From: Acidimicrobiia bacterium
GTDB taxonomy: Bacteria; Actinomycetota; Acidimicrobiia; Spongiisociales; ZC4RG35
Length of the DNA stretch: 64,000 bases
Assembly (NCBI GenBank): GCA_965203555.1
Contig: CBDBCY010000004.1
Location: forward strand, 2,336,001 to 2,400,000
Reading direction: 5' to 3'
In this document: piece by piece, positions 1-64,000 of the stretch
How the letters are laid out: the number at the start of each line of letters is the position of its first letter
How positions within the stretch are numbered: the first letter of the stretch is position 1
Notes under the pieces: generated by a model
What the model was told of the DNA's origin: nothing
What the model saw: only the letters and a program-made list of their open reading frames with translations
The model's database searches: none
Made by a program: the position numbers and the translations under genes

Positions 1-305
1 CCCGAGAGAAAACCGCAGTATTGAGGAGCGCCTCGAATTCGACACAACCGAGGGAACCAACGTCGTTCCAGTTATCCCTGTTCGCATGTCTGAAGCAGGG
101 CTCCTGGTAGATGGACCTGCGATAGCAAGGGAGCCGGGGCATCGTCGTCTGTGGTCGCGGTTCCGAAGACATCAGCAATCGAGAACATCCGGCACTGCGC
201 GTCGTGGTGGGATGGGGGTCTGCACTGGTTGACGCTCGTTGACGAAGCCTGATATCAAAACCGGGTTGCGCTCCTCCCGCCGATCACCCTGTGTGACCGG
301 TTGCT

Positions 306-1496
306 TCAGGTGGCCGGGGTGATCAGCTGGTAGGTGATGGTTTGATCGAAACCGGTGGCGGAGAAGATGGTGGTCGTCTCACCGGTTTCGTTGGGAATGG
401 TCATATGGGTGGTTACTTCTCCCGAGACTTGGTAGTCGCCCTCCAGCACCAGACCTGCATCCGAGTCGAACCGGGTCACGGCTACGGCGGTGGTGGGAGA
501 GGCGCTTACCAGCATGGTCAGTTCCGAAATGGCTTCTTGGCCTTCTCGGGCTTCTTCGCTGTCGAGTTCGTCAGTGAAAGCCCCGAACATTTCCTTGAGG
601 AATTCGGTCATGTCCCACTCGAACGCCTCGGTCCGGTATTGGCTCTCCACCACCAGGATGGAGCTTTCTCCCTCTGTATCCACCTCCACCAGGCGGTGCT
701 CCGCAGTGGTGACGATCATCCCCATGTCGGCCGGTCCCTCCTGCTCGGTTCGCTCGGTCCAGGTGTCGCCGATGCCTACCGGATGATCGGGGAAGGCGGG
801 GCCGAACGGCCTGCTGAGTTCCTGGCTCCCTATCGAGTTGGCGGATAGAAAGCTCTCTCCGCCGAATAACTCGTCAAGTTCTTCACTGGCAATCTCCAGC
901 ACGTTGCCCTGTTGATCCACCACCACCGTGATGTCGATGGGCGTCTCGAACCCGGGCGCCCCGCTGTCGGGAGAGCTGGGTACGGTGATTCCGCCCATCT
1001 GCATCTTGTTTGCGACCAGGGCCAAATCCGACAGGATCCGGATGCTGGTGGTGCCCTCCTCCGGACCGGGACCGGTCTGGTAGCTAATGGTGCCCTCCAG
1101 CGTGCTGGAGATCCGGATGGGTCCGGGAGGATCTTCTTCGGGTGATCCGCTTTCCACTGTCACGTCGGCCTCTTGCTGGATCGACATCCGGTATGACACT
1201 TCACCGGAAGCCGGATAGCGGTAGGAGACCACCCTCGGCTCGAATTCCGGAGCAGCCGTGGTGGTGGTTGTGGGGGGAGGGGCGGTGGTAGAGGTGGTTT
1301 CCGGCGGAGAAGTGGTGGTAGTGGTGCGAGCCGATGCAGTGGCGCCAGCGGTGGTCTCAGTGGCGGCGGTGGTCGGGGATGTTGCAGGCGGCTGATTGGA
1401 GGAAGAATCTTCCCCGCATGCGGCTGCCGACAGGGATACTGCGCACAGCACCACAAGAGACAAACGATACGAGAAACGGTGACGGAGTCGGCTCAT
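306..1496 (-). CDS. Putative lipoprotein with Thr/Pro-rich linker
   Basis: Signal peptide ending in lipobox-like SAAAC, long T/P-rich stretch, acidic C-terminal domain; GGAGG RBS before ATG. Confidence 0.8.
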   Translation of the reverse strand: MSRLRHRFSYRLSLVVLCAVSLSAAACGEDSSSNQPPATSPTTAATETTAGATASARTTTTTSPPETTSTTAPPPTTTTTAAPEFEPRVVSYRYPASGEVSYRMSIQQEADVTVESGSPEEDPPGPIRISSTLEGTISYQTGPGPEEGTTSIRILSDLALVANKMQMGGITVPSSPDSGAPGFETPIDITVVVDQQGNVLEIASEELDELFGGESFLSANSIGSQELSRPFGPAFPDHPVGIGDTWTERTEQEGPADMGMIVTTAEHRLVEVDTEGESSILVVESQYRTEAFEWDMTEFLKEMFGAFTDELDSEEAREGQEAISELTMLVSASPTTAVAVTRFDSDAGLVLEGDYQVSGEVTTHMTIPNETGETTTIFSATGFDQTITYQLITPAT

Positions 1497-1608
1497 GTCC
1501 TCCCAGGATATAGATGGTCGGTGCTGTGCCGACTGGTATTGGAGGCGGTGGATGGTGTGGCGGCGGGTGGTCGTCTGCTCTGCCGGCCTGTTCTCCTGCT
1601 GTTTACCG

Positions 1609-2187
1609 TCAACCGAAGTAGTCAGGCTCTTGGCCGGGGATCCACTTGATGTTGCATCCGATGGAAGGCTTCTGGATTGCGGGCGCCTCCCGGTCGGCCA
1701 GCACGGCGTCCACCGCGGCGCGCAGGTCTTTGCCGGTTACCGGGATGCGGTTGGAGGGCCGGGAATCATCGAATTGACCCCGGTAGACCAAGTCCCGATC
1801 CGCGTCGAACACGAAGAAGTCAGGTGTGCAGGCCGCCGTGTAGGACTTGGCGACCTCCTGGGTTTCGTCGTAAAGGTAGGGAAAGGCATATCCCATCCTG
1901 CGGGCCATGGCCGCCAGTTTGTCCGGGGCGTCACCGGGGTACTTCTTCGCGTCGTTGGCGCTGATTCCCACGATGGAAACGTCGCTTCCCCGGTAGTCGT
2001 TCCCGAATCTGACCAATCCTCTCTGGATGTGGATGACAAACGGGCAATGGTTGCAGATGAACATCACCACCAGGGCTTTCCCATCGCAGTCGGAAAGAGA
2101 TACCGTATCTCCGCTGACGGTGTCGGTGAGAGAGAAGTTCGGCGCTGGGGTTCCGAGAGGAAGCATGGTCGAGAGGGTGTCTACCAC
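1609..2187 (-). CDS. Thioredoxin-like / AhpC-TSA family protein
   Basis: FICNHCPFV CxxC, ACTPDFF, YRGQFD, SIGCNIKW motifs; start re-called at GTG 2187 after GGAG RBS. Confidence 0.9.
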   Translation of the reverse strand: MVDTLSTMLPLGTPAPNFSLTDTVSGDTVSLSDCDGKALVVMFICNHCPFVIHIQRGLVRFGNDYRGSDVSIVGISANDAKKYPGDAPDKLAAMARRMGYAFPYLYDETQEVAKSYTAACTPDFFVFDADRDLVYRGQFDDSRPSNRIPVTGKDLRAAVDAVLADREAPAIQKPSIGCNIKWIPGQEPDYFG

Positions 2188-2259
2188 AATTATTCTCCGT
2201 TCTGATCTTGCAGGCTCCTGAACACCCAAGATTAGACCGCTCGGTAGCCTTGTCAATCG

Positions 2260-3165
2260 ATGCCGGAACTGCCTGACGTGGCCTTGTATCTGCGGGCGCT
2301 GGAACCGCGGATCGTGGGAAAGCCGGTTACCGGGTTTCTGGTTCGATCCATGTCGGTTCTCAGAACCTACCAACCTCCTTACGACCAAGTGGTGGGAAAG
2401 ACCGTGGTGGGCCTGAGGCGCATCGGCAAACGCATCGTGTGGGAGTTCGATCAGGACCATTTGTACCTGGTCATCCACCTGATGGTGGCCGGAAGGCTGC
2501 GGTGGCATGATCGGGAAGGTGTGAAGCCTCCCGGCAAAGTGGGATTGGCGGCCTGGGGCTTTCCCGGATCGACCCTGGTCCTGACCGAGCAGGGGTCCAA
2601 ACGCCGGGCCGGAATATGGGTGTTATCGGGCGAGGAAAACCTGATGGCCGAAGACCGGGGAGGACTGGAGCCCCTGGACGTTTCGACCGATCAGTTCAGC
2701 CACGCCACAAGAAGCAGAAACCACACGCTCAAGCGAGCCTTGACCAGCCAGGCTATTTTCTCGGGGATCGGCAACGCCTACTCCGACGAGATACTGTGGG
2801 AGGCGCGACTGTCGCCCGTCAAGATGACATCGCGGCTCAGCGATGACGAGGTGGAACGGCTTCACCGGGCGGTGGTGAAGGTCCTCACTCTCTGGACGGA
2901 GCGTTTGGCCGCGGAGACCGGGGAGAAATGGCCGACCAAGGTGACCGCCTTCCGCCCGGAGATGGCGGTGCACGGCAAGTACGGGAAACCCTGTCCCCGG
3001 TGTGGAGCGCCCGTACAGAGAATCGTCTATGCCAGCAACGAGACCAACTACTGCGCCTCCTGCCAGACGGGAGGGAAACTCTTGGCCGATCGCTCGCTGT
3101 CCCGGCTACTCAAAAAGGACTGGCCCAGAACCCTGGAGGAGTTGGAGGAAATGCGAGGCGGCTGA
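2260..3165 (+). CDS. Fpg/Nei family DNA glycosylase
   Basis: N-terminal MPELPDV, HLMVAG, H2TH GIGNAYSDEIL, C-terminal CPRC..CASCQ zinc finger. Confidence 0.93.
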   Translation: MPELPDVALYLRALEPRIVGKPVTGFLVRSMSVLRTYQPPYDQVVGKTVVGLRRIGKRIVWEFDQDHLYLVIHLMVAGRLRWHDREGVKPPGKVGLAAWGFPGSTLVLTEQGSKRRAGIWVLSGEENLMAEDRGGLEPLDVSTDQFSHATRSRNHTLKRALTSQAIFSGIGNAYSDEILWEARLSPVKMTSRLSDDEVERLHRAVVKVLTLWTERLAAETGEKWPTKVTAFRPEMAVHGKYGKPCPRCGAPVQRIVYASNETNYCASCQTGGKLLADRSLSRLLKKDWPRTLEELEEMRGG

Positions 3166-3226
3166 TGGGGACCTTGTATACAGGTTGGGCGTTCGTAGCC
3201 CTTGTGGCTGACCTATATTGAGGGAA

Positions 3227-3550
3227 ATGAGACACCTTGAGGACGCCGAACTGCGGATCGCCGACCTGAACCGCGCTTTGGCCGAGGAGGGTGATCCGGC
3301 CCGGGTCCGGTATATGACCAGTGGCCCCTCCTGGTACGAAGATGACGACGGGTGGCGCATTGTCGCGTTCTGGGAGTTGCCCGAACCGGAAGAGTCGGTG
3401 TGGCCTACAGGGATGCTATGGGAGTATCGGCATCGGGTTCAGGATCTGTTCGAGGGTCCCGATGTAACAGTGGAGAGCTATTTCCGCACCAAAGAGGAGC
3501 TTGAAAGCGGCAAGTATCACACTGGTTGGCCCATTCCTGAACTGGCCTGA
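3227..3550 (+). CDS. Small acidic protein upstream of HEPN gene (candidate antitoxin)
   Basis: 107-aa acidic ORF; TATATT -10 box 7 nt before ATG; 15 bp upstream of the HEPN gene; no canonical GS..DxD motif. Confidence 0.65.
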   Translation: MRHLEDAELRIADLNRALAEEGDPARVRYMTSGPSWYEDDDGWRIVAFWELPEPEESVWPTGMLWEYRHRVQDLFEGPDVTVESYFRTKEELESGKYHTGWPIPELA

Positions 3551-3565
3551 CTCTGGCAGATCCCA

Positions 3566-4098
3566 TTGTCTGCTCCTACTCCCGAAGAGTTGCTGGATGT
3601 AGCCAGAGATCTCAGAAATCTGGTCCCGCCCGAAGCGAACCGACCGTACACAGCCCATCTCCGGCGGGCCATTTCAACCGCTTACTACGCCGTATTTTGC
3701 GCCTTGCGTGTAGAGATCGGCAAATCATATCCTGGTGATCTTGATCGAGTGGCGAGTCGACTTGTCAGTCACAGTTCGGCACGCGATGTCTTGGCAAACC
3801 TCCAGAGGAAGGGCGGAGACGGTTCGTTGCTTTTCATCTGGTTGCCTGATCGGCCTGTATGCGATCCTGATCTGGTTCTGTTCGCACAGACCTTTGAGCT
3901 TTTACTCAAAGAGAGGGAAAGTGCTGACTACGACTATCTGTGGCCGGCCTCCAAAAGGACGCGGAAGATGCGAGCAACTTGGCTGAGGAAGCGATTCAAC
4001 AGCTTGAGCGGGCGACAGCAAATGCTCCTGTGCAGGTCCGGGCTATCTGCCTGGCGGTCATAGCTGATTCCCGGAGCCGCAAGAGGATGAAGTTTTAG
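3566..4098 (+). pseudogene. HEPN-domain protein, frameshifted near 3953-3956
   Basis: RRAISTAYYAVF and RESADYD HEPN motifs; helical HEPN-like tail KDAEDASNLAEEAIQQLE continues in the -1 frame to TAG 4098. Confidence 0.75.
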
Positions 4099-4181
4099 CC
4101 TGGAAGTACCTACCCCACGCGGGGACGTGACCCTTTGAAGATCAGGCCGCCGGAAGTGATATTATTCGTTGGGTAAGACCA

Positions 4182-5081
<900 letters not shown>

Positions 5082-5083
5082 AC

Positions 5084-5935
5084 ATGCTCAAGAACGTGAC
5101 TCTCAAGACTCTGCGAGACCGCCGCCGTTCGCTCTTTTGGTGGGTGGTGGGCATCTTCGGCTACATGATTGGAATTGGGGCGATCTATCCCATCGTGCGA
5201 GAAAACCAGGACCAGTTCAGTGCATTGCTTGAGACATATCCAGACGAATTGCTGGCGATAATGGGCGTGGGAGGAGAGGAAAGCCTGTTCGATCCCGTGG
5301 GCTTCATGCGGGCGGAAGCCTTTGGATGGATCGTACCCCTGGTATTTGCCATCTACGGCGCGGTGCAGGGGGCTCGAGCCGTGGCCGGGGAGGAGGAGGC
5401 CGGCACCATCGACCTGGTGATGGCCACGCCGCTGTCCAGATTCGGGCTGGTCTGGCAGAAGTGGTTGGCGCTGGTGCTGGCCGAATTGGTGTTGGGTCTG
5501 GCCTTGTTGGTCTCGTTGGCGTTGGACAATGTGCTGTTCGGGATGGACATTCCTTTGGGCAACAGCGCAGCCGGCTGCTTTATGGCGGTCCTGCTGGGGG
5601 TGTTCTTCGGATCCTTGGCGCTGGCCGTGGGCGCAGGTACGGGTCTGCGCGGTTTGTCGGTGGGGGTGGTTACCTTGGTGGCGGCAGGTAGTTATCTGCT
5701 CAACTCACTGGGCGGGCTGGTGGAGGGTCTCGATACTCTGCAGCCACTCTCGCCCTTCTACTACTACGACGCCTCCAACCCGCTGCGTCACGGTCTTGAC
5801 GCCCAGCACGCCCTTGTCCTGGCAGGTCTCGCCGTCGTCCTGATGGGTATGGGTTTGCTGGCGGTCCGCCGACGGGATCTGGGCATCGGCGGAATCCGGT
5901 TGCCGATTCCCCGTATCGGAAAGGCGGCCGGTTGA
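5084..5935 (+). CDS. ABC-2 type transporter permease
   Basis: About 6 hydrophobic segments, AGEEEAGTIDL and LSPFYYY motifs; adjacent to the ATPase. Confidence 0.9.
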   Translation: MLKNVTLKTLRDRRRSLFWWVVGIFGYMIGIGAIYPIVRENQDQFSALLETYPDELLAIMGVGGEESLFDPVGFMRAEAFGWIVPLVFAIYGAVQGARAVAGEEEAGTIDLVMATPLSRFGLVWQKWLALVLAELVLGLALLVSLALDNVLFGMDIPLGNSAAGCFMAVLLGVFFGSLALAVGAGTGLRGLSVGVVTLVAAGSYLLNSLGGLVEGLDTLQPLSPFYYYDASNPLRHGLDAQHALVLAGLAVVLMGMGLLAVRRRDLGIGGIRLPIPRIGKAAG

Positions 5936-6037
5936 GTATCTCCCGCGGGATCGAGAGGTGGATCGGGTCCACCCGGCGCAGATGGCCGTCAGCACTCTCG
6001 ACAGACACCGCAGTGTGAAAAAAGCAAGCTCGGATGC

Positions 6038-6067
6038 TTCCATTCCGTCACAGGGACAACTCATATT
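6038..6067 (+). promoter_or_regulatory. Sigma70-type promoter of ncRNA copy 1
   Basis: TTCCAT-18 nt-CATATT with upstream A6 tract (6018-6023); same layout at 11197-11226. Confidence 0.5.
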
Positions 6068-6072
6068 GATAG

Positions 6073-6240
6073 AAGCCAAACACCGAGACTTTTCGTTCCG
6101 GCGTCGTTCGAACAGGTCGAGGGATCAACTCGCTTAAGAAGAAGCTCTGTTCCACGCTGGGCTAAGTCTGCTCAACCCATGGAAAGGCGGTGGCGGGGGT
6201 GGGAGCCCGTAAGGGCGGATTTTCGCGACCCGGATTTTCG
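6073..6240 (+). ncRNA. 6S/Ms1-like structured RNA, paralog 1
   Basis: Shares AAACACCGAGAC, CCGGCGTCGTTCG, TCGAGGGATCA, GGAAAGGYGGWGGCGGGGG and a CCC-GTAA-GGG-type hairpin with 11233-11420; apical pairing TTCCA/TGGAA and TGGG/CCCA. Confidence 0.5.
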
Positions 6241-6700
6241 CGATATTGCGTTGGCGGATCCACCGGTTGTGCGGGAAGCAAGCACTTCCTCGGTGTTCAC
6301 CCGCCCATCGCTGCCCGGTGGGTAGGATTTCGGCAATGCCACCCTTCGCCAAGGGCACCGAGTCGGCCCGGCCGGTCGATCCCGCAGGTCGTATTACCAG
6401 TCTCGATCTGATCCGGGGAGTGGCGGTGTTGGGCATTCTTGTTATGAACGTCGTTTCGTTCGGGCTGGGACCCGGTCCCTATTTCAACCTCTCCGCCGGG
6501 GGATCCCACACCGGGTTCGACTGGTTGATAGGGGGGTTCGGCGAGATTTTCGTGGACCCTGTTGGCGATCACTGAAAGTTCCCAGTCTCGATCACTGAAA
6601 GTTCCCACCTCCTGGGGGTAAATGCCCGTTGTTGGGTAGGGCTCTCTCCAAGCTAAGGGATTGTCACATTTCCTAGCTGTGGAGAGGAGCCCTGCCCTTT

Positions 6701-7999
6701 ATGTTGGTACTGGAGGAGTGCGTGGAAGTTCATGCTTTGAGGAGGCGGGGGTGGTCGATCTCGGCTATCGCCCGTCATGTTGGTAAGAGCCGCCGTACCG
6801 TGCGAGCGTATCTGTCGGGCGATCGGGTGCCCGGTCAGCGTGCCCGGGCGGGGGCGGATCTGTTTGATGAGTTCGAGGCGTATGTGCGGCAGCGGTTGTC
6901 TGATGATCCGCATGTGTGGGGGTCGGCGTTGTTCGACGAGGTGGTGGCTTTGGGCTATGAGCAGAGCTACCCGACGTTCGTGCGGAAGGTCCGTCTTCGG
7001 GGCCTGCGGCCGTTGTGTGGCGCCTGTGCGGGTACCAGGGGCCGGGCCACGGCGATCATCGATCATCCACCGGGTGAGGAGTGCCAGTGGGACTGGGTGG
7101 AGTTACGTGACACGCCGTGGGGAGCCACCGCTCATGTGCTGGTGGGTGTGCTGTCGCACTCGGGCGCTTTTCGGGCGTGGATCACGTCCCGCCAGGACCA
7201 ACCCCATTTGGTGGAGGGTCTTGACCAGGTGTTGAGACGACTGGAGGGTACCCCGCGGCGGTGGAGGGTGGATCGGATGGCGACCGTGGTCGCCGCCACC
7301 GGTCGTATCCAGCCGTCGTTCGTTGGGGTAGCCAAACATTATGGGGTGGTTGTTGACCCGTGCCCACCGCGCCGTCCTCAACGGAAAGGCGTGGTGGAAA
7401 AGGCCATCCACTATGTCTCTCAGCGGTGGTGGCGCACCGCAGCGGTGACCAGCATCGCCGAAGCACAGCACAGTCTGGACAGATTCTGCCAGACCGTGGG
7501 CGATCTTCGCCCACGGGGTGAGAGCACGGTGGGTGAGCTGGCCAAGACCGAGCCTCTCCTCGAGCTGCCCCTGGTGGCTTACCCGGCAGAAGGGACTTTG
7601 GAGCGCAGGGTGACATCCAACGGGCTGGTATCGGTACGCGGTAACCGATACTCGGTGCCACCAGGGGTGATAGGAACCCAGGTCACCGTCCGATGGAGGC
7701 TCGGTGACCCCACTATCAGCATGTTCTCGGCCAGTGGCCGGCTGGTCGCTACCCACCAGCAGGCACCCCGCGGTATGGGACGGGTGGTTCGGCTACCCGA
7801 ACACACCGCCGCTTTGGAGAACGTGGTCCTAGCCGAGTTCACCACCAAACCACCCTGCAAACCCAAACCCAACCGTCCGCCATCAGACGCGGCTTTGGCT
7901 ATCGCCGCCGGTATCGGAGACCTGTACACCGAAACGGTGATCGATCTGGAGGTGTACCAGCGGCACATCGACCAACAAAACCGAAAAGCGGGGCTGTGA
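6701..7999 (+). CDS. istA: IS21 transposase IstA
   Basis: N-terminal HTH (GWSISAIARHVGKSRRTVRAYL), PGEECQWDW, VDRM, KGVVEK DDE motifs. Confidence 0.95.
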   Translation: MLVLEECVEVHALRRRGWSISAIARHVGKSRRTVRAYLSGDRVPGQRARAGADLFDEFEAYVRQRLSDDPHVWGSALFDEVVALGYEQSYPTFVRKVRLRGLRPLCGACAGTRGRATAIIDHPPGEECQWDWVELRDTPWGATAHVLVGVLSHSGAFRAWITSRQDQPHLVEGLDQVLRRLEGTPRRWRVDRMATVVAATGRIQPSFVGVAKHYGVVVDPCPPRRPQRKGVVEKAIHYVSQRWWRTAAVTSIAEAQHSLDRFCQTVGDLRPRGESTVGELAKTEPLLELPLVAYPAEGTLERRVTSNGLVSVRGNRYSVPPGVIGTQVTVRWRLGDPTISMFSASGRLVATHQQAPRGMGRVVRLPEHTAALENVVLAEFTTKPPCKPKPNRPPSDAALAIAAGIGDLYTETVIDLEVYQRHIDQQNRKAGL

Positions 8000-8781
8000 T
8001 GAACCAATCGGTGTACCAACAGCTGCGAGGCCATCTGGCCTACCTCAACCTACCCGCCGCCGCCGAGGCGCTCCCCACCCACCTCGAACAGGCACGAACC
8101 AACCGTGAAAGCCACACCGAGTTCCTTGAAGGTCTACTTCGAGTAGAAGTCGAGACCACCGAACAGCGGCGATGGGAAACCCGTCTCAAACTGGCGAACT
8201 TCCCCACCAGATGGCAACTGGAAGACTTCGACTTCACCGCCCAACCCAGCGTCGACGAGAAACTGGTAAGAGAGCTGGTTACCGGGGCCTACCTGGCCGA
8301 TGCCTCCAACGTTTTGTTCATCGGACCGCCCGGCGTGGGCAAAACCATGCTGGCGGTCATCCTGGGCCGCGCCGCGGTAGACACCGGTCACAAGGTGTAC
8401 TACACCACCGCTGCGGACCTGGCGGCGCGGTGCCGCAAAGCCGCCCTACAAGGACGATGGGCCCAAACGTTGCGGTTCTTCAACACCCCCAAAGTGTTGA
8501 TCATCGACGAACTGGGCTATCTGCCCATGCCGGCAGAAGACGCCGCCACCCTGTTCCAGGTCATCTCCAGACGGTACGGAAAAGGGTCGATCATTCTCAC
8601 CACCAACCTCGGTGTCGCGTCGTGGGGAGAGATCTTCTCCGACCACACCATCGCCGCCGCCATGCTCGACCGGCTGCTCCACAAAAGCGTGGTGTTCACC
8701 ATCACCGGCGACAGCTACCGCCTGAGAAGCTACCAAGCCCAAGCCCGAAAACACCGACCGAAAGGAGACCTGCTAGCCTAA
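7996..8781 (+). CDS. istB: IS21 helper ATPase IstB
   Basis: GPPGVGKT, LIIDELGY, IILTTN, AMLDRLLH, GDSYR; overlaps the istA stop. Confidence 0.96.
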   Translation: MMNQSVYQQLRGHLAYLNLPAAAEALPTHLEQARTNRESHTEFLEGLLRVEVETTEQRRWETRLKLANFPTRWQLEDFDFTAQPSVDEKLVRELVTGAYLADASNVLFIGPPGVGKTMLAVILGRAAVDTGHKVYYTTAADLAARCRKAALQGRWAQTLRFFNTPKVLIIDELGYLPMPAEDAATLFQVISRRYGKGSIILTTNLGVASWGEIFSDHTIAAAMLDRLLHKSVVFTITGDSYRLRSYQAQARKHRPKGDLLA

Positions 8782-9790
8782 AACCACCCAACCCAGGGTG
8801 GGAACTTTCGCTGATCGACTCTGGGTACTTTCGATGATCGTCATCAACCAGAAGTTCATGGGGCTCTTCTCGGTGCTCTTCGGGGCCGGTATCGTCCTGT
8901 TCTGCGACCGGGCATCCGGGAGAACCAAACGCCCGGAGGCTCTCAGCCTCTGGCGCAATCTTCTCCTATTGGGGATAGGCGCTGTTCACTTTCTGATGTG
9001 GGACGGTGACATTCTGATCGGCTACGCACTCGTCTCCCCGGTGATCATTCTCTTACGCAACCGGTCTACCCGGACCCTGCTTGTCCTTGGCGGTTCCTTG
9101 GTGCTGTTGTCGCCCCTTTCCGCGGTGTTGCTCCAGTCCTCCCTCCCGGGTGACGGCAGTGGGCTGGGAGCATTGTGGAACGCCTCGGGGGAGATGACCG
9201 ACGCGGCCCAGTTCTTCATCCTTGCGGATTTTCTGTCCCGCGCGGTGGGGATGATGTTGATCGGCGTGGCGCTCTACCGCAACGGAGTGCTGACGGGCGC
9301 ACGCCCATCGGCCTTCTATCGGCGGTCGGCCGCCGTCGGTTTGGGAGTGGGACTGCCGATGGCGGCTTTGGGGCTGGCCTGGGTGGTGATCGAAGACTTC
9401 TCACCTCAAGTGGCCCTGATCGGGACCATTCCCAATACGCTGGGCACGGTTCCGGCGGTGATCGGCTATCTCAGTCTCATAGTTCTCTGGAACCGCCGCC
9501 CGGAGACTTCCCTTCACAGGCGTTTGCGTGCGGCGGGGCGGATGGCGCTGACCAACTATCTGGCCCAGACCATCTTGGGAGTCCTGGTCCTGGGGCAGCT
9601 ACTGGTCGACGTTTCCCTGACCCGGACCATGCTGGCTGCATTCGTCGTGGTCGTGTGGCTGCTGCAGGTCTGGTGGTCCTCTGCCTGGCTCGATCGCTTC
9701 CGCTTCGGTCCGGCCGAATGGATGTGGAGGGTGGCTACCTACCGACGGTTCCAGCCCCTGCGTAGGCAAGAATCCACCAGAGCCTGACGA

Positions 9791-10516
9791 TCAGGTACTG
9801 GCCAGTTCCTCGATCAGATCATTGCGAATCTGGTTGGCCAAGGGTCTGCTTTGGCGGCTGTCCTTTCTGGTGAGGGCAATTGGAGGCATCACCGTCACGC
9901 TCACCGGCCCTCCTTTGATCACCCACGACTGAGGAGGCCAGATGGCGCCGGTACCGGAGACTGCAACCGGCAGCACCGGACAGCCCACCTGGGAGGCGAT
10001 GAAGAAGGCGCCGTATTTGAACGGCAGCATTTTTCCGGTGAGGCTGCGGGTCCCTTCGGGGAAGATCACCAGGGACCGCCCCTCCGACACCAGTAACCGG
10101 GTGCTGCGAATGATGGACGCCAGTTCCTTGCGTCCCATGTCCCGGTCCAGGGGCACCATTCCCACTCCCCGCATGGCAGCGCCCAACAACGGGAAGTCGA
10201 GCACTTCCTTCTTGGACAGGAACCTGATGGGAATGGGCAGGGCATTGACCAGAGTCATAATGTCGATGTTGGAGCGATGGTTGGCTACCACGATGTAGGA
10301 GGTGTCCCTCTCGATGTTCTCCAGCCCCCTTACTTCCAACCGGATACCCGACACTGTGACCCAAAGCCTGCCGAAGCCGCTCAAGATACGCTCCCCGAAC
10401 GGGCCTCTGGGTCGGATCGCCGAGGAGATGACCGCCGCCAGGGCAAGGCCCACGGTGCCGAGTCCGGCCACCAGGTAAGTGATCAGGCTGCGAAGGGTGG
10501 TCCACGCCGTTCTCAT
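9791..10516 (-). CDS. plsC: 1-acyl-sn-glycerol-3-phosphate acyltransferase
   Basis: NHRSNID (HX4D) and IFPEGTRS motifs. Confidence 0.9.
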   Translation of the reverse strand: MRTAWTTLRSLITYLVAGLGTVGLALAAVISSAIRPRGPFGERILSGFGRLWVTVSGIRLEVRGLENIERDTSYIVVANHRSNIDIMTLVNALPIPIRFLSKKEVLDFPLLGAAMRGVGMVPLDRDMGRKELASIIRSTRLLVSEGRSLVIFPEGTRSLTGKMLPFKYGAFFIASQVGCPVLPVAVSGTGAIWPPQSWVIKGGPVSVTVMPPIALTRKDSRQSRPLANQIRNDLIEELAST

Positions 10517-10548
10517 CGATCTAAGGCTAAACCCCCTAAGTCGCTACC

Positions 10549-11115
10549 TTGTGCGATGTGAGACGCACGGATACCAAGTCCTTTTTTCGGACCAGGGCGC
10601 GGGGGCAGTCTGCACCTACAGGAGGCGAGTCCCAGCGAGTGTGTGAACATGTGACAGAGTGGCTTGGCGCCCGAACGCCCGCTCCCACGCTGGTGTGGAT
10701 CGCCATGCCCGGCGAACTGGATCTCAGCCCGGTGGTGGAGGCCCTTCCCCAGATAGAGTGGCTAACCACCCGTACGCCGTCATCGGGGCCCTTGACCGTG
10801 CATTCCTATCACTCCCGAAACGAACTTCATCGCTTCGGGTTTCGCCAGCCCGTGGCTACATCTCCGCTGGTATCTGCAGAGGACATCGGAGTCGTGCTGG
10901 CGCCTGGCCTGGTATTCGACCGCCGGGGGGGAAGGCTCGGCTGGGGAAAGGGCTACTACGACCGCCTACTGGCCCTGCTGGCCCCCGGCGTCCCGCGAGT
11001 CGGCGTTACCCTCGAACGCCTCCTGGTCGATCTGGTTCCCCAAGAGCCCCACGACATCCCCATGACCCATCTCGTCACCGACCTGGGAGAACGACGACTC
11101 GACTCGCCCGGTTAA
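10549..11115 (+). CDS. 5-formyltetrahydrofolate cyclo-ligase (YgfA family)
   Basis: APGLVFDRRGGRLGWGKGYYDRLL and EPHDIPM motifs. Confidence 0.93.
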   Translation: MCDVRRTDTKSFFRTRARGQSAPTGGESQRVCEHVTEWLGARTPAPTLVWIAMPGELDLSPVVEALPQIEWLTTRTPSSGPLTVHSYHSRNELHRFGFRQPVATSPLVSAEDIGVVLAPGLVFDRRGGRLGWGKGYYDRLLALLAPGVPRVGVTLERLLVDLVPQEPHDIPMTHLVTDLGERRLDSPG

Positions 11116-11196
11116 AGGCGCCCCTGCTTGGAACTGTGACATTGGTGTTTTTTCCGGCCTTGCCGCGGAATGGCAAAAAAGCGGGCCGTTGCGGGG

Positions 11197-11226
11197 TTGA
11201 TTTGTGTCCCACCGATGGTTCATACT
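11197..11226 (+). promoter_or_regulatory. Sigma70-type promoter of ncRNA copy 2
   Basis: TTGATT-18 nt-CATACT with upstream A6 tract (11175-11180). Confidence 0.6.
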
Positions 11227-11232
11227 GACAGC

Positions 11233-11420
11233 AAGCAAACACCGAGACGGTCCGTCCCGGCGTCGTTCGGACCGCATCGAGGGATCACATGGTCTTATCA
11301 ATGGGAACTGTTCCGGCTCCGCCGGGCAGCCTGACCCGAGCCTGGACAGAACCCATTTGACCCGAGGAAAGGTGGAGGCGGGGGAGGGCCCGGTAACGGG
11401 AGGGTTCTCGGCTGATTTTT
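11233..11420 (+). ncRNA. 6S/Ms1-like structured RNA, paralog 2
   Basis: ~188-nt rod: CCGAGA/TCTCGG closing stem, central bubble, GGTC/GACC, ATGGG/CCCAT, CTGT/ACAG, GGCTC/GAGCC apical stem; ends in T5; follows the ygfA-family gene. Confidence 0.62.
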
Positions 11421-11515
11421 CCGTCGTTGATTATCGCCAAGTGGTAACTATATAAACGAGGACGGGGTGGTCGTCCGACTCTCGCCGTGCTGCTGAACGC
11501 TGAGGCGGTGCTGTC

Positions 11516-12577
11516 CTACACGACTCCGACGGCTTCGACGATCCAGCGGCCTATCTCGGAGGTGGAGGCGCCCATCCGGGGTCCCCCCATCGCTCCCAAT
11601 TCCGGCAGGACTCCGGCGGCCGCCTCCTCTATTTTCACAGCCGCCTCTTTCTCTCCCAGGTAATCCAGGCACATGGCGGCGGTGAGTACTGCTGCCACCG
11701 GGTTGGCCCATCCGGTGCCCACAATGTCGGGGGCGCTTCCGTGAACAGGCTCGAACAGGGAGGGAAAATCGCCGGTGGGATTGAGATTGCCGCTCGCCGC
11801 CAAGCCGATCCCGCCGGCTATGGCCGCTCCCAGATCAGTGAGGATGTCGCCGAAGATGTTGTCGGTCACCATCACGTCGAAACGCTGGGGACTTTGGATG
11901 AGGTGTATGCAGGCTGCATCGGCATGCACGTAATCCACCTCCACCTCCGGATACTCGACTGCCACCTCGTCCGTGGTCCGTTGCCACAGGTCCCCGGCGT
12001 AATTGAGTACGTTGGTCTTGTGACACATGGTCAGTCGACGGTCCCGACTCATGGCCCGCTCGAAGGCATAGCGGACTATGCGTTCGGTTCCTCTCCGGGT
12101 ATTGACCGAGTTTTGATTGGCAATCTCGTGGGCAGTTCCCTTGTGGAGGAACCCGCCGCTTCCCGAGTACAGACCCTCGGTGTTTTCTCTCATCACTTCC
12201 AAGTCGCACTGTTCCGGAGCAAGGCCGGCTATCGCGCTGGGAACCCCCGGGTAAAGCTTGACAGGCCGAAAATTCACGTAGAGATCGAAGTCGAACCGCA
12301 ACCTCAGCAACAGTCCCCTCTCCAGGATGCCGGGCGCTACCTGGGGGGTTCCCACCGCGCCCAGAAGTATCGCGTCGTGCTCGGCAAGTTCGTCCTGAAC
12401 CGAATCGGGCAACACCTCCCCGGTGCCGAGGTAACGCCGGCTGCCCAAGTCGTAGTCGGTGAGATCGATCTTGAATCCGAATCTGGCCGATGCCGCCTCC
12501 AGGGCGCTCACCGCACAGGCTGTGACCTCCGGGCCGATCCCGTCACCGGCGATCACTGCCAACCGGTAGCTATTCAT
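11516..12577 (-). CDS. leuB: 3-isopropylmalate dehydrogenase
   Basis: [38 protein letters not shown]; start re-called at ATG 12577. Confidence 0.93.
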
Positions 12578-12593
12578 AGTGAGACCCTCCCGG

Positions 12594-12938
12594 TTACAGC
12601 AGTTCCTCGGCGATGTCGCCGAAGATCCCTGGACGCTGTGGCGCCTCCGCCAAACCATAGACCGGTCTTTCCTGCAGGTCCCTGTGCCGGGGTATTGGCG
12701 GTTTGCTCTTTGCGGCAGGGGATTGAGGCGGAGGCTGGCGGGTGAAGTTCAGTTCGAGCCCCAATTCGTTCGCCAGCGCCAGGAGGCTTGATACTCGCAT
12801 GTCCACCGCACAGTTCTCGATGCGGGAGATCTGCGCTTGGGTAAGACCCGATCTCTGGCTCAGTTCCCGCTGGCTCAACCCCAGACCGCAGCGCGCCTCC
12901 TGCAGTATCTTTGCTATACGCGAGTTCCCTTGGCTCAT
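12594..12938 (-). CDS. XRE/HipB-like helix-turn-helix protein
   Basis: [31 protein letters not shown]_3 pattern; AT-rich upstream region. Confidence 0.85.
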
Positions 12939-13046
12939 ACCAATACAAGATAGCATATACACTCGGTCCGTTCACGCTCATAACAACCCTTTGTTAACGA
13001 TACAGTTTTAGATATCGAGAGTCGACAATGGGGACGGGGGGTACCT

Positions 13047-14561
13047 TCACTTTGCACCGATGGCTCTGTTCAAGGCATCAACGAAGGCCTCTGCCGAACC
13101 CTCCACCACGTCGGTGGAGACGCCCTTTCCCGAAAAGGTGTTGTCGCCCACTCGGACCACCACATTCACCTCCGCCATGGCGTCGGCGCCGGAGGTGATC
13201 GGCACCACCCGGTAGTCGACCAGGCGGGCTTTGACGCCAAAGCACTGCCTGATTGCCGAAAAGGCCGCGTGGACCATTCCCCCGCCGTGTCCCGTGTATT
13301 CGGATAAGACCCCTGCTCGGGACAGCGTCACCACCGCGGTGGGAGTGGTGTCATGTCCGCCGGAGACATTGATTCCCACCATCTCGACTTCGGCAGCCGG
13401 CAATCCGGACGGTCCGGATGTTGCAATAGCCCGCAGCTCCTCTTCGCCGATCTCCAGTTTCCGGTCGGCCATGGCCTTGAACTTGGCGAATGCCTGGTTG
13501 AATTCGTCCTCTTCCAAAGAGATTTCCAGGTTCTTCAGAGCGTCGGCGAATCCGGCCCGGCCCGAGTGCTTGCCAAGCACGATCTGGGCGCCCCGCTGAC
13601 CGATGGCCTCGGCGCTCATGATTTCATAGGTTTCGCGGTCCCGGAGCACTCCGTGCTGGTGGATGCCGGACTCGTGGGCGAAGGCGTTGCGTCCCACCAC
13701 CGCCTTATTGAATTGCACGGGATAGCCGGTGAGTTGTGAGACCAACCGGGAAGTGTCGAAGATCTGGGTGGTGTCCGCTCCGACCTCGACACCGAACACG
13801 TCTTGGCGTGTCTTGACAGCCATGATGATCTCCTCGATAGAGGTGTTGCCTGCTCGTTCCCCTATGCCGTTTATGGCCCCTTCTATCTGTCGGGCGCCCG
13901 CCGAGATGGCGGACAGGGAATTGGCCACCGCCAGGCCCAGGTCATTGTGGCAGTGAACGGAGATGGTGACGTCCCTTCGGTCACCGCGCACCTCCGCGTA
14001 GATCCTTTTCATCAGGTCGATGAAGTCGGCCGGTGTGGCGTATCCGACGGTATCGGGGATGTTGATGGTGGTGGCGCCCGCTTCCACCGCCGCCCGGCAC
14101 ACATCAACCAGGAACCGATATTCGGAACGGGTGGCGTCCTGGGGCGAGAACTCCACGTCGTCGGTGTAACGGCGCGCCCGTCGGACCCCTTCGATCGAGG
14201 CTTGTAGCACCTCCGAGGGGGTCATGCGCAGCATCCGTTCCATGTGGATTGGAGAGGTGGACATGAAGACGTGGATCCGGGCGCGGTCGGCATGTCGCAG
14301 TGCATCCCAGGCTTGGTCGATGTCACCGGGATGAGCGCGGGCCAGGCTGGCGATTACCGGCCCCTTCACTTCGGTGGCGATTCTGGACACCGCCTGGAAA
14401 TCGCCTGACGATGACGCGGCGAACCCGGCCTCCAGGACATCCACTTGCAGGCGGGCCAGTTGATGGGCGATGGTGACTTTTTCGTCGGGAGTCAGTGCGA
14501 TTCCGGGGGCTTGTTCCCCGTCACGCAGGGTCGTGTCGAAGATGATCAATCGGTCGGACAT
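13047..14561 (-). CDS. leuA: 2-isopropylmalate synthase
   Basis: FDTTLRDGEQAPG, HCHNDLG, GIGERAGN, HESGIHQHG, C-terminal regulatory domain. Confidence 0.97.
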   Translation of the reverse strand: MSDRLIIFDTTLRDGEQAPGIALTPDEKVTIAHQLARLQVDVLEAGFAASSSGDFQAVSRIATEVKGPVIASLARAHPGDIDQAWDALRHADRARIHVFMSTSPIHMERMLRMTPSEVLQASIEGVRRARRYTDDVEFSPQDATRSEYRFLVDVCRAAVEAGATTINIPDTVGYATPADFIDLMKRIYAEVRGDRRDVTISVHCHNDLGLAVANSLSAISAGARQIEGAINGIGERAGNTSIEEIIMAVKTRQDVFGVEVGADTTQIFDTSRLVSQLTGYPVQFNKAVVGRNAFAHESGIHQHGVLRDRETYEIMSAEAIGQRGAQIVLGKHSGRAGFADALKNLEISLEEDEFNQAFAKFKAMADRKLEIGEEELRAIATSGPSGLPAAEVEMVGINVSGGHDTTPTAVVTLSRAGVLSEYTGHGGGMVHAAFSAIRQCFGVKARLVDYRVVPITSGADAMAEVNVVVRVGDNTFSGKGVSTDVVEGSAEAFVDALNRAIGAK

Positions 14562-14612
14562 GTCTTCGGGGCTCCTGGTTGTCTAGTGGCGTGCTGAGCT
14601 AAGTGGTGTGAA

Positions 14613-14642
14613 GGCCGGGCCGGCGGGAACCGCCGCCCGGCC
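14613..14642. other. Strong GC hairpin between ilvC and leuA
   Basis: GGCCGGGC-GGCGG-TTC-CCGCC-G-GCCCGGCC on the minus strand; no U-tract, so possibly a stability or pause element. Confidence 0.4.
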
Positions 14643-14693
14643 GGGTCAGCGCCAGACAACCGCGGCGTCGAACCGTCGAAGAGCAAACGTGAA

Positions 14694-15698
14694 TCATCCC
14701 GGTGTCTTGGGATCCAGGAAGGGCATCATCTGCCTCAGTTCCCGTCCGATCTGCTCGATAGGATGAGACTGGTTGGCGGCCCGCTGCTCCAACAGGAAGG
14801 GTGCTCCTTCCCGGGCTTGGGCCATCCACTCCCGGGCGAAAGCGCCGGATTGGATCTCGGCCAGAACCCGCTTCATTTCGGCGCGGCTCTCGTCGGTGAT
14901 GATCCGAGCGCCCCGGGTGTAGTCGCCGTATTCGGCGGTGTCGGAGATCGAATAGCGCATCCAGGAGAGTCCTCCCTCATACAGGAGGTCCACGATGAGC
15001 TTCAGTTCGTGAAGAGTCTCGAAGTAAGCCGACTCGGGTTCGTAGCCGGCTTCCACCAGGGTTTCATAAGAGGCCTTGATCAACTGCGACACGCCGCCGC
15101 ACAGGATTACCTGCTCCCCGAACAGATCGGTCTCGGTTTCCTCCCGGAAAGTCGTTTGCAGCACGCCCGCCCTGGCCCCTCCGATTCCCCACGAGTAGGA
15201 CATTCCCAGATCGAAAGCCCCGCCGGTGGCGTCCTGGTGGATAGCCAGCAGACAGGGAACCCCCGATCCTTCGGTATAGGTGCGACGCACCAGGTGACCC
15301 GGCCCCTTGGGCGCCACCATCAGCACGTCCAGTTCCTCCGATGGCACGATCTCTCCGAAGTGGATGTTGAAACCGTGGGCGAACAGCAAAGCATTTCCAG
15401 GCGCCATCCGTTCGGCGATCCGCTGGTTGTAGAAGTCGGCCATCAGTTGGTCGGGGACCAGCATGGTCACCACGTCGGCCCACTCGGCGGCATCGGGAGG
15501 ATCCATGACCTCCAACCCGTCCGACCGCGCCTGCGCTCTCCGGGCCGAACCGGGTCGAAGCCCCACCACCACGTCGACTCCCGACTCCGAAAGATTGAGG
15601 GCATGGGCATGGCCCTGGCTGCCGTAACCGATCACGGCCACCTTGCGCCCCTTGATTACCCCCGGATCTGCATCCTTGTCATAGAAGATCTCAGCCAT
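14694..15698 (-). CDS. ilvC: Ketol-acid reductoisomerase
   Basis: [44 protein letters not shown]. Confidence 0.97.
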
Positions 15699-15713
15699 TT
15701 AGCTTCTCACCGC

Positions 15714-16238
15714 CTATCCGACCGCCCTCATGCGGGAGGGCTTGCTCTTGGCGGCCCGCCCGATGGCAATCCGCCCCGACTTGACCAACTCCACCACCCC
15801 GAAAGGCCGCAGGAGTTCTATCAGATCATTCAGTTTGGCTGGTCGGCCGGTCACCTCGAAGGTGAGGGTGTTGAAGCCCACATCAACCACGTTCGCTTTG
15901 AAGATGTTGGCCACCTCGATGGCTTCGGTCCGGGCGACGCCGATGGCCGAGACGCGGATCAGCATGGTCTCACGCTCCACCGCGGCGGAGGGCTCGAGTT
16001 CGAAGATCTTGACCACGTTGATCAGCTTGTGGAGTTGCTTCTTGACCTGTTCGATCTTTTCGGATTCCACCACCACGGTGATCCGGGAAAGGCCACGGTC
16101 AATGGTCGGACCCACTGCCAGGGAGTGGATGTTGAATCCCCTGCGGGCCAGAGTGGAAGAAACCCTGGCCAGCACGCCCGGGCGGTTTTCAACGACCAGG
16201 CTCAGAGTGTGTCGGGGTACGGGTGACTCTCTGGGCAT
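15714..16238 (-). CDS. ilvN: Acetolactate synthase small subunit
   Basis: HTLSLVVENRPGVLARVS ACT domain, KQLHKLINV; start re-called at ATG 16238. Confidence 0.95.
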   Translation of the reverse strand: MPRESPVPRHTLSLVVENRPGVLARVSSTLARRGFNIHSLAVGPTIDRGLSRITVVVESEKIEQVKKQLHKLINVVKIFELEPSAAVERETMLIRVSAIGVARTEAIEVANIFKANVVDVGFNTLTFEVTGRPAKLNDLIELLRPFGVVELVKSGRIAIGRAAKSKPSRMRAVG

Positions 16239-16240
16239 GG

Positions 16241-17944
16241 TCAATCTCCGGAATCCGGACCCAGGATCACCTGGTCGTTGGAGCCGCCGGCCGGAACCAT
16301 CGGGAAAACCATCTCCTCGCGGTCGACCACCATTTCCACCACCACCGGGCGGTCGTCGATCGACAACGACTTCTCCAAAGTGGGTTCCACCTCTTCGGGC
16401 GCCTCCGCCCGCAGTCCTATGCAGCCCATTCCCTCTGCCAACTTCACGTAGTCCACTACATCGGAGTTCAGCAGGCTGGAAGAGAGGCGACTTCCGTAAA
16501 AGAGTTTCTGCCACTGCTTCACCATTCCGTGGGCGTCGTTGTTAAAGACGACCACCTTGACGGGAATCCGGTAGGCGGCGGCGACTATCAGTTCCTGGAA
16601 GGTCATCTGGAAGCAACCGTCGCCGTCCACGGCGTAAACCAGCTCGTTCGGCATTCCGGCTTTGGCGCCGATTGCCGCCGGAACCGCAAATCCCATGGTC
16701 CCCAGGCCGCCCGAGTTGATCCAGCGTCGCGGCTGGTCGAACTTCCAGAACTGGGAGGCCCACATCTGGTGCTGTCCGACGCCCGCCACCAGGATGGCGT
16801 CTCCACCGGTGAGTCTTGCCAGTTCCTCGATTATGAACTGGGGCTTGATCGGGCCATCCGGCTGCTGGTCGTAAAACAGGGGGTATTTGTCCTGCCAACC
16901 GCGGAGGGTATCGATCCACTCCTGGTTGGCGAGGGGCGGTCGGTCACCCCAGGCCTTGATGAACTGGTTCAGAACCCGCTGGGCGTCCGCCACGATGGGA
17001 ACGTCAGGCTGCCGAACCTTTCCTATCTCCGCCGGGTCTATGTCAGCGTGGATGACTTTGGCGTCCACTGCGAAGTGCTGGGGGTCACCGGTGACCCGGT
17101 CGTCGAATCGCACTCCCACCGCCACCAGGATGTCGCATTTTTGCATGGAGGTTATGGCGGTGTAGTTGCCGTGCATTCCCGGCATCCCCAGGCAGAGCGG
17201 GTGGTCGTCAGATATGGCGCCCCTTCCCATCAGCGTGGTCACCACCGGTATGTTGGCCATCTCCGCGAAGCGGGTGAGGGCTTCCGACGCTTCGGCCTTG
17301 ATGATTCCTCCCCCCACGTAGAGCACCGGCCGTTCACTGCGGGCCAGCAGCTCAACAGCCTCTTTGACTCTTCGGGGGTGACCGTCCATGGTGGGTTTGT
17401 AACCGGGGAGATCCAGGTCTTCCGGTGGGCGCCACTCGGTTTCCTGGTTGAGCACGTCCTTGGGCAGATCGATCAATACCGGTCCGGGTCGACCGGATGA
17501 GGCCAGATGGAAGGCTTGGTGGACCACGGTCGGGATGTCGTCGGGATCGGTAACGAAGTAGTTGTGCTTGGTGGCGGGCATGGTGATCCCGACGGTGTAC
17601 GCCTCTTGGAAGGCGTCATTGCCCACCGCGTGAGTGGGCACCTGTCCGGTGATGGCCACCATGGGAACCGAGTCCATCAGCGCATCCGCCAGGGGCGTCA
17701 CCAGGTTGGTGGCGCCCGGACCCGAAGTGGCCATGCACACCCCCACCCGACCGGTGGCCCATGCGTACCCGGCCGCCATGTGACCGGCGCCCTGCTCGTG
17801 GCGGGCCATGACGTGGCGGATAGGGCTGAAATAGAGAGGGTCGTAGGCGGGAAGGATGGCGCCGCCCGGAATACCGAATATCAGGTCGACACCCTCGTGC
17901 TCCAGCGAGGAGATTATTGATTGCGCTCCGGTTGTTTTCGTCAT
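16241..17944 (-). CDS. ilvB: Acetolactate synthase large subunit
   Basis: [44 protein letters not shown] motif; start at ATG 17944. Confidence 0.97.
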
Positions 17945-17969
17945 GGTGGTCGGCTTTCGTGAGGCTACC

Positions 17970-17998
17970 AAAAAGAAATCCCTCCTTGTGGAGGGATT
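17970..17998 (-). terminator. Attenuator terminator upstream of ilvB
   Basis: AATCCCTCC-ACAA-GGAGGGATT followed by TCTTTTT on the minus strand. Confidence 0.85.
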
Positions 17999-18023
17999 CA
18001 GCGCACACGGGTTTGCGTGTGCG

Positions 18024-18059
18024 CTACTCGAGTACCAGCAACAGGCCCATATGTCTCAT
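18024..18059 (-). CDS. ilvB operon leader peptide MRHMGLLLVLE
   Basis: 11-aa ORF with a run of 4 Leu and 1 Val, followed by hairpin AGCGCACACG/CGTGTGCGCT and the terminator. Confidence 0.8.
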   Translation of the reverse strand: MRHMGLLLVLE

Positions 18060-18068
18060 TGATTGCAC

Positions 18069-18097
18069 ATTATGGTATGTCTTGGGCAAACTCGCAA
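18069..18097 (-). promoter_or_regulatory. ilv operon promoter
   Basis: TTGCGA-17 nt-CATAAT, 9 nt before the leader ATG. Confidence 0.7.
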
Positions 18098-18161
18098 CTC
18101 AGAGAGCAAAAGTCCCGGGGTTTCATTTATCTTTAAAGGGATATGACGCGGGCGTTGTTCC

Positions 18162-19436
18162 ATGAAGTACGGACCTGAAGACTTTCAGGCAGCCTCGGAG
18201 TGGGCGCTGTTGGCCGTGAAAGCCATGTCTGCAGAGCAGGTACCTCACAACCTGCGAAAGATACGCGCCTCTTCGAACCGTCGGTTGACGCCAGTGCAAA
18301 CGCGAACTCTCTACCGTGAACTGAACAAGAACGAGCAACTTCGCCAAAGCACCCTGGAAGTCTTGGAGACGTCGGCTGGAGAAGCTGGGCCGCTGTCTAC
18401 AGATCACGACCCGCGTCTGACGGCGTCACGCCTTTTTCTGGCCCGCCCGGACGGATGGGAAAGAGATGTCGGGCGCCTTGTGACCGAGGCCAAGCTGGAA
18501 GATACCGGTGAGGAGGCGAGGATCCTGCGGCGCCGACTCGATGAGGCGCGGTTGGAGATAGACAAACTCAAGAAACAGGCGAAGAAGTCGCAGCGGGCGT
18601 CCTCCGCTCGACTCCGGCGCGATACTCGACAACTCCGCCGCGATCTGGAGCGTTCCAAGAGAAGGAGTCGAGATTTGGAGAGCGAGCTTTCCAAACAGCG
18701 GCAGGCGAATCGTGACCTCGACAAGGAGTTGGAGGCAGCCTTCGACGAACTGGATTTGGCCGATGCGCGGGTGAAGGAATTGCGCAGGTTGGTGGGAAAG
18801 GAGCGGTCCTCCCATTCATCCTCGCCGAGCACCGGCCATGATGGGCGGGTAGACGGGCTGAGCCGCAATCCCCTGGAAACTGCTCGGATGCTGGATCAGA
18901 TGGTGAGCTTTTGGGAAATGGGACAGGGCTTCGACTCCCATCCGGTCGCCTCGTCTCCCCGATTGGAGGTTCCGGCGGGGATCGATCCCAAGTCGGGCGA
19001 TGCGGTGCGATGGGTTTACGACCACGCTCCCCGGCTCACCCTGGTGGTGGACGGGTGGAATGCCGCCTATCACTGGCAATATCACCAGAACCCTTCCAAA
19101 GATCCCGACCAGAGAACTATCGAGTTTCTTACCAACAGGCTGGACAGGCTGGCCAGATACTCGGTGGGAAAACACCGGGTGAGCTTCTATCTGGATTCGG
19201 AACACGCCAAGGGATGGAACGCTGAAGGTGACAACCGATTCAAGAACGGCTCCCTTACCGGTCGCTACGTGGAGGATGCCGACAACGCCATCGTTGCCGA
19301 GGCTGCTCAGCGAGCCGACCAGCCGGTGGTGGTGATCACCAATGACCAGGAACTGACCGATCGCTGCCGGGCGCACGGGGCGGTGGTGCTGGATTCGAAG
19401 GCTTTGGCGGAGTGGATGGCGTACTCATCGGTCTGA
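18162..19436 (+). CDS. Coiled-coil plus NYN (YacP/Rae1-like PIN-fold) domain protein
   Basis: Long charged coiled coil; LVVDGWN, YLDS, DADNAI, VITNDQEL acidic NYN motifs. Confidence 0.8.
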   Translation: MKYGPEDFQAASEWALLAVKAMSAEQVPHNLRKIRASSNRRLTPVQTRTLYRELNKNEQLRQSTLEVLETSAGEAGPLSTDHDPRLTASRLFLARPDGWERDVGRLVTEAKLEDTGEEARILRRRLDEARLEIDKLKKQAKKSQRASSARLRRDTRQLRRDLERSKRRSRDLESELSKQRQANRDLDKELEAAFDELDLADARVKELRRLVGKERSSHSSSPSTGHDGRVDGLSRNPLETARMLDQMVSFWEMGQGFDSHPVASSPRLEVPAGIDPKSGDAVRWVYDHAPRLTLVVDGWNAAYHWQYHQNPSKDPDQRTIEFLTNRLDRLARYSVGKHRVSFYLDSEHAKGWNAEGDNRFKNGSLTGRYVEDADNAIVAEAAQRADQPVVVITNDQELTDRCRAHGAVVLDSKALAEWMAYSSV

Positions 19437-20527
19437 GCCACCGGCTTCTGGCCCGGGGCCTCGAATACGGTCTGGACCGGGTGGGAGTCTGTTCGGCGGA
19501 CCCCTTTGCCGATACCCGGTTGGTGATCCGCTCTCGAAAGACCGAGGGTCTGTCGGCCCGGCTGGGATTCACCTTCACCGATCCGGACGTGTCCACCGAT
19601 ATAAGACGGTCTTTTCCCTGGGCCGAGCGTCTGGTGGTGGGGATACGTGCCTACCTACCGGCCGCCGGCGATCCCGGTGAAGGCTCGGCGGGGCGGGGTC
19701 GGGTGGCCCGCTTTGCGGTGGCCGACTCCTATCTGCCTCTTCGAGCCGGTCTGGGCGCCGTTGCTTCGGAGTTGCGCAACTCCGGTTTCCGGGCGGAAGT
19801 GCTGGCGGACGACTCAAGGCTGGTGGACCGAGCAGCGGCGGTGCGAGCCGGGGTGGGGTGGTGGGGAAAGAGCACCATGGTGCTGGCCCCGGGCGCGGGA
19901 CCCTGGTTTCTCATCGGATCCGTGGTGACCGACGCCCGCCTGCCGACCTCGCAGCCGATGGAACGAACCTGCGGAACCTGTACCGCCTGTCTGCCGGCCT
20001 GTCCCACCGGGGCTCTGATTGCGCCGGGGGTGCTGGACGCCCGGTTGTGCCTGGCGGCGCTGGCGCAGAGCCCGGGAGTCATTCCCCGAGACCTGCGGCC
20101 CTTCATGGAGGATCGAATCTACGGATGCGACGAATGCCTGGCCGCCTGCCCTCCGGGTGGTCGGTTGATGGACAGGGCTGTTGCATCCCGCGGATCGGTC
20201 GATCTGGTGGAACTTCTGCGCAGAGCCGACCGGGAACTCCTGGATGAATTCACTCACTTCTATATGCCCTCTCGCCGTCCTCGCGTCCTGCGGCGCAATG
20301 CGCTGGTGGCGCTGGGAAACACCGGAACCGCCGATCACCTGGGAATAGTGGGCGGCTATTTGGGTCATCCCGATTGGCTGTTGCGGCTTCACGCGGTGTG
20401 GGCGGTACACAATCTGGGTGTAAGGTTTTCTCTTCGTTGGGCGGCTCTGTTCCTGCGTCACGCCGCCTCCCGGGAGAAGTCACCGGAGGTGAGGGAGGAA
20501 TTGGCCCTGGCCGGGGTGGATGTGTGA
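19412..20527 (+). CDS. queG: tRNA epoxyqueuosine reductase
   Basis: AGVGWWGKS, CGTCTACLPACPTGA, DARLC, IYGCDECLAACP, RRNALVALGN. Confidence 0.93.
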   Translation: MDGVLIGLSHRLLARGLEYGLDRVGVCSADPFADTRLVIRSRKTEGLSARLGFTFTDPDVSTDIRRSFPWAERLVVGIRAYLPAAGDPGEGSAGRGRVARFAVADSYLPLRAGLGAVASELRNSGFRAEVLADDSRLVDRAAAVRAGVGWWGKSTMVLAPGAGPWFLIGSVVTDARLPTSQPMERTCGTCTACLPACPTGALIAPGVLDARLCLAALAQSPGVIPRDLRPFMEDRIYGCDECLAACPPGGRLMDRAVASRGSVDLVELLRRADRELLDEFTHFYMPSRRPRVLRRNALVALGNTGTADHLGIVGGYLGHPDWLLRLHAVWAVHNLGVRFSLRWAALFLRHAASREKSPEVREELALAGVDV

Positions 20528-20625
20528 AAACAACAGGGGAACCCTACGCCCAGTTGGGCTACGGCGTTTTTGGCTAAAGCAACGAGGAGGGGAAGTTGGT
20601 AACCAGGGTTCGCTAGTTTTCCTTC

Positions 20626-21345
20626 ATGATGAAGATTGATTCCCGGCTTGTCCTCCTCGCCATCTTGGTAGCGGCCGCCATAGCGGTGGGATGGAGCATG
20701 GTGGGAGACCGGGACTCGGAAGCGCCCGTCGTGTCGGAGACTGTCACCGCTGCTTCCCCGTCGGCCACCGCCGCTTCGCAAGACGGCGCTGCCGGATCCG
20801 ATCCCACCGTTACGACGGTTGCACCCACCACCGCGCCGACCACCACCACTGCCGCCCCCACCACTACCACCACCATTGCTACTCCGGAGGTGCTGCAAGA
20901 AGTGCATTCCCGACTGGTGGACATCGACGGGTGGTTGCAGTCGGAGGTGGAGAGTCTTGAGGAGTTGCGTGGACAGGTAGTGATCGTGGAGTTCTGGACT
21001 TTCGGGTGCTACAACTGCAAGAACCGCATACCCTACACCCAGGAGATCTACGCCAAACACCGTGATCGGGGTCTCGAAATCGTCGGTATCCATTCCCCGG
21101 AATTCAAATTCGAAGAGGATGTGGAGAACATCAAGGAGGCAATGGTTGATTTGGGAGTCACGTGGCCGGTGGTGCTCGACACCAGGCGGAAGACGTTCTG
21201 GGAGTGGCAGACGGGCGGTCGAGCCTACTGGCCGCGCACCTACGTGCTGGACCGGGACGGCAGAGTGCGGTTCGACCACATCGGGGAGGGCAAGTACCAG
21301 GAGCTGGAGCAGACCGTAATCTTCTTGCTCGATGAGGAGATGTGA
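20626..21345 (+). CDS. Membrane-anchored TlpA/DipZ-like thioredoxin
   Basis: N-terminal TM, Thr-rich linker, EFWTFGCYNC, GIHSPEF, YWPRTY, HIGEGKY. Confidence 0.88.
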   Translation: MMKIDSRLVLLAILVAAAIAVGWSMVGDRDSEAPVVSETVTAASPSATAASQDGAAGSDPTVTTVAPTTAPTTTTAAPTTTTTIATPEVLQEVHSRLVDIDGWLQSEVESLEELRGQVVIVEFWTFGCYNCKNRIPYTQEIYAKHRDRGLEIVGIHSPEFKFEEDVENIKEAMVDLGVTWPVVLDTRRKTFWEWQTGGRAYWPRTYVLDRDGRVRFDHIGEGKYQELEQTVIFLLDEEM

Positions 21346-21923
21346 GCCTCTTCGCGGAGGGGATCCGCTCGAGTCTGCTGCCCTGTTCCTATTCCGTGCT
21401 GCTGGTCGGCTTGGCGCTGGTAGTGCTCAGGAAGAAGGAGCGGATAGGGGCGTTGGGGGTTTTTGCTTCTTTCACGATCCTTTCGGCGTGGATCAGGGCT
21501 GCGGGTATTTCGAACCTGCTCGCCGGGCGGGCGGCAACCACCCTGCTGGTGGTGGGGGGATTGGCGCTGGCGCTGTTGGTGAATCACCGGCGGGCCGGCC
21601 TGGCGGCGGCTGCCCTGATCGGGACGTTCGCCGGCGCCACCTGGCTGCCATGTGTGGGGAAGGAACTGGGAACGGTGCTCACCCTCGCCCAGGATGAACC
21701 GGCCACCGCTGCATTGCTTTTGGGTGTGTATCTGATCGGGGTCATGGTCCCCCTGGTGGCCGTGGTGGCCCTGCTTGCCTACGTTCCGGTCGCCGGCCGA
21801 TGGGCGGACAGCAAGGGAGTCGCAGTCGTCGCCAAATCGGCGATGGCCGCAGTGGCGGTCCTGGTGCTAATCGATTACTACGACACGCTGCTCTCCACCC
21901 TGGCCCGGTGGTCGGTGGTTTGA
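21342..21923 (+). CDS. CcdA/DsbD-like disulfide transport membrane protein
   Basis: LLPCS and WLPCVG motifs in a hydrophobic protein; coupled to the thioredoxin gene. Confidence 0.75.
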
Positions 21924-22003
21924 AGAGGACATTCGGTTCTGGATTTGGATGGATGAGCCCCCGTGGAGGGACCTCCGCCCTGGAGGACGCTTATTATCGG
22001 GAT

Positions 22004-23677
22004 ATGTCTCTCAAGATTCATTCCCAGGACGTAACCGAAGGACCGGCCCGCGCGGGAGCGCGGGCCATGTTGCGGGCGGTAGGCCTATCCGACGAGGACT
22101 TCACCAAGCCACAGGTAGGGGTGGTTTCAGCGGGTAACGAAGTGACCCCCTGCAATGTCACAGGTCCGGTCCTTGCCGAGCGGGCAAAGGAAGGAGTTCG
22201 AGTCGGAGGGGGAGTGGGACTCTCCTTTGCCACCATTGCGGTCTCCGACGGCATCTCAATGGGTCACGAGGGGATGCGGGCCTCCCTGGTTTCCCGGGAA
22301 GTGATCGCCGATTCGGTGGAGTTGGTGACTCACGCCGAACGCTTCGACGCCCTGGTGACCATCGCCGGTTGCGACAAATCCCTTCCCGGGATGCTGATGG
22401 CTGCCGCCCGGTCGAATCTCCCTGCGGTGTTTCTGTACGGTGGCTCCAGTTTGCCTGGCCGCTATCGGGGTCGGGATATTTCCATCGTGGATGTTTTCGA
22501 GGGCATCGGCGCCGAGTCGCAGGGGAGAATCAGCTCCCAGGACCTTGACGAGATCGAGCGCAACGCCTGTCCGGGCGCCGGTTCCTGCGCGGGGATGTTC
22601 ACCGCCAACACCATGGCCTCGGTGGGCGAAGCGATCGGGATGTCGCTTCCCGGCTCGGCCTCCGTCCCGGCGGTTGACACCCGTCTGGAGGTGTACGCCC
22701 GAAAAAGCGGCGAAGCGGTGATGAACCTGCTCGAGCAGGGTATACGCCCTCGCCAGATAATGACCCGTCCTGCTTTCGAAAATGCCATCGCCACCGTTAT
22801 GGCCCTGGGGGGATCCACCAACGCGGTCCTGCATCTCATGGCTCTGGCCCACGAAGCCGGGGTGGAACTGGAACTGGAGGACTTCGACCGGATCAGCCGT
22901 CGCACGCCTCACATCGGCGACATGAAGCCCTTTGGCGCCTATCACATGGTGGACATTGACTACATCGGCGGTGTCCCGGCGGTGTTGCGGGTTCTTTGGG
23001 ATGAAGGGTTTCTACACGGTGACTGTCTGACGGTCACGGGCAGGACCATGGCCGAGAACCTCAAGGACGTGACGGCGCCCAGCGGTCAGAGGGTATTGCG
23101 TCCGGTGTCGGCGCCGATCGCCGCCGAGGGAGGCATTGCGGTGCTCCGTGGTTCCCTGGCGCCAAGGGGAGCGGTGGTAAAAGTGGCCGGGGTGGCTCTC
23201 GAGGTGTTTGAAGGCCCGGCCCGGGTATTCAATGGGGAGCAGGGCGCTCTGGCGGAGCTCTTTGCCGGAAACATCAACCCGGGGGAGGTGGTGGTCATCC
23301 GCACAGAGGGTCCGCGGGGCGGGCCGGGTATGAGGGAGATGCTGGCCATCACTGCCGCCATCAAGGGCGCCGGCCTGGGCAAAGACGTCCTGTTGATCAC
23401 CGATGGACGCTTCTCCGGCGGCACCACCGGTCTGTGTATCGGTCATGTGGCCCCCGAGTCGGAGGTGGGAGGCCCGATCGGCCTGGTGGAGGAAGGCGAC
23501 CGGGTCAGGGTGGATGTGGCTGCGCGGCGTTTGGACCTGCTGGTGGCAGAAGATGTACTGGAAAAACGACGGGCGGGCTGGAAGCCGGCCCCGGTTCGCT
23601 ATCCGTCCGGCGCCCTCGCCAAATACGCCAATCTGGTGGGTGGAGCAGAGAACGGAGCGGTCACCAACCACTTTTAG
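22004..23677 (+). CDS. ilvD: Dihydroxy-acid dehydratase
   Basis: [41 protein letters not shown]; TATTAT 6 nt before ATG suggests leaderless. Confidence 0.97.
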
Positions 23678-23682
23678 CAGCT

Positions 23683-24486
23683 TTGTTGTTGGTATCGGAC
23701 ATCCATGGCCGCTTCGACGCCTTGGCGGAGGTGGCTTCCCGGGGCGAACCTCTCCTGGTGCTGGGCGACCTCATCAACCTGGTCGATTACCGGACGGGGG
23801 AGGGCATCTTCGCCCAGATTCTCGGTATCGAATTCGCCAGGAAAATCGCCTTCTCCAGGGGGCGTTCCCGGTTTGAGGAAATGAGGGCGCTGTGGGCGGA
23901 AAGGGTGGGCGACCGGTACGAATGGTTCCGCACCGAGCTGGTCGAGGAGGTCAAGGAACAGTACCGATTGACGGCGAAGGCCCTGGCGGGGGCGGAATCC
24001 TATGTCACTTACGGAAATGTGGACCGGCCGGAGATGCTGCGTGACTGTCTGCCCGACTCTGCCCGGTTCGTGGACGGGGAGGTGGTGATTATCGAAGATT
24101 TCCGGGTGGGTTTCGCCGGCGGCGGGCTCACTACTCCCATGAACGCTTCCGGGGAGGTCTCGGATGAGGAGATGGCCGAAAAATTGGCTGCTTTGGGTGA
24201 GGTGGACATCCTTTGCACTCACTTGGCGCCGGCCATACCGGCGCTGCACTTCGACGTGGTGACGGGAAAACCGGAACGGGCCTCCCGACCGATTCTGGAG
24301 TACGTGCTGCAAGTCCGCCCCCGTTATCACTTCTTCGGTGACGTCCACCAACCTCAGGCCCACCAATGGCGGGTGGGGTCCACTCTGTGCCGGAATGTAG
24401 GATATTTTCGGGCCACCCGTCGGCCGGTGAAGGTCACGCCCGACGGGATCATAGAAGGCCGCCGGGCGGAGGTTTCCCATGGATAG
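23683..24486 (+). CDS. Metallophosphoesterase
   Basis: VSDIHG, LGDLIN, YGNVD, CTH, GDVHQP; start uncertain (TTG). Confidence 0.85.
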   Translation: MLLVSDIHGRFDALAEVASRGEPLLVLGDLINLVDYRTGEGIFAQILGIEFARKIAFSRGRSRFEEMRALWAERVGDRYEWFRTELVEEVKEQYRLTAKALAGAESYVTYGNVDRPEMLRDCLPDSARFVDGEVVIIEDFRVGFAGGGLTTPMNASGEVSDEEMAEKLAALGEVDILCTHLAPAIPALHFDVVTGKPERASRPILEYVLQVRPRYHFFGDVHQPQAHQWRVGSTLCRNVGYFRATRRPVKVTPDGIIEGRRAEVSHG

Positions 24487-24853
24487 AGTGATCAAAACGG
24501 CGGCCGGACTGGTGGCCGCGGGGCCGCAACTTGCCAAATTGGTGACGAGACTGGCCCGTGATCCCAGGGTCCCCGTTCGGGCCAAACGCCTGGCCGCCGG
24601 TTTGGCCGTGTACGCAGTGCTTCCCATTGACCTGATTCCGGATCTGATACCGGTAATTGGCGTGGTTGACGACCTGCTGGCCTTGGTGGTGGCTCTGGCG
24701 ATACTGGTCGAGTCGTCCCCCAAGGATGTGGTGGCCGAACACTGGGACGGGACGCCGGAGGCACTGGGAAGGATCCTCCTGGGGGTGGGTCTGTTGATGG
24801 ACTTCATGCCCGGACGGATACGGTGGGTGATTCGAAGGCTGGTGGGAGAGTGA
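24479..24853 (+). CDS. DUF1232/YkvA family protein
   Basis: DPRVP...YAVLPIDLIPDLIPVIGVVDD. Confidence 0.9.
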   Translation: MDRVIKTAAGLVAAGPQLAKLVTRLARDPRVPVRAKRLAAGLAVYAVLPIDLIPDLIPVIGVVDDLLALVVALAILVESSPKDVVAEHWDGTPEALGRILLGVGLLMDFMPGRIRWVIRRLVGE

Positions 24854-24863
24854 TCGCCCCCCT

Positions 24864-25628
24864 ATGAATATCCCGGTCTGGACAGTGCTCCCCCTGTTCC
24901 AGTCGTCGCCCCGGGAACTGATCGGCATGGTTAGCGCCGTGGAATCGTTGGGCCTGACCGGAGTGGTCGCCACCGATCATCTGGCCGGCTGGCGGAATCC
25001 GGCGGGTCCGGTGTTGGAGGCCACAACGGTGCTGGGCATGGTGGGGGCCGTTGCGGAATGTCGGGTGGGTTCCCTGGTGCTGCAGACCGCCCTTCGACGG
25101 CCCTCCTACACAGCCGATGTGGTCGAGACCCTGGCCGCCATCAGCCGGGCCTCGCCCCTGATCGGCCTGGGTGTCGGAGACTCCCGCTCGCGCCGGGAAG
25201 TCCAAACCCTTGGAATCGAATTGCCTCCCCTACCGGAGCGGATTGCTCGCTTGAAGGAGACGATCGCCACGATCCGATCCCGCACTCCTCACGTCGAGAT
25301 ATGGGTAGGCGGATGGCGTCCCGAACTGCGGGAAGTGGCCGCTGAATACGCGGACGGATGGAACGCATGGGGCGGAGAGTCGGCAGCCTTCAGGACTGCC
25401 GTCGATCAGGTGAAGAGCATGAACCCCGGTCTGCTGATCAGTTGGGGGGCTGTTTTGGACACCAACCAAGATGCCGACTCTCTACGCAGGACCTTGATTC
25501 GGAGAGTAGAGGCCGGCGCCGAAACGCTGGTGGTGGCGCTCACTCCCCCCCGGGTCGCAACTTTCCGCAGGTGGGCCCCGCTACTGTTCGGTCATACTTG
25601 CTTCCAAACCGCGCCGGGTTCTTATTAA
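24864..25628 (+). CDS. LLM-class flavin-dependent oxidoreductase
   Basis: TDHL, GLGVG, IWVGG, AAEYADGWN. Confidence 0.82.
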   Translation: MNIPVWTVLPLFQSSPRELIGMVSAVESLGLTGVVATDHLAGWRNPAGPVLEATTVLGMVGAVAECRVGSLVLQTALRRPSYTADVVETLAAISRASPLIGLGVGDSRSRREVQTLGIELPPLPERIARLKETIATIRSRTPHVEIWVGGWRPELREVAAEYADGWNAWGGESAAFRTAVDQVKSMNPGLLISWGAVLDTNQDADSLRRTLIRRVEAGAETLVVALTPPRVATFRRWAPLLFGHTCFQTAPGSY

Positions 25629-25640
25629 CCTTCGGTGACA

Positions 25641-26813
25641 ATGGACTTCCGACGCGTTCACAACCTCCCGCCCTATGTGTTCGCTCAGGTTGATCAAGCC
25701 AAGATCGCCGCTCGGCGGGCAGGCGAAGATGTGGTGGATCTGGGATTCGGAAATCCCGATATCCCATCACCTCCTTTTGTGGTGGAGAAACTGGTGGAAG
25801 CGGCCCGCAAAGGCAAGAATCACCGTTACTCCGCATCCCGGGGCCTTCCCAACCTGCGACAGGCCATCGCCGATCGCTACCTTCGCCGTTTCGGTGTGCA
25901 ACTGGATCCCGAGACCCAGGCGGTGGCCACCATCGGCGCCAAGGAGGGCCTGTCCCACCTGTTGTGGACCCTGGTCGATTCGGGAGACACCACTGTGGTT
26001 CCCGAGCCTTCCTATCCGATCCACATTTATGCTCCGGTGCTGGCCGGTTCGGATGTGGTCCGTCTTCCCGTGACGTCGGAATCCGAATATTTTGAAAGGC
26101 TGGACGATCTGTTCCGGTCCTCTTGGCCCAAGCCCAGGGTGATCATCGTCTCCTTCCCACACAATCCCACCACCACCTGCGTGGAACTGCCCTTCTTCGA
26201 GCGGTTGGTGGCCTTCGCTCACCACCATGGAGTATTCCTGGTCCATGACTTCGCTTACGCCGACATTCACTTCGACGGGTACCGGCCACCTTCCCTCCTG
26301 CAGGTGGAAGGGGCCGATGAGGTGGGGGTCGAACTGTACAGCCTGACCAAGGGACATTCCATGGCCGGATGGAGGATGGGATTCGTGATCGGCAACGCTG
26401 CGGCCGTGGCCGCCCTGGCCAAGCTCAAGTCCTATCTCGACTACGGCACATTCCAGCCCATCCAGATCGCATCCATCGTTGCTGTCAATTTCGGTGATGA
26501 GCATGTGGAGAGAGTCAGGTCCCTCTACATCGAGCGTCGCGACACATTGGTGGACGGCCTGAACAACTCCGGGTGGAAGGTGCTGCGACCCCAGGGCACC
26601 ATGTTCGTGTGGGCGCCCATTCCCGAGCCGTACCTGGAGATGGGATCGGTGGAATTCTCGCTGCACCTGTTGCGGCACGGCAAAGTGGCGGTCAGTCCCG
26701 GTATCGGATTCGGCCCCACCGGGAACGGACACGTTCGCTTTGCATTGGTGGAAAACCGTCAGCGGATCGCTCAGGCGGTGACCAGTTTGCGCCGCACTCT
26801 CGAACTTCTCTAG
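25641..26813 (+). CDS. Class I/II PLP aminotransferase (AlaC-like)
   Basis: LPPYVF, DLGFGNPD, FPHNPT, HDFAYAD, SLTKGHSMAGWRMG. Confidence 0.92.
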   Translation: MDFRRVHNLPPYVFAQVDQAKIAARRAGEDVVDLGFGNPDIPSPPFVVEKLVEAARKGKNHRYSASRGLPNLRQAIADRYLRRFGVQLDPETQAVATIGAKEGLSHLLWTLVDSGDTTVVPEPSYPIHIYAPVLAGSDVVRLPVTSESEYFERLDDLFRSSWPKPRVIIVSFPHNPTTTCVELPFFERLVAFAHHHGVFLVHDFAYADIHFDGYRPPSLLQVEGADEVGVELYSLTKGHSMAGWRMGFVIGNAAAVAALAKLKSYLDYGTFQPIQIASIVAVNFGDEHVERVRSLYIERRDTLVDGLNNSGWKVLRPQGTMFVWAPIPEPYLEMGSVEFSLHLLRHGKVAVSPGIGFGPTGNGHVRFALVENRQRIAQAVTSLRRTLELL

Positions 26814-26815
26814 CC

Positions 26816-27850
26816 GTGGCTTTCCCCGACGGTATCGCTGACTTTCGATCCGACACCGTTACCCGACCCACTGCCCGGATGCGACGGGCCATGGCGGAAT
26901 CAGCGGTGGGAGACGATGTCTACCATGACGATCCCACCGTCAACGCCCTGGAGGAAGAGGCGGCGTCGGTGATGGGCAAGGAGGCGGCCCTGTTCACTCC
27001 CACTGGGACCATGGGCAACCAACTGGCGATAATGCTGCAGACCAAGCGGGGAGAGGATGTGCTGTGTGACGCCGGGGCGCATCTGCGCAACATCGAAGCG
27101 GGCGCCGGTTCGGCTCTGTCGGGAGTGGCCTTTCGGTCGGTGGATGCCCCTGCGGGGAGGATCACTCCTTCCCACGTCGACCAGGCCATGGAACTGGCCG
27201 GCCGGATCTTTCCCCGGATCGGCCTGATGGTGTGGGAAAACACCCACAATCTCTCGGGAGGGCGAGTGGTGCCCATTGATGTGATGACCGAAACCAACCG
27301 CACCGCCCGCAAGTACGACCTCTCGATCCATCTCGACGGAGCGCGGGTCTTCAATGCGGCGGTGGCTGCCGACGTTGCCCCGGGCCGGATAGCCGAGGGG
27401 GTGGACACCGTGCAGTTTTGCTTTTCGAAGGGCTTGGGGGCGCCGGTGGGTTCGATCCTGTGCGGTCCAGCGGACCTCATCGCCGAGGGACGGTATCTGC
27501 GCAAGAGACTGGGAGGGGCAATGAGGCAGGTGGGTGTCCTAGCGGCGCCGGCCCGCATAGCCCTGCGGGACTGGACCCGCCTGTCGGCCGATCACCGGGT
27601 GGCCGCCCGGATGGCCGCCGGTCTGGCCGATCGCCATCCCGGGGCGGTGGATCCTGCGATAGTTGACACAAATATGGTGAGAGTGAAGATAGGCAAGCTG
27701 CGGGGTGAATGGGCGACCATCCGATCGCGGCTGAAGGAATCAGGCATCCTGGTCAATAATCCTTTTGCCGGCGCCTTGAGGCTGGTCACTCATCGGGACG
27801 TCGACGACGCCGACGTGGACCGGTTGCTTGCGGCATTTGCCGCTGCTTGA
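26816..27850 (+). CDS. ltaE: Low-specificity L-threonine aldolase
   Basis: DFRSDTVTRP, GDDVY, GTMGNQ, ENTHN, HLDGARVFNA, CFSKGLGAPVGS. Confidence 0.93.
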   Translation: MAFPDGIADFRSDTVTRPTARMRRAMAESAVGDDVYHDDPTVNALEEEAASVMGKEAALFTPTGTMGNQLAIMLQTKRGEDVLCDAGAHLRNIEAGAGSALSGVAFRSVDAPAGRITPSHVDQAMELAGRIFPRIGLMVWENTHNLSGGRVVPIDVMTETNRTARKYDLSIHLDGARVFNAAVAADVAPGRIAEGVDTVQFCFSKGLGAPVGSILCGPADLIAEGRYLRKRLGGAMRQVGVLAAPARIALRDWTRLSADHRVAARMAAGLADRHPGAVDPAIVDTNMVRVKIGKLRGEWATIRSRLKESGILVNNPFAGALRLVTHRDVDDADVDRLLAAFAAA

Positions 27851-27889
27851 GCGGGTAACCCCCCTCCCATCCGAACGGTCATATCCCCA

Positions 27890-28834
27890 ATGCCGAGTTT
27901 TGCCGTTCTCTTTCCCGGCCAGGGAAGCCAATTCTTGGGCATGGGCGCCGAACTCTTCGAAGCCCGGCCGGATCTGCTGGGCGAGCATGTCGACGAGTTG
28001 TTGGGATGGTCGCTTCGGCGCCTCTGCCTGGAGGGACCCGAGCAGTTACTGGTCCGGACCGAACGGGCGCAGCCCGCTCTCTTCTGTCTCTCCTATGTTC
28101 TCTGGCTGGAGTTTGCCAACCGGTTCTCCGGTTCACCGGCGGCGGCCGCCGGACATTCCCTCGGGGAGTACACCGCCTTGGCGGCCGCCGGGGTGTTGAA
28201 GTTCGAAGAGGCGCTGTCCCTGGTGGCCGCTCGAGGTCGGGCCATGGCCGAAGCGGCGGACGCCGAACAGTCGGGAATGATGGCGGTCATGGGAATCAGC
28301 GCCGAGCGGGCGGAGGAGATTGCCCGGGCTCGCCGCCGGGAGGGAGGACGATTGGTGGTGGCCAATCTCAACGCTCCCGGACAGGTCGTGATGGCGGGCG
28401 GCGCTTCTGATCTGGAGTGGCTGGAGTCGGGGGCGCGGCGCCTGCGACTTCGCAGGATGGTGCGGTTGGGGGTGGCGGGCGCCTTTCATTCGGAATTCAT
28501 GGCGCCGGCAGCCCGGCAGGTCGCCGCGGCTCTGGACTCTGTCCGGCCCGCCTCGCCTCGCTTCCCGGTGTATTCCAACGTCACCGCCGAGCCGGTGCAA
28601 CGGGACAATGTTTCCGAGACTCTGGTGGCTCAGGTGTGTTCGCCGGTCAGGTTCCACCAGAGCCTGGAGGCCATGGCCGGTCGGGGCGTGGAGGTCTTCG
28701 TTCACATCGGTCCGAGGAAGGTAACCGCCGGCTTGGCGAGGCGCACCATCCGGTCTGCTACCGTGCTGGTGGTAAATGATCTCGCCGGGGCGGCGAAGGC
28801 GGCGGAATCTTTATCTAGCATGGAGTTTTCGTGA
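27890..28834 (+). CDS. fabD: Malonyl-CoA:ACP transacylase
   Basis: FPGQGSQ, GHSLGEY, GAFHS. Confidence 0.95.
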   Translation: MPSFAVLFPGQGSQFLGMGAELFEARPDLLGEHVDELLGWSLRRLCLEGPEQLLVRTERAQPALFCLSYVLWLEFANRFSGSPAAAAGHSLGEYTALAAAGVLKFEEALSLVAARGRAMAEAADAEQSGMMAVMGISAERAEEIARARRREGGRLVVANLNAPGQVVMAGGASDLEWLESGARRLRLRRMVRLGVAGAFHSEFMAPAARQVAAALDSVRPASPRFPVYSNVTAEPVQRDNVSETLVAQVCSPVRFHQSLEAMAGRGVEVFVHIGPRKVTAGLARRTIRSATVLVVNDLAGAAKAAESLSSMEFS

Positions 28835-28846
28835 GGAGAACGATTT

Positions 28847-29938
28847 ATGCCTAGGGCTGTTATCACCGGATGGGGCAGGTGTGTCCCTCCCACAGTGTTG
28901 AGCAATGCCGATCTCGAGGGGATGATGGACACCTCCGACGAGTGGATAACGGTTCGTTCCGGGATCAAGGAACGGCGCATAAGTCATGTTGAACCGTCAG
29001 AGATGGCAGCGGTCGCCAGTCGGCATGCCCTGGCCGCGGCCGGACTGCAAGTCGAGGACATCGACCTGATCGTGCTGGCCTCCTGCACGTCGGATTCCAT
29101 TGTTCCCGCTACCGCGGCTCATGTTCACCGGCTGCTGGATGCACCGGTCCCAACTGCGGCCTTCGACCTCAACGCCAACTGTTCGGGGTTTGTCTATTCG
29201 CTGATCACCGCCTCCAAGATGATCGAGTCCGGGATGTACTCACGGGTGCTGGTGGCCGCCGCCGAGCGCCTCAGCGCCCTCATCGACTTCACTGACCGTT
29301 CCACCGCGGTCCTGTTCGGCGACGCAGCGGGAGCAGTGGTGCTGGAATCCACGGAGGAGGACCACGGTCTTCTTTCCGGCTGCATGCAGATGGACTCCGC
29401 CGCTCTCAACTACCTGGAAGTGCAAGAGGACGGCCTCCACCGAATGCCGCAGCGTCATCTGGAGGCCGTCTACGGTGGAATCTCCATGAACGGCCGGGAG
29501 GTATTCCGGCGAGCGGTGGTGGCGATGGGTGACCTCTCGGTGCGGGCGGTCACCGAGGCGGGTCTGGACCTGGACGACGTGGATCTGCTCATCCCCCATC
29601 AAGCCAACATGCGGATCATCGACGCCACCGCCCGGCGACTCAAGCTTCCTTCCCGCAAGGTCTACACTAACATCCACGCCTACGGGAACACTTCGGCCGC
29701 CACCATTCCGGTCGCCCTCACCGAGGCGTTGGAACAGGGTTACATCTCACCGGGATCGCACATCGTATTCGCTGCGTTCGGCGGTGGGTTGACCTCCGCC
29801 GCAGCCTTGATGCGGTGGGGAGGGCGAACCGAACCGCTGGAGCGAAGCGATGCGACACTCGTTCCGACCGAGCGGAGTCTGATGGATCTGCTGGACGCCA
29901 ATTTTCGGGTGTACGGGATGCCGGAGAAGCTGAAGTGA
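28847..29938 (+). CDS. fabH: 3-oxoacyl-ACP synthase III
   Basis: DTSDEWI, ANCSGF, LFGDAAGA, PHQAN, GNTSAA. Confidence 0.95.
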   Translation: MPRAVITGWGRCVPPTVLSNADLEGMMDTSDEWITVRSGIKERRISHVEPSEMAAVASRHALAAAGLQVEDIDLIVLASCTSDSIVPATAAHVHRLLDAPVPTAAFDLNANCSGFVYSLITASKMIESGMYSRVLVAAAERLSALIDFTDRSTAVLFGDAAGAVVLESTEEDHGLLSGCMQMDSAALNYLEVQEDGLHRMPQRHLEAVYGGISMNGREVFRRAVVAMGDLSVRAVTEAGLDLDDVDLLIPHQANMRIIDATARRLKLPSRKVYTNIHAYGNTSAATIPVALTEALEQGYISPGSHIVFAAFGGGLTSAAALMRWGGRTEPLERSDATLVPTERSLMDLLDANFRVYGMPEKLK

Positions 29939-30669
29939 GTCGGGTCGCCCTGGTTACGGGAGGGTCACGGGGGATAGGTCGCGCCATCTGCATGGAGTTG
30001 GCAGAGCGCGGTAATCGAGTGGCGGTGAACTACGCTCACCGGTCCGATGCGGCACAGGAGGTAGTTGAGGCCATAGGCGCCATGGGAGGAGAGGCTGCGG
30101 CCTTCGGCGCCGACGTGTCGGACGCCGATCAGGTGAGCGAACTGATGAAGCAGGTGAACACTTCGCTGGGTATGGTGGGGGTCCTGGTCAACAACGCCGG
30201 GATCACCAGGGACGGGTTGCTGGCTCGCATGCGACCGGAGCACTTCGATCAGGTGATTGCGGTCAATCTTCGATCTGCTTACCTGTGCACGAGGGCCGTG
30301 TTGCGAGGGATGTTGCGCGCCCGATGGGGGAGAGTGGTGTGCATAAGCTCGGTGGCCGGGGTGAGCGGCAACCCGGGCCAGGCAAACTACGCCGCCTCCA
30401 AGGCGGGGCTGATCGGGTTCGCCAAGTCGGTGGCCCGGGAGGTGGGCTCACGGGGAATAACCGTGAATGTGGTGGCGCCCGGCTTCATCGCTACCGACAT
30501 GACCGCTTCCCTGGGTGAATCCACCGCCGAGACGATGGCTTCCGGGGCGGCGCTGGGCAGGGTGGGTGAGCCTTCTGAAGTAGCAAAAGTGGTGGGATTC
30601 CTGGGCTCTGACGACGCCTCCTTTGTCACCGGGCAGGTTTGGCAGGTGGACGGGGGATTGGCGCTGTGA
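29935..30669 (+). CDS. fabG: 3-oxoacyl-ACP reductase
   Basis: TGGSRGIG, NNAGITRD, NYAASKAG; start GTG 29935. Confidence 0.95.
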   Translation: MSRVALVTGGSRGIGRAICMELAERGNRVAVNYAHRSDAAQEVVEAIGAMGGEAAAFGADVSDADQVSELMKQVNTSLGMVGVLVNNAGITRDGLLARMRPEHFDQVIAVNLRSAYLCTRAVLRGMLRARWGRVVCISSVAGVSGNPGQANYAASKAGLIGFAKSVAREVGSRGITVNVVAPGFIATDMTASLGESTAETMASGAALGRVGEPSEVAKVVGFLGSDDASFVTGQVWQVDGGLAL

Positions 30670-30708
30670 AAAGAGTCTTTACCGCCCGAAGCAATAGAAA
30701 GGAAAGCT

Positions 30709-30951
30709 ATGAGCAACGACATCGATAGCAGGCTCATCAGAGTTCTGGTGGAAGAACTGGATTTGGAAGAGGACAAACTGGTCCCGGAGGCCAATTTCGA
30801 AGAAGACCTGGATGTCGATTCGCTTGGTGTCGTGGAATTGCTGATGGCGCTGGAGGACGAGTTCGGAGTGGAGATCCCCGATGAGGAGGCGGAGCAGATC
30901 ACCACTGTGGGTGAGGCCGCCTCGCTGATACACCAGAAACTGGGGGGCTGA
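30709..30951 (+). CDS. acpP: Acyl carrier protein
   Basis: DLDVDSLGVVEL phosphopantetheine motif; EFGVEIPDEEAE. Confidence 0.96.
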   Translation: MSNDIDSRLIRVLVEELDLEEDKLVPEANFEEDLDVDSLGVVELLMALEDEFGVEIPDEEAEQITTVGEAASLIHQKLGG

Positions 30952-31123
30952 CCCCTTCGACTGCACCGCCGGGACTGCCGGGGCGGTTTGGAGAAGTTTC
31001 TACCTGGTGGGCTACGGACGCACCACCTGCATCGGCATTCCGGGCCGCCGCCCGAGCCCATCTCCGGCAATTACCTCGGGGTGAGAGGGAAGGCGGTTTG
31101 AAGCTGGCATTGGAGACGTCGTT

Positions 31124-31681
31124 TTGAACCGCAAGCTCGCCCACTTCATCGAGGCTGTTGAAACTTTCGACGCCGTTTGCCGGCAGGTCCCTCCAGATGC
31201 ATGGGACAACGACTCGCCGTGCAAGGGGTGGACGGCCCGAGATGTCGTGGCTCATCAATGCGGGGTGCTGGACGCCTTGGTGCATATCGCCCGGACCGGT
31301 GAGATGACACGCCCGGTCAACCCCGAGCCGCCCGATGATCCGCCGGCCCGATGGGAGGAGACCCGCGACGGGGTGCTGGCCGCCCTTGGCCGACCGGGCG
31401 TCATGGACCGGGAGGACAAGTACTGGTTCGGACCCATGGACATGGCGACGTTTGTTTCCTATGTCCAGTGGGATCCCCTGACCCATGCCTGGGATGTGGG
31501 TGTCGCCACCGGCGTGTCGCCGAACCTGCCTCCCCATCTGTGCCGGATCAGTTACCGACTGGTGAGCGGCATGGCCGACCGGGCTCGCCGATGGCGTCTG
31601 ATCGGAGATCCCGTAGAGGTGCCGGAGGACGCTTCCATCGTGGATCGGTACCTGGGGCTGGTCGGCCGCCGGCCTCTTTGA
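31124..31681 (+). CDS. TIGR03086-like / mycothiol-dependent DinB-superfamily protein, copy 1
   Basis: SPCKGWTARDVVAH, THAWDV, LGLVGRRP. Confidence 0.85.
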   Translation: MNRKLAHFIEAVETFDAVCRQVPPDAWDNDSPCKGWTARDVVAHQCGVLDALVHIARTGEMTRPVNPEPPDDPPARWEETRDGVLAALGRPGVMDREDKYWFGPMDMATFVSYVQWDPLTHAWDVGVATGVSPNLPPHLCRISYRLVSGMADRARRWRLIGDPVEVPEDASIVDRYLGLVGRRPL

Positions 31682-31718
31682 ACTTTCCGCCGCTTCGGCT
31701 TACGGGGACTGGACCAAG

Positions 31719-33482
31719 TCACCAACTCAGGGCGTAGGAGGGGCGACGAGGATCTGCTCCGGCCTCCAGGATCCCTGAATCGGGATCACGCCGGGTCACG
31801 ATGGCGCCCTCCCCGCACACTTGTGATCTGGCTACCCTGTGGCCCAGCTGCGCCAGGGCTTCGGCCGTGTCTTCGGGAAAGCCGGGTTCCAACGACAGCC
31901 GCCCGGGAAAGTAGTGATGTGGGTAGAAAGAGTCGGGGACGCTGTCGGTGGCAAACCGGGGCGCCTCGACCGCTTCTTGGGGATTCATACCGAAAACGAA
32001 CGTGTTGAGCATCAGTTGGAGGTTTGCCTGCGTCTGGTGGTCGCCCCCGGGACAGCCGAAGGTCATCAGCGGCACACCGTTCTTCGCCGCTATGTAGCTG
32101 ACCAGAGTGGTTCTGGGTCGCTTCCCGGGCCGGACTGCGTTCGGGTGACCTTTCAGAAGGTTGAATGTCTCGATTCGCGTGCTGAGAGCGCAGCCGAGTT
32201 CCGGAAAGAAGACGGACTTTTCCAACGCGCCTCCGCTGGGAGTGGCGCAGGCCAGGTTTCCGTCGGAGTCGATGACGGCCAGATGGGTTGTTCCCGATCT
32301 GTGACGCGGGCTCTCGGTTGATCCAGCCGGAGGAGAGTCCGCCACGATCTCCGATTGGCCGGGCCGGTCGGAGTATGCCCAGGCATCACCTGCGGGGGGC
32401 ATCTCCGCAGTGGCCCTGGCCGGGTCGATCATGGCGGCCCGGCAGGCGCCGTATTGCTTTGACACGAGGGTGTCCACGGGCACGACAGCGTGGTCGGGAT
32501 CTCCGTAGAATGCCTGGCGGTCGGAGAGAGCGTATTTGAGAGTTTCCGTGACCGTGTGGATGTAGTCGGGTGTGTTGTGACCCATCGCTTTCAGATTGAA
32601 GTGTTCCAGCATGTCGAGCGCCTGCAGGAGTACCGCCGCCTGTGACCAGGTCCTCTGACCGTATATGCGGTGGCCGGCGAAAGTTGTGGACAACGGCTCT
32701 TCGAACTGCGACCGGTAGCCGGCCAGGTCGCCGTCGGCCAGGATCCCACTCACGCTCCGTGAGGATTCCACGATCAGCCTGGCCACTCTGCCTCGATAGA
32801 ACTCCTGCATCCCGGCGCGCAGTCTCTCGGATCGGACGCCGGTGCAGGCTGCTTCCGCCGTCACCAGTGATCTCAGGGTGTTCGCCAAACCGGGTTGTAC
32901 CAAAAGCGTCCCTTCTTCGGGCTGTCGGCCGCGGTCGTAGAGGATCTCAAGGCCGCCGGGAGGAAACAGTTCGAACTGACTGGATATGGACCGTGATCTC
33001 AAATGGTTGATCATGTACCGGTAGCGTGGGATCCCCCGGTCCGCATATTCAATGGCCGGCGCCACCACCTCTCCCAGGCTCTTGGTCCCATGGCGTTCGA
33101 GCATCGATATGGTGGCGTGGACGACGCCCGGCACGGTGAAAGACAGTGGCGCCTGGTTTCCGGGTCCGGTGGGGATGGCTTCCAGTCCCTTGGACAGGTA
33201 GAAGTCAAGGGTGGCCTGTTTAGGGGCGACTCCCTGGCCGCTCAGGGATACCAGGTCCTGCGACCGGCTGTCATAGAGCATGAAGACGCCTTCGGTGGCC
33301 AGGGAGAAGGCGGCGGTGGGTTCCACCACGGCAGCAGCGAAAACCCCGGCCGCCAGGGCGTCAAAGGCATTGCCTCCCGACAGCATCATTCGCATACCCG
33401 CCATAGAGGTCAGGTAATGACCGCTTGCGATAACCCCGCGGGTTCCTGATATGACCGGACGGCCGGTCGGTGATCGTTCCAT
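31719..33482 (-). CDS. ggt: Gamma-glutamyltransferase family protein
   Basis: GGNAFDA, VPG, catalytic Thr in GTTHLAVIDSDGN, PGKRPRTT, PGGDHQ, ADPRR; start re-called at ATG 33482. Confidence 0.9.
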   Translation of the reverse strand: MERSPTGRPVISGTRGVIASGHYLTSMAGMRMMLSGGNAFDALAAGVFAAAVVEPTAAFSLATEGVFMLYDSRSQDLVSLSGQGVAPKQATLDFYLSKGLEAIPTGPGNQAPLSFTVPGVVHATISMLERHGTKSLGEVVAPAIEYADRGIPRYRYMINHLRSRSISSQFELFPPGGLEILYDRGRQPEEGTLLVQPGLANTLRSLVTAEAACTGVRSERLRAGMQEFYRGRVARLIVESSRSVSGILADGDLAGYRSQFEEPLSTTFAGHRIYGQRTWSQAAVLLQALDMLEHFNLKAMGHNTPDYIHTVTETLKYALSDRQAFYGDPDHAVVPVDTLVSKQYGACRAAMIDPARATAEMPPAGDAWAYSDRPGQSEIVADSPPAGSTESPRHRSGTTHLAVIDSDGNLACATPSGGALEKSVFFPELGCALSTRIETFNLLKGHPNAVRPGKRPRTTLVSYIAAKNGVPLMTFGCPGGDHQTQANLQLMLNTFVFGMNPQEAVEAPRFATDSVPDSFYPHHYFPGRLSLEPGFPEDTAEALAQLGHRVARSQVCGEGAIVTRRDPDSGILEAGADPRRPSYALSW

Positions 33483-33532
33483 ATATCCGGTGAGGGACGG
33501 TAGTTCGGCGGAGAATACTGCGGGGGACCGGC

Positions 33533-33565
33533 GACATCCGGCCCGGTTCGGTTGGGCCGGATGTC
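33533..33565. repeat. Perfect 12-bp inverted repeat between ggt and the divergent gene
   Basis: GACATCCGGCCC-N9-GGGCCGGATGTC. Confidence 0.6.
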
Positions 33566-33579
33566 CATGTTCATCGCCC

Positions 33580-34155
33580 ATGCATGGAAAGCTTCGCAAC
33601 TTCATCGAGGCCGTCAACACCTTCGATGCCGTCTGCCGGAAGGTGTCGCCGTCGGCCTGGGACAACGATTCGCCCTGTGAGGGCTGGACGGCGCGCGATG
33701 TCGTGGCCCATCAGTGCGCGGTGCTCGACGCCCTCGCTCGGATCGCCCGAACCGGCGAGTGGAACAGACCTGTCAAAGTCGAACCTCCGACCGATCCGCT
33801 TGCCCGATGGGAACGAACGAGGGAAGCGGTACTGGCGGCGCTTCGCCGACCCGGGGTGATGGAGCGAGAGGACAAGTACTGGTTCGGGCGGATGGACATG
33901 GCCACCTTCGTGTCCTACGTGCAGTGGGATCCTCTGACTCACGCCTGGGACGTCGGAAAGGCGACCGGTGTCGACACAAACCTTCCGCCCGAACTGTGCG
34001 AGATCAGTTACGAGTTGATCGGAGAGAGGGCGGATTGGTTCCGCCGAACCGGTCGGATCGGACCGGCGGTTCAAGTCTCTGACGACGCATCGATCGTCGA
34101 TCGTTATCTGGCGCTGGTGGGGAGACGACCTTTGAGTCAGCCGACCAGAAGTTGA
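33580..34155 (+). CDS. TIGR03086-like protein, copy 2
   Basis: Paralog of 31124-31681 (hand count: about 45 differences in 185 aa); start ATG 33580. Confidence 0.85.
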   Translation: MHGKLRNFIEAVNTFDAVCRKVSPSAWDNDSPCEGWTARDVVAHQCAVLDALARIARTGEWNRPVKVEPPTDPLARWERTREAVLAALRRPGVMEREDKYWFGRMDMATFVSYVQWDPLTHAWDVGKATGVDTNLPPELCEISYELIGERADWFRRTGRIGPAVQVSDDASIVDRYLALVGRRPLSQPTRS

Positions 34156-35018
34156 GCCAGCAACCCGCCCACTGCGGCCACCGCGAACACATAGACGCCA
34201 AAGGCGACCAGGACTCCTTTGCCGGCCAGCTTTGCCAGGATCACGAACTCGGGGATGTTGAAACCGGCGCCGGAGATGGTTAGAGCAACGATCGCTCCGA
34301 TCCCGATCCCGGCTGATCGGAGAGCGTCGGCGATGGGGATGAAGACTTCGGTGTTGACGTAGAACAGCGTCCCGACCGCCGCCGCGGCCGGTATCGCCGC
34401 GTCCCCTGCCAGAACGGGAACCCGGGTAACGGTTTCGGCGGGCAAAAGTGCCGTGATTGCCAGGCCGATTCCCACTCCCACCACCAGCAGGGGCGCCATG
34501 GTGAGCAACAGTTTCCGGGAGGCTCTCCAGGCCGGTCGCCATTCTGCCCGCCAGCCTTGCCAGTGCCCGGCGTCTGTAGCCTCGGCCCCTCCGGCCAGGG
34601 TGGGAAGTGGTTTCATGAACCGTTCCAGACCATTTTTCTCCGCCACCAGCGCCAGACCCAGGGCCGCCGCGAACGTCACTCCCAGGTATAGGAGGGCTGC
34701 TTTCCAGCCCACGATGATCATGAGCGCTCCGAACAGAATAGGGTCCAGCACCGGCGCTGCCATGACGAAAGCCACATACCCGGCGGCTGTGACCCCCGCC
34801 TGTCGGAAGGCGACCAGCACCGGTATGGTCGAGTAGGTGCAAAAAGGGGTGATGAAACCCACGGCGATGCCCCGCAAAGCGGCGACCATCGGCGTGGCGC
34901 CCATCAGGGTCTTAAGCCGGGTGTTTCCCAACCGCCTTTGCGACATGTTCAACAAGAACGACACTCCGATGAACAGCGCGAGAAGCTCCACGAAGAGCCA
35001 GGCGGCCTCGCCGATCAT
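34137..35018 (-). CDS. Permease (ArsP/DUF318-like)
   Basis: GFITPFCTYSTIP, AAPVLDP, GAGFNIPE; multiple TM segments. Confidence 0.85.
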   Translation of the reverse strand: MIGEAAWLFVELLALFIGVSFLLNMSQRRLGNTRLKTLMGATPMVAALRGIAVGFITPFCTYSTIPVLVAFRQAGVTAAGYVAFVMAAPVLDPILFGALMIIVGWKAALLYLGVTFAAALGLALVAEKNGLERFMKPLPTLAGGAEATDAGHWQGWRAEWRPAWRASRKLLLTMAPLLVVGVGIGLAITALLPAETVTRVPVLAGDAAIPAAAAVGTLFYVNTEVFIPIADALRSAGIGIGAIVALTISGAGFNIPEFVILAKLAGKGVLVAFGVYVFAVAAVGGLLAQLLVG

Positions 35019-35054
35019 CTCGAGTGACGCCGCGCCGTGTGGAGTCGAGGCAGC

Positions 35055-35750
35055 CTAGCCCAACAGGGTGGGGGCTGAAGGGAAGGTGACGGGCTCGATG
35101 AGAGTCGGGTCATTGTTGATCACCTTGTTGACCCTGCGCGACACCGGGTGGGCTTCCCATTCCCGGATGTCGGGGTGTTCCAGGAGGCTCTGGGCGGCAA
35201 TAGGGTCGTCCAGGTCGGGGTCCAGCCACGGTGACCAGCGCTGCGGCGGGAGGGCGATGGGCATCCGATGATGAACGGAAGCGATCGGCCCTTCAGACTC
35301 TCCGGTGATGATGGCGCAGGACACCAGCCACTCTTCGTTGACGGGGTGGCGTCTCACCGACCACAGACCGGCAAATGCCAGGGGTTGTTGGTCGGAGCGG
35401 AAGATCCAGTGGGGGATGTGACCGTCCGACCGGGCGGTCCACTCGTAGAAGCCGTCGGCTGGGATCAGGCACCGCCGGTTGGCCATGCTCTTTCGGAACA
35501 AGGGTTTTCGGGCTGCTGTCTCTGAGCGTGCATTGATGTGGAACGTCTTGAGGTCCGGGGTCCAGTGGGGAATCAGGCCCCACCGCATGGCTTCCAGGCG
35601 GGTTGTCCCTTTGCGGTGGCGAACCGCATAGACGGGATCGGTCGGCGCCACGTTCCAACTGGGTGAGAGCGGCTCTTCGATTATCTCCTCGGCTTCGAGA
35701 TAGTCGCCGTATTCGTAGGGGTCTCGCGCCTGGCCGAACCTGCCGCACAT
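35055..35750 (-). CDS. SOS response-associated peptidase (SRAP/YedK)
   Basis: MCGRF N-terminus, WGLIP, INARSE, RCLIPADGFYEW, HHRMP. Confidence 0.93.
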   Translation of the reverse strand: MCGRFGQARDPYEYGDYLEAEEIIEEPLSPSWNVAPTDPVYAVRHRKGTTRLEAMRWGLIPHWTPDLKTFHINARSETAARKPLFRKSMANRRCLIPADGFYEWTARSDGHIPHWIFRSDQQPLAFAGLWSVRRHPVNEEWLVSCAIITGESEGPIASVHHRMPIALPPQRWSPWLDPDLDDPIAAQSLLEHPDIREWEAHPVSRRVNKVINNDPTLIEPVTFPSAPTLLG

Positions 35751-35793
35751 GCCGGTTAGTGTAAGAAGCCACCCGATAGAGGAGTTCCCCCTA

Positions 35794-36201
35794 ATGGCCA
35801 CTTTGGAAGAGTTCTGCACCATCACCGCCGGTCTTCGCCCCCGGATGCTGGGCAAGACCCCCTCCGGCGTCCGGCTCGATTTTGCTTTCGAGGGAACCGC
35901 GGAGAGTCCCCACTGGGAGGGGTCCCGGCCCGTGTCGGGAGTCGACTACGCCACGGTCCGCTCCGACGGGAATCTCAACCTGGACATCAGGGGCGTGATC
36001 GGAGAGGGACGCAAGACAGTCTCATACCGGGCCATGGGGGTGAGCGTCATGAAATCCAAGACCGAAGCCCTGCCCCGTGAACTCCTGACCTTCGAGACCT
36101 CCGACGAAGACCTGTCCTGGCTCAACACCGCCATCGGCGTGGCTGTCGGACAGGGCAAAGGCCTTGATCTGACCTTGACCGTCTACATAGTGAAGGACTG
36201 A
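35794..36201 (+). CDS. DUF3237-like beta-barrel protein
   Basis: GKTPSGVR, GVDYATVRSDG, LTFETSDEDLSWLN; GAGGAG RBS. Confidence 0.75.
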   Translation: MATLEEFCTITAGLRPRMLGKTPSGVRLDFAFEGTAESPHWEGSRPVSGVDYATVRSDGNLNLDIRGVIGEGRKTVSYRAMGVSVMKSKTEALPRELLTFETSDEDLSWLNTAIGVAVGQGKGLDLTLTVYIVKD

Positions 36202-36493
36202 TGTGAGCCGCCCAATCTGCAGGTCTCCCCGGACTGTCGGTGGGTTGGTTCCGGCGCGGGGGCATAGCCTCAGGGGGTGTTCCTAGCCTCGGCGGTGGCT
36301 GTGGCGTTGTCGGTGCCGGCTTCTATTGGGATGGGACTTGAGGTGCGGAACGGGGTGGATCGTGGAGATTCTTCCGGACTGGCTGTTGAATCGAGCGCGG
36401 AGGGGGCAGTGGTCAGTGAGTACGTGACATCCGATGCGTTGGTTTTGTCTGATAACGGGGACCGGATCGGGTTCGTTCACTTTGAAGAAGGAA

Positions 36494-36524
36494 ACTCCCT
36501 CCAGGAACAGGGCTGATCCGCCCA
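36494..36524. repeat. 31-bp direct repeat, copy 1 (duplicate of the enoyl-CoA hydratase 3' end)
   Basis: ACTCCCTCCAGGAACAGGGCTGATCCGCCCA identical to 38337-38367. Confidence 0.9.
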
Positions 36525-36534
36525 ACAGTCCCTC

Positions 36535-36705
36535 GATGATCCTGCGGGGTTCAACTCCTTTCACATGGTGATCATTAATCCCCCCTACCAGCGGCCCCGC
36601 GGCGGACAGAATGTCATTGACGTGGCCGGGGTGACCGAGGAGGCGGGCCGGATTGAGGGGGATGCGAGATCCCTGACCGACCTGGCGGTTTTGGGGAATG
36701 GCCGG
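36535..36705 (+). pseudogene. Fragment of an N6-adenine DNA methyltransferase (R-M relic)
   Basis: NSFHMVIINPPYQRPRGG resembles motif IV (NPPY); no rest of gene. Confidence 0.5.
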
Positions 36706-36710
36706 CGCTG

Positions 36711-37099
36711 TTACTTCGCAGAAGGTCGGGTGATCTCTTGCATCTTGCCTACGAAGAATTCCGAGGTCGTCAACACCTGGGTGGCTTCCTCCTCTGTCCA
36801 GTTTCCCCTGGCAAAGCGGTAGGCCGCCTCGTTACGCATAGCCAACAGCGGTTCAAGGACATCTTCCATGCCGGACGGCAGAGCACCGCCGGCTACCAGA
36901 TCATCTATTTTCTGTCGAACGCTGTCGTGGCTCTTGGATTTGATCCCCTGATGAAACAGTATTGCCTTGGCTGCGTAAAACGCGGCGTCGTAACTTTCGC
37001 GGATGCATCTGATGTATTCTCCCCACTTGATGAACTTTGCGCCCACCTCAGGGAATCCAATGACCGTTTCTGCAGCTTGGCCACGAATTCCTCATGCAT
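36711..37099 (-). pseudogene. HEPN-domain protein, frameshifted near 37048
   Basis: MHEEFVAKLQKRSLDSL overlaps the MNT stop; continuation VGAKF...YDAAFYAAKAIL...KSH...RNEAAY is in the -1 frame. Confidence 0.75.
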
Positions 37100-37469
37100 C
37101 CAGACGTTTTCCCTCCCGTCTTACGAAGTAATGGAAATCGTCGTCGCTTGACTCAAGCTCTCGAAGCGTGGTGGGATGCCCGTCAATGCAGACCCTGTGA
37201 GTAAGGCGGATGGGTTTCGCCACAGAGTACAGCAGGTTCAATTCCGCGCCGATCGCGCCTTCCTCGTGGAGGACAACCAGGAGGTCCACATCGGAGTCGG
37301 GGCGGTGAGTTCCAAGCGCCCGAGACCCAAAAAGCCAGACCTGCGCCAAACGTTTCCCGAACACACGATGGTAGCCATCCACCGCTTCGGCGATAGCCTT
37401 TTGCACTGTCTCTTCTGACGGCGACCCACGGAGCGGCGATTTAACAGATGCGTTGACAGACGGTTCCAT
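37092..37469 (-). CDS. Minimal nucleotidyltransferase (MNT) antitoxin
   Basis: LFGSRALGTHRPDSDVDLLVV; C-terminal VRREG. Confidence 0.9.
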   Translation of the reverse strand: MEPSVNASVKSPLRGSPSEETVQKAIAEAVDGYHRVFGKRLAQVWLFGSRALGTHRPDSDVDLLVVLHEEGAIGAELNLLYSVAKPIRLTHRVCIDGHPTTLRELESSDDDFHYFVRREGKRLDA

Positions 37470-37494
37470 CTGTGAAAACGAGCATAGCAAAACC

Positions 37495-37925
37495 GGCGGG
37501 AAAGGTTGAGGGTGGTGGGCGAGGGCGGTGAGGGGGTGGTGGGCCATGTGGGATTGCACATGCTGGGGCGTTTCGCCGATTCGATGGGGGTGACCGGGGC
37601 ACTGTCGGATGTGTTCGACGGCCGGGGGTGGTTCATGATCGGGGCGGGATGTTGTGTCATCGGAGTGCTGATGTTGACCGGCGGCAGACAGGCCTGTTCG
37701 GACATCGAGTGTCTACGCGCCCAGCCGGGCCTGTTCGGTCCGGTGGCGTCGTACTCCACCCTGTTTTCAGACGATGCGCGGCATCGAGGAACAGGCCCAA
37801 GCGGGGTTGGCCGCTGCTGTGAGCCGGGTGCGGAAACAAATATCGGAAAAGGTCGTCGGTTACCAACCGAACCGAGGAGTTGATCATGGATGTGGACGCG
37901 TCTTTGCACCAAGTGCATGTGAGCG
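37495..37925 (+). pseudogene. IS1380-family transposase remnant
   Basis: VVGHVGLHMLGRFADSMG / VHDRGGML / ACSDIECLRAQPGLFGPVAS / LIMDVDAS spread over several frames. Confidence 0.7.
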
Positions 37926-37929
37926 GCGC

Positions 37930-38246
37930 GCATGGAGCGTTTGGCCCGAGTTGGGGATTACCCGGGGGTGCTCCACTCAACCTGTTCGTTTTTGTCCCGA
38001 TGGTGGTGTTACCCGTGGGGAGATGGCGGCGTTTTTGATGCGGGCCTTTGATATCCCACCGGGTTCGCGGACGTGAGGGCGGACAGTTGGTACGCGGCCG
38101 ACGTGGACGCCCTGGCCGCGGCCGGGGTCACGGTGGGCTGTTCCGCTCAACCGCTGCGTTTCTGTCCCGACCAGCTGGTGACCCGTGGACAGATGGCAAC
38201 GTTCCTGGCCAGAGCAACAGGCCTGGTCGAGACGCCTTCTCCCTGA
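37930..38246 (+). pseudogene. S-layer homology (SLH) repeat remnant
   Basis: GITRGC..FCPDGGVTRGEMAAFL and FADV..WYAADVDALAAAGVTVGC..FCPDQLVTRGQMATFL in different frames. Confidence 0.8.
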
Positions 38247-38290
38247 ACCCTGCTGTCACTCGGTTCGGCCCAGACCGGCCGAACCGCGGT

Positions 38291-39064
38291 CTATGTCGAG
38301 CGGAAATCGGGCTTCCGTTTTTCCTTGAAGGCGGAGACTCCCTCCAGGAACAGGGCTGATCCGCCCAGCAGCCCCTGGCTGGCGGCTTCGGCGGCCAGTC
38401 CCTTGGCAACGGCCACCGAGGAGGTCTGATAGAGGAGTTTTCGGTTGGCGGCGTAGGCGGAGGTGGGCCCGTCGCAAAGCCGCTTCGCCCACTCCATGGC
38501 TTCTGACAGCGCTTCTCCTCCGGCTGAAACCCGGTGGCAGAGTCCGATGTCCGAGGACTCTTGCGCTCCCACTTTCCTGCCGGACATGGTGATCTCGATT
38601 GCCCGGCCCAGCCCCACCATCTGGGGTAGATACCAGGCGGTTCCCGAGTCGGGAGTGAGACCCAGGTGAATGAAGGCGCTCATGAAATAGGACCCGGGGT
38701 CCATCACCCGCACGTCACAACTCAGGGCTATCCCCATTCCTGCCCCGGCCGCCGGTCCGTTCACCGCCGCCACCGTAGGCACCGGGGACTCGTGAAAGGC
38801 GTCGATCATGGGATGGAAGTGCTGGTGAAGGATGGCTTCCAGGTCCCCGGCCTTTTCCATCTCCTCGGTCAGTTCCAGCAGATCCGCTCCCGCGCAGAAG
38901 GCTCGTCCTTCTCCGGTTACAACCGCGGCGCGGGCCTCTTTCCCGGCCCGTTGTACAGCCTCGGTGATTTCCCGGGCCATCGTCAGGGTGATGGCGTTGT
39001 AGCGGGCAGGGCGCCGAAGAGTCACGACGGCCACCTCCCCCACCAACTCATATCCGCATTGCAT
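38291..39064 (-). CDS. Enoyl-CoA hydratase/isomerase family protein
   Basis: AFCAGADL, AVNGPAAGAG, GLTPDSG, EGVSAFKEKRKPDF; start ATG 39064. Confidence 0.92.
   Translation of the reverse strand: MQCGYELVGEVAVVTLRRPARYNAITLTMAREITEAVQRAGKEARAAVVTGEGRAFCAGADLLELTEEMEKAGDLEAILHQHFHPMIDAFHESPVPTVAAVNGPAAGAGMGIALSCDVRVMDPGSYFMSAFIHLGLTPDSGTAWYLPQMVGLGRAIEITMSGRKVGAQESSDIGLCHRVSAGGEALSEAMEWAKRLCDGPTSAYAANRKLLYQTSSVAVAKGLAAEAASQGLLGGSALFLEGVSAFKEKRKPDFRST
38337..38367. repeat. 31-bp direct repeat, copy 2 (inside the hydratase gene)
   Basis: Identical to 36494-36524. Confidence 0.9.
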
Positions 39065-39191
39065 TAGCCGAGACCCTTTCCCTTCGACGTGGCTTCCACG
39101 GTAGCGAAGCGCCATGGGAATTCCTATTGGTGGGCCTGCCTGCAACGTATTCTGGAGTCCAGGACGAACTTGTATACGCTCACCTCTTAGC

Positions 39192-40427
39192 ATGTCTTCC
39201 CGATGTTCATTCTGCACCCGGCTCCCCGGCGCCGGTTCCTATGTGGTAGCCGGACCCAAGGGGGTTGGCATATGCGACCTGTGCGCGGTAACCGTCAACA
39301 CGGTCGCCCAGGAGGCGCTGCGACCCCATGGCACCGAAAGACTGGTCACCGGCATCAGACATCTGATGACCAACGACCCCGCCTGGGGGGGCCCGCTGGG
39401 CATCATCGACGACGCGGCCGTCGCCATCCGAAAGGGGAAGGTGGCCTGGGTGGGCGCGGAGCGGGAAATACCGCGCCAACTCGAGGAGCTGCCGCGACTG
39501 GATTGCGGGGGCCGGGTGGCAGTGCCGGGTTTTGTGGACGCATTCTGCCAGGTGGCGGGAACCGCGGGTGGGCCGGCGCCGCCCGACGAGTCATCGCCGA
39601 TTGAGATGGCCACCGAATGGGCCGGGCGATTGCTGGCCGGTGGCGCCACGTGTCTTCTGGTTTCGGTCAGGACCCGTGGCGATACCGAGGAGGACAGGGA
39701 GCGGATCGCTACCGCAAACATGCTCAAACAAGAGCTTCCCTTGAAGGTCGTGACCAGTTGGGCGGTGGGGCCGGATGCCGGCATCTCCCCCTTTGACGGG
39801 GAGGGAAAAGGGATTCTCCGAGATGTCGCCCAGTACCTTTCGGGGCTGTCGATCGTGGTGGGAACCGAAGGGTTTTCTCCCAGCGAGGCTCGCAAGGTTT
39901 GCTCTTCGATGGGGTCGGTGCGAAAGCGGGTGAGGCTGCACGGTGATCCGGACATACCGGCCGACGCGGTCCGCTCGATGCGCCCGCTGGCGGTCCAGGA
40001 CATGACCCAATTGGACGACTGGACTCTGCAGGCGCTGCGATCCAACGGTGGGGCCGTTGTCGTACAGCCCATGTCGAACTTCGGAGGGCGGCTACCGATC
40101 CGGAGCCTGAGGAGTCGGGGTATCACGGTTGCTTTGGGTACGGGTTGTCTGCCCGGTGAACGGTCCGTCACGTCGATGCCCTTTTTGGCCTGGGTGGCTT
40201 CGGAAGCGGCTGACATCCCGATCGAGACGGCGCTGTGGTGCGCCACCTACGGGGGCGCTCAGGCACTGGGTGACAAGGCAAGAGGACTGATCCGCCGGGG
40301 AGCGGTCGGCGATATGGCAATTCTGGATGTTGCCGACTTCCACGAGTTGGCCAACCATCCCGACCTGCCCATGGTGTGGGAACTGATACTGGAGGGAGAC
40401 CTGACCGCAGTGGGTCAAACCGGATGA
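39192..40427 (+). CDS. ClpX C4-type zinc finger fused to a degenerate HutI-like amidohydrolase
   Basis: CSFC..VVAGPKGVGICDLC, then amidohydrolase beta-sandwich (GKVAWVG, DCGGRVAVPGFVD, GLIRRGAVGDMAIL); metal-binding His residues mostly missing. Confidence 0.75.
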   Translation: MSSRCSFCTRLPGAGSYVVAGPKGVGICDLCAVTVNTVAQEALRPHGTERLVTGIRHLMTNDPAWGGPLGIIDDAAVAIRKGKVAWVGAEREIPRQLEELPRLDCGGRVAVPGFVDAFCQVAGTAGGPAPPDESSPIEMATEWAGRLLAGGATCLLVSVRTRGDTEEDRERIATANMLKQELPLKVVTSWAVGPDAGISPFDGEGKGILRDVAQYLSGLSIVVGTEGFSPSEARKVCSSMGSVRKRVRLHGDPDIPADAVRSMRPLAVQDMTQLDDWTLQALRSNGGAVVVQPMSNFGGRLPIRSLRSRGITVALGTGCLPGERSVTSMPFLAWVASEAADIPIETALWCATYGGAQALGDKARGLIRRGAVGDMAILDVADFHELANHPDLPMVWELILEGDLTAVGQTG

Positions 40428-41212
40428 ATTGGAAATCCGATCCCTCCCCGCTGGCGATCTCTCATCGAGGAGGAGCGGGTTTGTGGCCGGAGAACACCAT
40501 GGAAGCCTTCTCCAGAACGGTGGAGATGGGGTATCGGTGGATTGAGACCGACATCCATGTGACGGCGGACGGGGTGGTGGTGTGCCTTCACGATCCCACC
40601 CTGGAACGCACCACCGATGGCGAGGGAGAGGTGGCGAGGCTGCCCTGGAAAGAGGTGCGGGAACTCGACGCCGGATACACCCATCATCCGGACCAGGGTT
40701 TTCCCTTCCGGGGCCAAGGTGTCCGGATACCTTCCCTGGAAGAGGTGGCCTCCTCCTTTCCGGACCTGCGAATGGTGCTGGAGTTGAAGGCCGATCACAC
40801 CGAAGCGGCCCTGTTGCGACTGATTCGACGGTTGAAGCTCGGCGACCGGGTGATAATCGCATCTTTCTCCGATGCTCGATTGGCCCGCGTGCGGGAACTG
40901 TACGACGGAGATATAGCCACGTCCACCGGCGAAAAAGAGGTTGCCCGCTTGGTCAAGGCGGCCTGGCTGGGGAGACGGGCGCGTACCGACCATGCAGCTC
41001 TGCAGATCCCGACCCGGTCCGGTCTCGCGCCGCTCGTCACCCGGCGAACGGTCAAGGCCTACCATCGCATGGGACTGCAGGTGCATGTGTGGACGATCGA
41101 CCACCCCCGTCGCATGGAGCGTCTGCTGGACCGGGGAGTGGACGGCATCATGACCGACCGCCCCGATCTGCTGAAGGAGGTGTTCACCAAAAGAGGAATC
41201 TGGGGACAGTGA
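40424..41212 (+). CDS. Glycerophosphodiester phosphodiesterase
   Basis: SHRGGAGLWPENT, IETDIH, HDPTLERTT, ELK, VWTID, GIMTDRPD. Confidence 0.93.
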   Translation: MNWKSDPSPLAISHRGGAGLWPENTMEAFSRTVEMGYRWIETDIHVTADGVVVCLHDPTLERTTDGEGEVARLPWKEVRELDAGYTHHPDQGFPFRGQGVRIPSLEEVASSFPDLRMVLELKADHTEAALLRLIRRLKLGDRVIIASFSDARLARVRELYDGDIATSTGEKEVARLVKAAWLGRRARTDHAALQIPTRSGLAPLVTRRTVKAYHRMGLQVHVWTIDHPRRMERLLDRGVDGIMTDRPDLLKEVFTKRGIWGQ

Positions 41213-42039
41213 CTCCCGGTTCCTACTACGACTCCGATCAGCCCCGCCGGCTGGTCATCTCCGAGATCAACAATCTCCGCCGCTATCGGGGGCTGCTGCG
41301 GCTGCTGGTGAGAAGGGACCTTACGGTTCGCTACAAGCGGTCCATGCTGGGAGTGTGGTGGACGCTTCTCAACCCCCTGCTGACCGTGGCTGTCATGTGG
41401 GCGGTGTTCAGCACCATTTTCCGCTTCGAGATACCGGGGGGAGTTCCCTACGTGGTGTACGTGCTGTCGGGAGTGATGCTGATCACGTTTTTCTCCCAGG
41501 GGGTGGTGGCGTCGGGATCGTCCATCGTGGGCTCGGCGGGGATTCTGTCCAAGGTGTACGTACCGGCGGAGGTATTCGCGGTGGCGCCCGCTCTCGCCGC
41601 CCTGGTGAATTTCGGCATCAACATCCTCCTGCTGCTGGTGGTGCAGTTGATAGCCGGGGTGGGCATTCCCCTCACCGCATTGCTGGCGCCGATTCCCCTG
41701 CTCTTTTTGGTCATGTTCGTGGCCGGCATGGGGATGATGGTGGCGTCCCTGGCAGTGGCGTATCGGGATGTCCTGGACATAGTCGGGGTGCTGCTCACCC
41801 TCACCATGTACGCCACCCCCGGCTTCTACCCGGTGACCATCGTCCCGGATCGATTCCTGTTCCTGATCCACGTCAATCCGCTCTATTCATACCTGGAAGT
41901 GTTCCGGGGACTGATCTACGGAGGCGGTTTCGCTCCGGGATGGATGTGGGCGGTGATGGTGTTCACGGCCTGCGCCGCCTTGTTGGGGGGCGCTTGGACC
42001 TTCTCCCGATCGTGGCGACGGCTGGCGGTGTTGGTATGA
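41209..42039 (+). CDS. Wzm/TagG-type polysaccharide ABC exporter permease
   Basis: RDLTVRYKRSMLGVWWTLLNP, KVYVP, YRDV, YATPGFYP, NPL. Confidence 0.9.
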   Translation: MTPGSYYDSDQPRRLVISEINNLRRYRGLLRLLVRRDLTVRYKRSMLGVWWTLLNPLLTVAVMWAVFSTIFRFEIPGGVPYVVYVLSGVMLITFFSQGVVASGSSIVGSAGILSKVYVPAEVFAVAPALAALVNFGINILLLLVVQLIAGVGIPLTALLAPIPLLFLVMFVAGMGMMVASLAVAYRDVLDIVGVLLTLTMYATPGFYPVTIVPDRFLFLIHVNPLYSYLEVFRGLIYGGGFAPGWMWAVMVFTACAALLGGAWTFSRSWRRLAVLV

Positions 42040-42773
42040 CGTCGCCGGCGGTTGACTGTCGACAGGTCTCTTTGGTCTATCCACTGGTCAGGGACCGTCC
42101 CGGCTCATTCAAGGAACAGGTCATCCGCTCTCTGCGCGGAAAGATCGAAGTGGATGAACTGAGGGCCATCCGGGATCTTTCTCTCCAGGTCGAGTACGGC
42201 GAAGTGCTGGGAGTGATCGGCGACAACGGCGCCGGGAAGTCAACTCTCATGAAAATCGTCGCCCGGGTGCTCCCCCCGACAGAAGGAAGAGTTATTGTCA
42301 GAGGTCTGGTGGCACCGCTCATCGAGTTGGGAGCGGGGTTCAATCCCGAGTTGACCGCCACCGAAAACGTGATCATGTACGGGGCTATCCTGGGTCGTTC
42401 TCCTCACCAGATGGCAGAGAGAGCGGATGCCATCATCGACTGGGCCGGGTTGTCAGAATTCGCCGATGTGGCGGTGCGGGCCTTTTCATCAGGGATGTTG
42501 GCCCGCCTGGGTTTCTCCATCGTCACCGACATCAACCCCGATGTGTTGCTGGTGGATGAAATCCTCAGCGTGGGTGATCAGAGCTTTCGAGAGAGGTCTC
42601 GGGAACGGGTGGGCAGTGTCATGGAGCGGGGCGCGGCAACGATTCTGGTGTCACACGACATGCAGATGGTGGAGGATCTGGCATCCCGCGCAATATGGCT
42701 GGACAGGGGGAGGATCCGCAAGGAAGGAACGCCGGAAGATGTGATCGCGGCCTACACCGGCGGCGGAGTTTAG
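42036..42773 (+). CDS. Wzt/TagH-type polysaccharide ABC exporter ATPase
   Basis: GDNGAGKSTL, GAGFNPELT, FSSGMLARLGF, DEILSVGD. Confidence 0.92.
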   Translation: MTSPAVDCRQVSLVYPLVRDRPGSFKEQVIRSLRGKIEVDELRAIRDLSLQVEYGEVLGVIGDNGAGKSTLMKIVARVLPPTEGRVIVRGLVAPLIELGAGFNPELTATENVIMYGAILGRSPHQMAERADAIIDWAGLSEFADVAVRAFSSGMLARLGFSIVTDINPDVLLVDEILSVGDQSFRERSRERVGSVMERGAATILVSHDMQMVEDLASRAIWLDRGRIRKEGTPEDVIAAYTGGGV

Positions 42774-43630
42774 AGCAAGTGGGCGAAGCCGGCCGGCGCG
42801 CCTTCGGGGACGGGCAGCAACGGCGCCCGACAGCGTCCTGCCCGCAGGCCCACCATCTCGGCCGCCGCCTTGACTCCGGGAATCCCGTAGCGGGCCACCC
42901 CATCGTTGGCGGCGGTCAGCCGATGCTGTTTCTTCATGTCTCCGGGAGGATTCTCCAACGCGGCGGTCACTACTTCCAGGCCCAACTGCGGGACGTAGTT
43001 GGCGGCCGCCAGTATGACACCGTACACCCCTGCCGCCAGGGTCAGGTTGACGGAATAGGCCGAGCCATTGTACAGGGCGAAGTTGTCCGGTAGTCCGGCC
43101 AGCATCCGCTGGATGCGGACGGCGTCCCCGCTGGAGTCCTTCATGCCCACCACATTCGGGTGTCGGGCCAACTCCCAGACGGTCTCCAACGGGATCGAAT
43201 AGGCAGTTACCACCGGCACCGAATAGAGGAACACCGGAAGGGGGGACTCATCTGCGACTTCTGTGAAGAAGGCCGCAACAAAGTTGGTGCGATTTCGGGA
43301 CAAAGTGGTGGGGGTCAGCACCAAGGCGGCGTCGGCGCCGCCCTCGGCCGCCTCGGCGATCTGGCGCCGGGCCGCTCGATTGGTCTCGGCGTTGATGCCG
43401 CACAGGAGAAAGGTGTTATCGCCGACACTGTCTCGGGAGGCGGCGGTCAGTCGCAATCTCTCACCGGGTTCGAGAAGGGGCCCCTCACCGGTGGAGCCGG
43501 CCAACACGAAACCTTCGTATCCCAACCCGGCCAGCACCGACAGGTTGTGACGATGGGCTTGGAGATCAAGTTCTTGCCGATCATCGAAAGGAGTGATAAT
43601 GGCAGGCATGGCCCTTGGCAGTGAATTCAT
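42770..43630 (-). CDS. DapA/NanA family class I aldolase
   Basis: ITPF, GSTGE, LYSVP, VVGMKDSSG. Confidence 0.88.
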   Translation of the reverse strand: MNSLPRAMPAIITPFDDRQELDLQAHRHNLSVLAGLGYEGFVLAGSTGEGPLLEPGERLRLTAASRDSVGDNTFLLCGINAETNRAARRQIAEAAEGGADAALVLTPTTLSRNRTNFVAAFFTEVADESPLPVFLYSVPVVTAYSIPLETVWELARHPNVVGMKDSSGDAVRIQRMLAGLPDNFALYNGSAYSVNLTLAAGVYGVILAAANYVPQLGLEVVTAALENPPGDMKKQHRLTAANDGVARYGIPGVKAAAEMVGLRAGRCRAPLLPVPEGAPAGFAHLL

Positions 43631-43695
43631 CAGGCTCGGATGATAGCCCTTTGGCGGCCGGTAGCCTTAACCCGGTTGCCGATTAAGGAGAAGAG

Positions 43696-44679
43696 TTGAA
43701 GTTTGCCTGGCTATGCAGCCACGAGTCCTACCAGCCGGAAGTACTGGTGGATCAAGCAGTTCGAGCGGAGGAAGCCGGATTCGACATGATCCTGGGGTCG
43801 GATCACTTCCATCCCTGGGTCGACGACAACTGCGCGTCAGGTTTCGTGTGGTCCTGGCTGGGGGCGGTGGCGGCTCGGACCGACGCGGAACTCGCCACTT
43901 CCGTTACCTGTCCTCTCTATCACTATCACCCCGCCTTGGTGGCCCAGGCGGCCGCCACCGTGGACAGGTTGACAGGAGGAAAATTCGTTCTGGGAGTGGG
44001 TACCGGGGAGAACATCAACGAGGGACCGATGGGGTTCAAATTCGGGGATTACCGGGAACGCATCAGGAGAATGCGCGAAGCACTGGAGATCATGCATCGG
44101 CTGCTGGAGGGCGAGAAACTGGACTTTGAGGGCGACTGGTACATCACCGACAAGGCCAGGCTCTACAGCCCGCCGCCCCGCAAGACGCCTATCTGGATGG
44201 CGGCCGGAGGCCCTCAGTCCGCCACGTTCGCCGGAAGGCGGGCGGATGGCTTGATCACCAGCGTGAAAGCGCCTGCCGACACCCTTGAGAGGGTGATCGG
44301 ACCATTCCGGGCCTCCGCTGAGAAGTGGGGACGGCCTGGAACGCTCATGACCACCCGCTGGTGCGTGCTGGCCGGTGACGAATCCGAAGCCTGGGAAGCC
44401 CTGGGCAGCATGAGGGGCTTGCGGGCGCCCGGAAGGCTGCAGGCTGTCGACCCGATGGTCCTTCGGGAGCGGGCGGACTCCATGGACCGCGATGAAGTTC
44501 TGGGTAAGTACACAATGGCGGCCGGCGTGGAAGATCTGATCGATGTCTACCGCCCGTTGGTGACCGAGATCGGCGCCGACTACGTCGCCATCCAGATCGC
44601 CTCCACCAACCCCGACCGCACCCTGGAAATAGTCGAAAAGGAAGTCCTACCCGAACTGCGGGCGGTGGCCGATTCGTAG
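43696..44679 (+). CDS. F420-dependent LLM oxidoreductase (G6PDH-F420 family)
   Basis: SHE, SDHFHPW, TSVTCP, LGVGTGENINE, MAAGGP. Confidence 0.88.
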   Translation: MKFAWLCSHESYQPEVLVDQAVRAEEAGFDMILGSDHFHPWVDDNCASGFVWSWLGAVAARTDAELATSVTCPLYHYHPALVAQAAATVDRLTGGKFVLGVGTGENINEGPMGFKFGDYRERIRRMREALEIMHRLLEGEKLDFEGDWYITDKARLYSPPPRKTPIWMAAGGPQSATFAGRRADGLITSVKAPADTLERVIGPFRASAEKWGRPGTLMTTRWCVLAGDESEAWEALGSMRGLRAPGRLQAVDPMVLRERADSMDRDEVLGKYTMAAGVEDLIDVYRPLVTEIGADYVAIQIASTNPDRTLEIVEKEVLPELRAVADS

Positions 44680-44781
44680 CCACCCCGGCTCGTCCGGCGG
44701 TCAGCGGGGCCGGATGTCGGGAATGTTCCATCCGCGCCGGATGGGACCAAATCCCGTGAACCTCCCTTTCCAGGGACAGTG

Positions 44782-44831
44782 TCCCTGTTTTGGTATACAT
44801 TTTCGGGGATGGCATCCCTGTTTTGGTATAC
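44782..44831. repeat. Two 17-bp direct repeats, 33-bp period
   Basis: TCCCTGTTTTGGTATAC at 44782-44798 and 44815-44831. Confidence 0.85.
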
Positions 44832-44959
44832 CCTCGGCCTGTGATTCTGTACTGGCTTGACGGCGGATCGGTATAGGTTGACCCTGCCGCTCTGTCCGTA
44901 AGTCAGGGTACGGCGGGAGTCCTCTCCCGATCACGGCGGGGAGAGTATGCTGAAAGGGC

Positions 44960-45679
44960 ATGAGCGAGGGTGACGGGATGGATCCGCGTTTCGACCGTCG
45001 GCTCTACACGGTGAGCGACGCCGCCCGGTACATTGGCATGAGTCCTACGACCCTTTCGGCTTGGACAAGGGAGAGGTCCGGTCGGAGGAAGCCTCGGTCC
45101 GGCGGTGGGGAGAGGCCGGTAGTGACCGCATTGGAAGCACGAAAGGGTGATCGTCGGCGGATTCCTTTCATAGGACTGATCGAGGCGACGGTTGTGCAGG
45201 CCTTCCGGCAGACCGGCCTTCCGATGCAGCGTATTCGTCGCGCCCTTCGGGTGCTTTCGGAGAGAGGCGAACTGGAACATGCTCTGGCTTCGAAGGGCTT
45301 GTTCACCGACGGCGCCGAGGTGCTGTACGACTACGCCTCCTATTCCGGCGATCCCCAGCTTCGTCTGCTCACCGTGGTACACACCGGCCGGCGGGTCTTT
45401 CACGAAGTTATATTGGAGTACGTGCGGAGAATCGATTTCGGAGACAACTGGGCGACCGGCTTGATTATCCCCATCACCAAGCGGGAACTTCTGAGGGTCC
45501 GTCCTGATGTGGCCGGTGGAGACCCGCTGTTCATGAACGGCGGGGCGCCGCTGTCAGCGGTGTACTCCCGGTATCGAGCCGGCGAGCCCATCGGTTCCAT
45601 AGCAGCCGACTTCGAAGTCCCCGCTGACGATATCGCCGAGAGCATCCGTGCCGTCTGGCCGCGATCCGAAGCAGCCTGA
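44960..45679 (+). CDS. DUF433-containing antitoxin (VapB45/Rv2018-like)
   Basis: LYTVSDAARYIGMSPTTLSAW HTH, FIGLIEA, LFTDGAEVL, RPDVAGGDP..RYRAGEPIGSIAADF DUF433 domain. Confidence 0.85.
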   Translation: MSEGDGMDPRFDRRLYTVSDAARYIGMSPTTLSAWTRERSGRRKPRSGGGERPVVTALEARKGDRRRIPFIGLIEATVVQAFRQTGLPMQRIRRALRVLSERGELEHALASKGLFTDGAEVLYDYASYSGDPQLRLLTVVHTGRRVFHEVILEYVRRIDFGDNWATGLIIPITKRELLRVRPDVAGGDPLFMNGGAPLSAVYSRYRAGEPIGSIAADFEVPADDIAESIRAVWPRSEAA

Positions 45680-46076
45680 TCCCGACACCGCGATCTTTTT
45701 CCTGGACCGTTCGGTAGGTAAGAACACTGTGGCCGCCGCGCTCCGGGAACAGGGTGTCGACGTGCGGCATATGGGAGAGATCTACCCTTCTGACGGCCAA
45801 TTCATCTCTGATCCCGAATGGACACTTCGTTGTGATCAGGAAGGCTGGGTGGCAAGCACCAAGGACGGTCGTATCGTTGGTGACCACTGGGAGGCTATCG
45901 AGTCGGCGGGGCTTCGTCTCTTCGTTTTCCCCAACGCGAACCTGACCGGAGAGGAAATGGGTGCCCGAATCAGGAACAACTGGAGTCGTATCTTGGCCCA
46001 CCTCCGCAAACCGGGACCATATGCGTACGCGATACTGCCCCGCGGTCTCGACAGACGGTGGCCTGCCAAAGGTTGA
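45648..46076 (+). CDS. PIN-like toxin (VapC45/Rv2019-like)
   Basis: FFLDRSVG, SDPEW, GWVASTKDGRI; overlaps the antitoxin gene. Confidence 0.82.
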   Translation: MPSGRDPKQPDPDTAIFFLDRSVGKNTVAAALREQGVDVRHMGEIYPSDGQFISDPEWTLRCDQEGWVASTKDGRIVGDHWEAIESAGLRLFVFPNANLTGEEMGARIRNNWSRILAHLRKPGPYAYAILPRGLDRRWPAKG

Positions 46077-46088
46077 GCACCGGCAGTT

Positions 46089-47921
46089 TCAGCTTATCCG
46101 TGTTCGAGCAGCGCGCAGGGCGTCGGCCATGGCCCCGGTGCCGGAAAAGGTGACGGTGAGGGTCTGGGTTGCCCGGGTCATCGCCGTGTACAGCAGCCTC
46201 TTTTGGGCATCGATCCTGCTGGAGACATCTTCATCCCTCACCCATATGTGGTTGGCGGCTCCTATGATCACATGGGGAAACTCGAGACCCTTGAAGAGAT
46301 GAAGAGTGGCCATCCGTACCGCGTCTCGGACAAAGGCTGACTTATCCTTGTTCCGGAAAGGCCGCCGGGCGTTGAACCAGCGCACTCCACTCTTCTGAAG
46401 TTCTTGCCGCACGTAATGTCTCTGCCGTTTGTGACCTGACAACACCACTATGTCTCTTGGTTCTACTCCTGCGTCAAGCCTCTCTTTCACCTGGCGAGCT
46501 ATCTCCGTGGTTTCAGCCCTCAGGTCTGCGCATTCCAGAAGGAGCGGTCTCGGCCCGCTCCGTTCGGCCGCCTCGGGCAGCACCAGCGTCTCGAGATCGT
46601 TGGCGACGGCCCGGCTTGGGGTCCGGTTGGGGCCCACCAATATATCGACGGCTGGCTCAAGTATCTCACGGGTGTTGCGGTAGTTTCGCCGGAGAATGGT
46701 GGAGCGTCCGCGGGCGGTCATTCCCGGCGGGTTCCAGGTCATCCGTCTCCGGTAGATGTTCTGAGCGCTGTCCAGCGCCATCACGAAATGGTCCTTGTCC
46801 GACTTGAGCATTGCGTGGGCCAGTTCGAGATGGGAGGGTTCCAGGTCCTGTGCCTCATCAACCAGGACCAAGTCGTATTTGTCAGAATCGCTCAGGTCTT
46901 CGGCATTGTTCTTGGCATCGATTCGTCTCTGCCGCCACTTCTCTTCATCTGGCAGATTCGGTGGCGAACCTCCGGCAGGCTCCTCTACCAGTTCGTATGC
47001 CAAGGCGTCCACCGTCTTGACCTTGATATTGGAGGTGCCCGCCACCTCCTTCTTCAACGCGGCAAACAATGGCCGGTTGAAGCACAATAACAGGATGTGG
47101 GTCGACGGGAAGTGCTCGGCGAAGTATCTGGCGCGATAGGTGAGTACCAGGGTCTTGCCGCTTCCCGCCACGCCGCGGATGATCCGATAGCCGGGTCCGA
47201 GCGACATCGCCAGCCGCTCTTGCCGTCTGTCGAGCACCGCGATGGCTTGGTCGGGATCAGAAAGGGAGGGTGGATCGAATAGCAGCCGTCCCTGGTCGGC
47301 GTCCTGATCATCTTTGATGACGATCCTGGGATTGACCGCCGCACGAACAACCTTTTCGTTCTCCTCCGTCAACGATGGAGATTTCCCTCCCAGGATGCGG
47401 CGAAGGGCCATCCCCAGATTCTTCGGCTGGAAGTCCTCCCTCGATAGCAGGGGAGTGTTGCGGCCAGCGGAGGCAACTCTGGCTCGGGGGACCTCCGGCA
47501 AGGCGATCGCATGCCTGATGGGAAGTTCACTGATTCGAGAAGTGCCGGAGATGTGAATCCGCTGAGAAAGCCCTTCTGCTCTCGTCTTTACATCGCTCTG
47601 GATATGGGCAAGGTCGAGCTTGCGGCGTAAAGCCAGCACTCCCCTGCGGGCCAGGGAGCGAGGGGAAGGCGCTTCCAGAACGGCGATTCCAGATGCCGGA
47701 TCGAATACCACCAGGTAGGGATCCTGGTCCGTTGGAGAGGACACCTGGTCGAAATCGATTTCAAACTCCGAGGCCAAGGTGACGCGATCACCGGTCCCGG
47801 TTCTCTCCAGCCACACTGTCACCTCCTCCGGCAAGAAATCGCGCAAGGCCCGGGCAACGGTCTGCAGGCGGGCGGGCAGATCGTTGCGACTGGGAATGTT
47901 CTGAGGTATCAGGAAGGCCAT
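46089..47921 (-). CDS. Degenerate NERD-like domain plus UvrD-like SF1 helicase
   Basis: GVAGSGKT, LVDEAQD, DSAQNIY, RNYRNT, HLFKGLEF, LYTAMTRA; N-terminal DPYLVVFDPASGIAVLEAP is NERD-like but lacks the catalytic D and K. Confidence 0.85.
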   Translation of the reverse strand: MAFLIPQNIPSRNDLPARLQTVARALRDFLPEEVTVWLERTGTGDRVTLASEFEIDFDQVSSPTDQDPYLVVFDPASGIAVLEAPSPRSLARRGVLALRRKLDLAHIQSDVKTRAEGLSQRIHISGTSRISELPIRHAIALPEVPRARVASAGRNTPLLSREDFQPKNLGMALRRILGGKSPSLTEENEKVVRAAVNPRIVIKDDQDADQGRLLFDPPSLSDPDQAIAVLDRRQERLAMSLGPGYRIIRGVAGSGKTLVLTYRARYFAEHFPSTHILLLCFNRPLFAALKKEVAGTSNIKVKTVDALAYELVEEPAGGSPPNLPDEEKWRQRRIDAKNNAEDLSDSDKYDLVLVDEAQDLEPSHLELAHAMLKSDKDHFVMALDSAQNIYRRRMTWNPPGMTARGRSTILRRNYRNTREILEPAVDILVGPNRTPSRAVANDLETLVLPEAAERSGPRPLLLECADLRAETTEIARQVKERLDAGVEPRDIVVLSGHKRQRHYVRQELQKSGVRWFNARRPFRNKDKSAFVRDAVRMATLHLFKGLEFPHVIIGAANHIWVRDEDVSSRIDAQKRLLYTAMTRATQTLTVTFSGTGAMADALRAARTRIS

Positions 47922-53147
<5,226 letters not shown>

Positions 53148-53282
53148 TGGAGCTCTCGATCAGCAGATCCCTGTTGGGAGTGAAGCCGGAGGCCGTACCC
53201 TCCCTCTTCCACGCGACTGCTCAGGCTGTTCTCGACACTCTCCGGAGTCTCACACCGTCCGGGACACCCTTGATTTTGACTA

Positions 53283-53309
53283 GAATAGGATTGACAGAGT
53301 CAACTATTC
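53283..53309. promoter_or_regulatory. Inverted repeat upstream of the sup-type ACP
   Basis: GAATAG-GA-TTGAC-AGA-GTCAA-CTATTC just before the GAGGAG RBS. Confidence 0.45.
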
Positions 53310-53325
53310 ATGTGAGGAGAGCAAA

Positions 53326-53562
53326 GTGTCTTCAACCGAGGAACGAGTCAAAGCGCTGGTCGCTGCGAACCTGGAAGTGGACGGTCAACCATTGGGTGGT
53401 TCTCTGAACCTGGAAGTCAGCCTGGTGGATCATGGAGTGTCGTCTTTGGATCTGGTGGCGTTTGCCAAGGTGGTCGCCCAGGACTTTGGCGTGACCTTCA
53501 GCACCGAAGACTGCGCGAGTATCAACACCATCCAGGGTCTCATAGATTTCTTGGACGGCTGA
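53326..53562 (+). CDS. Stand-alone acyl carrier protein (SupB-like)
   Basis: LVDHGVSSLDLV carrier motif; 78 aa acidic; next to a PPTase and PKS. Confidence 0.85.
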   Translation: MSSTEERVKALVAANLEVDGQPLGGSLNLEVSLVDHGVSSLDLVAFAKVVAQDFGVTFSTEDCASINTIQGLIDFLDG

Positions 53563-53629
53563 GACGGGAAGTCTCGATAACTAAGAGGAACGCCCATCAA
53601 CCGGTTTATGAGGGGCTGAAGGGGGGGCG

Positions 53630-54466
53630 GTGGGTTGCCGAGTCGGAGGAAGCGCGGACTCCGTCGACGACCCTTGGTGGCGTCTCCTCAAATTGACCGG
53701 TCGCCTTGAGATCAATCATGTGAGCCTGGTGCCACACTCGTCCCACGAGGAAAGAGCCTGGGACTGGTTGAGTGACGAAGAACGGCGGCGGTGGGAGAGG
53801 TTCTTGCGTTCAGGTCCCCGGCGCCGTTTTGCTCTGTGCCGGGCCGCGCTGCGGGCGGTTCTCTGCTCCCGGTTGGGTTGTGACAACCGGGATCTCGCTT
53901 TCGAAGTCTCCGAATATGGAAAGCCCTTTGCTCTGTTGCGAGGAGAGAGAGCACCCATCGGATTCAACGTAAGCCACAGCGGAAACCACGGGCTCATTGC
54001 GCTGGCCGAACAGGGAAGGGTGGGGGTTGACGTGGAGGAGCGAAAGTGCCGGGGGGACCTGGACGACCTGGCTGAAACTGTTTTCGGAGCGGAAGAGCGG
54101 GCCCTTGTTGCCGAGTTGCAGGGAGAAGCCAAGCTCCGTACTTTCTACGATTTCTGGACTGTCAAGGAAGCCTTGGCCAAAGCCTTGGGCACGGGCCTCC
54201 ATACGGACTTTGCACGGTTTCAGGTACCACCGGGGATGCGTGGAGGCGAGCGGACCGGCCTCTTCCGGTTTCCCCATCTGTCAGACGTGATTTGGGAGGT
54301 GGAGAATCTCGGTAGCAGACAGACTGCTATGGCCGTGGCTCTTGAAGTGGATCCCAAAGGGACAGGTAGGTTAACCCCCGGAGTCGCTCACTCCGGATGG
54401 GAGCAAGACGGTCAACCTTTCCGGTCGAAGCCGGGGAGGAGGCGCCGGCATCAAACCCGGGGCTGA
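53630..54466 (+). CDS. Sfp-type 4'-phosphopantetheinyl transferase
   Basis: YGKP, FNVSHSG, VGVDVE, WTVKEALAKALGTG. Confidence 0.93.
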   Translation: MGCRVGGSADSVDDPWWRLLKLTGRLEINHVSLVPHSSHEERAWDWLSDEERRRWERFLRSGPRRRFALCRAALRAVLCSRLGCDNRDLAFEVSEYGKPFALLRGERAPIGFNVSHSGNHGLIALAEQGRVGVDVEERKCRGDLDDLAETVFGAEERALVAELQGEAKLRTFYDFWTVKEALAKALGTGLHTDFARFQVPPGMRGGERTGLFRFPHLSDVIWEVENLGSRQTAMAVALEVDPKGTGRLTPGVAHSGWEQDGQPFRSKPGRRRRHQTRG

Positions 54467-54670
54467 CTCGCCGGCGATTCAACGACTGGTTGACGGGTCT
54501 TCACGGTCAAGATCCCAACAGGCCCGATAGTGGGGTAGGACAAGGGCATCCCGGCAGAACCCTGGGCCGGGTACCCCCTGGACTATCTTTGGCTGCACGC
54601 TTTTTCACTTGCCGGGAGGCGAGGTGACGATCGGTACCAAGAGGACTATGCGACAGATAGGCGGTGGCTT

Positions 54671-56404
54671 TTGTCAGGCCGCATAGACGAGGGGATCCGC
54701 TACGAACCGGAAGAGCGTTGCTCTCTCTGGCTGGCCGCCGGGGTGGGGATACAGGGCGTGGTGACCGTGCTGGCGATAATCGTCCTGGTGGCGGTCTTCA
54801 CTGTCCTGGCAGCAGATCAGGGCCGCCAATACCTGGAATGGTCTGTTTTTGCAGCGTTGGTTATCAGCGGAGTGGTCTCCGTGTTGCAAGCGGCCCGGAT
54901 CGGGCGACTGGGTGGAGGTCATGTGCTCATTTCGGGAGTAACACCCAACTACATCCCGATCTCTGTCCTGGCGCTGGAGGTGGGAGGTCCCGAGGTGTTG
55001 GCCGGCCTTATCGTTCTGTCGGCGCTCTTTTACCTGGTAGTGGCGGCGTGGCTCCCGCTGCTGCGCCGAATCATCACTCCGGTTGTTGCCGGCACGGTGT
55101 TGATGCTGATCGCCACCATGATCCTCCCCGTAGCCGTTGATCGTCTTGTAGAAGTGCCTGTGGGAGCATCACAGGGCGCCGGCCTCGGTGTGGTGGCAGT
55201 GACGCTGGCTGTCACCACCGTCCTGGTGCTCCGGGCTACCGGGACCTGGCGGATGTGGTCCCTGCTGATCGGGATCGCGGTGGGGGGTCTGGCCGCTGTT
55301 CCGTTTGGACTGTACGAACTGGAGCGAGTTTCGGGGGCGCCTTGGTTTGGGATTCCCGAGGGAGGCCTCCCCGGACTGGATCTGACCTTGACCGCCGAGG
55401 CATGGGCGCTGGCGCCGATGTTTCTGATCGTCACTCTCGTGCAGGCCATCAAGAACATCGGCGACAACATGGCCGCTCAGCAGGTATCCTATCGCAGGCA
55501 CAGGGCGATAGATTTCCGTTCGGTCCAGGGGGCTATCTACGCGAACGGGGTCGGGATACTGCTCTCGGGGCTGGCCGGGGCTCCGCCCTCGTCCTCCTAT
55601 TCGTCGTCGACTGTCTCGCTGGTGCGTCTCACGGGGGTGGCTGCTCGTCGGGTGGGATATGCGATGGGAGTGATCCTCGTGGGACTGGCTTTGTTCCCCA
55701 AGGCGACGGCGGTTTTGTTGGGGATACCGACTCCGGTGATGGGAGCAGTATTGCTAACCGTGACCGGTCTGCTTTTCATGGAAGGTTTGCGTGCCGTGTC
55801 CCAGGGCGGCCTCGATCCCCGGAACATCCTGCTGGTGGGAATGGCCTATGCCGTGGGCGTGGGCATGGAGCAGCGGAACATTCTGGAGGGGCTCGTGGCG
55901 CAGCCATGGGATTCGCTGCTCGGCGACGGCCTCACCCTGGGCACCGCCACCGCCGTGGGACTGTCGTTGTTTCTCAGGGCAACCAGTCCGCGACCGAGGC
56001 GCCTGGAGGCGGTCCTGGACGCCTCCGCTTTTCCTGCCATCGACTCTTTCCTTGAAGAGATGGCCCGCGAGAAGGGCTGGGACAACTCTTCTGTCCAGCG
56101 GCTGCGCTCGGCTGGTGAGGAGACGCTCTCCAGTTTGCTGCAACCCGGCAACACATACGAGAACCAGGAGACCCCGCGGCTGATCGTGGTGGCGTATCTC
56201 GACGAAAAGTCCGTAGAGATGGAGTTCATGGCGGTCTTGGAACAGGAAAACCTGGAGGACCGCCTTGCCCATCTGGCCGAAGAGGACCAGGAATGGGATG
56301 AAAGAGAGCTTTCATTTCGCCTTCTTCGCCACCACGCTTCCAGTGTCCGGCATCAGAAATACCAAGGCATAGACATAGTTACGGTGAAGGTTGAGAGTTC
56401 CTAA
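54671..56404 (+). CDS. NCS2 (xanthine/uracil-type) permease with C-terminal HATPase-like domain
   Basis: IITPVVAGTV, LTGVAARRVG, LFPK, IPTPVMG; soluble ~135-aa tail. Confidence 0.82.
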   Translation: MSGRIDEGIRYEPEERCSLWLAAGVGIQGVVTVLAIIVLVAVFTVLAADQGRQYLEWSVFAALVISGVVSVLQAARIGRLGGGHVLISGVTPNYIPISVLALEVGGPEVLAGLIVLSALFYLVVAAWLPLLRRIITPVVAGTVLMLIATMILPVAVDRLVEVPVGASQGAGLGVVAVTLAVTTVLVLRATGTWRMWSLLIGIAVGGLAAVPFGLYELERVSGAPWFGIPEGGLPGLDLTLTAEAWALAPMFLIVTLVQAIKNIGDNMAAQQVSYRRHRAIDFRSVQGAIYANGVGILLSGLAGAPPSSSYSSSTVSLVRLTGVAARRVGYAMGVILVGLALFPKATAVLLGIPTPVMGAVLLTVTGLLFMEGLRAVSQGGLDPRNILLVGMAYAVGVGMEQRNILEGLVAQPWDSLLGDGLTLGTATAVGLSLFLRATSPRPRRLEAVLDASAFPAIDSFLEEMAREKGWDNSSVQRLRSAGEETLSSLLQPGNTYENQETPRLIVVAYLDEKSVEMEFMAVLEQENLEDRLAHLAEEDQEWDERELSFRLLRHHASSVRHQKYQGIDIVTVKVESS

Positions 56405-56452
56405 TTCCTGAGTGGGGGCCGGTTCTATTTGTCCCGCCGACGGGAATGAAAC

Positions 56453-57397
56453 TCAATCCACTCCGATAGTTTCGAGAAACTCCCTCAGGGCAGAGGCGCA
56501 GGCCTGCGGTTGTTCGAGCTGAAGGAAGTGGGTGGCGTCCGGAAGGAAGTCGTAGTCGACAGTGAGTATGTCGCTCAGGTCAAGCGTTGGCAGAAAGGAG
56601 AAGGGGAGTGTGGGGTCCGCTCCGAATACCTTGGTAGGGGATTGCAACCTGTCGAAATCAACCATCACCGAGAATACTCCGGCGTATTCGACAATCCTCG
56701 CTTCGTATTCCCTGGGGCACCGAAGTTCGTAATCGTGGCCGTCCGTTCTTCGACGCAGGGTCGTCGCCGCCATGAGCTCCAAGACTCCTGGGACGACGCT
56801 GGAGAACATCGGGACGAATCGAAGGATGTAGGAAAAGTCCTCTTTGTCCGGGAAGCGCTCGGAACGATGGCGAGTCAGGAAGGCGTTGCGTGTGGCTGCC
56901 GCTTCCATTTCCTCGTAGCTCCTGCCTGGTTTGCAGAGAGGCGGATCGAACAGCATACGTCCGGAGAACGCGCTTCCATTGGTGGGGGACAAGAGTGAAA
57001 TCAAGGCTGAAACGGAGTGGAACACCCCTACCTTGGGTTTCGCTCCGAAGTGTCGATCGATAGCCTCCATGACGAGTTCGTGGTCATTGACGAATGTTGG
57101 GACATTGTGCTTTTCGATGGTTCCCACCGGGTTCCACCCATGGTTTCTGAGGTCATAGATGATCAGGTCGTAGTCGTCGACCAAGAGAGACCAGAACGGG
57201 TAATAGAGGTCGCTGGCGAGGCCGTTGCCGTGGCTGAGCACCAGCCGAGGCCCCTCCGGGTTGCCGTGACGGCGAAGGACGATGACTCCATCTCCCTCCA
57301 ATCTCACCCTACGAACCGAGAGTGGCTCAGGTACCTGCCAGACGGGATCTTGATCAGAAGTCAAATGGCTTGTCATAGTACCCTTTGGCTCATCCAC
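56453..57397 (-). CDS. Alpha/beta hydrolase associated with the sup-type PKS
   Basis: SHGNG, YDLRNHG, FHSVS nucleophile elbow, THFLQLEQP. Confidence 0.85.
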   Translation of the reverse strand: MDEPKGTMTSHLTSDQDPVWQVPEPLSVRRVRLEGDGVIVLRRHGNPEGPRLVLSHGNGLASDLYYPFWSLLVDDYDLIIYDLRNHGWNPVGTIEKHNVPTFVNDHELVMEAIDRHFGAKPKVGVFHSVSALISLLSPTNGSAFSGRMLFDPPLCKPGRSYEEMEAAATRNAFLTRHRSERFPDKEDFSYILRFVPMFSSVVPGVLELMAATTLRRRTDGHDYELRCPREYEARIVEYAGVFSVMVDFDRLQSPTKVFGADPTLPFSFLPTLDLSDILTVDYDFLPDATHFLQLEQPQACASALREFLETIGVD

Positions 57398-57666
57398 ATG
57401 AGGTCCCTCCGCCGGTTATCCTGGCCCGCTCGGGGTGTCGACCCGGAAGCGGCGCCGTTCGAAGGTGGGTTTGTCGCCGGAGTCCTTCCGTACTTCTCCG
57501 GTCCGGGCTCATCTCGGGGACGCGGCAGGGTGGGCGCCACCACCGGAGCGGCCGACCCGTCGGACGATTCGGCCCGGTCGGATGGCTTTCGCCTTCGGCT
57601 GCCGCTGGTAATGATCGCTTGTAGGTATTTTGAGAGAGACAACCTGAGTACGGGGACAGGTGCCTT

Positions 57667-60600
57667 ATGACGCTGAGAGAGTCTTCCGGCCCATCCAGAC
57701 GATCCGTCGCCTCTTTCGTGGCCGAAGAACGGGACATGTCTTCGAGCGGAGAGCCGATCGCGATCGTGGGCATGGCGTGCCGGTTCCCCGGCGCGCCCGA
57801 TCTGGCGGCCTTCTGGCGGCTTCTGGAAAGGGGCGGGAACGCGGTGACAGAAGGAGTCCCCGGCTCGGGGGTGGGGCGAGTGGGCGAGCTCTATCCGGAT
57901 GCCGAAGTCCAGAGCGAGGCCTGCCGTTTCGGAGCTTTCATCGAGGGGATCGACCTGTTCGACGCTGAGTTCTTTCGCATCTCGCCGGTGGAGGCGCAAC
58001 TCCTGGACCCTCAACAGAGGTTGATGTTGGAGACCAGTTGGCAGGCCCTGGAAGATGCGGGCATGGACCCGGAACGATTGAAGGGAAGCCGCACCGGGGT
58101 CTACATCGGCATCAGCAACATGGACTACCGGCTCCTGAACCTGGATTCCAGCCAGACCGCCGAGGCTGCCACCAGCCTGTACGCCGTGAGCGGCACCTCC
58201 CTGAACACCGCGGCCGGGCGGGTCGCCTTTGCCCTGGGCCTGGAAGGGCCCGCCATGGCGGTGGACACCGCCTGCTCCTCGTCGCTGGTGGCGGTGCACC
58301 AGGCGGTCTCGGCCCTGCAGCGGGACGAGGCGAGTGTGATCCTGGCCGGTGGAGTGCAGGCGGTCCTCAACGGTCGTCTGACCGAGTTGCGGGCCAATGC
58401 CCGGATGTTGTCCCCGGATGGAAAATGCAAGGCCTTCGACGCCTCGGCCAACGGCTTCGTCCGTGGGGAGGGCTGCGGAATAGTGGTGCTGAAGAGGCTC
58501 AGGGATGCAGAGGCTGACGGCGACCGGATCTGGGGAGTGATCCTGGGATCCGCCCTCAACCAGGACGGCACGAGTGCCGGGTTCACGGTACCCAGCGAAC
58601 GGGCCCAGGCAGAGGTGATCACCGAAGCGCTGCGCCGGGCCGGGGTCGCTCCCTGGCAGGTGGACTACCTGGAGGCTCACGGAACGGGCACCGAGGTTGG
58701 CGACCCGATCGAGTTGAACTCCGCCGGCGCCGTGTACGGCCAGGGCAGGGAACCGGACCGGCCCCTGCTGGTCGGCTCGGTCAAGACGAACATCGGCCAC
58801 TTGGAACCGGCGGCCGGAGTCGCCGGTCTGATGAAGGTCATCCTGTCGATGCAGCATGGGACAGTGCCCAAGCATTTGCACTTCCGGGACCCGAACCCCG
58901 GCGTGGCCTGGGACGCCCTCCCGTTGCAGATAGCCACTGAATGCACCGACTGGCCGGTGCATACCGACCGTCCTCCCCGGGCGGGCATCAGCGCCTACGG
59001 GTGGTCGGGAACCAACGCCCACGTGGTTGTCGAAGGATATGGGGAGCCGGTACGTGGCTCGGACCAAGGAGGGAGACCGTCAGGACCTGCGGGCCTCTAT
59101 CGCGACATTGCCGTGTCTCTACCCAATTCGGGCGCCGGGATGGCGCCCTCCCCGGACGAAGTCGCAGACCGCCCGGCGCGGCTCCTGCCCCTCTCGGCCA
59201 AGTCGGAGGTCGCCTTGCGTGAGTTGGCGGACCGCTACCTGTCCTGGTTGGATGAGCAGGCAGACGCCCCATCAGCCAATGGATCCGCCGCCGACCTGCA
59301 CCCCGGTGACATGACGTGGACCGCCGCAGAGGGTCGCGGGCACTTCGACTTCCGGGCCGGAGTGGTCTTCCGGGACATGGCTTCCCTGCGAGCCGGTTTG
59401 AAGGCAGTCGCCGGGATGGAATCTCCATCTTCCCCGCGGAATGCCCGGAGGGTGGCCTTCGCCTTCACGGGGCAGGGCGCCCAGTGGCAGGGTATGGGCC
59501 AATCCCTCTATCGCAGCGAACCGGTCGCCCGGGCCGTTCTGGACCGATGCGACCAACTGATCCGACAAGAGCGGGGAGTGTCACTGCTGGATGTCATGTT
59601 CGGCAGGCCCGCCGCGGCAGGTGACCTGCACGACCCGGCGTGGACCCAGCCGGCCATCTATGCCCTGCAGTGCGCCCTCTCCGCTCTCTGGGAGAGCGTG
59701 GGGATCAGGCCCGAGGTGGTGCTGGGACATAGCCTGGGCGAGATTGCGGCCGCGCATGCCGCCGGAGTCTTCACCCTTGAAGAGGGACTCCGGTTCGCCT
59801 CCACCAGGGGGACGCTGATGGCGGCCCTTCCCAGCGCCGGGGCGATGGCCGCGGTGTTCGCCCCCGAACGCCGGGTGAAGGCGGAGGTGGCCGAATGGAA
59901 TGAAGCCCGCGGCGCCGCCGACCTTTGCGTTGCGGTGGACAACGGCGCTCACCAGGTGATCAGCGGTCCGGCCGCGCAAGTGCACGCCTTTTCGGACCGC
60001 ATGGAGGAGGCGGGTGTGAAGGTACGACGGCTGGCGCCCAGCCCCGCCTACCACAGCCCGCTGGTGGAACCGGCCCTCGACGACCTGGAGGCATTCTTCG
60101 CGGACGTGGCCGTCTCTTCGGCCGGAATCCCGCTGGTCAGCAACGTGACGGGAAGGGTGGTGGAGCCCGGCATGGCGATGGATGGGGCTTACTGGCGCCG
60201 TCAGGCCGGTGAGCCGGTCGCCTTCCGAAGCTCCGTGGAGACGCTGGCCGCCCTGGGCGTGGATGCGGTTATCGAGCTTGGGCCCCACGCGGTGCTCGGG
60301 CCCCTGGTTTCGGTCAACTGGCCCCAGAACCCGGGGAACCTTGAGGGCCCTGCGGTGCTGGTCAGTCTGCTGCGGCCTTCCTGGGACGGGTCGGAGCCCG
60401 AGAGGGCCGATGCCTTCCTGCAGGCGGTGGCTGGAGCCTACGAGGGGGGCCTGCCCGTCTCCTTTGAGGGACTGTTCGCCGGGGAGTCCCGGCGCCGGGT
60501 GGCCCTGCCCGGATATCCCTTCCAGCGACGGCGCCACTGGGTGCCGAAGGCGGGGAGGCGGAGACGGGGCGACGCCCACCCCCTGCTGGGTGTCAGGCAC

Positions 60601-63600
60601 GAGTCCCCGCGCGGCGAGATCATGTTCGAGACGGAGATGTCTCCGTCGGATCCCGGGTGGCTGTCCGACCACCAGGTCTACGGGCGGGTGGTGATGCCCG
60701 GCGCGGTCTACGGGGCCATGGCCGCCTCCGCGTCAGTGGCCGACGGGCGCGGACCGGCAGCAGTCGAGGACCTGCAACTACATAACCCGCTGGTATTTCC
60801 GTCCCACGACGCGGGCAGCGAGGCGGAAGTCCCGGGTCGGCAGGTGCAAGTGCTCCTGGACAAGGTGGATGGCGCCCAGCCCCGGGGATTCGAGATCTTT
60901 AGCAGGGGGCCTAACGAAGAGGGTTGGACGATTCACGCCGAGGGCAGGCTGGTCCCCATCGATGGGCGCTTGGATGGTCGGGACCGGACCGACCCGGGCG
61001 TCTTGAGGGCCGGGATGCAGATCCAGGACCTGCGCGCCTATTACCGGGCCAAGGAGGCGACCGGGATTGACTTCGGCCCGCGCTTTAGGTCCCTGGAAGC
61101 TCTGTGGGGACGACCGGGGGAGGCGGTCGGCGAGGTTGTCCTGACAGAACCCGGGGAAGCAGGAGGCTCGCAGATACACCCGCTGTTGCTGGACGGGTGC
61201 TTCCAGGTGCTGTCGGCAGCCCGCGACCTGGCCGGTGTCGGGACCGGCGCCACCTACCTGCCTTTCGCCTGGGAGCGACTGTGGTTGAACGGTCCCCTTC
61301 CTGACCGGTTGGTCTGCCATGCTCGCATGAGAGACTCCGACCGGACTGCCGATGCCCAGGCGGGGGAACAGCCGGAAACCCTGACAGGGGACTTGATTTT
61401 CTACGATCACCAGGGTGCGGTCCTCGGCGGACTGGAGGGATACACCGTAAAGCGGGCCACCCGGGCGGCGCTCCTCTCGGCCTCGGAGGAACTGGGGGAG
61501 ATGCTCTACGAGGTGGCCTGGCGTGAACGCCCACTGGCCGGTGGGCTGGTGTCGGCCGAAGCTCTGACCGGGCCGGCGGCGGTGAGTGAAAACACGAGCC
61601 CGTTTGCAGACTATCTGTCGAGCGAGGGTGTGGCGATGGAGGACCGCGCCATGCTCCTCAACGACCTGGAGTGTCTCTCCCGCTCATACGCTCTCGCCGC
61701 CCTGGAAGAGTTGGGCTGGCGACGGCGCCGCGGCGAGGCGGTCGAGCCCGAGACTCTCCGAGATCTTTTGGGGATCGAACCGGAACACACCAGGTTGGTG
61801 GGACGATTGCTCCGGCTGGTGAGGGACGCCGGACTGCTCAGTGGACCCGATGATGAGGGGAGATACATCGTAGAAGTCGACACCGGGGGACCCTTGGGGG
61901 ATGAAGCACTGGCCGACTCCGAGGCCTTTGCAGACAGGGTGGCGGAACGGCACCCCCATGGCCTCAACGAGTTGGGCCTGGTAAGGAGGAGCGGCATCGC
62001 CCTGGCGGGCGGGCTTTGCGGGACCGTCGACATCCTGGAGGTCCTCTTTCGCAGCGAGGGACCGGGGGTAACCGAGTACTACTTCGCCGCCCCCGCCTCC
62101 CGGGCGTCCAACCGGCTCCTGGCCGACGCGGTTGCCCAGGTGGCGAAGGACTGGCCGGAGGATCGACCCCTGCGGGTGATCGAGGTCGGAGCGGGCACGG
62201 GTTCGGCCACGTCGGTGGTGTTGGCGGAACTCCCGGACGCGTGTGACTACATGTTCACCGACATCTCGGCCGGCTTCTTTGCGGAAGCAGAAAGCCGGTT
62301 TGCAGATTCGCCGATACCGATGGAGTACCGACCGCTGGACATTGAAAGGGCGCCGTCCGCCCAGGAATTCGAACCTCATGCCTACGACCTGATCATTGCG
62401 GCGAACGTGCTCCACGCCACTCGCGATCTGGATGAGACCCTGACCAACTGCCTCGAGTTGCTGGCGCCCTCCGGCCAGTTGATCGCGCTGGAGAACATGC
62501 GGGGTCGCGGCTGGCAGGACATCACCTTCGGACTGCTGGATGGCTGGTGGCGGTTCGCCGACGACTGCCGACCGGATCACGCCATGGCTCTGCCCTCGGT
62601 TTGGCGTCAGGCTCTGGTGGATGCGGGCTATGACGAGGTGAGTTTCCTGGGGATCGAGGGAGTCGAAGAGGGCGGGCCCTTTGGCTCCAGCGTCTTTCTC
62701 GCGCAGGGTCCGGCGGAAGTCGCCCTACCCGCCGGATTGTGGGTGATGTGCTCGGCGGGCGACGATGTGAGCCTTGAGATGGCGAGAGAACTGGCGAGAA
62801 GGAACCAGACCGTGGTTGTGGCCGATTCGACTCTGCCACCCGGTCCGCCCGAGGGCGAGCGGAAGGTTGTTAGGAGGGCCGTGGTGGCCGACAGCCGGGA
62901 GTCGTGGCGGGACCTTCTCGATGAACTCCCCGAAGACATTCCGTTCCGGGGTGTGGTGCACCTGGGCGCCCTCCGGGGGCACGGACCGCAGGCTTCCGTG
63001 GCACAACTGCGGGAGGACACCACGGATGCCGGGGGCAGCGCCCTGGCCCTGGTGCAGGCCCTGCTGGACGCCGATGTCGCTCCGGAGAACGGTCTCTGGT
63101 TCATCACATTGGGTGCTCAGGCGCTGGAACGGGACTACATGCGCGATTGCGTCGGAGAACCGGCCGGGGCCGTCCTGTGGGGCTTCGGCAGAGCGGTGGC
63201 CAGAGAAGCATCCCACCTTCTCCCGCGCATGCTGGACATCGACCCCGCCGATCCGGCCCCTATCACCCGTCTGGTCGACGAACTCATGTATGCCGACCAG
63301 GAAACCCAGGTCGCTCTCCGGGACGGCGACCGACTGGCCGCCCGCCTGATCCGAACCGGGGCCTCCAGAACCCGCGTGGACCTGCCGGAAGACCCGGCTT
63401 GGCGTCTCATGCCCGACGCGGAGGGAATGCTGGAAGGACTCTCCGCCCAGCCTGCACCGAGGCGGCCCCTGGGACCGGGGCAGGTCCGGGTGGCGGTGGA
63501 AGCAGTCGGGGTTAACTTCCTGGACGTACTGCTGAGCATGGGCGTGGTGGATTCGGCAGAGCCCCTGCTGGGCGAGGAATTCTGCGGGGGAATAGTGGAG

Positions 63601-64000
63601 ACCGCCCCGGACGTCACCGATTTCGCGGTGGGCGACCGCGTGGCCGGACTCTCCTTCGGCACCTTCTCACCCGAGGTGGTGACGCAGGTGGAGTTGGTGG
63701 CGCAGGCACCGCGTGGTGTCTCGGCCGCCGCCCTGGCGACCATCCCGTCGGCCTTCGTGAGCGCCGGGCTGAGCTTCGAGATGGCCGGGTTGAAGGCCGG
63801 TGCCCGTGTGCTCATCCACACCGCCTCGGGTGGGGTGGGACTGGCGGCGGTGCAGTTGGCGCAGGCCGCAGGCTGGGAGGTGTTCGCCACGGCCAGCGCC
63901 CCCAAGCAAGCGTATTTGCGGTCTGTGGGGATCGAGCATGTCTTCGACAGTCGAACAACCGACTTCGGGCGGGGAGTCCTGGATGCAACGGGCGGCGACG
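57667..64000 (+). CDS. supA: SupA-like type I PKS (KS-AT-DH-cMT-ER...), truncated by the window end
   Basis: Open frame absent from the ORF track because it has no stop in the window: DTACSSS/EAHGTGT/NIGH (KS), GHSLG/PAYHS (AT), DHQVYGRVVMPG (DH), EVGAGTGS/ANVLHAT (cMT), HTASGGVG (ER); alternative start 57736. Confidence 0.9.
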   Translation, partial: MTLRESSGPSRRSVASFVAEERDMSSSGEPIAIVGMACRFPGAPDLAAFWRLLERGGNAVTEGVPGSGVGRVGELYPDAEVQSEACRFGAFIEGIDLFDAEFFRISPVEAQLLDPQQRLMLETSWQALEDAGMDPERLKGSRTGVYIGISNMDYRLLNLDSSQTAEAATSLYAVSGTSLNTAAGRVAFALGLEGPAMAVDTACSSSLVAVHQAVSALQRDEASVILAGGVQAVLNGRLTELRANARMLSPDGKCKAFDASANGFVRGEGCGIVVLKRLRDAEADGDRIWGVILGSALNQDGTSAGFTVPSERAQAEVITEALRRAGVAPWQVDYLEAHGTGTEVGDPIELNSAGAVYGQGREPDRPLLVGSVKTNIGHLEPAAGVAGLMKVILSMQHGTVPKHLHFRDPNPGVAWDALPLQIATECTDWPVHTDRPPRAGISAYGWSGTNAHVVVEGYGEPVRGSDQGGRPSGPAGLYRDIAVSLPNSGAGMAPSPDEVADRPARLLPLSAKSEVALRELADRYLSWLDEQADAPSANGSAADLHPGDMTWTAAEGRGHFDFRAGVVFRDMASLRAGLKAVAGMESPSSPRNARRVAFAFTGQGAQWQGMGQSLYRSEPVARAVLDRCDQLIRQERGVSLLDVMFGRPAAAGDLHDPAWTQPAIYALQCALSALWESVGIRPEVVLGHSLGEIAAAHAAGVFTLEEGLRFASTRGTLMAALPSAGAMAAVFAPERRVKAEVAEWNEARGAADLCVAVDNGAHQVISGPAAQVHAFSDRMEEAGVKVRRLAPSPAYHSPLVEPALDDLEAFFADVAVSSAGIPLVSNVTGRVVEPGMAMDGAYWRRQAGEPVAFRSSVETLAALGVDAVIELGPHAVLGPLVSVNWPQNPGNLEGPAVLVSLLRPSWDGSEPERADAFLQAVAGAYEGGLPVSFEGLFAGESRRRVALPGYPFQRRRHWVPKAGRRRRGDAHPLLGVRHESPRGEIMFETEMSPSDPGWLSDHQVYGRVVMPGAVYGAMAASASVADGRGPAAVEDLQLHNPLVFPSHDAGSEAEVPGRQVQVLLDKVDGAQPRGFEIFSRGPNEEGWTIHAEGRLVPIDGRLDGRDRTDPGVLRAGMQIQDLRAYYRAKEATGIDFGPRFRSLEALWGRPGEAVGEVVLTEPGEAGGSQIHPLLLDGCFQVLSAARDLAGVGTGATYLPFAWERLWLNGPLPDRLVCHARMRDSDRTADAQAGEQPETLTGDLIFYDHQGAVLGGLEGYTVKRATRAALLSASEELGEMLYEVAWRERPLAGGLVSAEALTGPAAVSENTSPFADYLSSEGVAMEDRAMLLNDLECLSRSYALAALEELGWRRRRGEAVEPETLRDLLGIEPEHTRLVGRLLRLVRDAGLLSGPDDEGRYIVEVDTGGPLGDEALADSEAFADRVAERHPHGLNELGLVRRSGIALAGGLCGTVDILEVLFRSEGPGVTEYYFAAPASRASNRLLADAVAQVAKDWPEDRPLRVIEVGAGTGSATSVVLAELPDACDYMFTDISAGFFAEAESRFADSPIPMEYRPLDIERAPSAQEFEPHAYDLIIAANVLHATRDLDETLTNCLELLAPSGQLIALENMRGRGWQDITFGLLDGWWRFADDCRPDHAMALPSVWRQALVDAGYDEVSFLGIEGVEEGGPFGSSVFLAQGPAEVALPAGLWVMCSAGDDVSLEMARELARRNQTVVVADSTLPPGPPEGERKVVRRAVVADSRESWRDLLDELPEDIPFRGVVHLGALRGHGPQASVAQLREDTTDAGGSALALVQALLDADVAPENGLWFITLGAQALERDYMRDCVGEPAGAVLWGFGRAVAREASHLLPRMLDIDPADPAPITRLVDELMYADQETQVALRDGDRLAARLIRTGASRTRVDLPEDPAWRLMPDAEGMLEGLSAQPAPRRPLGPGQVRVAVEAVGVNFLDVLLSMGVVDSAEPLLGEEFCGGIVETAPDVTDFAVGDRVAGLSFGTFSPEVVTQVELVAQAPRGVSAAALATIPSAFVSAGLSFEMAGLKAGARVLIHTASGGVGLAAVQLAQAAGWEVFATASAPKQAYLRSVGIEHVFDSRTTDFGRGVLDATGGD

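Follow-up and report, generated by a model that had tools for sequence, protein, structure and literature searches.

A candidate small RNA family beside the 5-formyltetrahydrofolate cyclo-ligase gene in Acidimicrobiia and its comparison with 6S and Ms1 RNAs

Introduction

What occupies the 400-bp gap (11116-11515) between the convergent genes for 5-formyltetrahydrofolate cyclo-ligase (5-FCL) and an isopropylmalate/isocitrate dehydrogenase-like protein of the Iso_dh family in a 64,000-nucleotide stretch of Acidimicrobiia DNA, referred to here as the window? A preliminary description placed a 6S- or Ms1-like RNA there. According to the available text of two studies, the 5-FCL gene (ygfA) is the classic neighbour of 6S RNA (PMC9130861, PMC4064990). 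In the same texts, 6S RNA is given a minimum size of ~160 nt (PMC9130861) and a wide unpaired bubble at its centre, set between the closing and terminal stems and edged by conserved G-C pairs (PMC4064990), and the genes syntenic with Ms1 are a HAD-IB hydrolase/phosphoserine phosphatase gene and an oxidoreductase gene (PMC9130861). Ms1 has been predicted in 14 orders. Table 4 of PMC9130861, in the form available, contains no 6S or Ms1 RNA from the Acidimicrobiia, and four Acidimicrobiia names do not occur in one of its supplementary files.

Results

The locus and its copies

The gap, the TTGATT-18-CATACT promoter and the final run of five T residues were all found in the sequence as first described. 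The conserved island in the gap begins with an A-tract and this promoter and extends to ~11400-11420 (Table 1). The homologues of the 5-FCL protein are annotated as 5-FCL, and several come from Acidimicrobiia MAGs. The true start of the Iso_dh protein is likely Met28 (12577); its alignment with the homologue from a related locus, L003, starts at residue 28. The Iso_dh gene has its own terminator-like hairpin in the scan, at 11476-11460 on the minus strand.

A sister copy (copy B) is located 5 kb from the RNA in the gap (copy A), with a conserved region, promoter included, of ~6004-6245 of the window. Three further copies were found in two related Acidimicrobiia MAG loci, two in L001, one of which is truncated, and one in L002. 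The nhmmer and blastn matches to copy A are L002:3598-3839, L001:3595-3717, L001:766-947 and 6010-6242 of the window. The comparison covers four full copies (copy A, L002, copy B and L001a) and one partial copy (L001b, which retains the promoter, leader and hairpin P1 only) from three related genomes. With a covariance model built on the 5' domain, the five copies reach 73.6-83.5 bits (copy B 80.3), and the best non-member in 231,685 bases reaches 12.2 bits (E 2.1). No more distant members were found with the nhmmer profile, a motif scan or the covariance model, the last run over 29 sources, and plasmid and phage collections gave no blastn match in distant mode.

The copies are of two types. 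Type A adjoins the 5-FCL gene, on its downstream side, in all three RNA-bearing genomes. Type B is flanked by genes for an ABC-2 permease and a DUF418 protein, and 5-FCL is not adjacent. The two direct copies bracket a DUF418-acyltransferase-5-FCL block in both the window and L001. Among the informative sites, 22 follow the orthology of the types and 7 group copy A with L001a. In L003, whose Iso_dh protein is 83% identical, the 5-FCL and Iso_dh genes overlap at their stop codons, leaving no gap at the site. The linkage to 5-FCL is narrow and on the downstream side of the gene.

Table 1. Coordinates of the features in the window and pairing of the helices first read by eye
Feature	Position	Strand	Details
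5-FCL gene	10549-11115	+	PF01812, E 4.3e-26; 5' neighbour of copy A
Iso_dh family ORF	11516-12658	-	PF00180, E 1.4e-87; convergent with copy A
A-tract, UP-element-like	11175-11180	+	~45-55 nt 5' of presumed copy A start; putative function
Copy A promoter	11197-11226	+	TTGATT 11197-11202, 18-nt spacer, CATACT 11221-11226
RNA copy A, ~188 nt	11233-11420	+	5' end placed from the -10 element; 3' end set at T5
5' leader	11233-11247	+	invariant block AAACACCGAG (CACCGAG 11240-11246)
Hairpin P1	11248-11274	+	CGGTCCG 11248-11254 / CGGACCG 11268-11274; conserved 13-nt loop 11255-11267
Linker TCGAGGGATCA	11277-11287	+	nearly invariant, apparently unpaired
Hairpin P2, long and irregular	11288-11363	+	conserved top helix CTGTTC 11308-11313 / GGACAG 11344-11349
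P2 apical extension	GGCTC 11315-11319 / GAGCC 11338-11342	+	A-type copies only
G-tract GGAAAGGTGGAGGCGGGGGAGGG	11366-11388	+
Small hairpin P3	11389-11400	+	CCCG-GTAA-CGGG, read off sequence
3' tail, terminator-like	11401-11420	+	TCTCGG 11406-11411, T5 11416-11420
Copy B promoter	6038-6067	+	TTCCAT 6038-6043, 18-nt spacer, CATATT 6062-6067
RNA copy B, ~156-172 nt	6074-6245	+	nhmmer E 1.3e-16 against copy A
Copy B P1	6089-6095 / 6109-6115
Copy B G-tract	6181-6203
Copy B P3	6205-6216
Copy B tail repeats	6217-6228 and 6232-6243
CCGAGA/TCTCGG			paired: copy A 6/6, L002 5/6, copy B 5/6, L001a 4/6
GGTC/GACC			paired: copy A 4/4, L002 2/4, copy B 0/4, L001a 1/4
ATGGG/CCCAT			paired: copy A 5/5, L002 3/5, copy B 2/5, L001a 2/5
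CTGT/ACAG			paired: copy A 4/4, L002 3/4, copy B 2/4, L001a 4/4
GGCTC/GAGCC			paired: copy A 5/5, L002 4/5; segment absent in copy B and L001a

Conservation and coding potential

In the block alignment, copy A and L002 are 76% identical over 148 columns, and copy B and L001a are 80% identical. The flanks, measured out to the neighbouring genes, are 39-43% identical. The identity between paralogues is 67-72% (71% for copy B and copy A), and 84 of the 173 columns without gaps never vary. No codon periodicity was found in 11120-11480, no reading frame is open in all copies, with indels breaking the frame, and none of the three ORFs over the gap (39 ORFs scanned) belongs to a Pfam family. A non-coding RNA gene family is well supported, because the island is conserved, the copies share no reading frame, P1 shows compensation and P2 has an indel at its tip. 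It is very probable that the gap contains a genuine gene for a conserved non-coding RNA, with a predicted transcript. By its sequence alone copy A does not rise above chance; it does so through conservation, five homologous copies having one and the same promoter layout. The earlier proposal of an independently promoted non-coding RNA gene of ~160-190 nt, on the plus strand beside 5-FCL, is upheld by the island in its unconserved flanks, the missing common frame and the compensation in P1.

Promoter, transcript ends and strand

The -10 hexamer is CATACT in four of the five copies and CATATT in one. The -35 hexamer is TTGATT in three copies, TTGAAT in one and TTCCAT in one, with identical spacing, and in the alignment the A-rich run upstream of it keeps the same distance across the copies. 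The promoter scan reports no site in 10900-11700 and stays below threshold in all four copy regions; it misses the copy A promoter because the hexamer pair matches only 8 of the 12 consensus positions.

At the 3' end of copy A, the terminator scan gives a terminator-like plus-strand hairpin (11397-11410) followed by GCTGATTTTT. This hairpin takes up TCTCG, the segment that had been assigned to a closing stem. The scan found no site in the copy B, L002 or L001a regions, whose tails are GGATTTTCGCGA-like, but every copy has a short G+C hairpin and U4-5 a few bases on. With a terminator-like site in only one copy of four, the 3' ends given here are provisional, and transcription of type B might continue into DUF418. 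The predicted length, from the presumed start to the U-rich tail, is 156-190 nt. The plus strand was assigned because the G-U pairs are specific to it; the U-G pairs in P2 would be C-A on the minus strand.

Structural parts

The block alignment was built by ourselves, and the sequences from which the helices were deduced are also those on which they are counted here: P1 is paired at 7/7, 7/7, 6/7 and 7/7 positions in copy A, L002, copy B and L001a, and the top helix of P2 at 6/6, 5/6, 4/6 and 6/6. Over the five copies, 94% of the P1 cells pair, versus 21-48% when the partner is slid. Two P1 pairs change on both sides, one from G-C to U-A and the other from C-G to U-A or U-G. The P1 covariation score is equalled or exceeded by 26 of 500 shuffles, and related sequences may beat shuffles even without a structure. 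The power to detect covariation is low because there are four full copies and one partial copy from three related genomes.

Much of the conserved sequence appears to be unpaired. The leader block AAACACCGAG is invariant in all four full copies and has one change in L001b, and the linker TCGAGGGATCA is identical in three of the four, with one change in L001a. The leader has two pairing options, with GGUG of the G-tract (4, 4, 3 and 4 of 4 pairs) or, via CCGAGA, with the 3' tail. The first option is open to all four copies and appears in the minimum free energy (MFE) structure of L002 and copy B, but it is not claimed here, as it amounts to only 4 bp that do not truly covary.

The top of P2 is retained through A-to-G changes, which turn U-A into U-G pairs. 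The P2 arms are nearly equal in the four copies (22/22/21/21 and 23/23/23/23 nt), and the apex is 30 or 29 nt in the A-type and 6 nt in the B-type copies, placing the 24-nt difference exactly at the tip. The register of lower P2 is poorly conserved among the four copies. The folding z-scores of the P2 domain, obtained with our own script against shuffles, are -2.48, -2.52, +0.42 (copy B) and -1.49. In copy A, the 83-nt central hairpin alone (z -2.48) reproduces the ATGGG/CCCAT, CTGT/ACAG and GGCTC/GAGCC helices.

In the G-tract, all 16 G residues are invariant and six of the seven non-G positions vary among the four full copies. The pattern of its 18-nt core matches the window only at 11371-11388 and 6186-6203; at least two matches were obtained in 14 of 100 shuffles. 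Simple G-quadruplex potential alone is not special, because the pattern GGNGGNGGNGG is common in the window (55 matches versus 15 expected, mostly in genes). The G-tract is followed in each copy by a 3-5 bp G+C hairpin, read off the sequence and different each time: the counterparts of the copy A P3 are GCCC-GTAA-GGGC in copy B, GGGCC-CTTT-GGCCC in L002 and CCC-TCA-GGG in L001a. Pairing between the promoter spacer and the G-tract, considered as an explanation of the discordant sites, shows no convincing complementarity.

Tests of the 6S and Ms1 assignment

Searched over its whole 64 kb, the window has no match to any Rfam family at the gathering score (46.4 bits for 6S, RF00013), and copy B was covered by this gathering-score search only. 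Relaxed cutoffs, E ≤ 10 for 11050-11600 and E ≤ 5 for L001 and L002, brought up neither 6S nor Ms1. As a positive control, the Rfam search finds a 6S RNA at L044:1285-1464 (62.8 bits), which folds end to end as one rod (z -2.14). The chance matches to Rfam were to snoRNA and lncRNA families only (E 0.47-4.5). Across 27 related loci (L001-L027), no Rfam 6S was found closer than 3 kb to 5-FCL. For Ms1, the absence of an Rfam match is a weak test given the poor recovery of this RNA by Rfam, which, in the available text of PMC9130861, is insensitive to distant Ms1 and recovers it only near Mycobacterium.

The 188 nt of copy A fold at -76.1 kcal/mol, compared with -73.55 +/- 4.68 for the shuffles (z -0.54), and 56 of 200 shuffles fold as well or better. 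The other three copies have z-scores of +0.60, -0.83 and +0.62, so that no copy is more stable than its shuffles; for 6S, low folding energy is a supporting trait and not a formal requirement. The MFE and centroid structures of all four copies are branched and not rods. End-to-end pairing amounts to only 4-6 bp, and a fold constrained to contain the closing stem lies 7.3-15.8 kcal/mol above the MFE. Relative to the MFE, the helices that the comparison supports are also unfavourable, by 3.8-13.4 kcal/mol. RNAalifold gives no stable consensus beyond P1 with the MAFFT alignment, and the consensus from the block alignment lacks P1 as well. Each strand of the would-be bubble is ~43 nt long and contains a hairpin, P1 or P3, and no bordering G-C pairs can be defined.

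The long rod with a central bubble that had been drawn by eye is not reproduced by the folding of copy A, whose MFE structure is not a rod and whose stability does not exceed that of shuffles. The five by-eye helices do occur in copy A, but only CCGAGA/TCTCGG and CTGT/ACAG hold in most copies (Table 1). With no Rfam match, no rod, no excess stability and a closing stem of 4-6 bp, identity with a 6S- or Ms1-like RNA is not supported, and the RNA pair does not look like a polymerase-binding RNA of either kind.

Discussion

A lineage-restricted RNA family

We lean towards a new, lineage-restricted family of structured, trans-acting small RNAs with an invariant G-tract and two paralogues per genome. 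The comparison shows the conserved island, the promoter layout, the missing common frame, P1, the top of P2 and the G-tract pattern. Type A sits after the 5-FCL gene and type B before the DUF418 gene, and each copy would be transcribed on the plus strand from its own sigma-70-type promoter into an RNA of ~156-190 nt. From 5' to 3', the predicted layout is a single-stranded leader, the 7-bp P1 with its 13-nt loop, a purine-rich linker, P2, the G-tract, P3 and a U-rich tail. P2 would be a long irregular hairpin with a tip of variable length, and the G-tract a 23-nt stretch in which only the G residues are fixed. The RNA would act through its large invariant unpaired surfaces, namely the leader, the P1 loop, the linker and the G-tract.

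Action in trans is probable, since no gene follows type A on the same strand. Type A is not a leader, because a convergent gene faces it in the window and in L002. How the RNA would act is a more tentative matter. A protein-bound or decoy role or a tertiary fold may apply, and appears likelier than an antisense seed because the invariant unpaired surfaces exceed the length of a seed; protein binding is proposed here from the conservation pattern only.

Base-pairing small RNAs

An unlikely but reasonable alternative is a classical pair of base-pairing small RNAs, in which the leader AAACACCGAG or the P1 loop is the seed and the remainder is scaffold and terminator. Paralogous small RNA pairs are common. 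The leader, which opens the RNA, stays single-stranded in most predicted folds and does not vary among the four full copies, and L001b has kept only the promoter, the leader and P1. In addition, the DUF418 gene that follows copy B has an exact 9-nt complement of the leader in its 5' untranslated region (6289-6297). However, this complement is absent at the equivalent place in L001, and by our arithmetic chance alone would give ~0.5 matches of this kind over both strands of 64 kb. The usual target of small RNAs in Gram-positive bacteria is the G-rich ribosome-binding site, which purine-rich sequence cannot mask, and the conserved unpaired sequence here is purine-rich and far longer than a seed.

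Polymerase-binding RNAs

A divergent RNA of the 6S, Ms1 or CoRP type, which would bind RNA polymerase (holoenzyme or core) by mimicry of an open promoter, is improbable. In such a geometry, P2 would be the terminal stem, the flanking purine-rich strands the bubble and CCGAGA/TCTCGG the closing stem. The RNA shares with 6S (SsrS) its length, within the 6S range, a promoter of its own, the 5-FCL neighbour and the presence of two paralogues per genome. Some Firmicutes also carry two 6S paralogues. The promoter is conserved together with its A-tract, 5'-3' pairing is possible in the four copies (6/6, 5/6, 5/6 and 4/6), and the window contains no Rfam 6S. On the other hand, no covariance-model match was obtained although the control 6S was found, and the RNA has neither the single rod nor the excess stability of that control. 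It also lacks a long closing stem: the stem of 4-6 bp varies only from G-C to G-U and competes with the terminator-like hairpin of copy A. A large bubble bordered by G-C pairs is not apparent either, P2 having small internal loops only. The RNA lies downstream and not upstream of 5-FCL, is found in only three close genomes, and its site is empty in L003. What is conserved is mainly the sequence of its unpaired segments, whereas in 6S it is the shape.

Ms1 of the Actinomycetia (MTS2823 / scr3559) comes from the same phylum and also has a conserved sigma-70-type promoter, and its long hairpin with a conserved central bubble, accompanied by a short hairpin near each end, as given in the available text of PMC4191392, loosely resembles the P1-P2-P3 order. 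At ~230-300 nt (PMC9130861, PMC11077062, available text), it is longer than the 156-190 nt of the RNA described here. The flanks, 5-FCL/Iso_dh and ABC-2 permease/DUF418, differ from the Ms1 synteny genes, and P2 has small internal loops where Ms1 has its central bubble. Actinobacterial polymerase-binding RNAs can evade homology search, as reported for Ms1 (PMC9130861) and for CoRP of Corynebacterium (PMC11077062), according to the text available of each. CoRP is a precedent for a genus-restricted RNA of this kind missed by synteny and structure searches, but at ~500 nt and between tRNA genes it is unlike the present RNA (PMC11077062, available text).

A bolder version of the same doubtful reading would make the pair the Acidimicrobiia counterpart of 6S, Ms1 and CoRP, a lineage-specific, non-canonical polymerase-binding RNA with three hairpins. 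Its binding surface would be the invariant G-only tract, possibly an RNA G-quadruplex, together with the purine-rich linker, and the ancestral 6S location beside 5-FCL would have been retained by one paralogue. We rate this version as improbable too.

Conserved unpaired GGA purine stretches (GAGGGAUCA, AUGGAAAGG and GGAGG) in paralogous copies may also resemble the pattern of protein-sequestering RNAs with repeated purine motifs (CsrB/RsmZ type). Two of the GGA motifs are GGU in copy B and L002, and the motifs of CsrB-type RNAs sit in many hairpin loops, a layout different from that found here.

A leader of the DUF418 gene

A cis-acting, riboswitch-like or attenuator leader of the DUF418 gene has a similarly low probability. 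Type B would be the working copy, and type A either an orphan duplicate or the source of regulated antisense transcription into the convergent Iso_dh gene. In both carriers, the window and L001, type B lies 92-100 nt upstream of DUF418 on the same strand with no terminator-like site in between, and many invariant nucleotides between covarying stems are the pattern of a ligand-binding RNA. Against a leader, type A is followed by no same-strand gene in three genomes, both types have their own conserved promoter, and no Rfam riboswitch was matched. Also, there is no conserved expression platform, because the spacer between type B and DUF418 is only 41% identical between the orthologues.

Repeated DNA and small proteins

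It is very unlikely that the island is no RNA gene but duplicated DNA, such as a repeat, a mobile-element relic or a regulatory region, flanking the DUF418-acyltransferase-5-FCL block. The direct copies around the same block in two loci, the empty site in L003, as an insertion would predict, and the 7 discordant sites against 22, which hint at exchange between copies, would fit such an origin. However, there are only two copies in 64 kb and no extra ones in 231 kb of related loci, the plasmid and phage collections gave no match, and terminal inverted repeats or target duplications were not seen by eye. Unlike in neutral repeats, the stems change with compensation and the loops are invariant, and the paralogues are older than the split of the three genomes and have both been retained.

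A small protein encoded by the 23-codon ORF at 11289 or the 83-codon ORF at 11204-11455 is rejected as barely conceivable: both ORFs are present in copy A, with GAGGGA 5 nt before the ATG at 11289, but this ATG is missing in copy B, L001a and L002, no frame is free of stop codons across all copies, indel lengths are not divisible by three, and neither codon periodicity nor a Pfam match supports a product.

Meaning of the locus

The small RNAs of the Acidimicrobiia are essentially undescribed; in a full-text search for 6S RNA or sRNA together with the class, these terms were in no title or abstract of the records as available. If the polymerase-binding reading were true, it would fill a gap in a class without a reported 6S or Ms1 RNA and would represent a new mode of polymerase docking. 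The locus also carries a caution: in a G+C-rich genome, adjacency to 5-FCL and a rod drawn by eye are insufficient for a 6S call. For the class, it provides a concrete small RNA candidate: its conservation has sharp limits, it occurs as two paralogues, and it has an unusual tract conserved in its G residues only.

Copies of the RNA and their gene context

The protein encoded by the 5-formyltetrahydrofolate cyclo-ligase (5-FCL) gene has many relatives with 40–83% identity, several of them named as coming from Acidimicrobiia MAGs. An alignment of 50 relatives, used as the query for a scan of genome_contigs, gave 80 loci, and L001–L027 among these are mostly from Acidimicrobiia or Actinomycetota. 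By blastn and nhmmer, the gap holding the RNA downstream of 5-FCL (copy A) is homologous to L002:3598–3839, downstream of the 5-FCL gene of that locus (E 7e-23), and to two places in L001, a partial copy downstream of 5-FCL (3595–3717) and a full copy at 766–947 (L001a). The same searches revealed an unexpected second copy in the window, at 6010–6242 on the forward strand (E 1e-16; copy B). Neither a profile built from the four full copies nor a 5'-domain covariance model run over 231,685 bases (the window plus L001–L028) has brought up a sixth copy; the model gives members 73.6–83.5 bits and the next match 12.2 bits. The plasmid and phage records searched hold no match to the RNA.

The common gene order is ABC-2 permease, copy B, DUF418 gene, acyltransferase (reverse strand), 5-FCL, copy A and Iso_dh-family gene (reverse strand). 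Both types are present in the window and in L001, and L002 shows only copy A within its 6.5 kb. In L001, the promoter, the leader and the first hairpin (P1) are preserved in copy A (3595–3860), which scores 73.6 bits with the 5'-domain model. Directly 3' of P1 this copy passes into unrelated sequence, and a 791-aa hybrid histidine kinase/response regulator is encoded beside it. The copy has either been truncated to a relic or become a chimeric RNA whose 3' half is new. The Iso_dh proteins of L003 and the window share 83% identity. In L003 the stop codons of 5-FCL and Iso_dh overlap on opposite strands (L003:3537–3540), leaving zero intergenic DNA compared with 400 bp in the window. At the post-5-FCL site the RNA is therefore apparently confined to a narrow clade.

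An IS21-family insertion sequence (6560–8846) splits the DUF418 gene after copy B, whose two parts are 68% and 72% identical to their counterparts in the unbroken gene of L001. To the right of copy A lies a cluster of branched-chain amino acid genes (11516–23677), among them the Iso_dh-family gene; no Rfam T-box or leader RNA has been found in this cluster. The largest ORF of the window by crude ORF picking has 1741 codons (47922–53147, reverse strand).

Features of the window and of the related loci (window positions unless a locus is named; pairing is given in the order copy A, L002, copy B, L001a)
Feature	Position	Strand	Remarks
Copy B	~6074–6245	+	before DUF418 gene
DUF418 gene, N-terminal part	6337–6575		74 residues
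DUF418 gene, remainder	8798–9787
IS21 terminal inverted repeats	6560–6609 and 8797–8846		50 nt, 82% complementary
istA-like gene	6701–7999		rve, Mu-transposase C-terminal domain
istB-like gene	7996–8781
5-FCL gene	10549–11115	+	PF01812, left of gap
Intergenic gap	11116–11515		400 bp, holds copy A
Copy A –35, TTGATT	11197–11202	+	18-nt spacer to –10
Copy A –10, CATACT	11221–11226	+	read in sequence
Copy A	11233–11420	+
P1	11248–11254 / 11268–11274	+	paired 7/7, 7/7, 6/7, 7/7
P2 top, CUGUUC/GGACAG	11308–11313 / 11344–11349	+	paired 6/6, 5/6, 4/6, 6/6
G-tract	11366–11388; 6181–6203; L001:913–935; L002:3786–3808		23 nt
Terminator-like hairpin of Iso_dh gene	11476–11460	–	scan
Iso_dh-family gene	11516–12658	–	PF00180, right of gap, convergent
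LeuA-like 2-isopropylmalate/homocitrate synthase	13047–14561	–
TPP-enzyme acetolactate-synthase-like gene	16241–17971	–
Dihydroxy-acid dehydratase	21800–23677	+

Boundaries and anatomy of the RNA

The RNA forms an island of conservation. Its body is 76% identical between copy A and L002 and 80% between copy B and L001a, with 67–72% between paralogues, and the sequence from the RNA to the neighbouring genes (upstream of the A-tract, between copy A and the Iso_dh stop, and between copy B and the DUF418 start) is 39–43% identical. The island begins with an A-tract ~50 nt before the presumed start, and in each of the five copies it takes in both promoter hexamers (–35 and –10) and their spacing. 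The promoter sequence described previously is present in the gap. A consensus scan calls a promoter in none of the four regions of full copies and a terminator-like site in copy A alone, so we infer the transcription and the 3' ends of the RNA. The final 95 nt of the gap are accounted for by the Iso_dh terminator-like hairpin. Among informative sites, 22 fit A/B orthology, 4 join the two window copies, and 7 join copy A with L001a and also copy B with L002, against that orthology. Three of these 7 discordant sites fall in the promoter spacer (11203–11220, 6044–6061) and two are the W (A/T) positions of the G-tract; they may reflect patchy gene conversion or coupled constraint.

The anatomy has been derived from a block alignment anchored on invariant blocks, and both alignment and helices come from the same sequences on which they are counted. 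Segment lengths are equal within one or two nt across the four full copies, except at the tip of the second hairpin (P2), which has 30 and 29 nt in the A-type copies, where the insertion makes an additional GGCU/AGCC helix, and 6 nt in the B-type copies. Over five copies, 94% of P1 cells are paired, against 21–48% with the partner slid. Two P1 pairs are altered on both sides (G-C to U-A; C-G to U-A or U-G), and the P1 covariation score is matched by 26 of 500 shuffles, a test with little power for three genomes and four full copies. At the top of P2 an A-to-G change converts U-A into U-G; the U-G pairs of this helix would be C-A on the opposite strand, and this assigns the RNA to the forward strand.

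Between the helices lie invariant stretches: the leader AAACACCGAG, most of the 13-nt P1 loop, the linker UCGAGGGAUCA, GUUCC and CUGG around the P2 top, and the tract GGAAAGGYGGWGGCGGGGGWGGG. The four copies agree at all 16 G of this G-tract and differ at 6 of its 7 other positions (post-hoc P 7e-5); outside it 16 of 29 G are invariant. Such a pattern would be expected if the G runs alone matter, for example in a G-quadruplex, and no pyrimidine partner for the tract has been found within the RNA. Every copy ends in a small G+C hairpin of differing sequence and a U-rich tail. The copy B tail contains GGATTTTCGCGA twice in tandem (6217–6228 and 6232–6243), with a palindromic TCGCGA core; L002 has one and a half units and L001a one diverged unit.

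Identity of the RNA

Judged from sequence comparison, the RNA most likely represents a new family of structured small RNAs that is lineage-restricted and comprises two old paralogues, each under a promoter of its own. Seed pairing by the 5' leader is one possible mode of action. The invariant leader segment AACACCGAG has an exact 9-nt complement, CTCGGTGTT, at 6289–6297, between copy B (~45 nt away) and the DUF418 start codon (40 nt away), but this complement is missing at the equivalent place in L001 and may be chance, as ~0.5 such matches are expected. The invariant unpaired sequence, the purine richness and the G-only constraint also speak against a short antisense seed at ribosome-binding sites. 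Type B may instead be a leader of the DUF418 gene, and no terminator is called for it; the spacer between the two is, however, unconserved.

The preliminary description had read copy A by eye as a 6S- or Ms1-like rod of five helices. All five, and the T5 run, are present in copy A, but they are unevenly kept in the other copies. By this comparison the central hairpin is real in outline (domain z –2.48 in copy A, –2.52 in L002, +0.42 in copy B and –1.49 in L001a). The proposed closing stem is a 4–6 bp contact that varies by G-C to G-U only and, in copy A, competes with the terminator-like hairpin. The two strands of the proposed bubble, ~43 nt each, each contain a hairpin, and the minimum free energy (MFE) fold of copy A is branched. 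Enforcing the rod costs 7.3–15.8 kcal/mol over the MFE in the four copies; the helices backed by comparison also cost 3.8–13.4 kcal/mol, and energy models guide poorly for these G-rich sequences. The fold energy of the 188 nt is –76.1 kcal/mol, compared with –73.55 ± 4.68 for shuffles (z –0.54; 56 of 200 as good), with z –0.14 for the opposite strand and +0.60, –0.83 and +0.62 for the whole L002, copy B and L001a molecules.

Pairing of the five helices read by eye in the four full copies
Helix	Copy A	L002	Copy B	L001a
CCGAGA/TCTCGG	6/6	5/6	5/6	4/6
GGTC/GACC	4/4	2/4	0/4	1/4
ATGGG/CCCAT	5/5	3/5	2/5	2/5
CTGT/ACAG	4/4	3/4	2/4	4/4
GGCTC/GAGCC	5/5	4/5	not present	not present

Across the whole 64-kb window every Rfam family stays below its gathering score, and a permissive search of 11050–11600 (E ≤ 10) gives just two chance matches, an lncRNA fragment and a snoRNA. 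As a positive control, Rfam finds a 6S RNA at L044:1285–1464 (62.8 bits), 1.5 kb upstream of 5-FCL in an unrelated bacterium, which folds as one end-to-end rod (z –2.14). The defining feature of 6S RNA is a central bubble flanked by G-C pairs, with a closing stem on one side and a terminal loop on the other (PMC4064990). The present RNA shares with 6S its size, 5-FCL neighbour and paralogy, but not the model match, rod, long closing stem or stability. Its hairpin order of short, long, short resembles Ms1 as described in the literature (PMC4191392), while the flanking genes do not fit and the length and central bubble fit poorly. The Ms1 survey covers 14 orders, Acidimicrobiia not among them (PMC9130861), and none of four Acidimicrobiia names searched for occurs in one of its supplementary files. 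A polymerase-binding role is improbable, and is retained as a slim chance because distant Ms1 RNAs are known to escape Rfam (PMC9130861) and because a genus-restricted polymerase-binding RNA, CoRP, has been described (PMC11077062).

A small protein is rejected: no frame on either strand stays open across all copies, which differ in length by numbers not divisible by three, the 23-codon ORF at 11289 lacks its ATG in the other three full copies, codon periodicity is absent in the gap, and ORFs spanning it match no Pfam family.

In two genomes the gene next downstream of type A of the proposed RNA family is convergent with it, so that action in trans is the simplest reading for the family. The abundance of invariant unpaired sequence, together with purine richness and constraint on G alone, favours an RNA that would be bound by protein, serve as a decoy or adopt a tertiary fold.

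Follow-up and report, generated by a model that had tools for sequence, protein, structure and literature searches.

Helicases of the DinG family move 5'-3' and those of the RecQ and UvrD families 3'-5', and we know of no biochemically studied enzyme whose single chain unites a DinG motor (5'-3') and a RecQ motor (3'-5') with a 3'-5' exonuclease. Parts of such an arrangement are found in several described systems. WRN combines a 3'-5' exonuclease with a RecQ helicase in a single chain, as does the protein described here, and the Exo-DinG proteins of Firmicutes and Actinobacteria have the layout of its N-terminal 1000 residues, both being without conserved Fe-S cysteines. RecBCD, AddAB and AdnAB are built from SF1 motors and RecB-type PD-(D/E)xK nucleases. 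The multi-helicase system ARMADA, according to PMC12458937, includes a PglX-like methylase, an SNF2 helicase and ArmD, a UvrD helicase whose N-terminal domain is nuclease-like. A DnaQ-DinG-RecQ three-domain fusion on the Thermus plasmid pTT27 is reported by Omelchenko et al. 2005. This gene is counted among repair genes in PMC13140390 and PMC11143384, the former also listing the T. thermophilus HB27 copy as 'Highly Permissive' in Tn-seq and as part of the shell pangenome.

Here we describe an Exo-DinG-RecQ fusion gene and its UvrD-like partner in the window, by which we mean the whole 64,000-nucleotide stretch of Acidimicrobiia DNA analysed (Table 1). The preliminary description of this DNA held that no described protein joins DinG and RecQ, a statement overturned by the Thermus report. 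Unlike Exo-DinG, the window fusion has a whole C-terminal RecQ helicase and an obligate partner gene. Its likeness to RecBCD, AddAB and AdnAB would be confined to the mode of action (one complex combining a nuclease with a pair of motors that run in opposite directions, judging by the family polarities), whereas its parts differ, with SF2 motors and a DEDDh exonuclease. Supplementary files aside, we found no literature that pairs a DinG-RecQ fusion with a UvrD-type protein or assigns such a fusion to defence.

Table 1. Cassette genes, their domains and the adjoining features, in window coordinates; residue n of the fusion converts to coordinate 53147-3(n-1).
Feature	Coordinates	Strand	Description
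Toxin-antitoxin-like pair, HTH_66/DUF433 protein + PIN_10 protein	44960..46076	+	Pfam; convergent with cassette
Partner gene ORF	46089..47921	-	610 aa, SF1 UvrD-like helicase
Partner SF1 UvrD-like helicase core, residues 233-610 + stop	46089..47225	-	Pfam UvrD-helicase, UvrD_C, AAA_19
Partner N-domain, residues 1-232	47226..47921	-	Weakly NERD-like alpha/beta domain
Exo-DinG-RecQ fusion gene	47922..53147	-	Maximal ORF 1741 aa, TAG stop 47922-47924 included
C-terminal tail, residues 1627-1741	47925..48269	-	Without Pfam match
RecQ zinc-binding motif, residues 1582-1626, four Cys	48270..48404	-	Pfam RecQ_Zn_bind
Segment of ~190 aa from RecQ core to Zn finger, residues 1391-1581	48405..48977	-	Without family match
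RecQ-type SF2 helicase core, residues 1062-1390	48978..49964	-	Pfam DEAD, Helicase_C
DinG/XPD-type SF2 helicase, residues 328-995	50163..52166	-	Pfam ResIII, Helicase_C_2
DEDDh (DnaQ/RNase T-type) 3'-5' exonuclease domain, residues 74-246	52410..52928	-	Pfam RNase_T 7.7e-22
Upstream intergenic region, divergent from small + strand ORF	53148..53325		Sequence read

Domains and motifs of the fusion and its partner

The ORF listing gives the fusion as a single uninterrupted frame, and a Pfam and NCBIfam domain scan bore out the preliminary description of DEDDh, DinG and RecQ domains within it. The motif positions given there each lie within a few tens of bases of ours, and the motif residues do not vary across 26 aligned homologues. 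Matches to homologues begin only at about residue 44-73, which leaves the initial 50-70 residues of the 1741-aa ORF without conservation; translation may therefore start at Met51 (~52997), which would give a protein of 1691 aa. Invariant residues of the exonuclease are D77 and E79 (~52919), D165, and H234 and D239 (~52440). The DinG unit comprises Pfam matches to ResIII (residues 328-417) and Helicase_C_2 (834-994, 8.3e-35), with an invariant Walker A motif (356-363; GTGKT at 52073), DEAH (547-550; 51509) and QGxGRLIR (958-965; QGVGR at 50276). Its nearest solved chains are 8zef, named '3'-5' exonuclease DinG' (6.6e-42), and DinG 6fwr. The NCBIfam DinG model PRK08074 matches over residues 72-1001 at 1e-119, and the DinG and Exo-DinG equivalog cut-offs are missed (PRK08074, 401 vs 789 bits; TIGR01407, 367.1 vs 547.7 bits). 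The four-cysteine Fe-S signature of DinG/XPD is absent, with no invariant or nearly invariant Cys before residue 1199 in the 26-homologue alignment. The PADLOC model typeIV_DinG also matches this unit (6e-103). The type IV-A CRISPR DinG (Csf4) model TIGR03117 reaches only 81.4 bits against a cut-off of 400; tandem repeats are absent from 36000-64000, and there is no cas gene among the scanned neighbours of the cassette.

The RecQ core (Pfam DEAD, residues 1076-1239, 4.8e-39; Helicase_C, 1284-1384, 2.9e-25) passes the NCBIfam cut-off for the RecQ subfamily TIGR00614 (305.2 bits vs 219.8, residues 1066-1385) and misses those for the bacterial RecQ equivalogs (TIGR01389, 365.2 vs 640.2 bits; PRK11057, 312.1 vs 1015). 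Its GSGKS (49856), DEAHC (49565) and QETGR (49019) motifs are invariant among the 26 homologues, and RecQ structures 4tmu and 1oyw are its closest solved chains; the closest solved relatives overall are the repair helicases RecQ, WRN, BLM and DinG. The zinc-binding motif characteristic of the RecQ family is present, its cysteines C1602, C1619, C1622 and C1625 (48344-48275) being invariant in 26 sequences, and the Pfam RecQ_Zn_bind match lies just above threshold (2.3e-05, 25.5 bits vs a cut-off of 25). In contrast to the RecQ family, this motif is displaced by an insert of ~190 residues, and no HRDC domain was found by Pfam. A gap of the same size precedes the zinc finger in the Thermus, L044 and L053 fusions (Pfam). 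Residues 1401-1741 are the least conserved region of the fusion, at 29-42% identity inside the close clade.

In the partner, the helicase motifs GSGKT (residues 253-257) and DEAQD (355-359) are invariant, and a MAFLxPxNIP peptide is conserved at the N-terminus. The NERD label that the preliminary description gave to the N-domain stands only tentatively. In an Atlas language-model look-alike search, 27 of 30 matches were NERD-carrying clusters (scores of 0.92-0.93 in the three rows shown), but Pfam NERD is absent from the partner at E<=0.01 and from the precomputed Pfam domains of its relatives (120 matches listed), and conservation does not extend to residues of nuclease type, with variation at positions 39 and 83 and a Pro at 85. 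A predicted model of the domain (pLDDT 68.4, alignment of 20 sequences) gave no Foldseek match in the PDB at E<=0.001, the top match, the McrC-containing 6ut7_G, being insignificant (E=0.25). Foldseek with the full-length model (pLDDT 73.0) returned only SF1 helicases (UvrD, PcrA, Rep) and SLFN11, which is uninformative about the N-domain. The domain is probably degenerate NERD-like and not a catalytic nuclease; PDDEXK_1 was found in neither protein by Pfam. The 25 longer partner matches (1076-1256 aa, 25-31% identity) carry SF1-helicase/AAA families in precomputed Pfam, and none of them joins the partner to Exo-DinG-RecQ in a single protein, a weak negative. Complex prediction with fusion residues 1055-1741 and partner residues 1-232 gave no verdict (score 0.00 in two runs, without folded controls) and weighs neither for nor against contact between the two.

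Conservation, distribution and neighbourhood

The fusion and its partner are predicted to form a self-contained, translationally coupled two-gene cassette. As the preliminary description had stated, the fusion stop abuts the partner's start: the junction reads GGAGAA-TAG-ATG, with a GGAG just upstream of the ATG. The gene order is likewise conserved, with the partner directly downstream on the same strand in 23/23 close loci (the window, L009, L023-L028, L037-L039 and L117-L128), and in a class-wide sample of 401 genomes the two genes co-occur in an identical set of 7. The pairwise identities of the fusions rise and fall with those of the partners (r=0.97, 171 pairs from 19 loci), and besides the partner no neighbour is common to more than six loci. 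At L119 a 1990-aa antisense ORF overlies the fusion, and tblastn shows both cassette genes there.

Relatives of the fusion are 1631-1873 aa long and 50-81% identical to it (120 matches listed), and the close clade comprises at least 120 clusters at 90% identity. By sequence, this clade (group A, Acidimicrobiia) belongs to a wide Exo-DinG-RecQ fusion superfamily. The cassette is accessory. Only two of 17 same-genus genomes have it, the window's own (G000) and that of a sister species (G003); a single-protein scan of genome contigs found one locus, in the sister species, and the 38 relatives without a full-length fusion include genomes G027 and G038. Window positions 44765-53300 were matched only in G003 among five same-genus genomes compared, and the other four, which lack this segment, keep the left flank. 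Within family f10 the cassette is present in 20/29 genomes (16/19 of the high-quality ones) and in 7/12 genomes of one genus, and is missing from some genomes that are 95-97% complete. Three f10 genomes give two fusion matches each; in the two fetched, G446 and G434, the copies are just 49% and 52% identical.

In all five f10 genomes tested the fusion is the sole Helicase_C_2 (DinG-family) gene, as would be expected of a resident repair gene, and in G033 it is the sole RecQ-family match above cut-off. DinG is absent from many Acidimicrobiia, however, so that this status says little: in other genera of the same family, the best DinG matches of seven genomes lie between only 1e-11 and 1e-44, and no match exists in an eighth, which is 75% complete. 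The window's genome holds a stand-alone Exo-DinG as well (990-aa frame, 39% identical to the fusion), as do all 16 other same-genus genomes (frames of ~1000-1130 aa, split in G015), and the cassette is therefore an extra there. All five carrier genomes tested possess an AdnAB-like pair, seen as two adjacent ORFs of ~1000-1100 aa with RecB-type nuclease domains. No LexA-type GAAC-N4-GTTC or PafBC-type motif occurs within 450 nt upstream in 21/21 loci, and the genome has four perfect TCGAAC-N4-GTTCGA palindromes elsewhere. The cassette appears to be neither SOS-like nor a substitute for the end-resection machinery.

The window's cassette is neighboured by the toxin-antitoxin-like pair, a PPTase and a permease, and its flanks vary even inside one genus, although L123 and L124 have several neighbours in common. 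Among 124 proteins encoded at most four genes away in 21 loci, most are metabolic, with short-chain dehydrogenases (7) and ABC transporters (4) the commonest Pfam families; the set also includes three HipA-like proteins and two DDE transposases, and in 2 loci a UvrA-like gene lies divergently upstream. The toxin-antitoxin pair cited in the preliminary description adjoins the cassette in the window and G003 only. In the close clade clear defence genes are scarce (a type IIG restriction-modification enzyme at L121, an SNF2 helicase at L038), and genes of GajA, YprA or methylase type are absent next to the cassette. PADLOC neighbour matches to mad3, mad8 and mad2 were rejected as a MADS system, the proteins being ABC-ATPase/UvrA-like proteins and the type IIG enzyme. 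The segment of ~8.5 kb found in G000 and G003 consists of the toxin-antitoxin pair and the two cassette genes only, without an integrase, relaxase or replication gene and without convincing flanking direct repeats or att sites. There is no tRNA gene in the window, and the GC content of the cassette is like that of its surroundings. Between G000 and G003 the cassette genes are 81% and 87% identical and the flanks 74-94%, i.e. the cassette is not more diverged. Searches of 72,556 plasmid and 50,697 phage records brought up no copy spanning 80% or more of the query.

Distant fusions and catalogued systems

The order Exo, DinG, RecQ was found by Pfam in the window protein, Thermus TT_RS10770, L044, L053 and L077. 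Like the window fusion, TT_RS10770 of T. thermophilus HB27 carries RNase_T, ResIII/Helicase_C_2, DEAD/Helicase_C and RecQ_Zn_bind, although the tblastn match of the window fusion on pTT27 is limited to residues 520-1405 (31% identity) and downstream of this megaplasmid-borne gene a trio of small genes (279, 180 and 514 aa) takes the place of the UvrD-like helicase. Thermus megaplasmid copies adjoin a Phd/VapC pair or lie ~7 kb from cmr genes; their neighbours also include an IS256 transposase. The HB27 fusion is, like the window cassette, accessory, and it is also dispensable. Of 80 metagenome loci fetched, 36 have more distant forms of the fusion. Genes adjoining distant fusions encode PDC-S68 (E=0, full length), MzaA-like, TmtA-like and PglX-like methyltransferase proteins and SNF2 giants, so that some of the partners are defence-like and the ARMADA-type ones (PglX-like, SNF2) recur, but the majority of the conserved partners are without any family. 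No PADLOC family was matched by more than three of the 89 neighbours of the 36 distant fusions, and the PADLOC list of 25 families adds little because three SNF2 proteins take it up, a pair of which come from the near-identical contigs L053 and L054. At L065 a UvrD-like gene abuts the fusion there too. In a separate 1775-aa protein of the same genome, RecQ-like and UvrD helicases are fused with an Exo-like region, an architecture that, as read from its sequence, is an independent link between these modules.

The PADLOC matches of the pair to GajB, Nhi, BrxH, DpdF and type IV DinG involve helicase cores only, so it is none of those systems, in line with the preliminary description. The GajB models match the partner at 1e-15 or weaker over parts of the helicase core, and no GajA lies beside the cassette, as Gabija would have. 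Nhi matches at 2.9e-07 over just 60 residues (336-395), the partner differing from NERD-helicases in having neither a Pfam NERD domain nor conserved nuclease residues. The partner's match to the PADLOC candidate CRISPR-linked helicase C3a187 'NERD+UvrD' (7.3e-53, residues 184-592) covers only profile positions 171-543 of 559 and leaves the N-terminal positions 1-170 unmatched. The N-terminal nuclease-like domain of ArmD is a further point of resemblance to the partner.

Function of the cassette

We consider it most likely, with a probability of roughly 45%, that the cassette is directed against DNA that is foreign or aberrant, for instance that of phages, plasmids or linear molecules entering the cell, and is not a core repair gene. 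Counted in favour are the intact, invariant motifs, the conserved pairing of the two genes, the accessory distribution and the defence-type partners of some distant fusions. On the family biochemistry, DinG and RecQ would each follow one strand, in the 5'-3' and 3'-5' direction respectively, and make the fusion a bipolar motor, which could drive along a duplex end or fork while its exonuclease shortens the strand with the 3' end. A third motor, and perhaps substrate recognition, would come from the UvrD-like partner.

A serious rival, which we rate as possible at less than even odds, is that the cassette is an accessory module for DNA repair, recombination or replication rescue. The lineage's own DinG and RecQ would then act as a single enzyme, comparable to a union of WRN and FANCJ, that clears R-loops, G4 structures, stalled forks or recombination intermediates, and the UvrD-like partner would strip off proteins or RecA. 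The sole-DinG and sole-RecQ status in f10 genomes and G033, the closest solved relatives, the place of the pTT27 gene in the Thermus literature, the local synteny kept between the close relatives L123 and L124, and catalytic motifs that are all invariant at 50-80% identity are in keeping with such a module. Further points favour it and weigh directly against a defence role: the high f10 prevalence, neighbours that are mainly housekeeping or metabolic, and the UvrA-like gene adjoining in two loci. Also against defence are the G000/G003 cassette being no more diverged than its flanks, the plasmid and phage records without a copy at the coverage applied, and the thin PADLOC signal around the distant fusions. 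A repair role is harder to square with the patchiness within genera (2/17 and 7/12), with the possibility of two copies per genome that are 49-52% identical, and with the stand-alone Exo-DinG already present in the window's genus. Nor does it sit well with the 21 loci lacking a LexA-type or PafBC-type motif, with the AdnAB-like pair that carriers have anyway, or with the operons that distant relatives share with defence-type genes; the common lack of DinG among Acidimicrobiia, moreover, takes weight from the sole-DinG status.

It is improbable that the cassette serves a selfish or mobile-element function, be it in maintaining plasmids or islands, in processing DNA that is transferred or as counter-defence, and travels with mobile DNA instead of benefiting the host. 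The Thermus copies do lie on megaplasmids by toxin-antitoxin genes and a transposase, the close-clade neighbours include DDE transposase and HipA matches, the cassette occupies a rearranged, variable segment of the window's genus, and a single genome can carry copies of different subclades; against this stand the bare ~8.5-kb segment without mobility or replication genes or convincing flanking repeats, the lack of a tRNA gene in the window, the unremarkable GC content and the plasmid and phage collections. That the fusion is an artefact, a misassembly or frameshift joining separate dinG and recQ genes, is refuted. Full-length homologues from many sources, 119 of the 120 listed having the same Pfam domains, exclude misassembly at the DinG-RecQ junction; stop-free full-length frames occur in the seven class-sample genomes and the 20 f10 carriers, and complete, RefSeq-annotated Thermus plasmids have the identical domain order.

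An attack on foreign DNA, our preferred reading, leads to a wider and more doubtful proposal. Exo-DinG-RecQ fusions might be the shared core of an unnamed multi-helicase anti-foreign-DNA family with exchangeable partners: a NERD-like UvrD in Acidimicrobiia, the RecD-like PDC-S68, SNF2 giants, a PglX-like methylase fusion and the three-gene set of the Thermus megaplasmid. The window pair would be its simplest, two-gene, invader-shredding form. This idea parallels the YprA helicases, which are central to DISARM, Dpd, Druantia and ARMADA.

The Exo-DinG-RecQ family is common, though as far as we know biochemically unstudied. If the cassette acts in repair, the fusion would be a bacterial single-chain counterpart of the WRN/BLM-FANCJ partnership; if it acts in defence, it would be a new core enzyme for multi-helicase defence systems, and one with a tractable model, since T. 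thermophilus HB27 has a relative.

Architecture of the fusion and of its partner

The preliminary description of the fusion gene was confirmed, both for the open frame and for every motif that it named, the residues converting to coordinates that agree within a few tens of bases. The DinG equivalog of NCBIfam matches residues 72–1001 of the maximal open frame (1e-119, below its cut-off), and the RecQ subfamily TIGR00614 matches above its cut-off (305 vs 219.8 bits). An alignment of 26 homologues shows no variation at the DEDDh residues D77, E79, D165, H234 and D239, at the Walker A boxes, DEAH boxes and motif VI arginine fingers of the two helicases, or at the four zinc cysteines. The first 50–70 residues of the frame are not conserved in the homologue alignments, and the true start may therefore be Met51. 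The 178 bp that precede the fusion gene contain a short inverted repeat, TTGACT-N16-AGTCAA, which, with arms of only 6 nt, may be due to chance.

At E ≤ 0.001, a word-index search for homologues found 570 proteins. Those listed (120) have lengths of 1631–1873 aa and 50–81% identity to the fusion and, with one exception, share its Pfam set, which excludes a misassembly at the DinG-RecQ junction. The named proteins among those listed, from Acidimicrobiaceae, Candidatus Poriferisocius and unclassified bacteria, are annotated 'RecQ family ATP-dependent DNA helicase'.

Features of the cassette and of the adjoining DNA (nucleotide positions in the window; residues of the fusion frame)
Feature	Position	Strand	Length or source
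Tandem 32-nt copies	44767-44831		two copies
Partner ORF	46089..47921	-	610 aa
Fusion ORF	47922..53147	-	1741 aa, uninterrupted
RNase_T	residues 74-246		Pfam
ResIII	residues 328-417		Pfam
Helicase_C_2	residues 834-994		Pfam
DEAD	residues 1076-1239		Pfam
Helicase_C	residues 1284-1384		Pfam
RecQ_Zn_bind	residues 1582-1626		Pfam
Inverted repeat	53276-53303		6-nt arms
Carrier protein-like ORF	53326-53562	+	78 aa
Phosphopantetheinyl transferase	53630-54466	+	
Open frame, runs off window end	57667-63999	+	>2100 aa

The partner had been described as a NERD*-UvrD protein. Its helicase core is indeed SF1 and UvrD-like according to Pfam, PADLOC and Foldseek, but the NERD part of the assignment is backed only by a look-alike search. 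No Pfam NERD domain was detected in the partner or among its 120 listed relatives, and the match to the PADLOC 'NERD+UvrD' profile is confined to the helicase part. The Atlas look-alike search with partner residues 1–232 gave NERD clusters as 27 of 30 matches (scores 0.92–0.93 for the three shown), a resemblance that we treat as a lead only. The model of this N-terminal domain has an alpha-beta-beta-beta core (pLDDT 68), for which Foldseek returned no significant match. In the alignment of relatives the putative nuclease positions are variable, with a conserved proline where the lysine would be. We read the domain as NERD-like but degenerate, and probably non-catalytic; the invariant peptide at its N-terminus may dock on the fusion.

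A conserved gene pair with an accessory distribution

The stop codon of the fusion gene directly abuts the partner's start codon (GGAGAA-TAG-ATG), as noted in the preliminary description, and this start is fixed by the peptide MAFLxPxNIP, which opens the partner in all 20 aligned relatives. Conservation of the two-gene order, named there as a check, holds throughout: at 23/23 close loci examined the fusion gene is followed immediately, on its own strand, by a partner-like gene (the window, L009, L023-L028, L037-L039 and L117-L128, with both genes of L119 located by tblastn). At L119, in a high-GC genome, a 1990-aa antisense open frame (L119:6611-12583, minus strand) overlaps the fusion gene and misled a longest-ORF gene call; long ORFs in such DNA are not evidence of genes. 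Two partner copies are irregular and may be decaying or assembly errors, one with an in-frame TAG (L030, G033:C13:5415-7235) and one, in G401, with a frame of only 428–445 aa that does not include the N-domain (L023:12902-14188).

In the class sample of 401 genomes, the 7 with the fusion (E ≤ 1e-250) are also those with the partner (E ≤ 1e-30), and one further genome has a 28%-identical relative of the partner. Pairwise identities of the two proteins are correlated (r = 0.97; 171 pairs, 19 loci), a figure inflated by relatedness. No further neighbour family is common to more than six close loci, and no single protein joining partner to fusion was found in a separate search for longer proteins. 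As far as literature searches show, the pair is new as a conserved unit.

The cassette is present in 2/17 genomes of the window's own genus (the window's genome and its sister species G003, 81% identical), in 20/29 genomes of another family, f10 (16/19 of those of high quality), and in 7/12 of the f10 genus g18, where it is absent from some genomes that are 95–97% complete. Three f10 genomes have two fusion matches each; the paired copies in the two that were fetched (G446 and G434) share only 49% and 52% identity, and they cluster with copies of other genera. The flanks differ even among genomes of one genus. With five genus members compared at the DNA level, the left flank (window 40000-44680) is conserved in all, the segment from 44765 to 53300 with the toxin-antitoxin pair, partner and fusion is matched in G003 only, and the right flank is rearranged in those other than G003. 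Patchy presence, divergent double copies and differing flanks are the marks of an accessory cassette rather than of a core gene inherited universally. A match to a stand-alone Exo-DinG protein, 36–40% identical to the N-terminal half of the fusion, is present in each of the 16 other genus members, in frames of ~1000–1130 aa (split in G015), and the window's own genome also encodes one in a 990-aa frame.

The tandem copies lie upstream of the HTH_66/DUF433-PIN pair, on the left border of the segment restricted to the window's genome and G003. Each contains an internal palindrome, CAGGGAC..GTCCCTG, and they may be an operator of the toxin-antitoxin operon. On the other side, a frame that on visual inspection resembles an acyl/peptidyl carrier protein precedes a phosphopantetheinyl transferase gene; with the long frame that follows, these genes are probably part of a polyketide or nonribosomal peptide cluster, whose arrangement with respect to the left flank is not the same in other members of the genus.

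The wider family of DinG-RecQ fusions

The preliminary description knew of no protein joining DinG and RecQ, but a three-domain DnaQ-DinG-RecQ fusion on Thermus pTT27 was reported by Omelchenko et al. in 2005; the architecture has been known since then and is widespread. By tblastn against plasmids we located DinG-RecQ fusions on Thermus megaplasmids. On HB27 pTT27 three small genes follow the fusion gene (TT_RS10770, 1649 aa), and cmr genes lie ~7 kb away; on T. aquaticus pTA78 the fusion gene comes after a Phd/VapC pair. A 2026 Tn-seq paper lists pTT27 recQ as 'Highly Permissive' and shell pangenome (PMC13140390).

A metagenome scan found DinG and RecQ in one ORF at 39/80 loci, three of them close relatives and 36 distant (27–35% identical). 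The Pfam order is the same in 4/4 representatives tested and RecQ_Zn_bind follows the same ~190-aa gap in 3/4, which argues for a single origin. The conserved neighbours of distant fusions differ; they include a 700–1000-aa protein without a family, which in one case is joined to a PglX-like methylase (3e-147), SNF2 giants (2163–2646 aa), proteins of ~750 aa without a family, a TmtA-like giant, and the Thermus three-gene set, once (L065) with a UvrD-like gene abutting upstream. Most of these partners match no family, and little was gained from a tally of 89 neighbours. The nearest conceptual parallel to the cassette is ARMADA, as described in the preprint PMC12458937: a defence system of three helicases and a PglX-like methylase, one of the helicases being a UvrD whose N-terminal domain is nuclease-like.

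At locus L040 a distant fusion (~32% identical) has a full-length PDC-S68 protein (L040:14018-17689, E=0) and a MzaA-like gene (L040:7208-8806, 8e-50) at its flanks. Although its catalogue entry is that of a candidate defence protein encoded by one gene, PDC-S68 may work together with the fusion.

Proposed working, and defence or repair as possible roles

Helicases of the DinG type move 5'-3', those of the RecQ and UvrD types 3'-5', and DEDDh domains digest from 3' ends. On the basis of these family polarities, the fusion chain could act on the two strands of an end or fork at once while travelling in a single direction, as is the case for RecBCD and AdnAB with their SF1 motors, and its exonuclease would remove the 3' strand. 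Elsewhere in the window's genome (G000:C4:1280878-1286205, minus strand; locus L131:4882-10206) lies a gene for a 1775-aa protein with an Exo-like N-terminus (aligned by BLAST, not detected by Pfam), a RecQ-like helicase that shares 36% identity with the RecQ core of the fusion, and a UvrD-type helicase. At least seven further genus members have similar frames (1727–1866 aa). We know of no description of such a protein, whose architecture is an independent link between these modules.

An accessory role in repair is a serious rival to defence and quite possible. The cassette is frequent in f10, close-clade neighbours are mostly metabolic, and a UvrA-like gene lies upstream in two loci; the defence-like or mobile neighbours are limited to a type IIG enzyme, one SNF2 helicase, three HipA-like proteins, two transposases and the toxin-antitoxin pair. 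The fusion is also the only DinG-family gene in 5/5 f10 genomes tested, but this says less because many relatives have no DinG. Against a core repair role, carrier genomes keep two adjacent ORFs of ~1000–1100 aa with RecB-type nuclease domains (5/5 tested), putatively AdnAB-like from their size and adjacency. Moreover, no LexA-type box or PafBC-type promoter, by consensus motifs, lies within 450 nt upstream in 21/21 loci; elsewhere the window's genome has four perfect TCGAAC-N4-GTTCGA palindromes, which by consensus are LexA-type boxes (C2:21833, C4:413150, C4:733970 and C4:1430073). A role of the cassette in defence is plausible, though unproven, and we put its probability at about 0.45.
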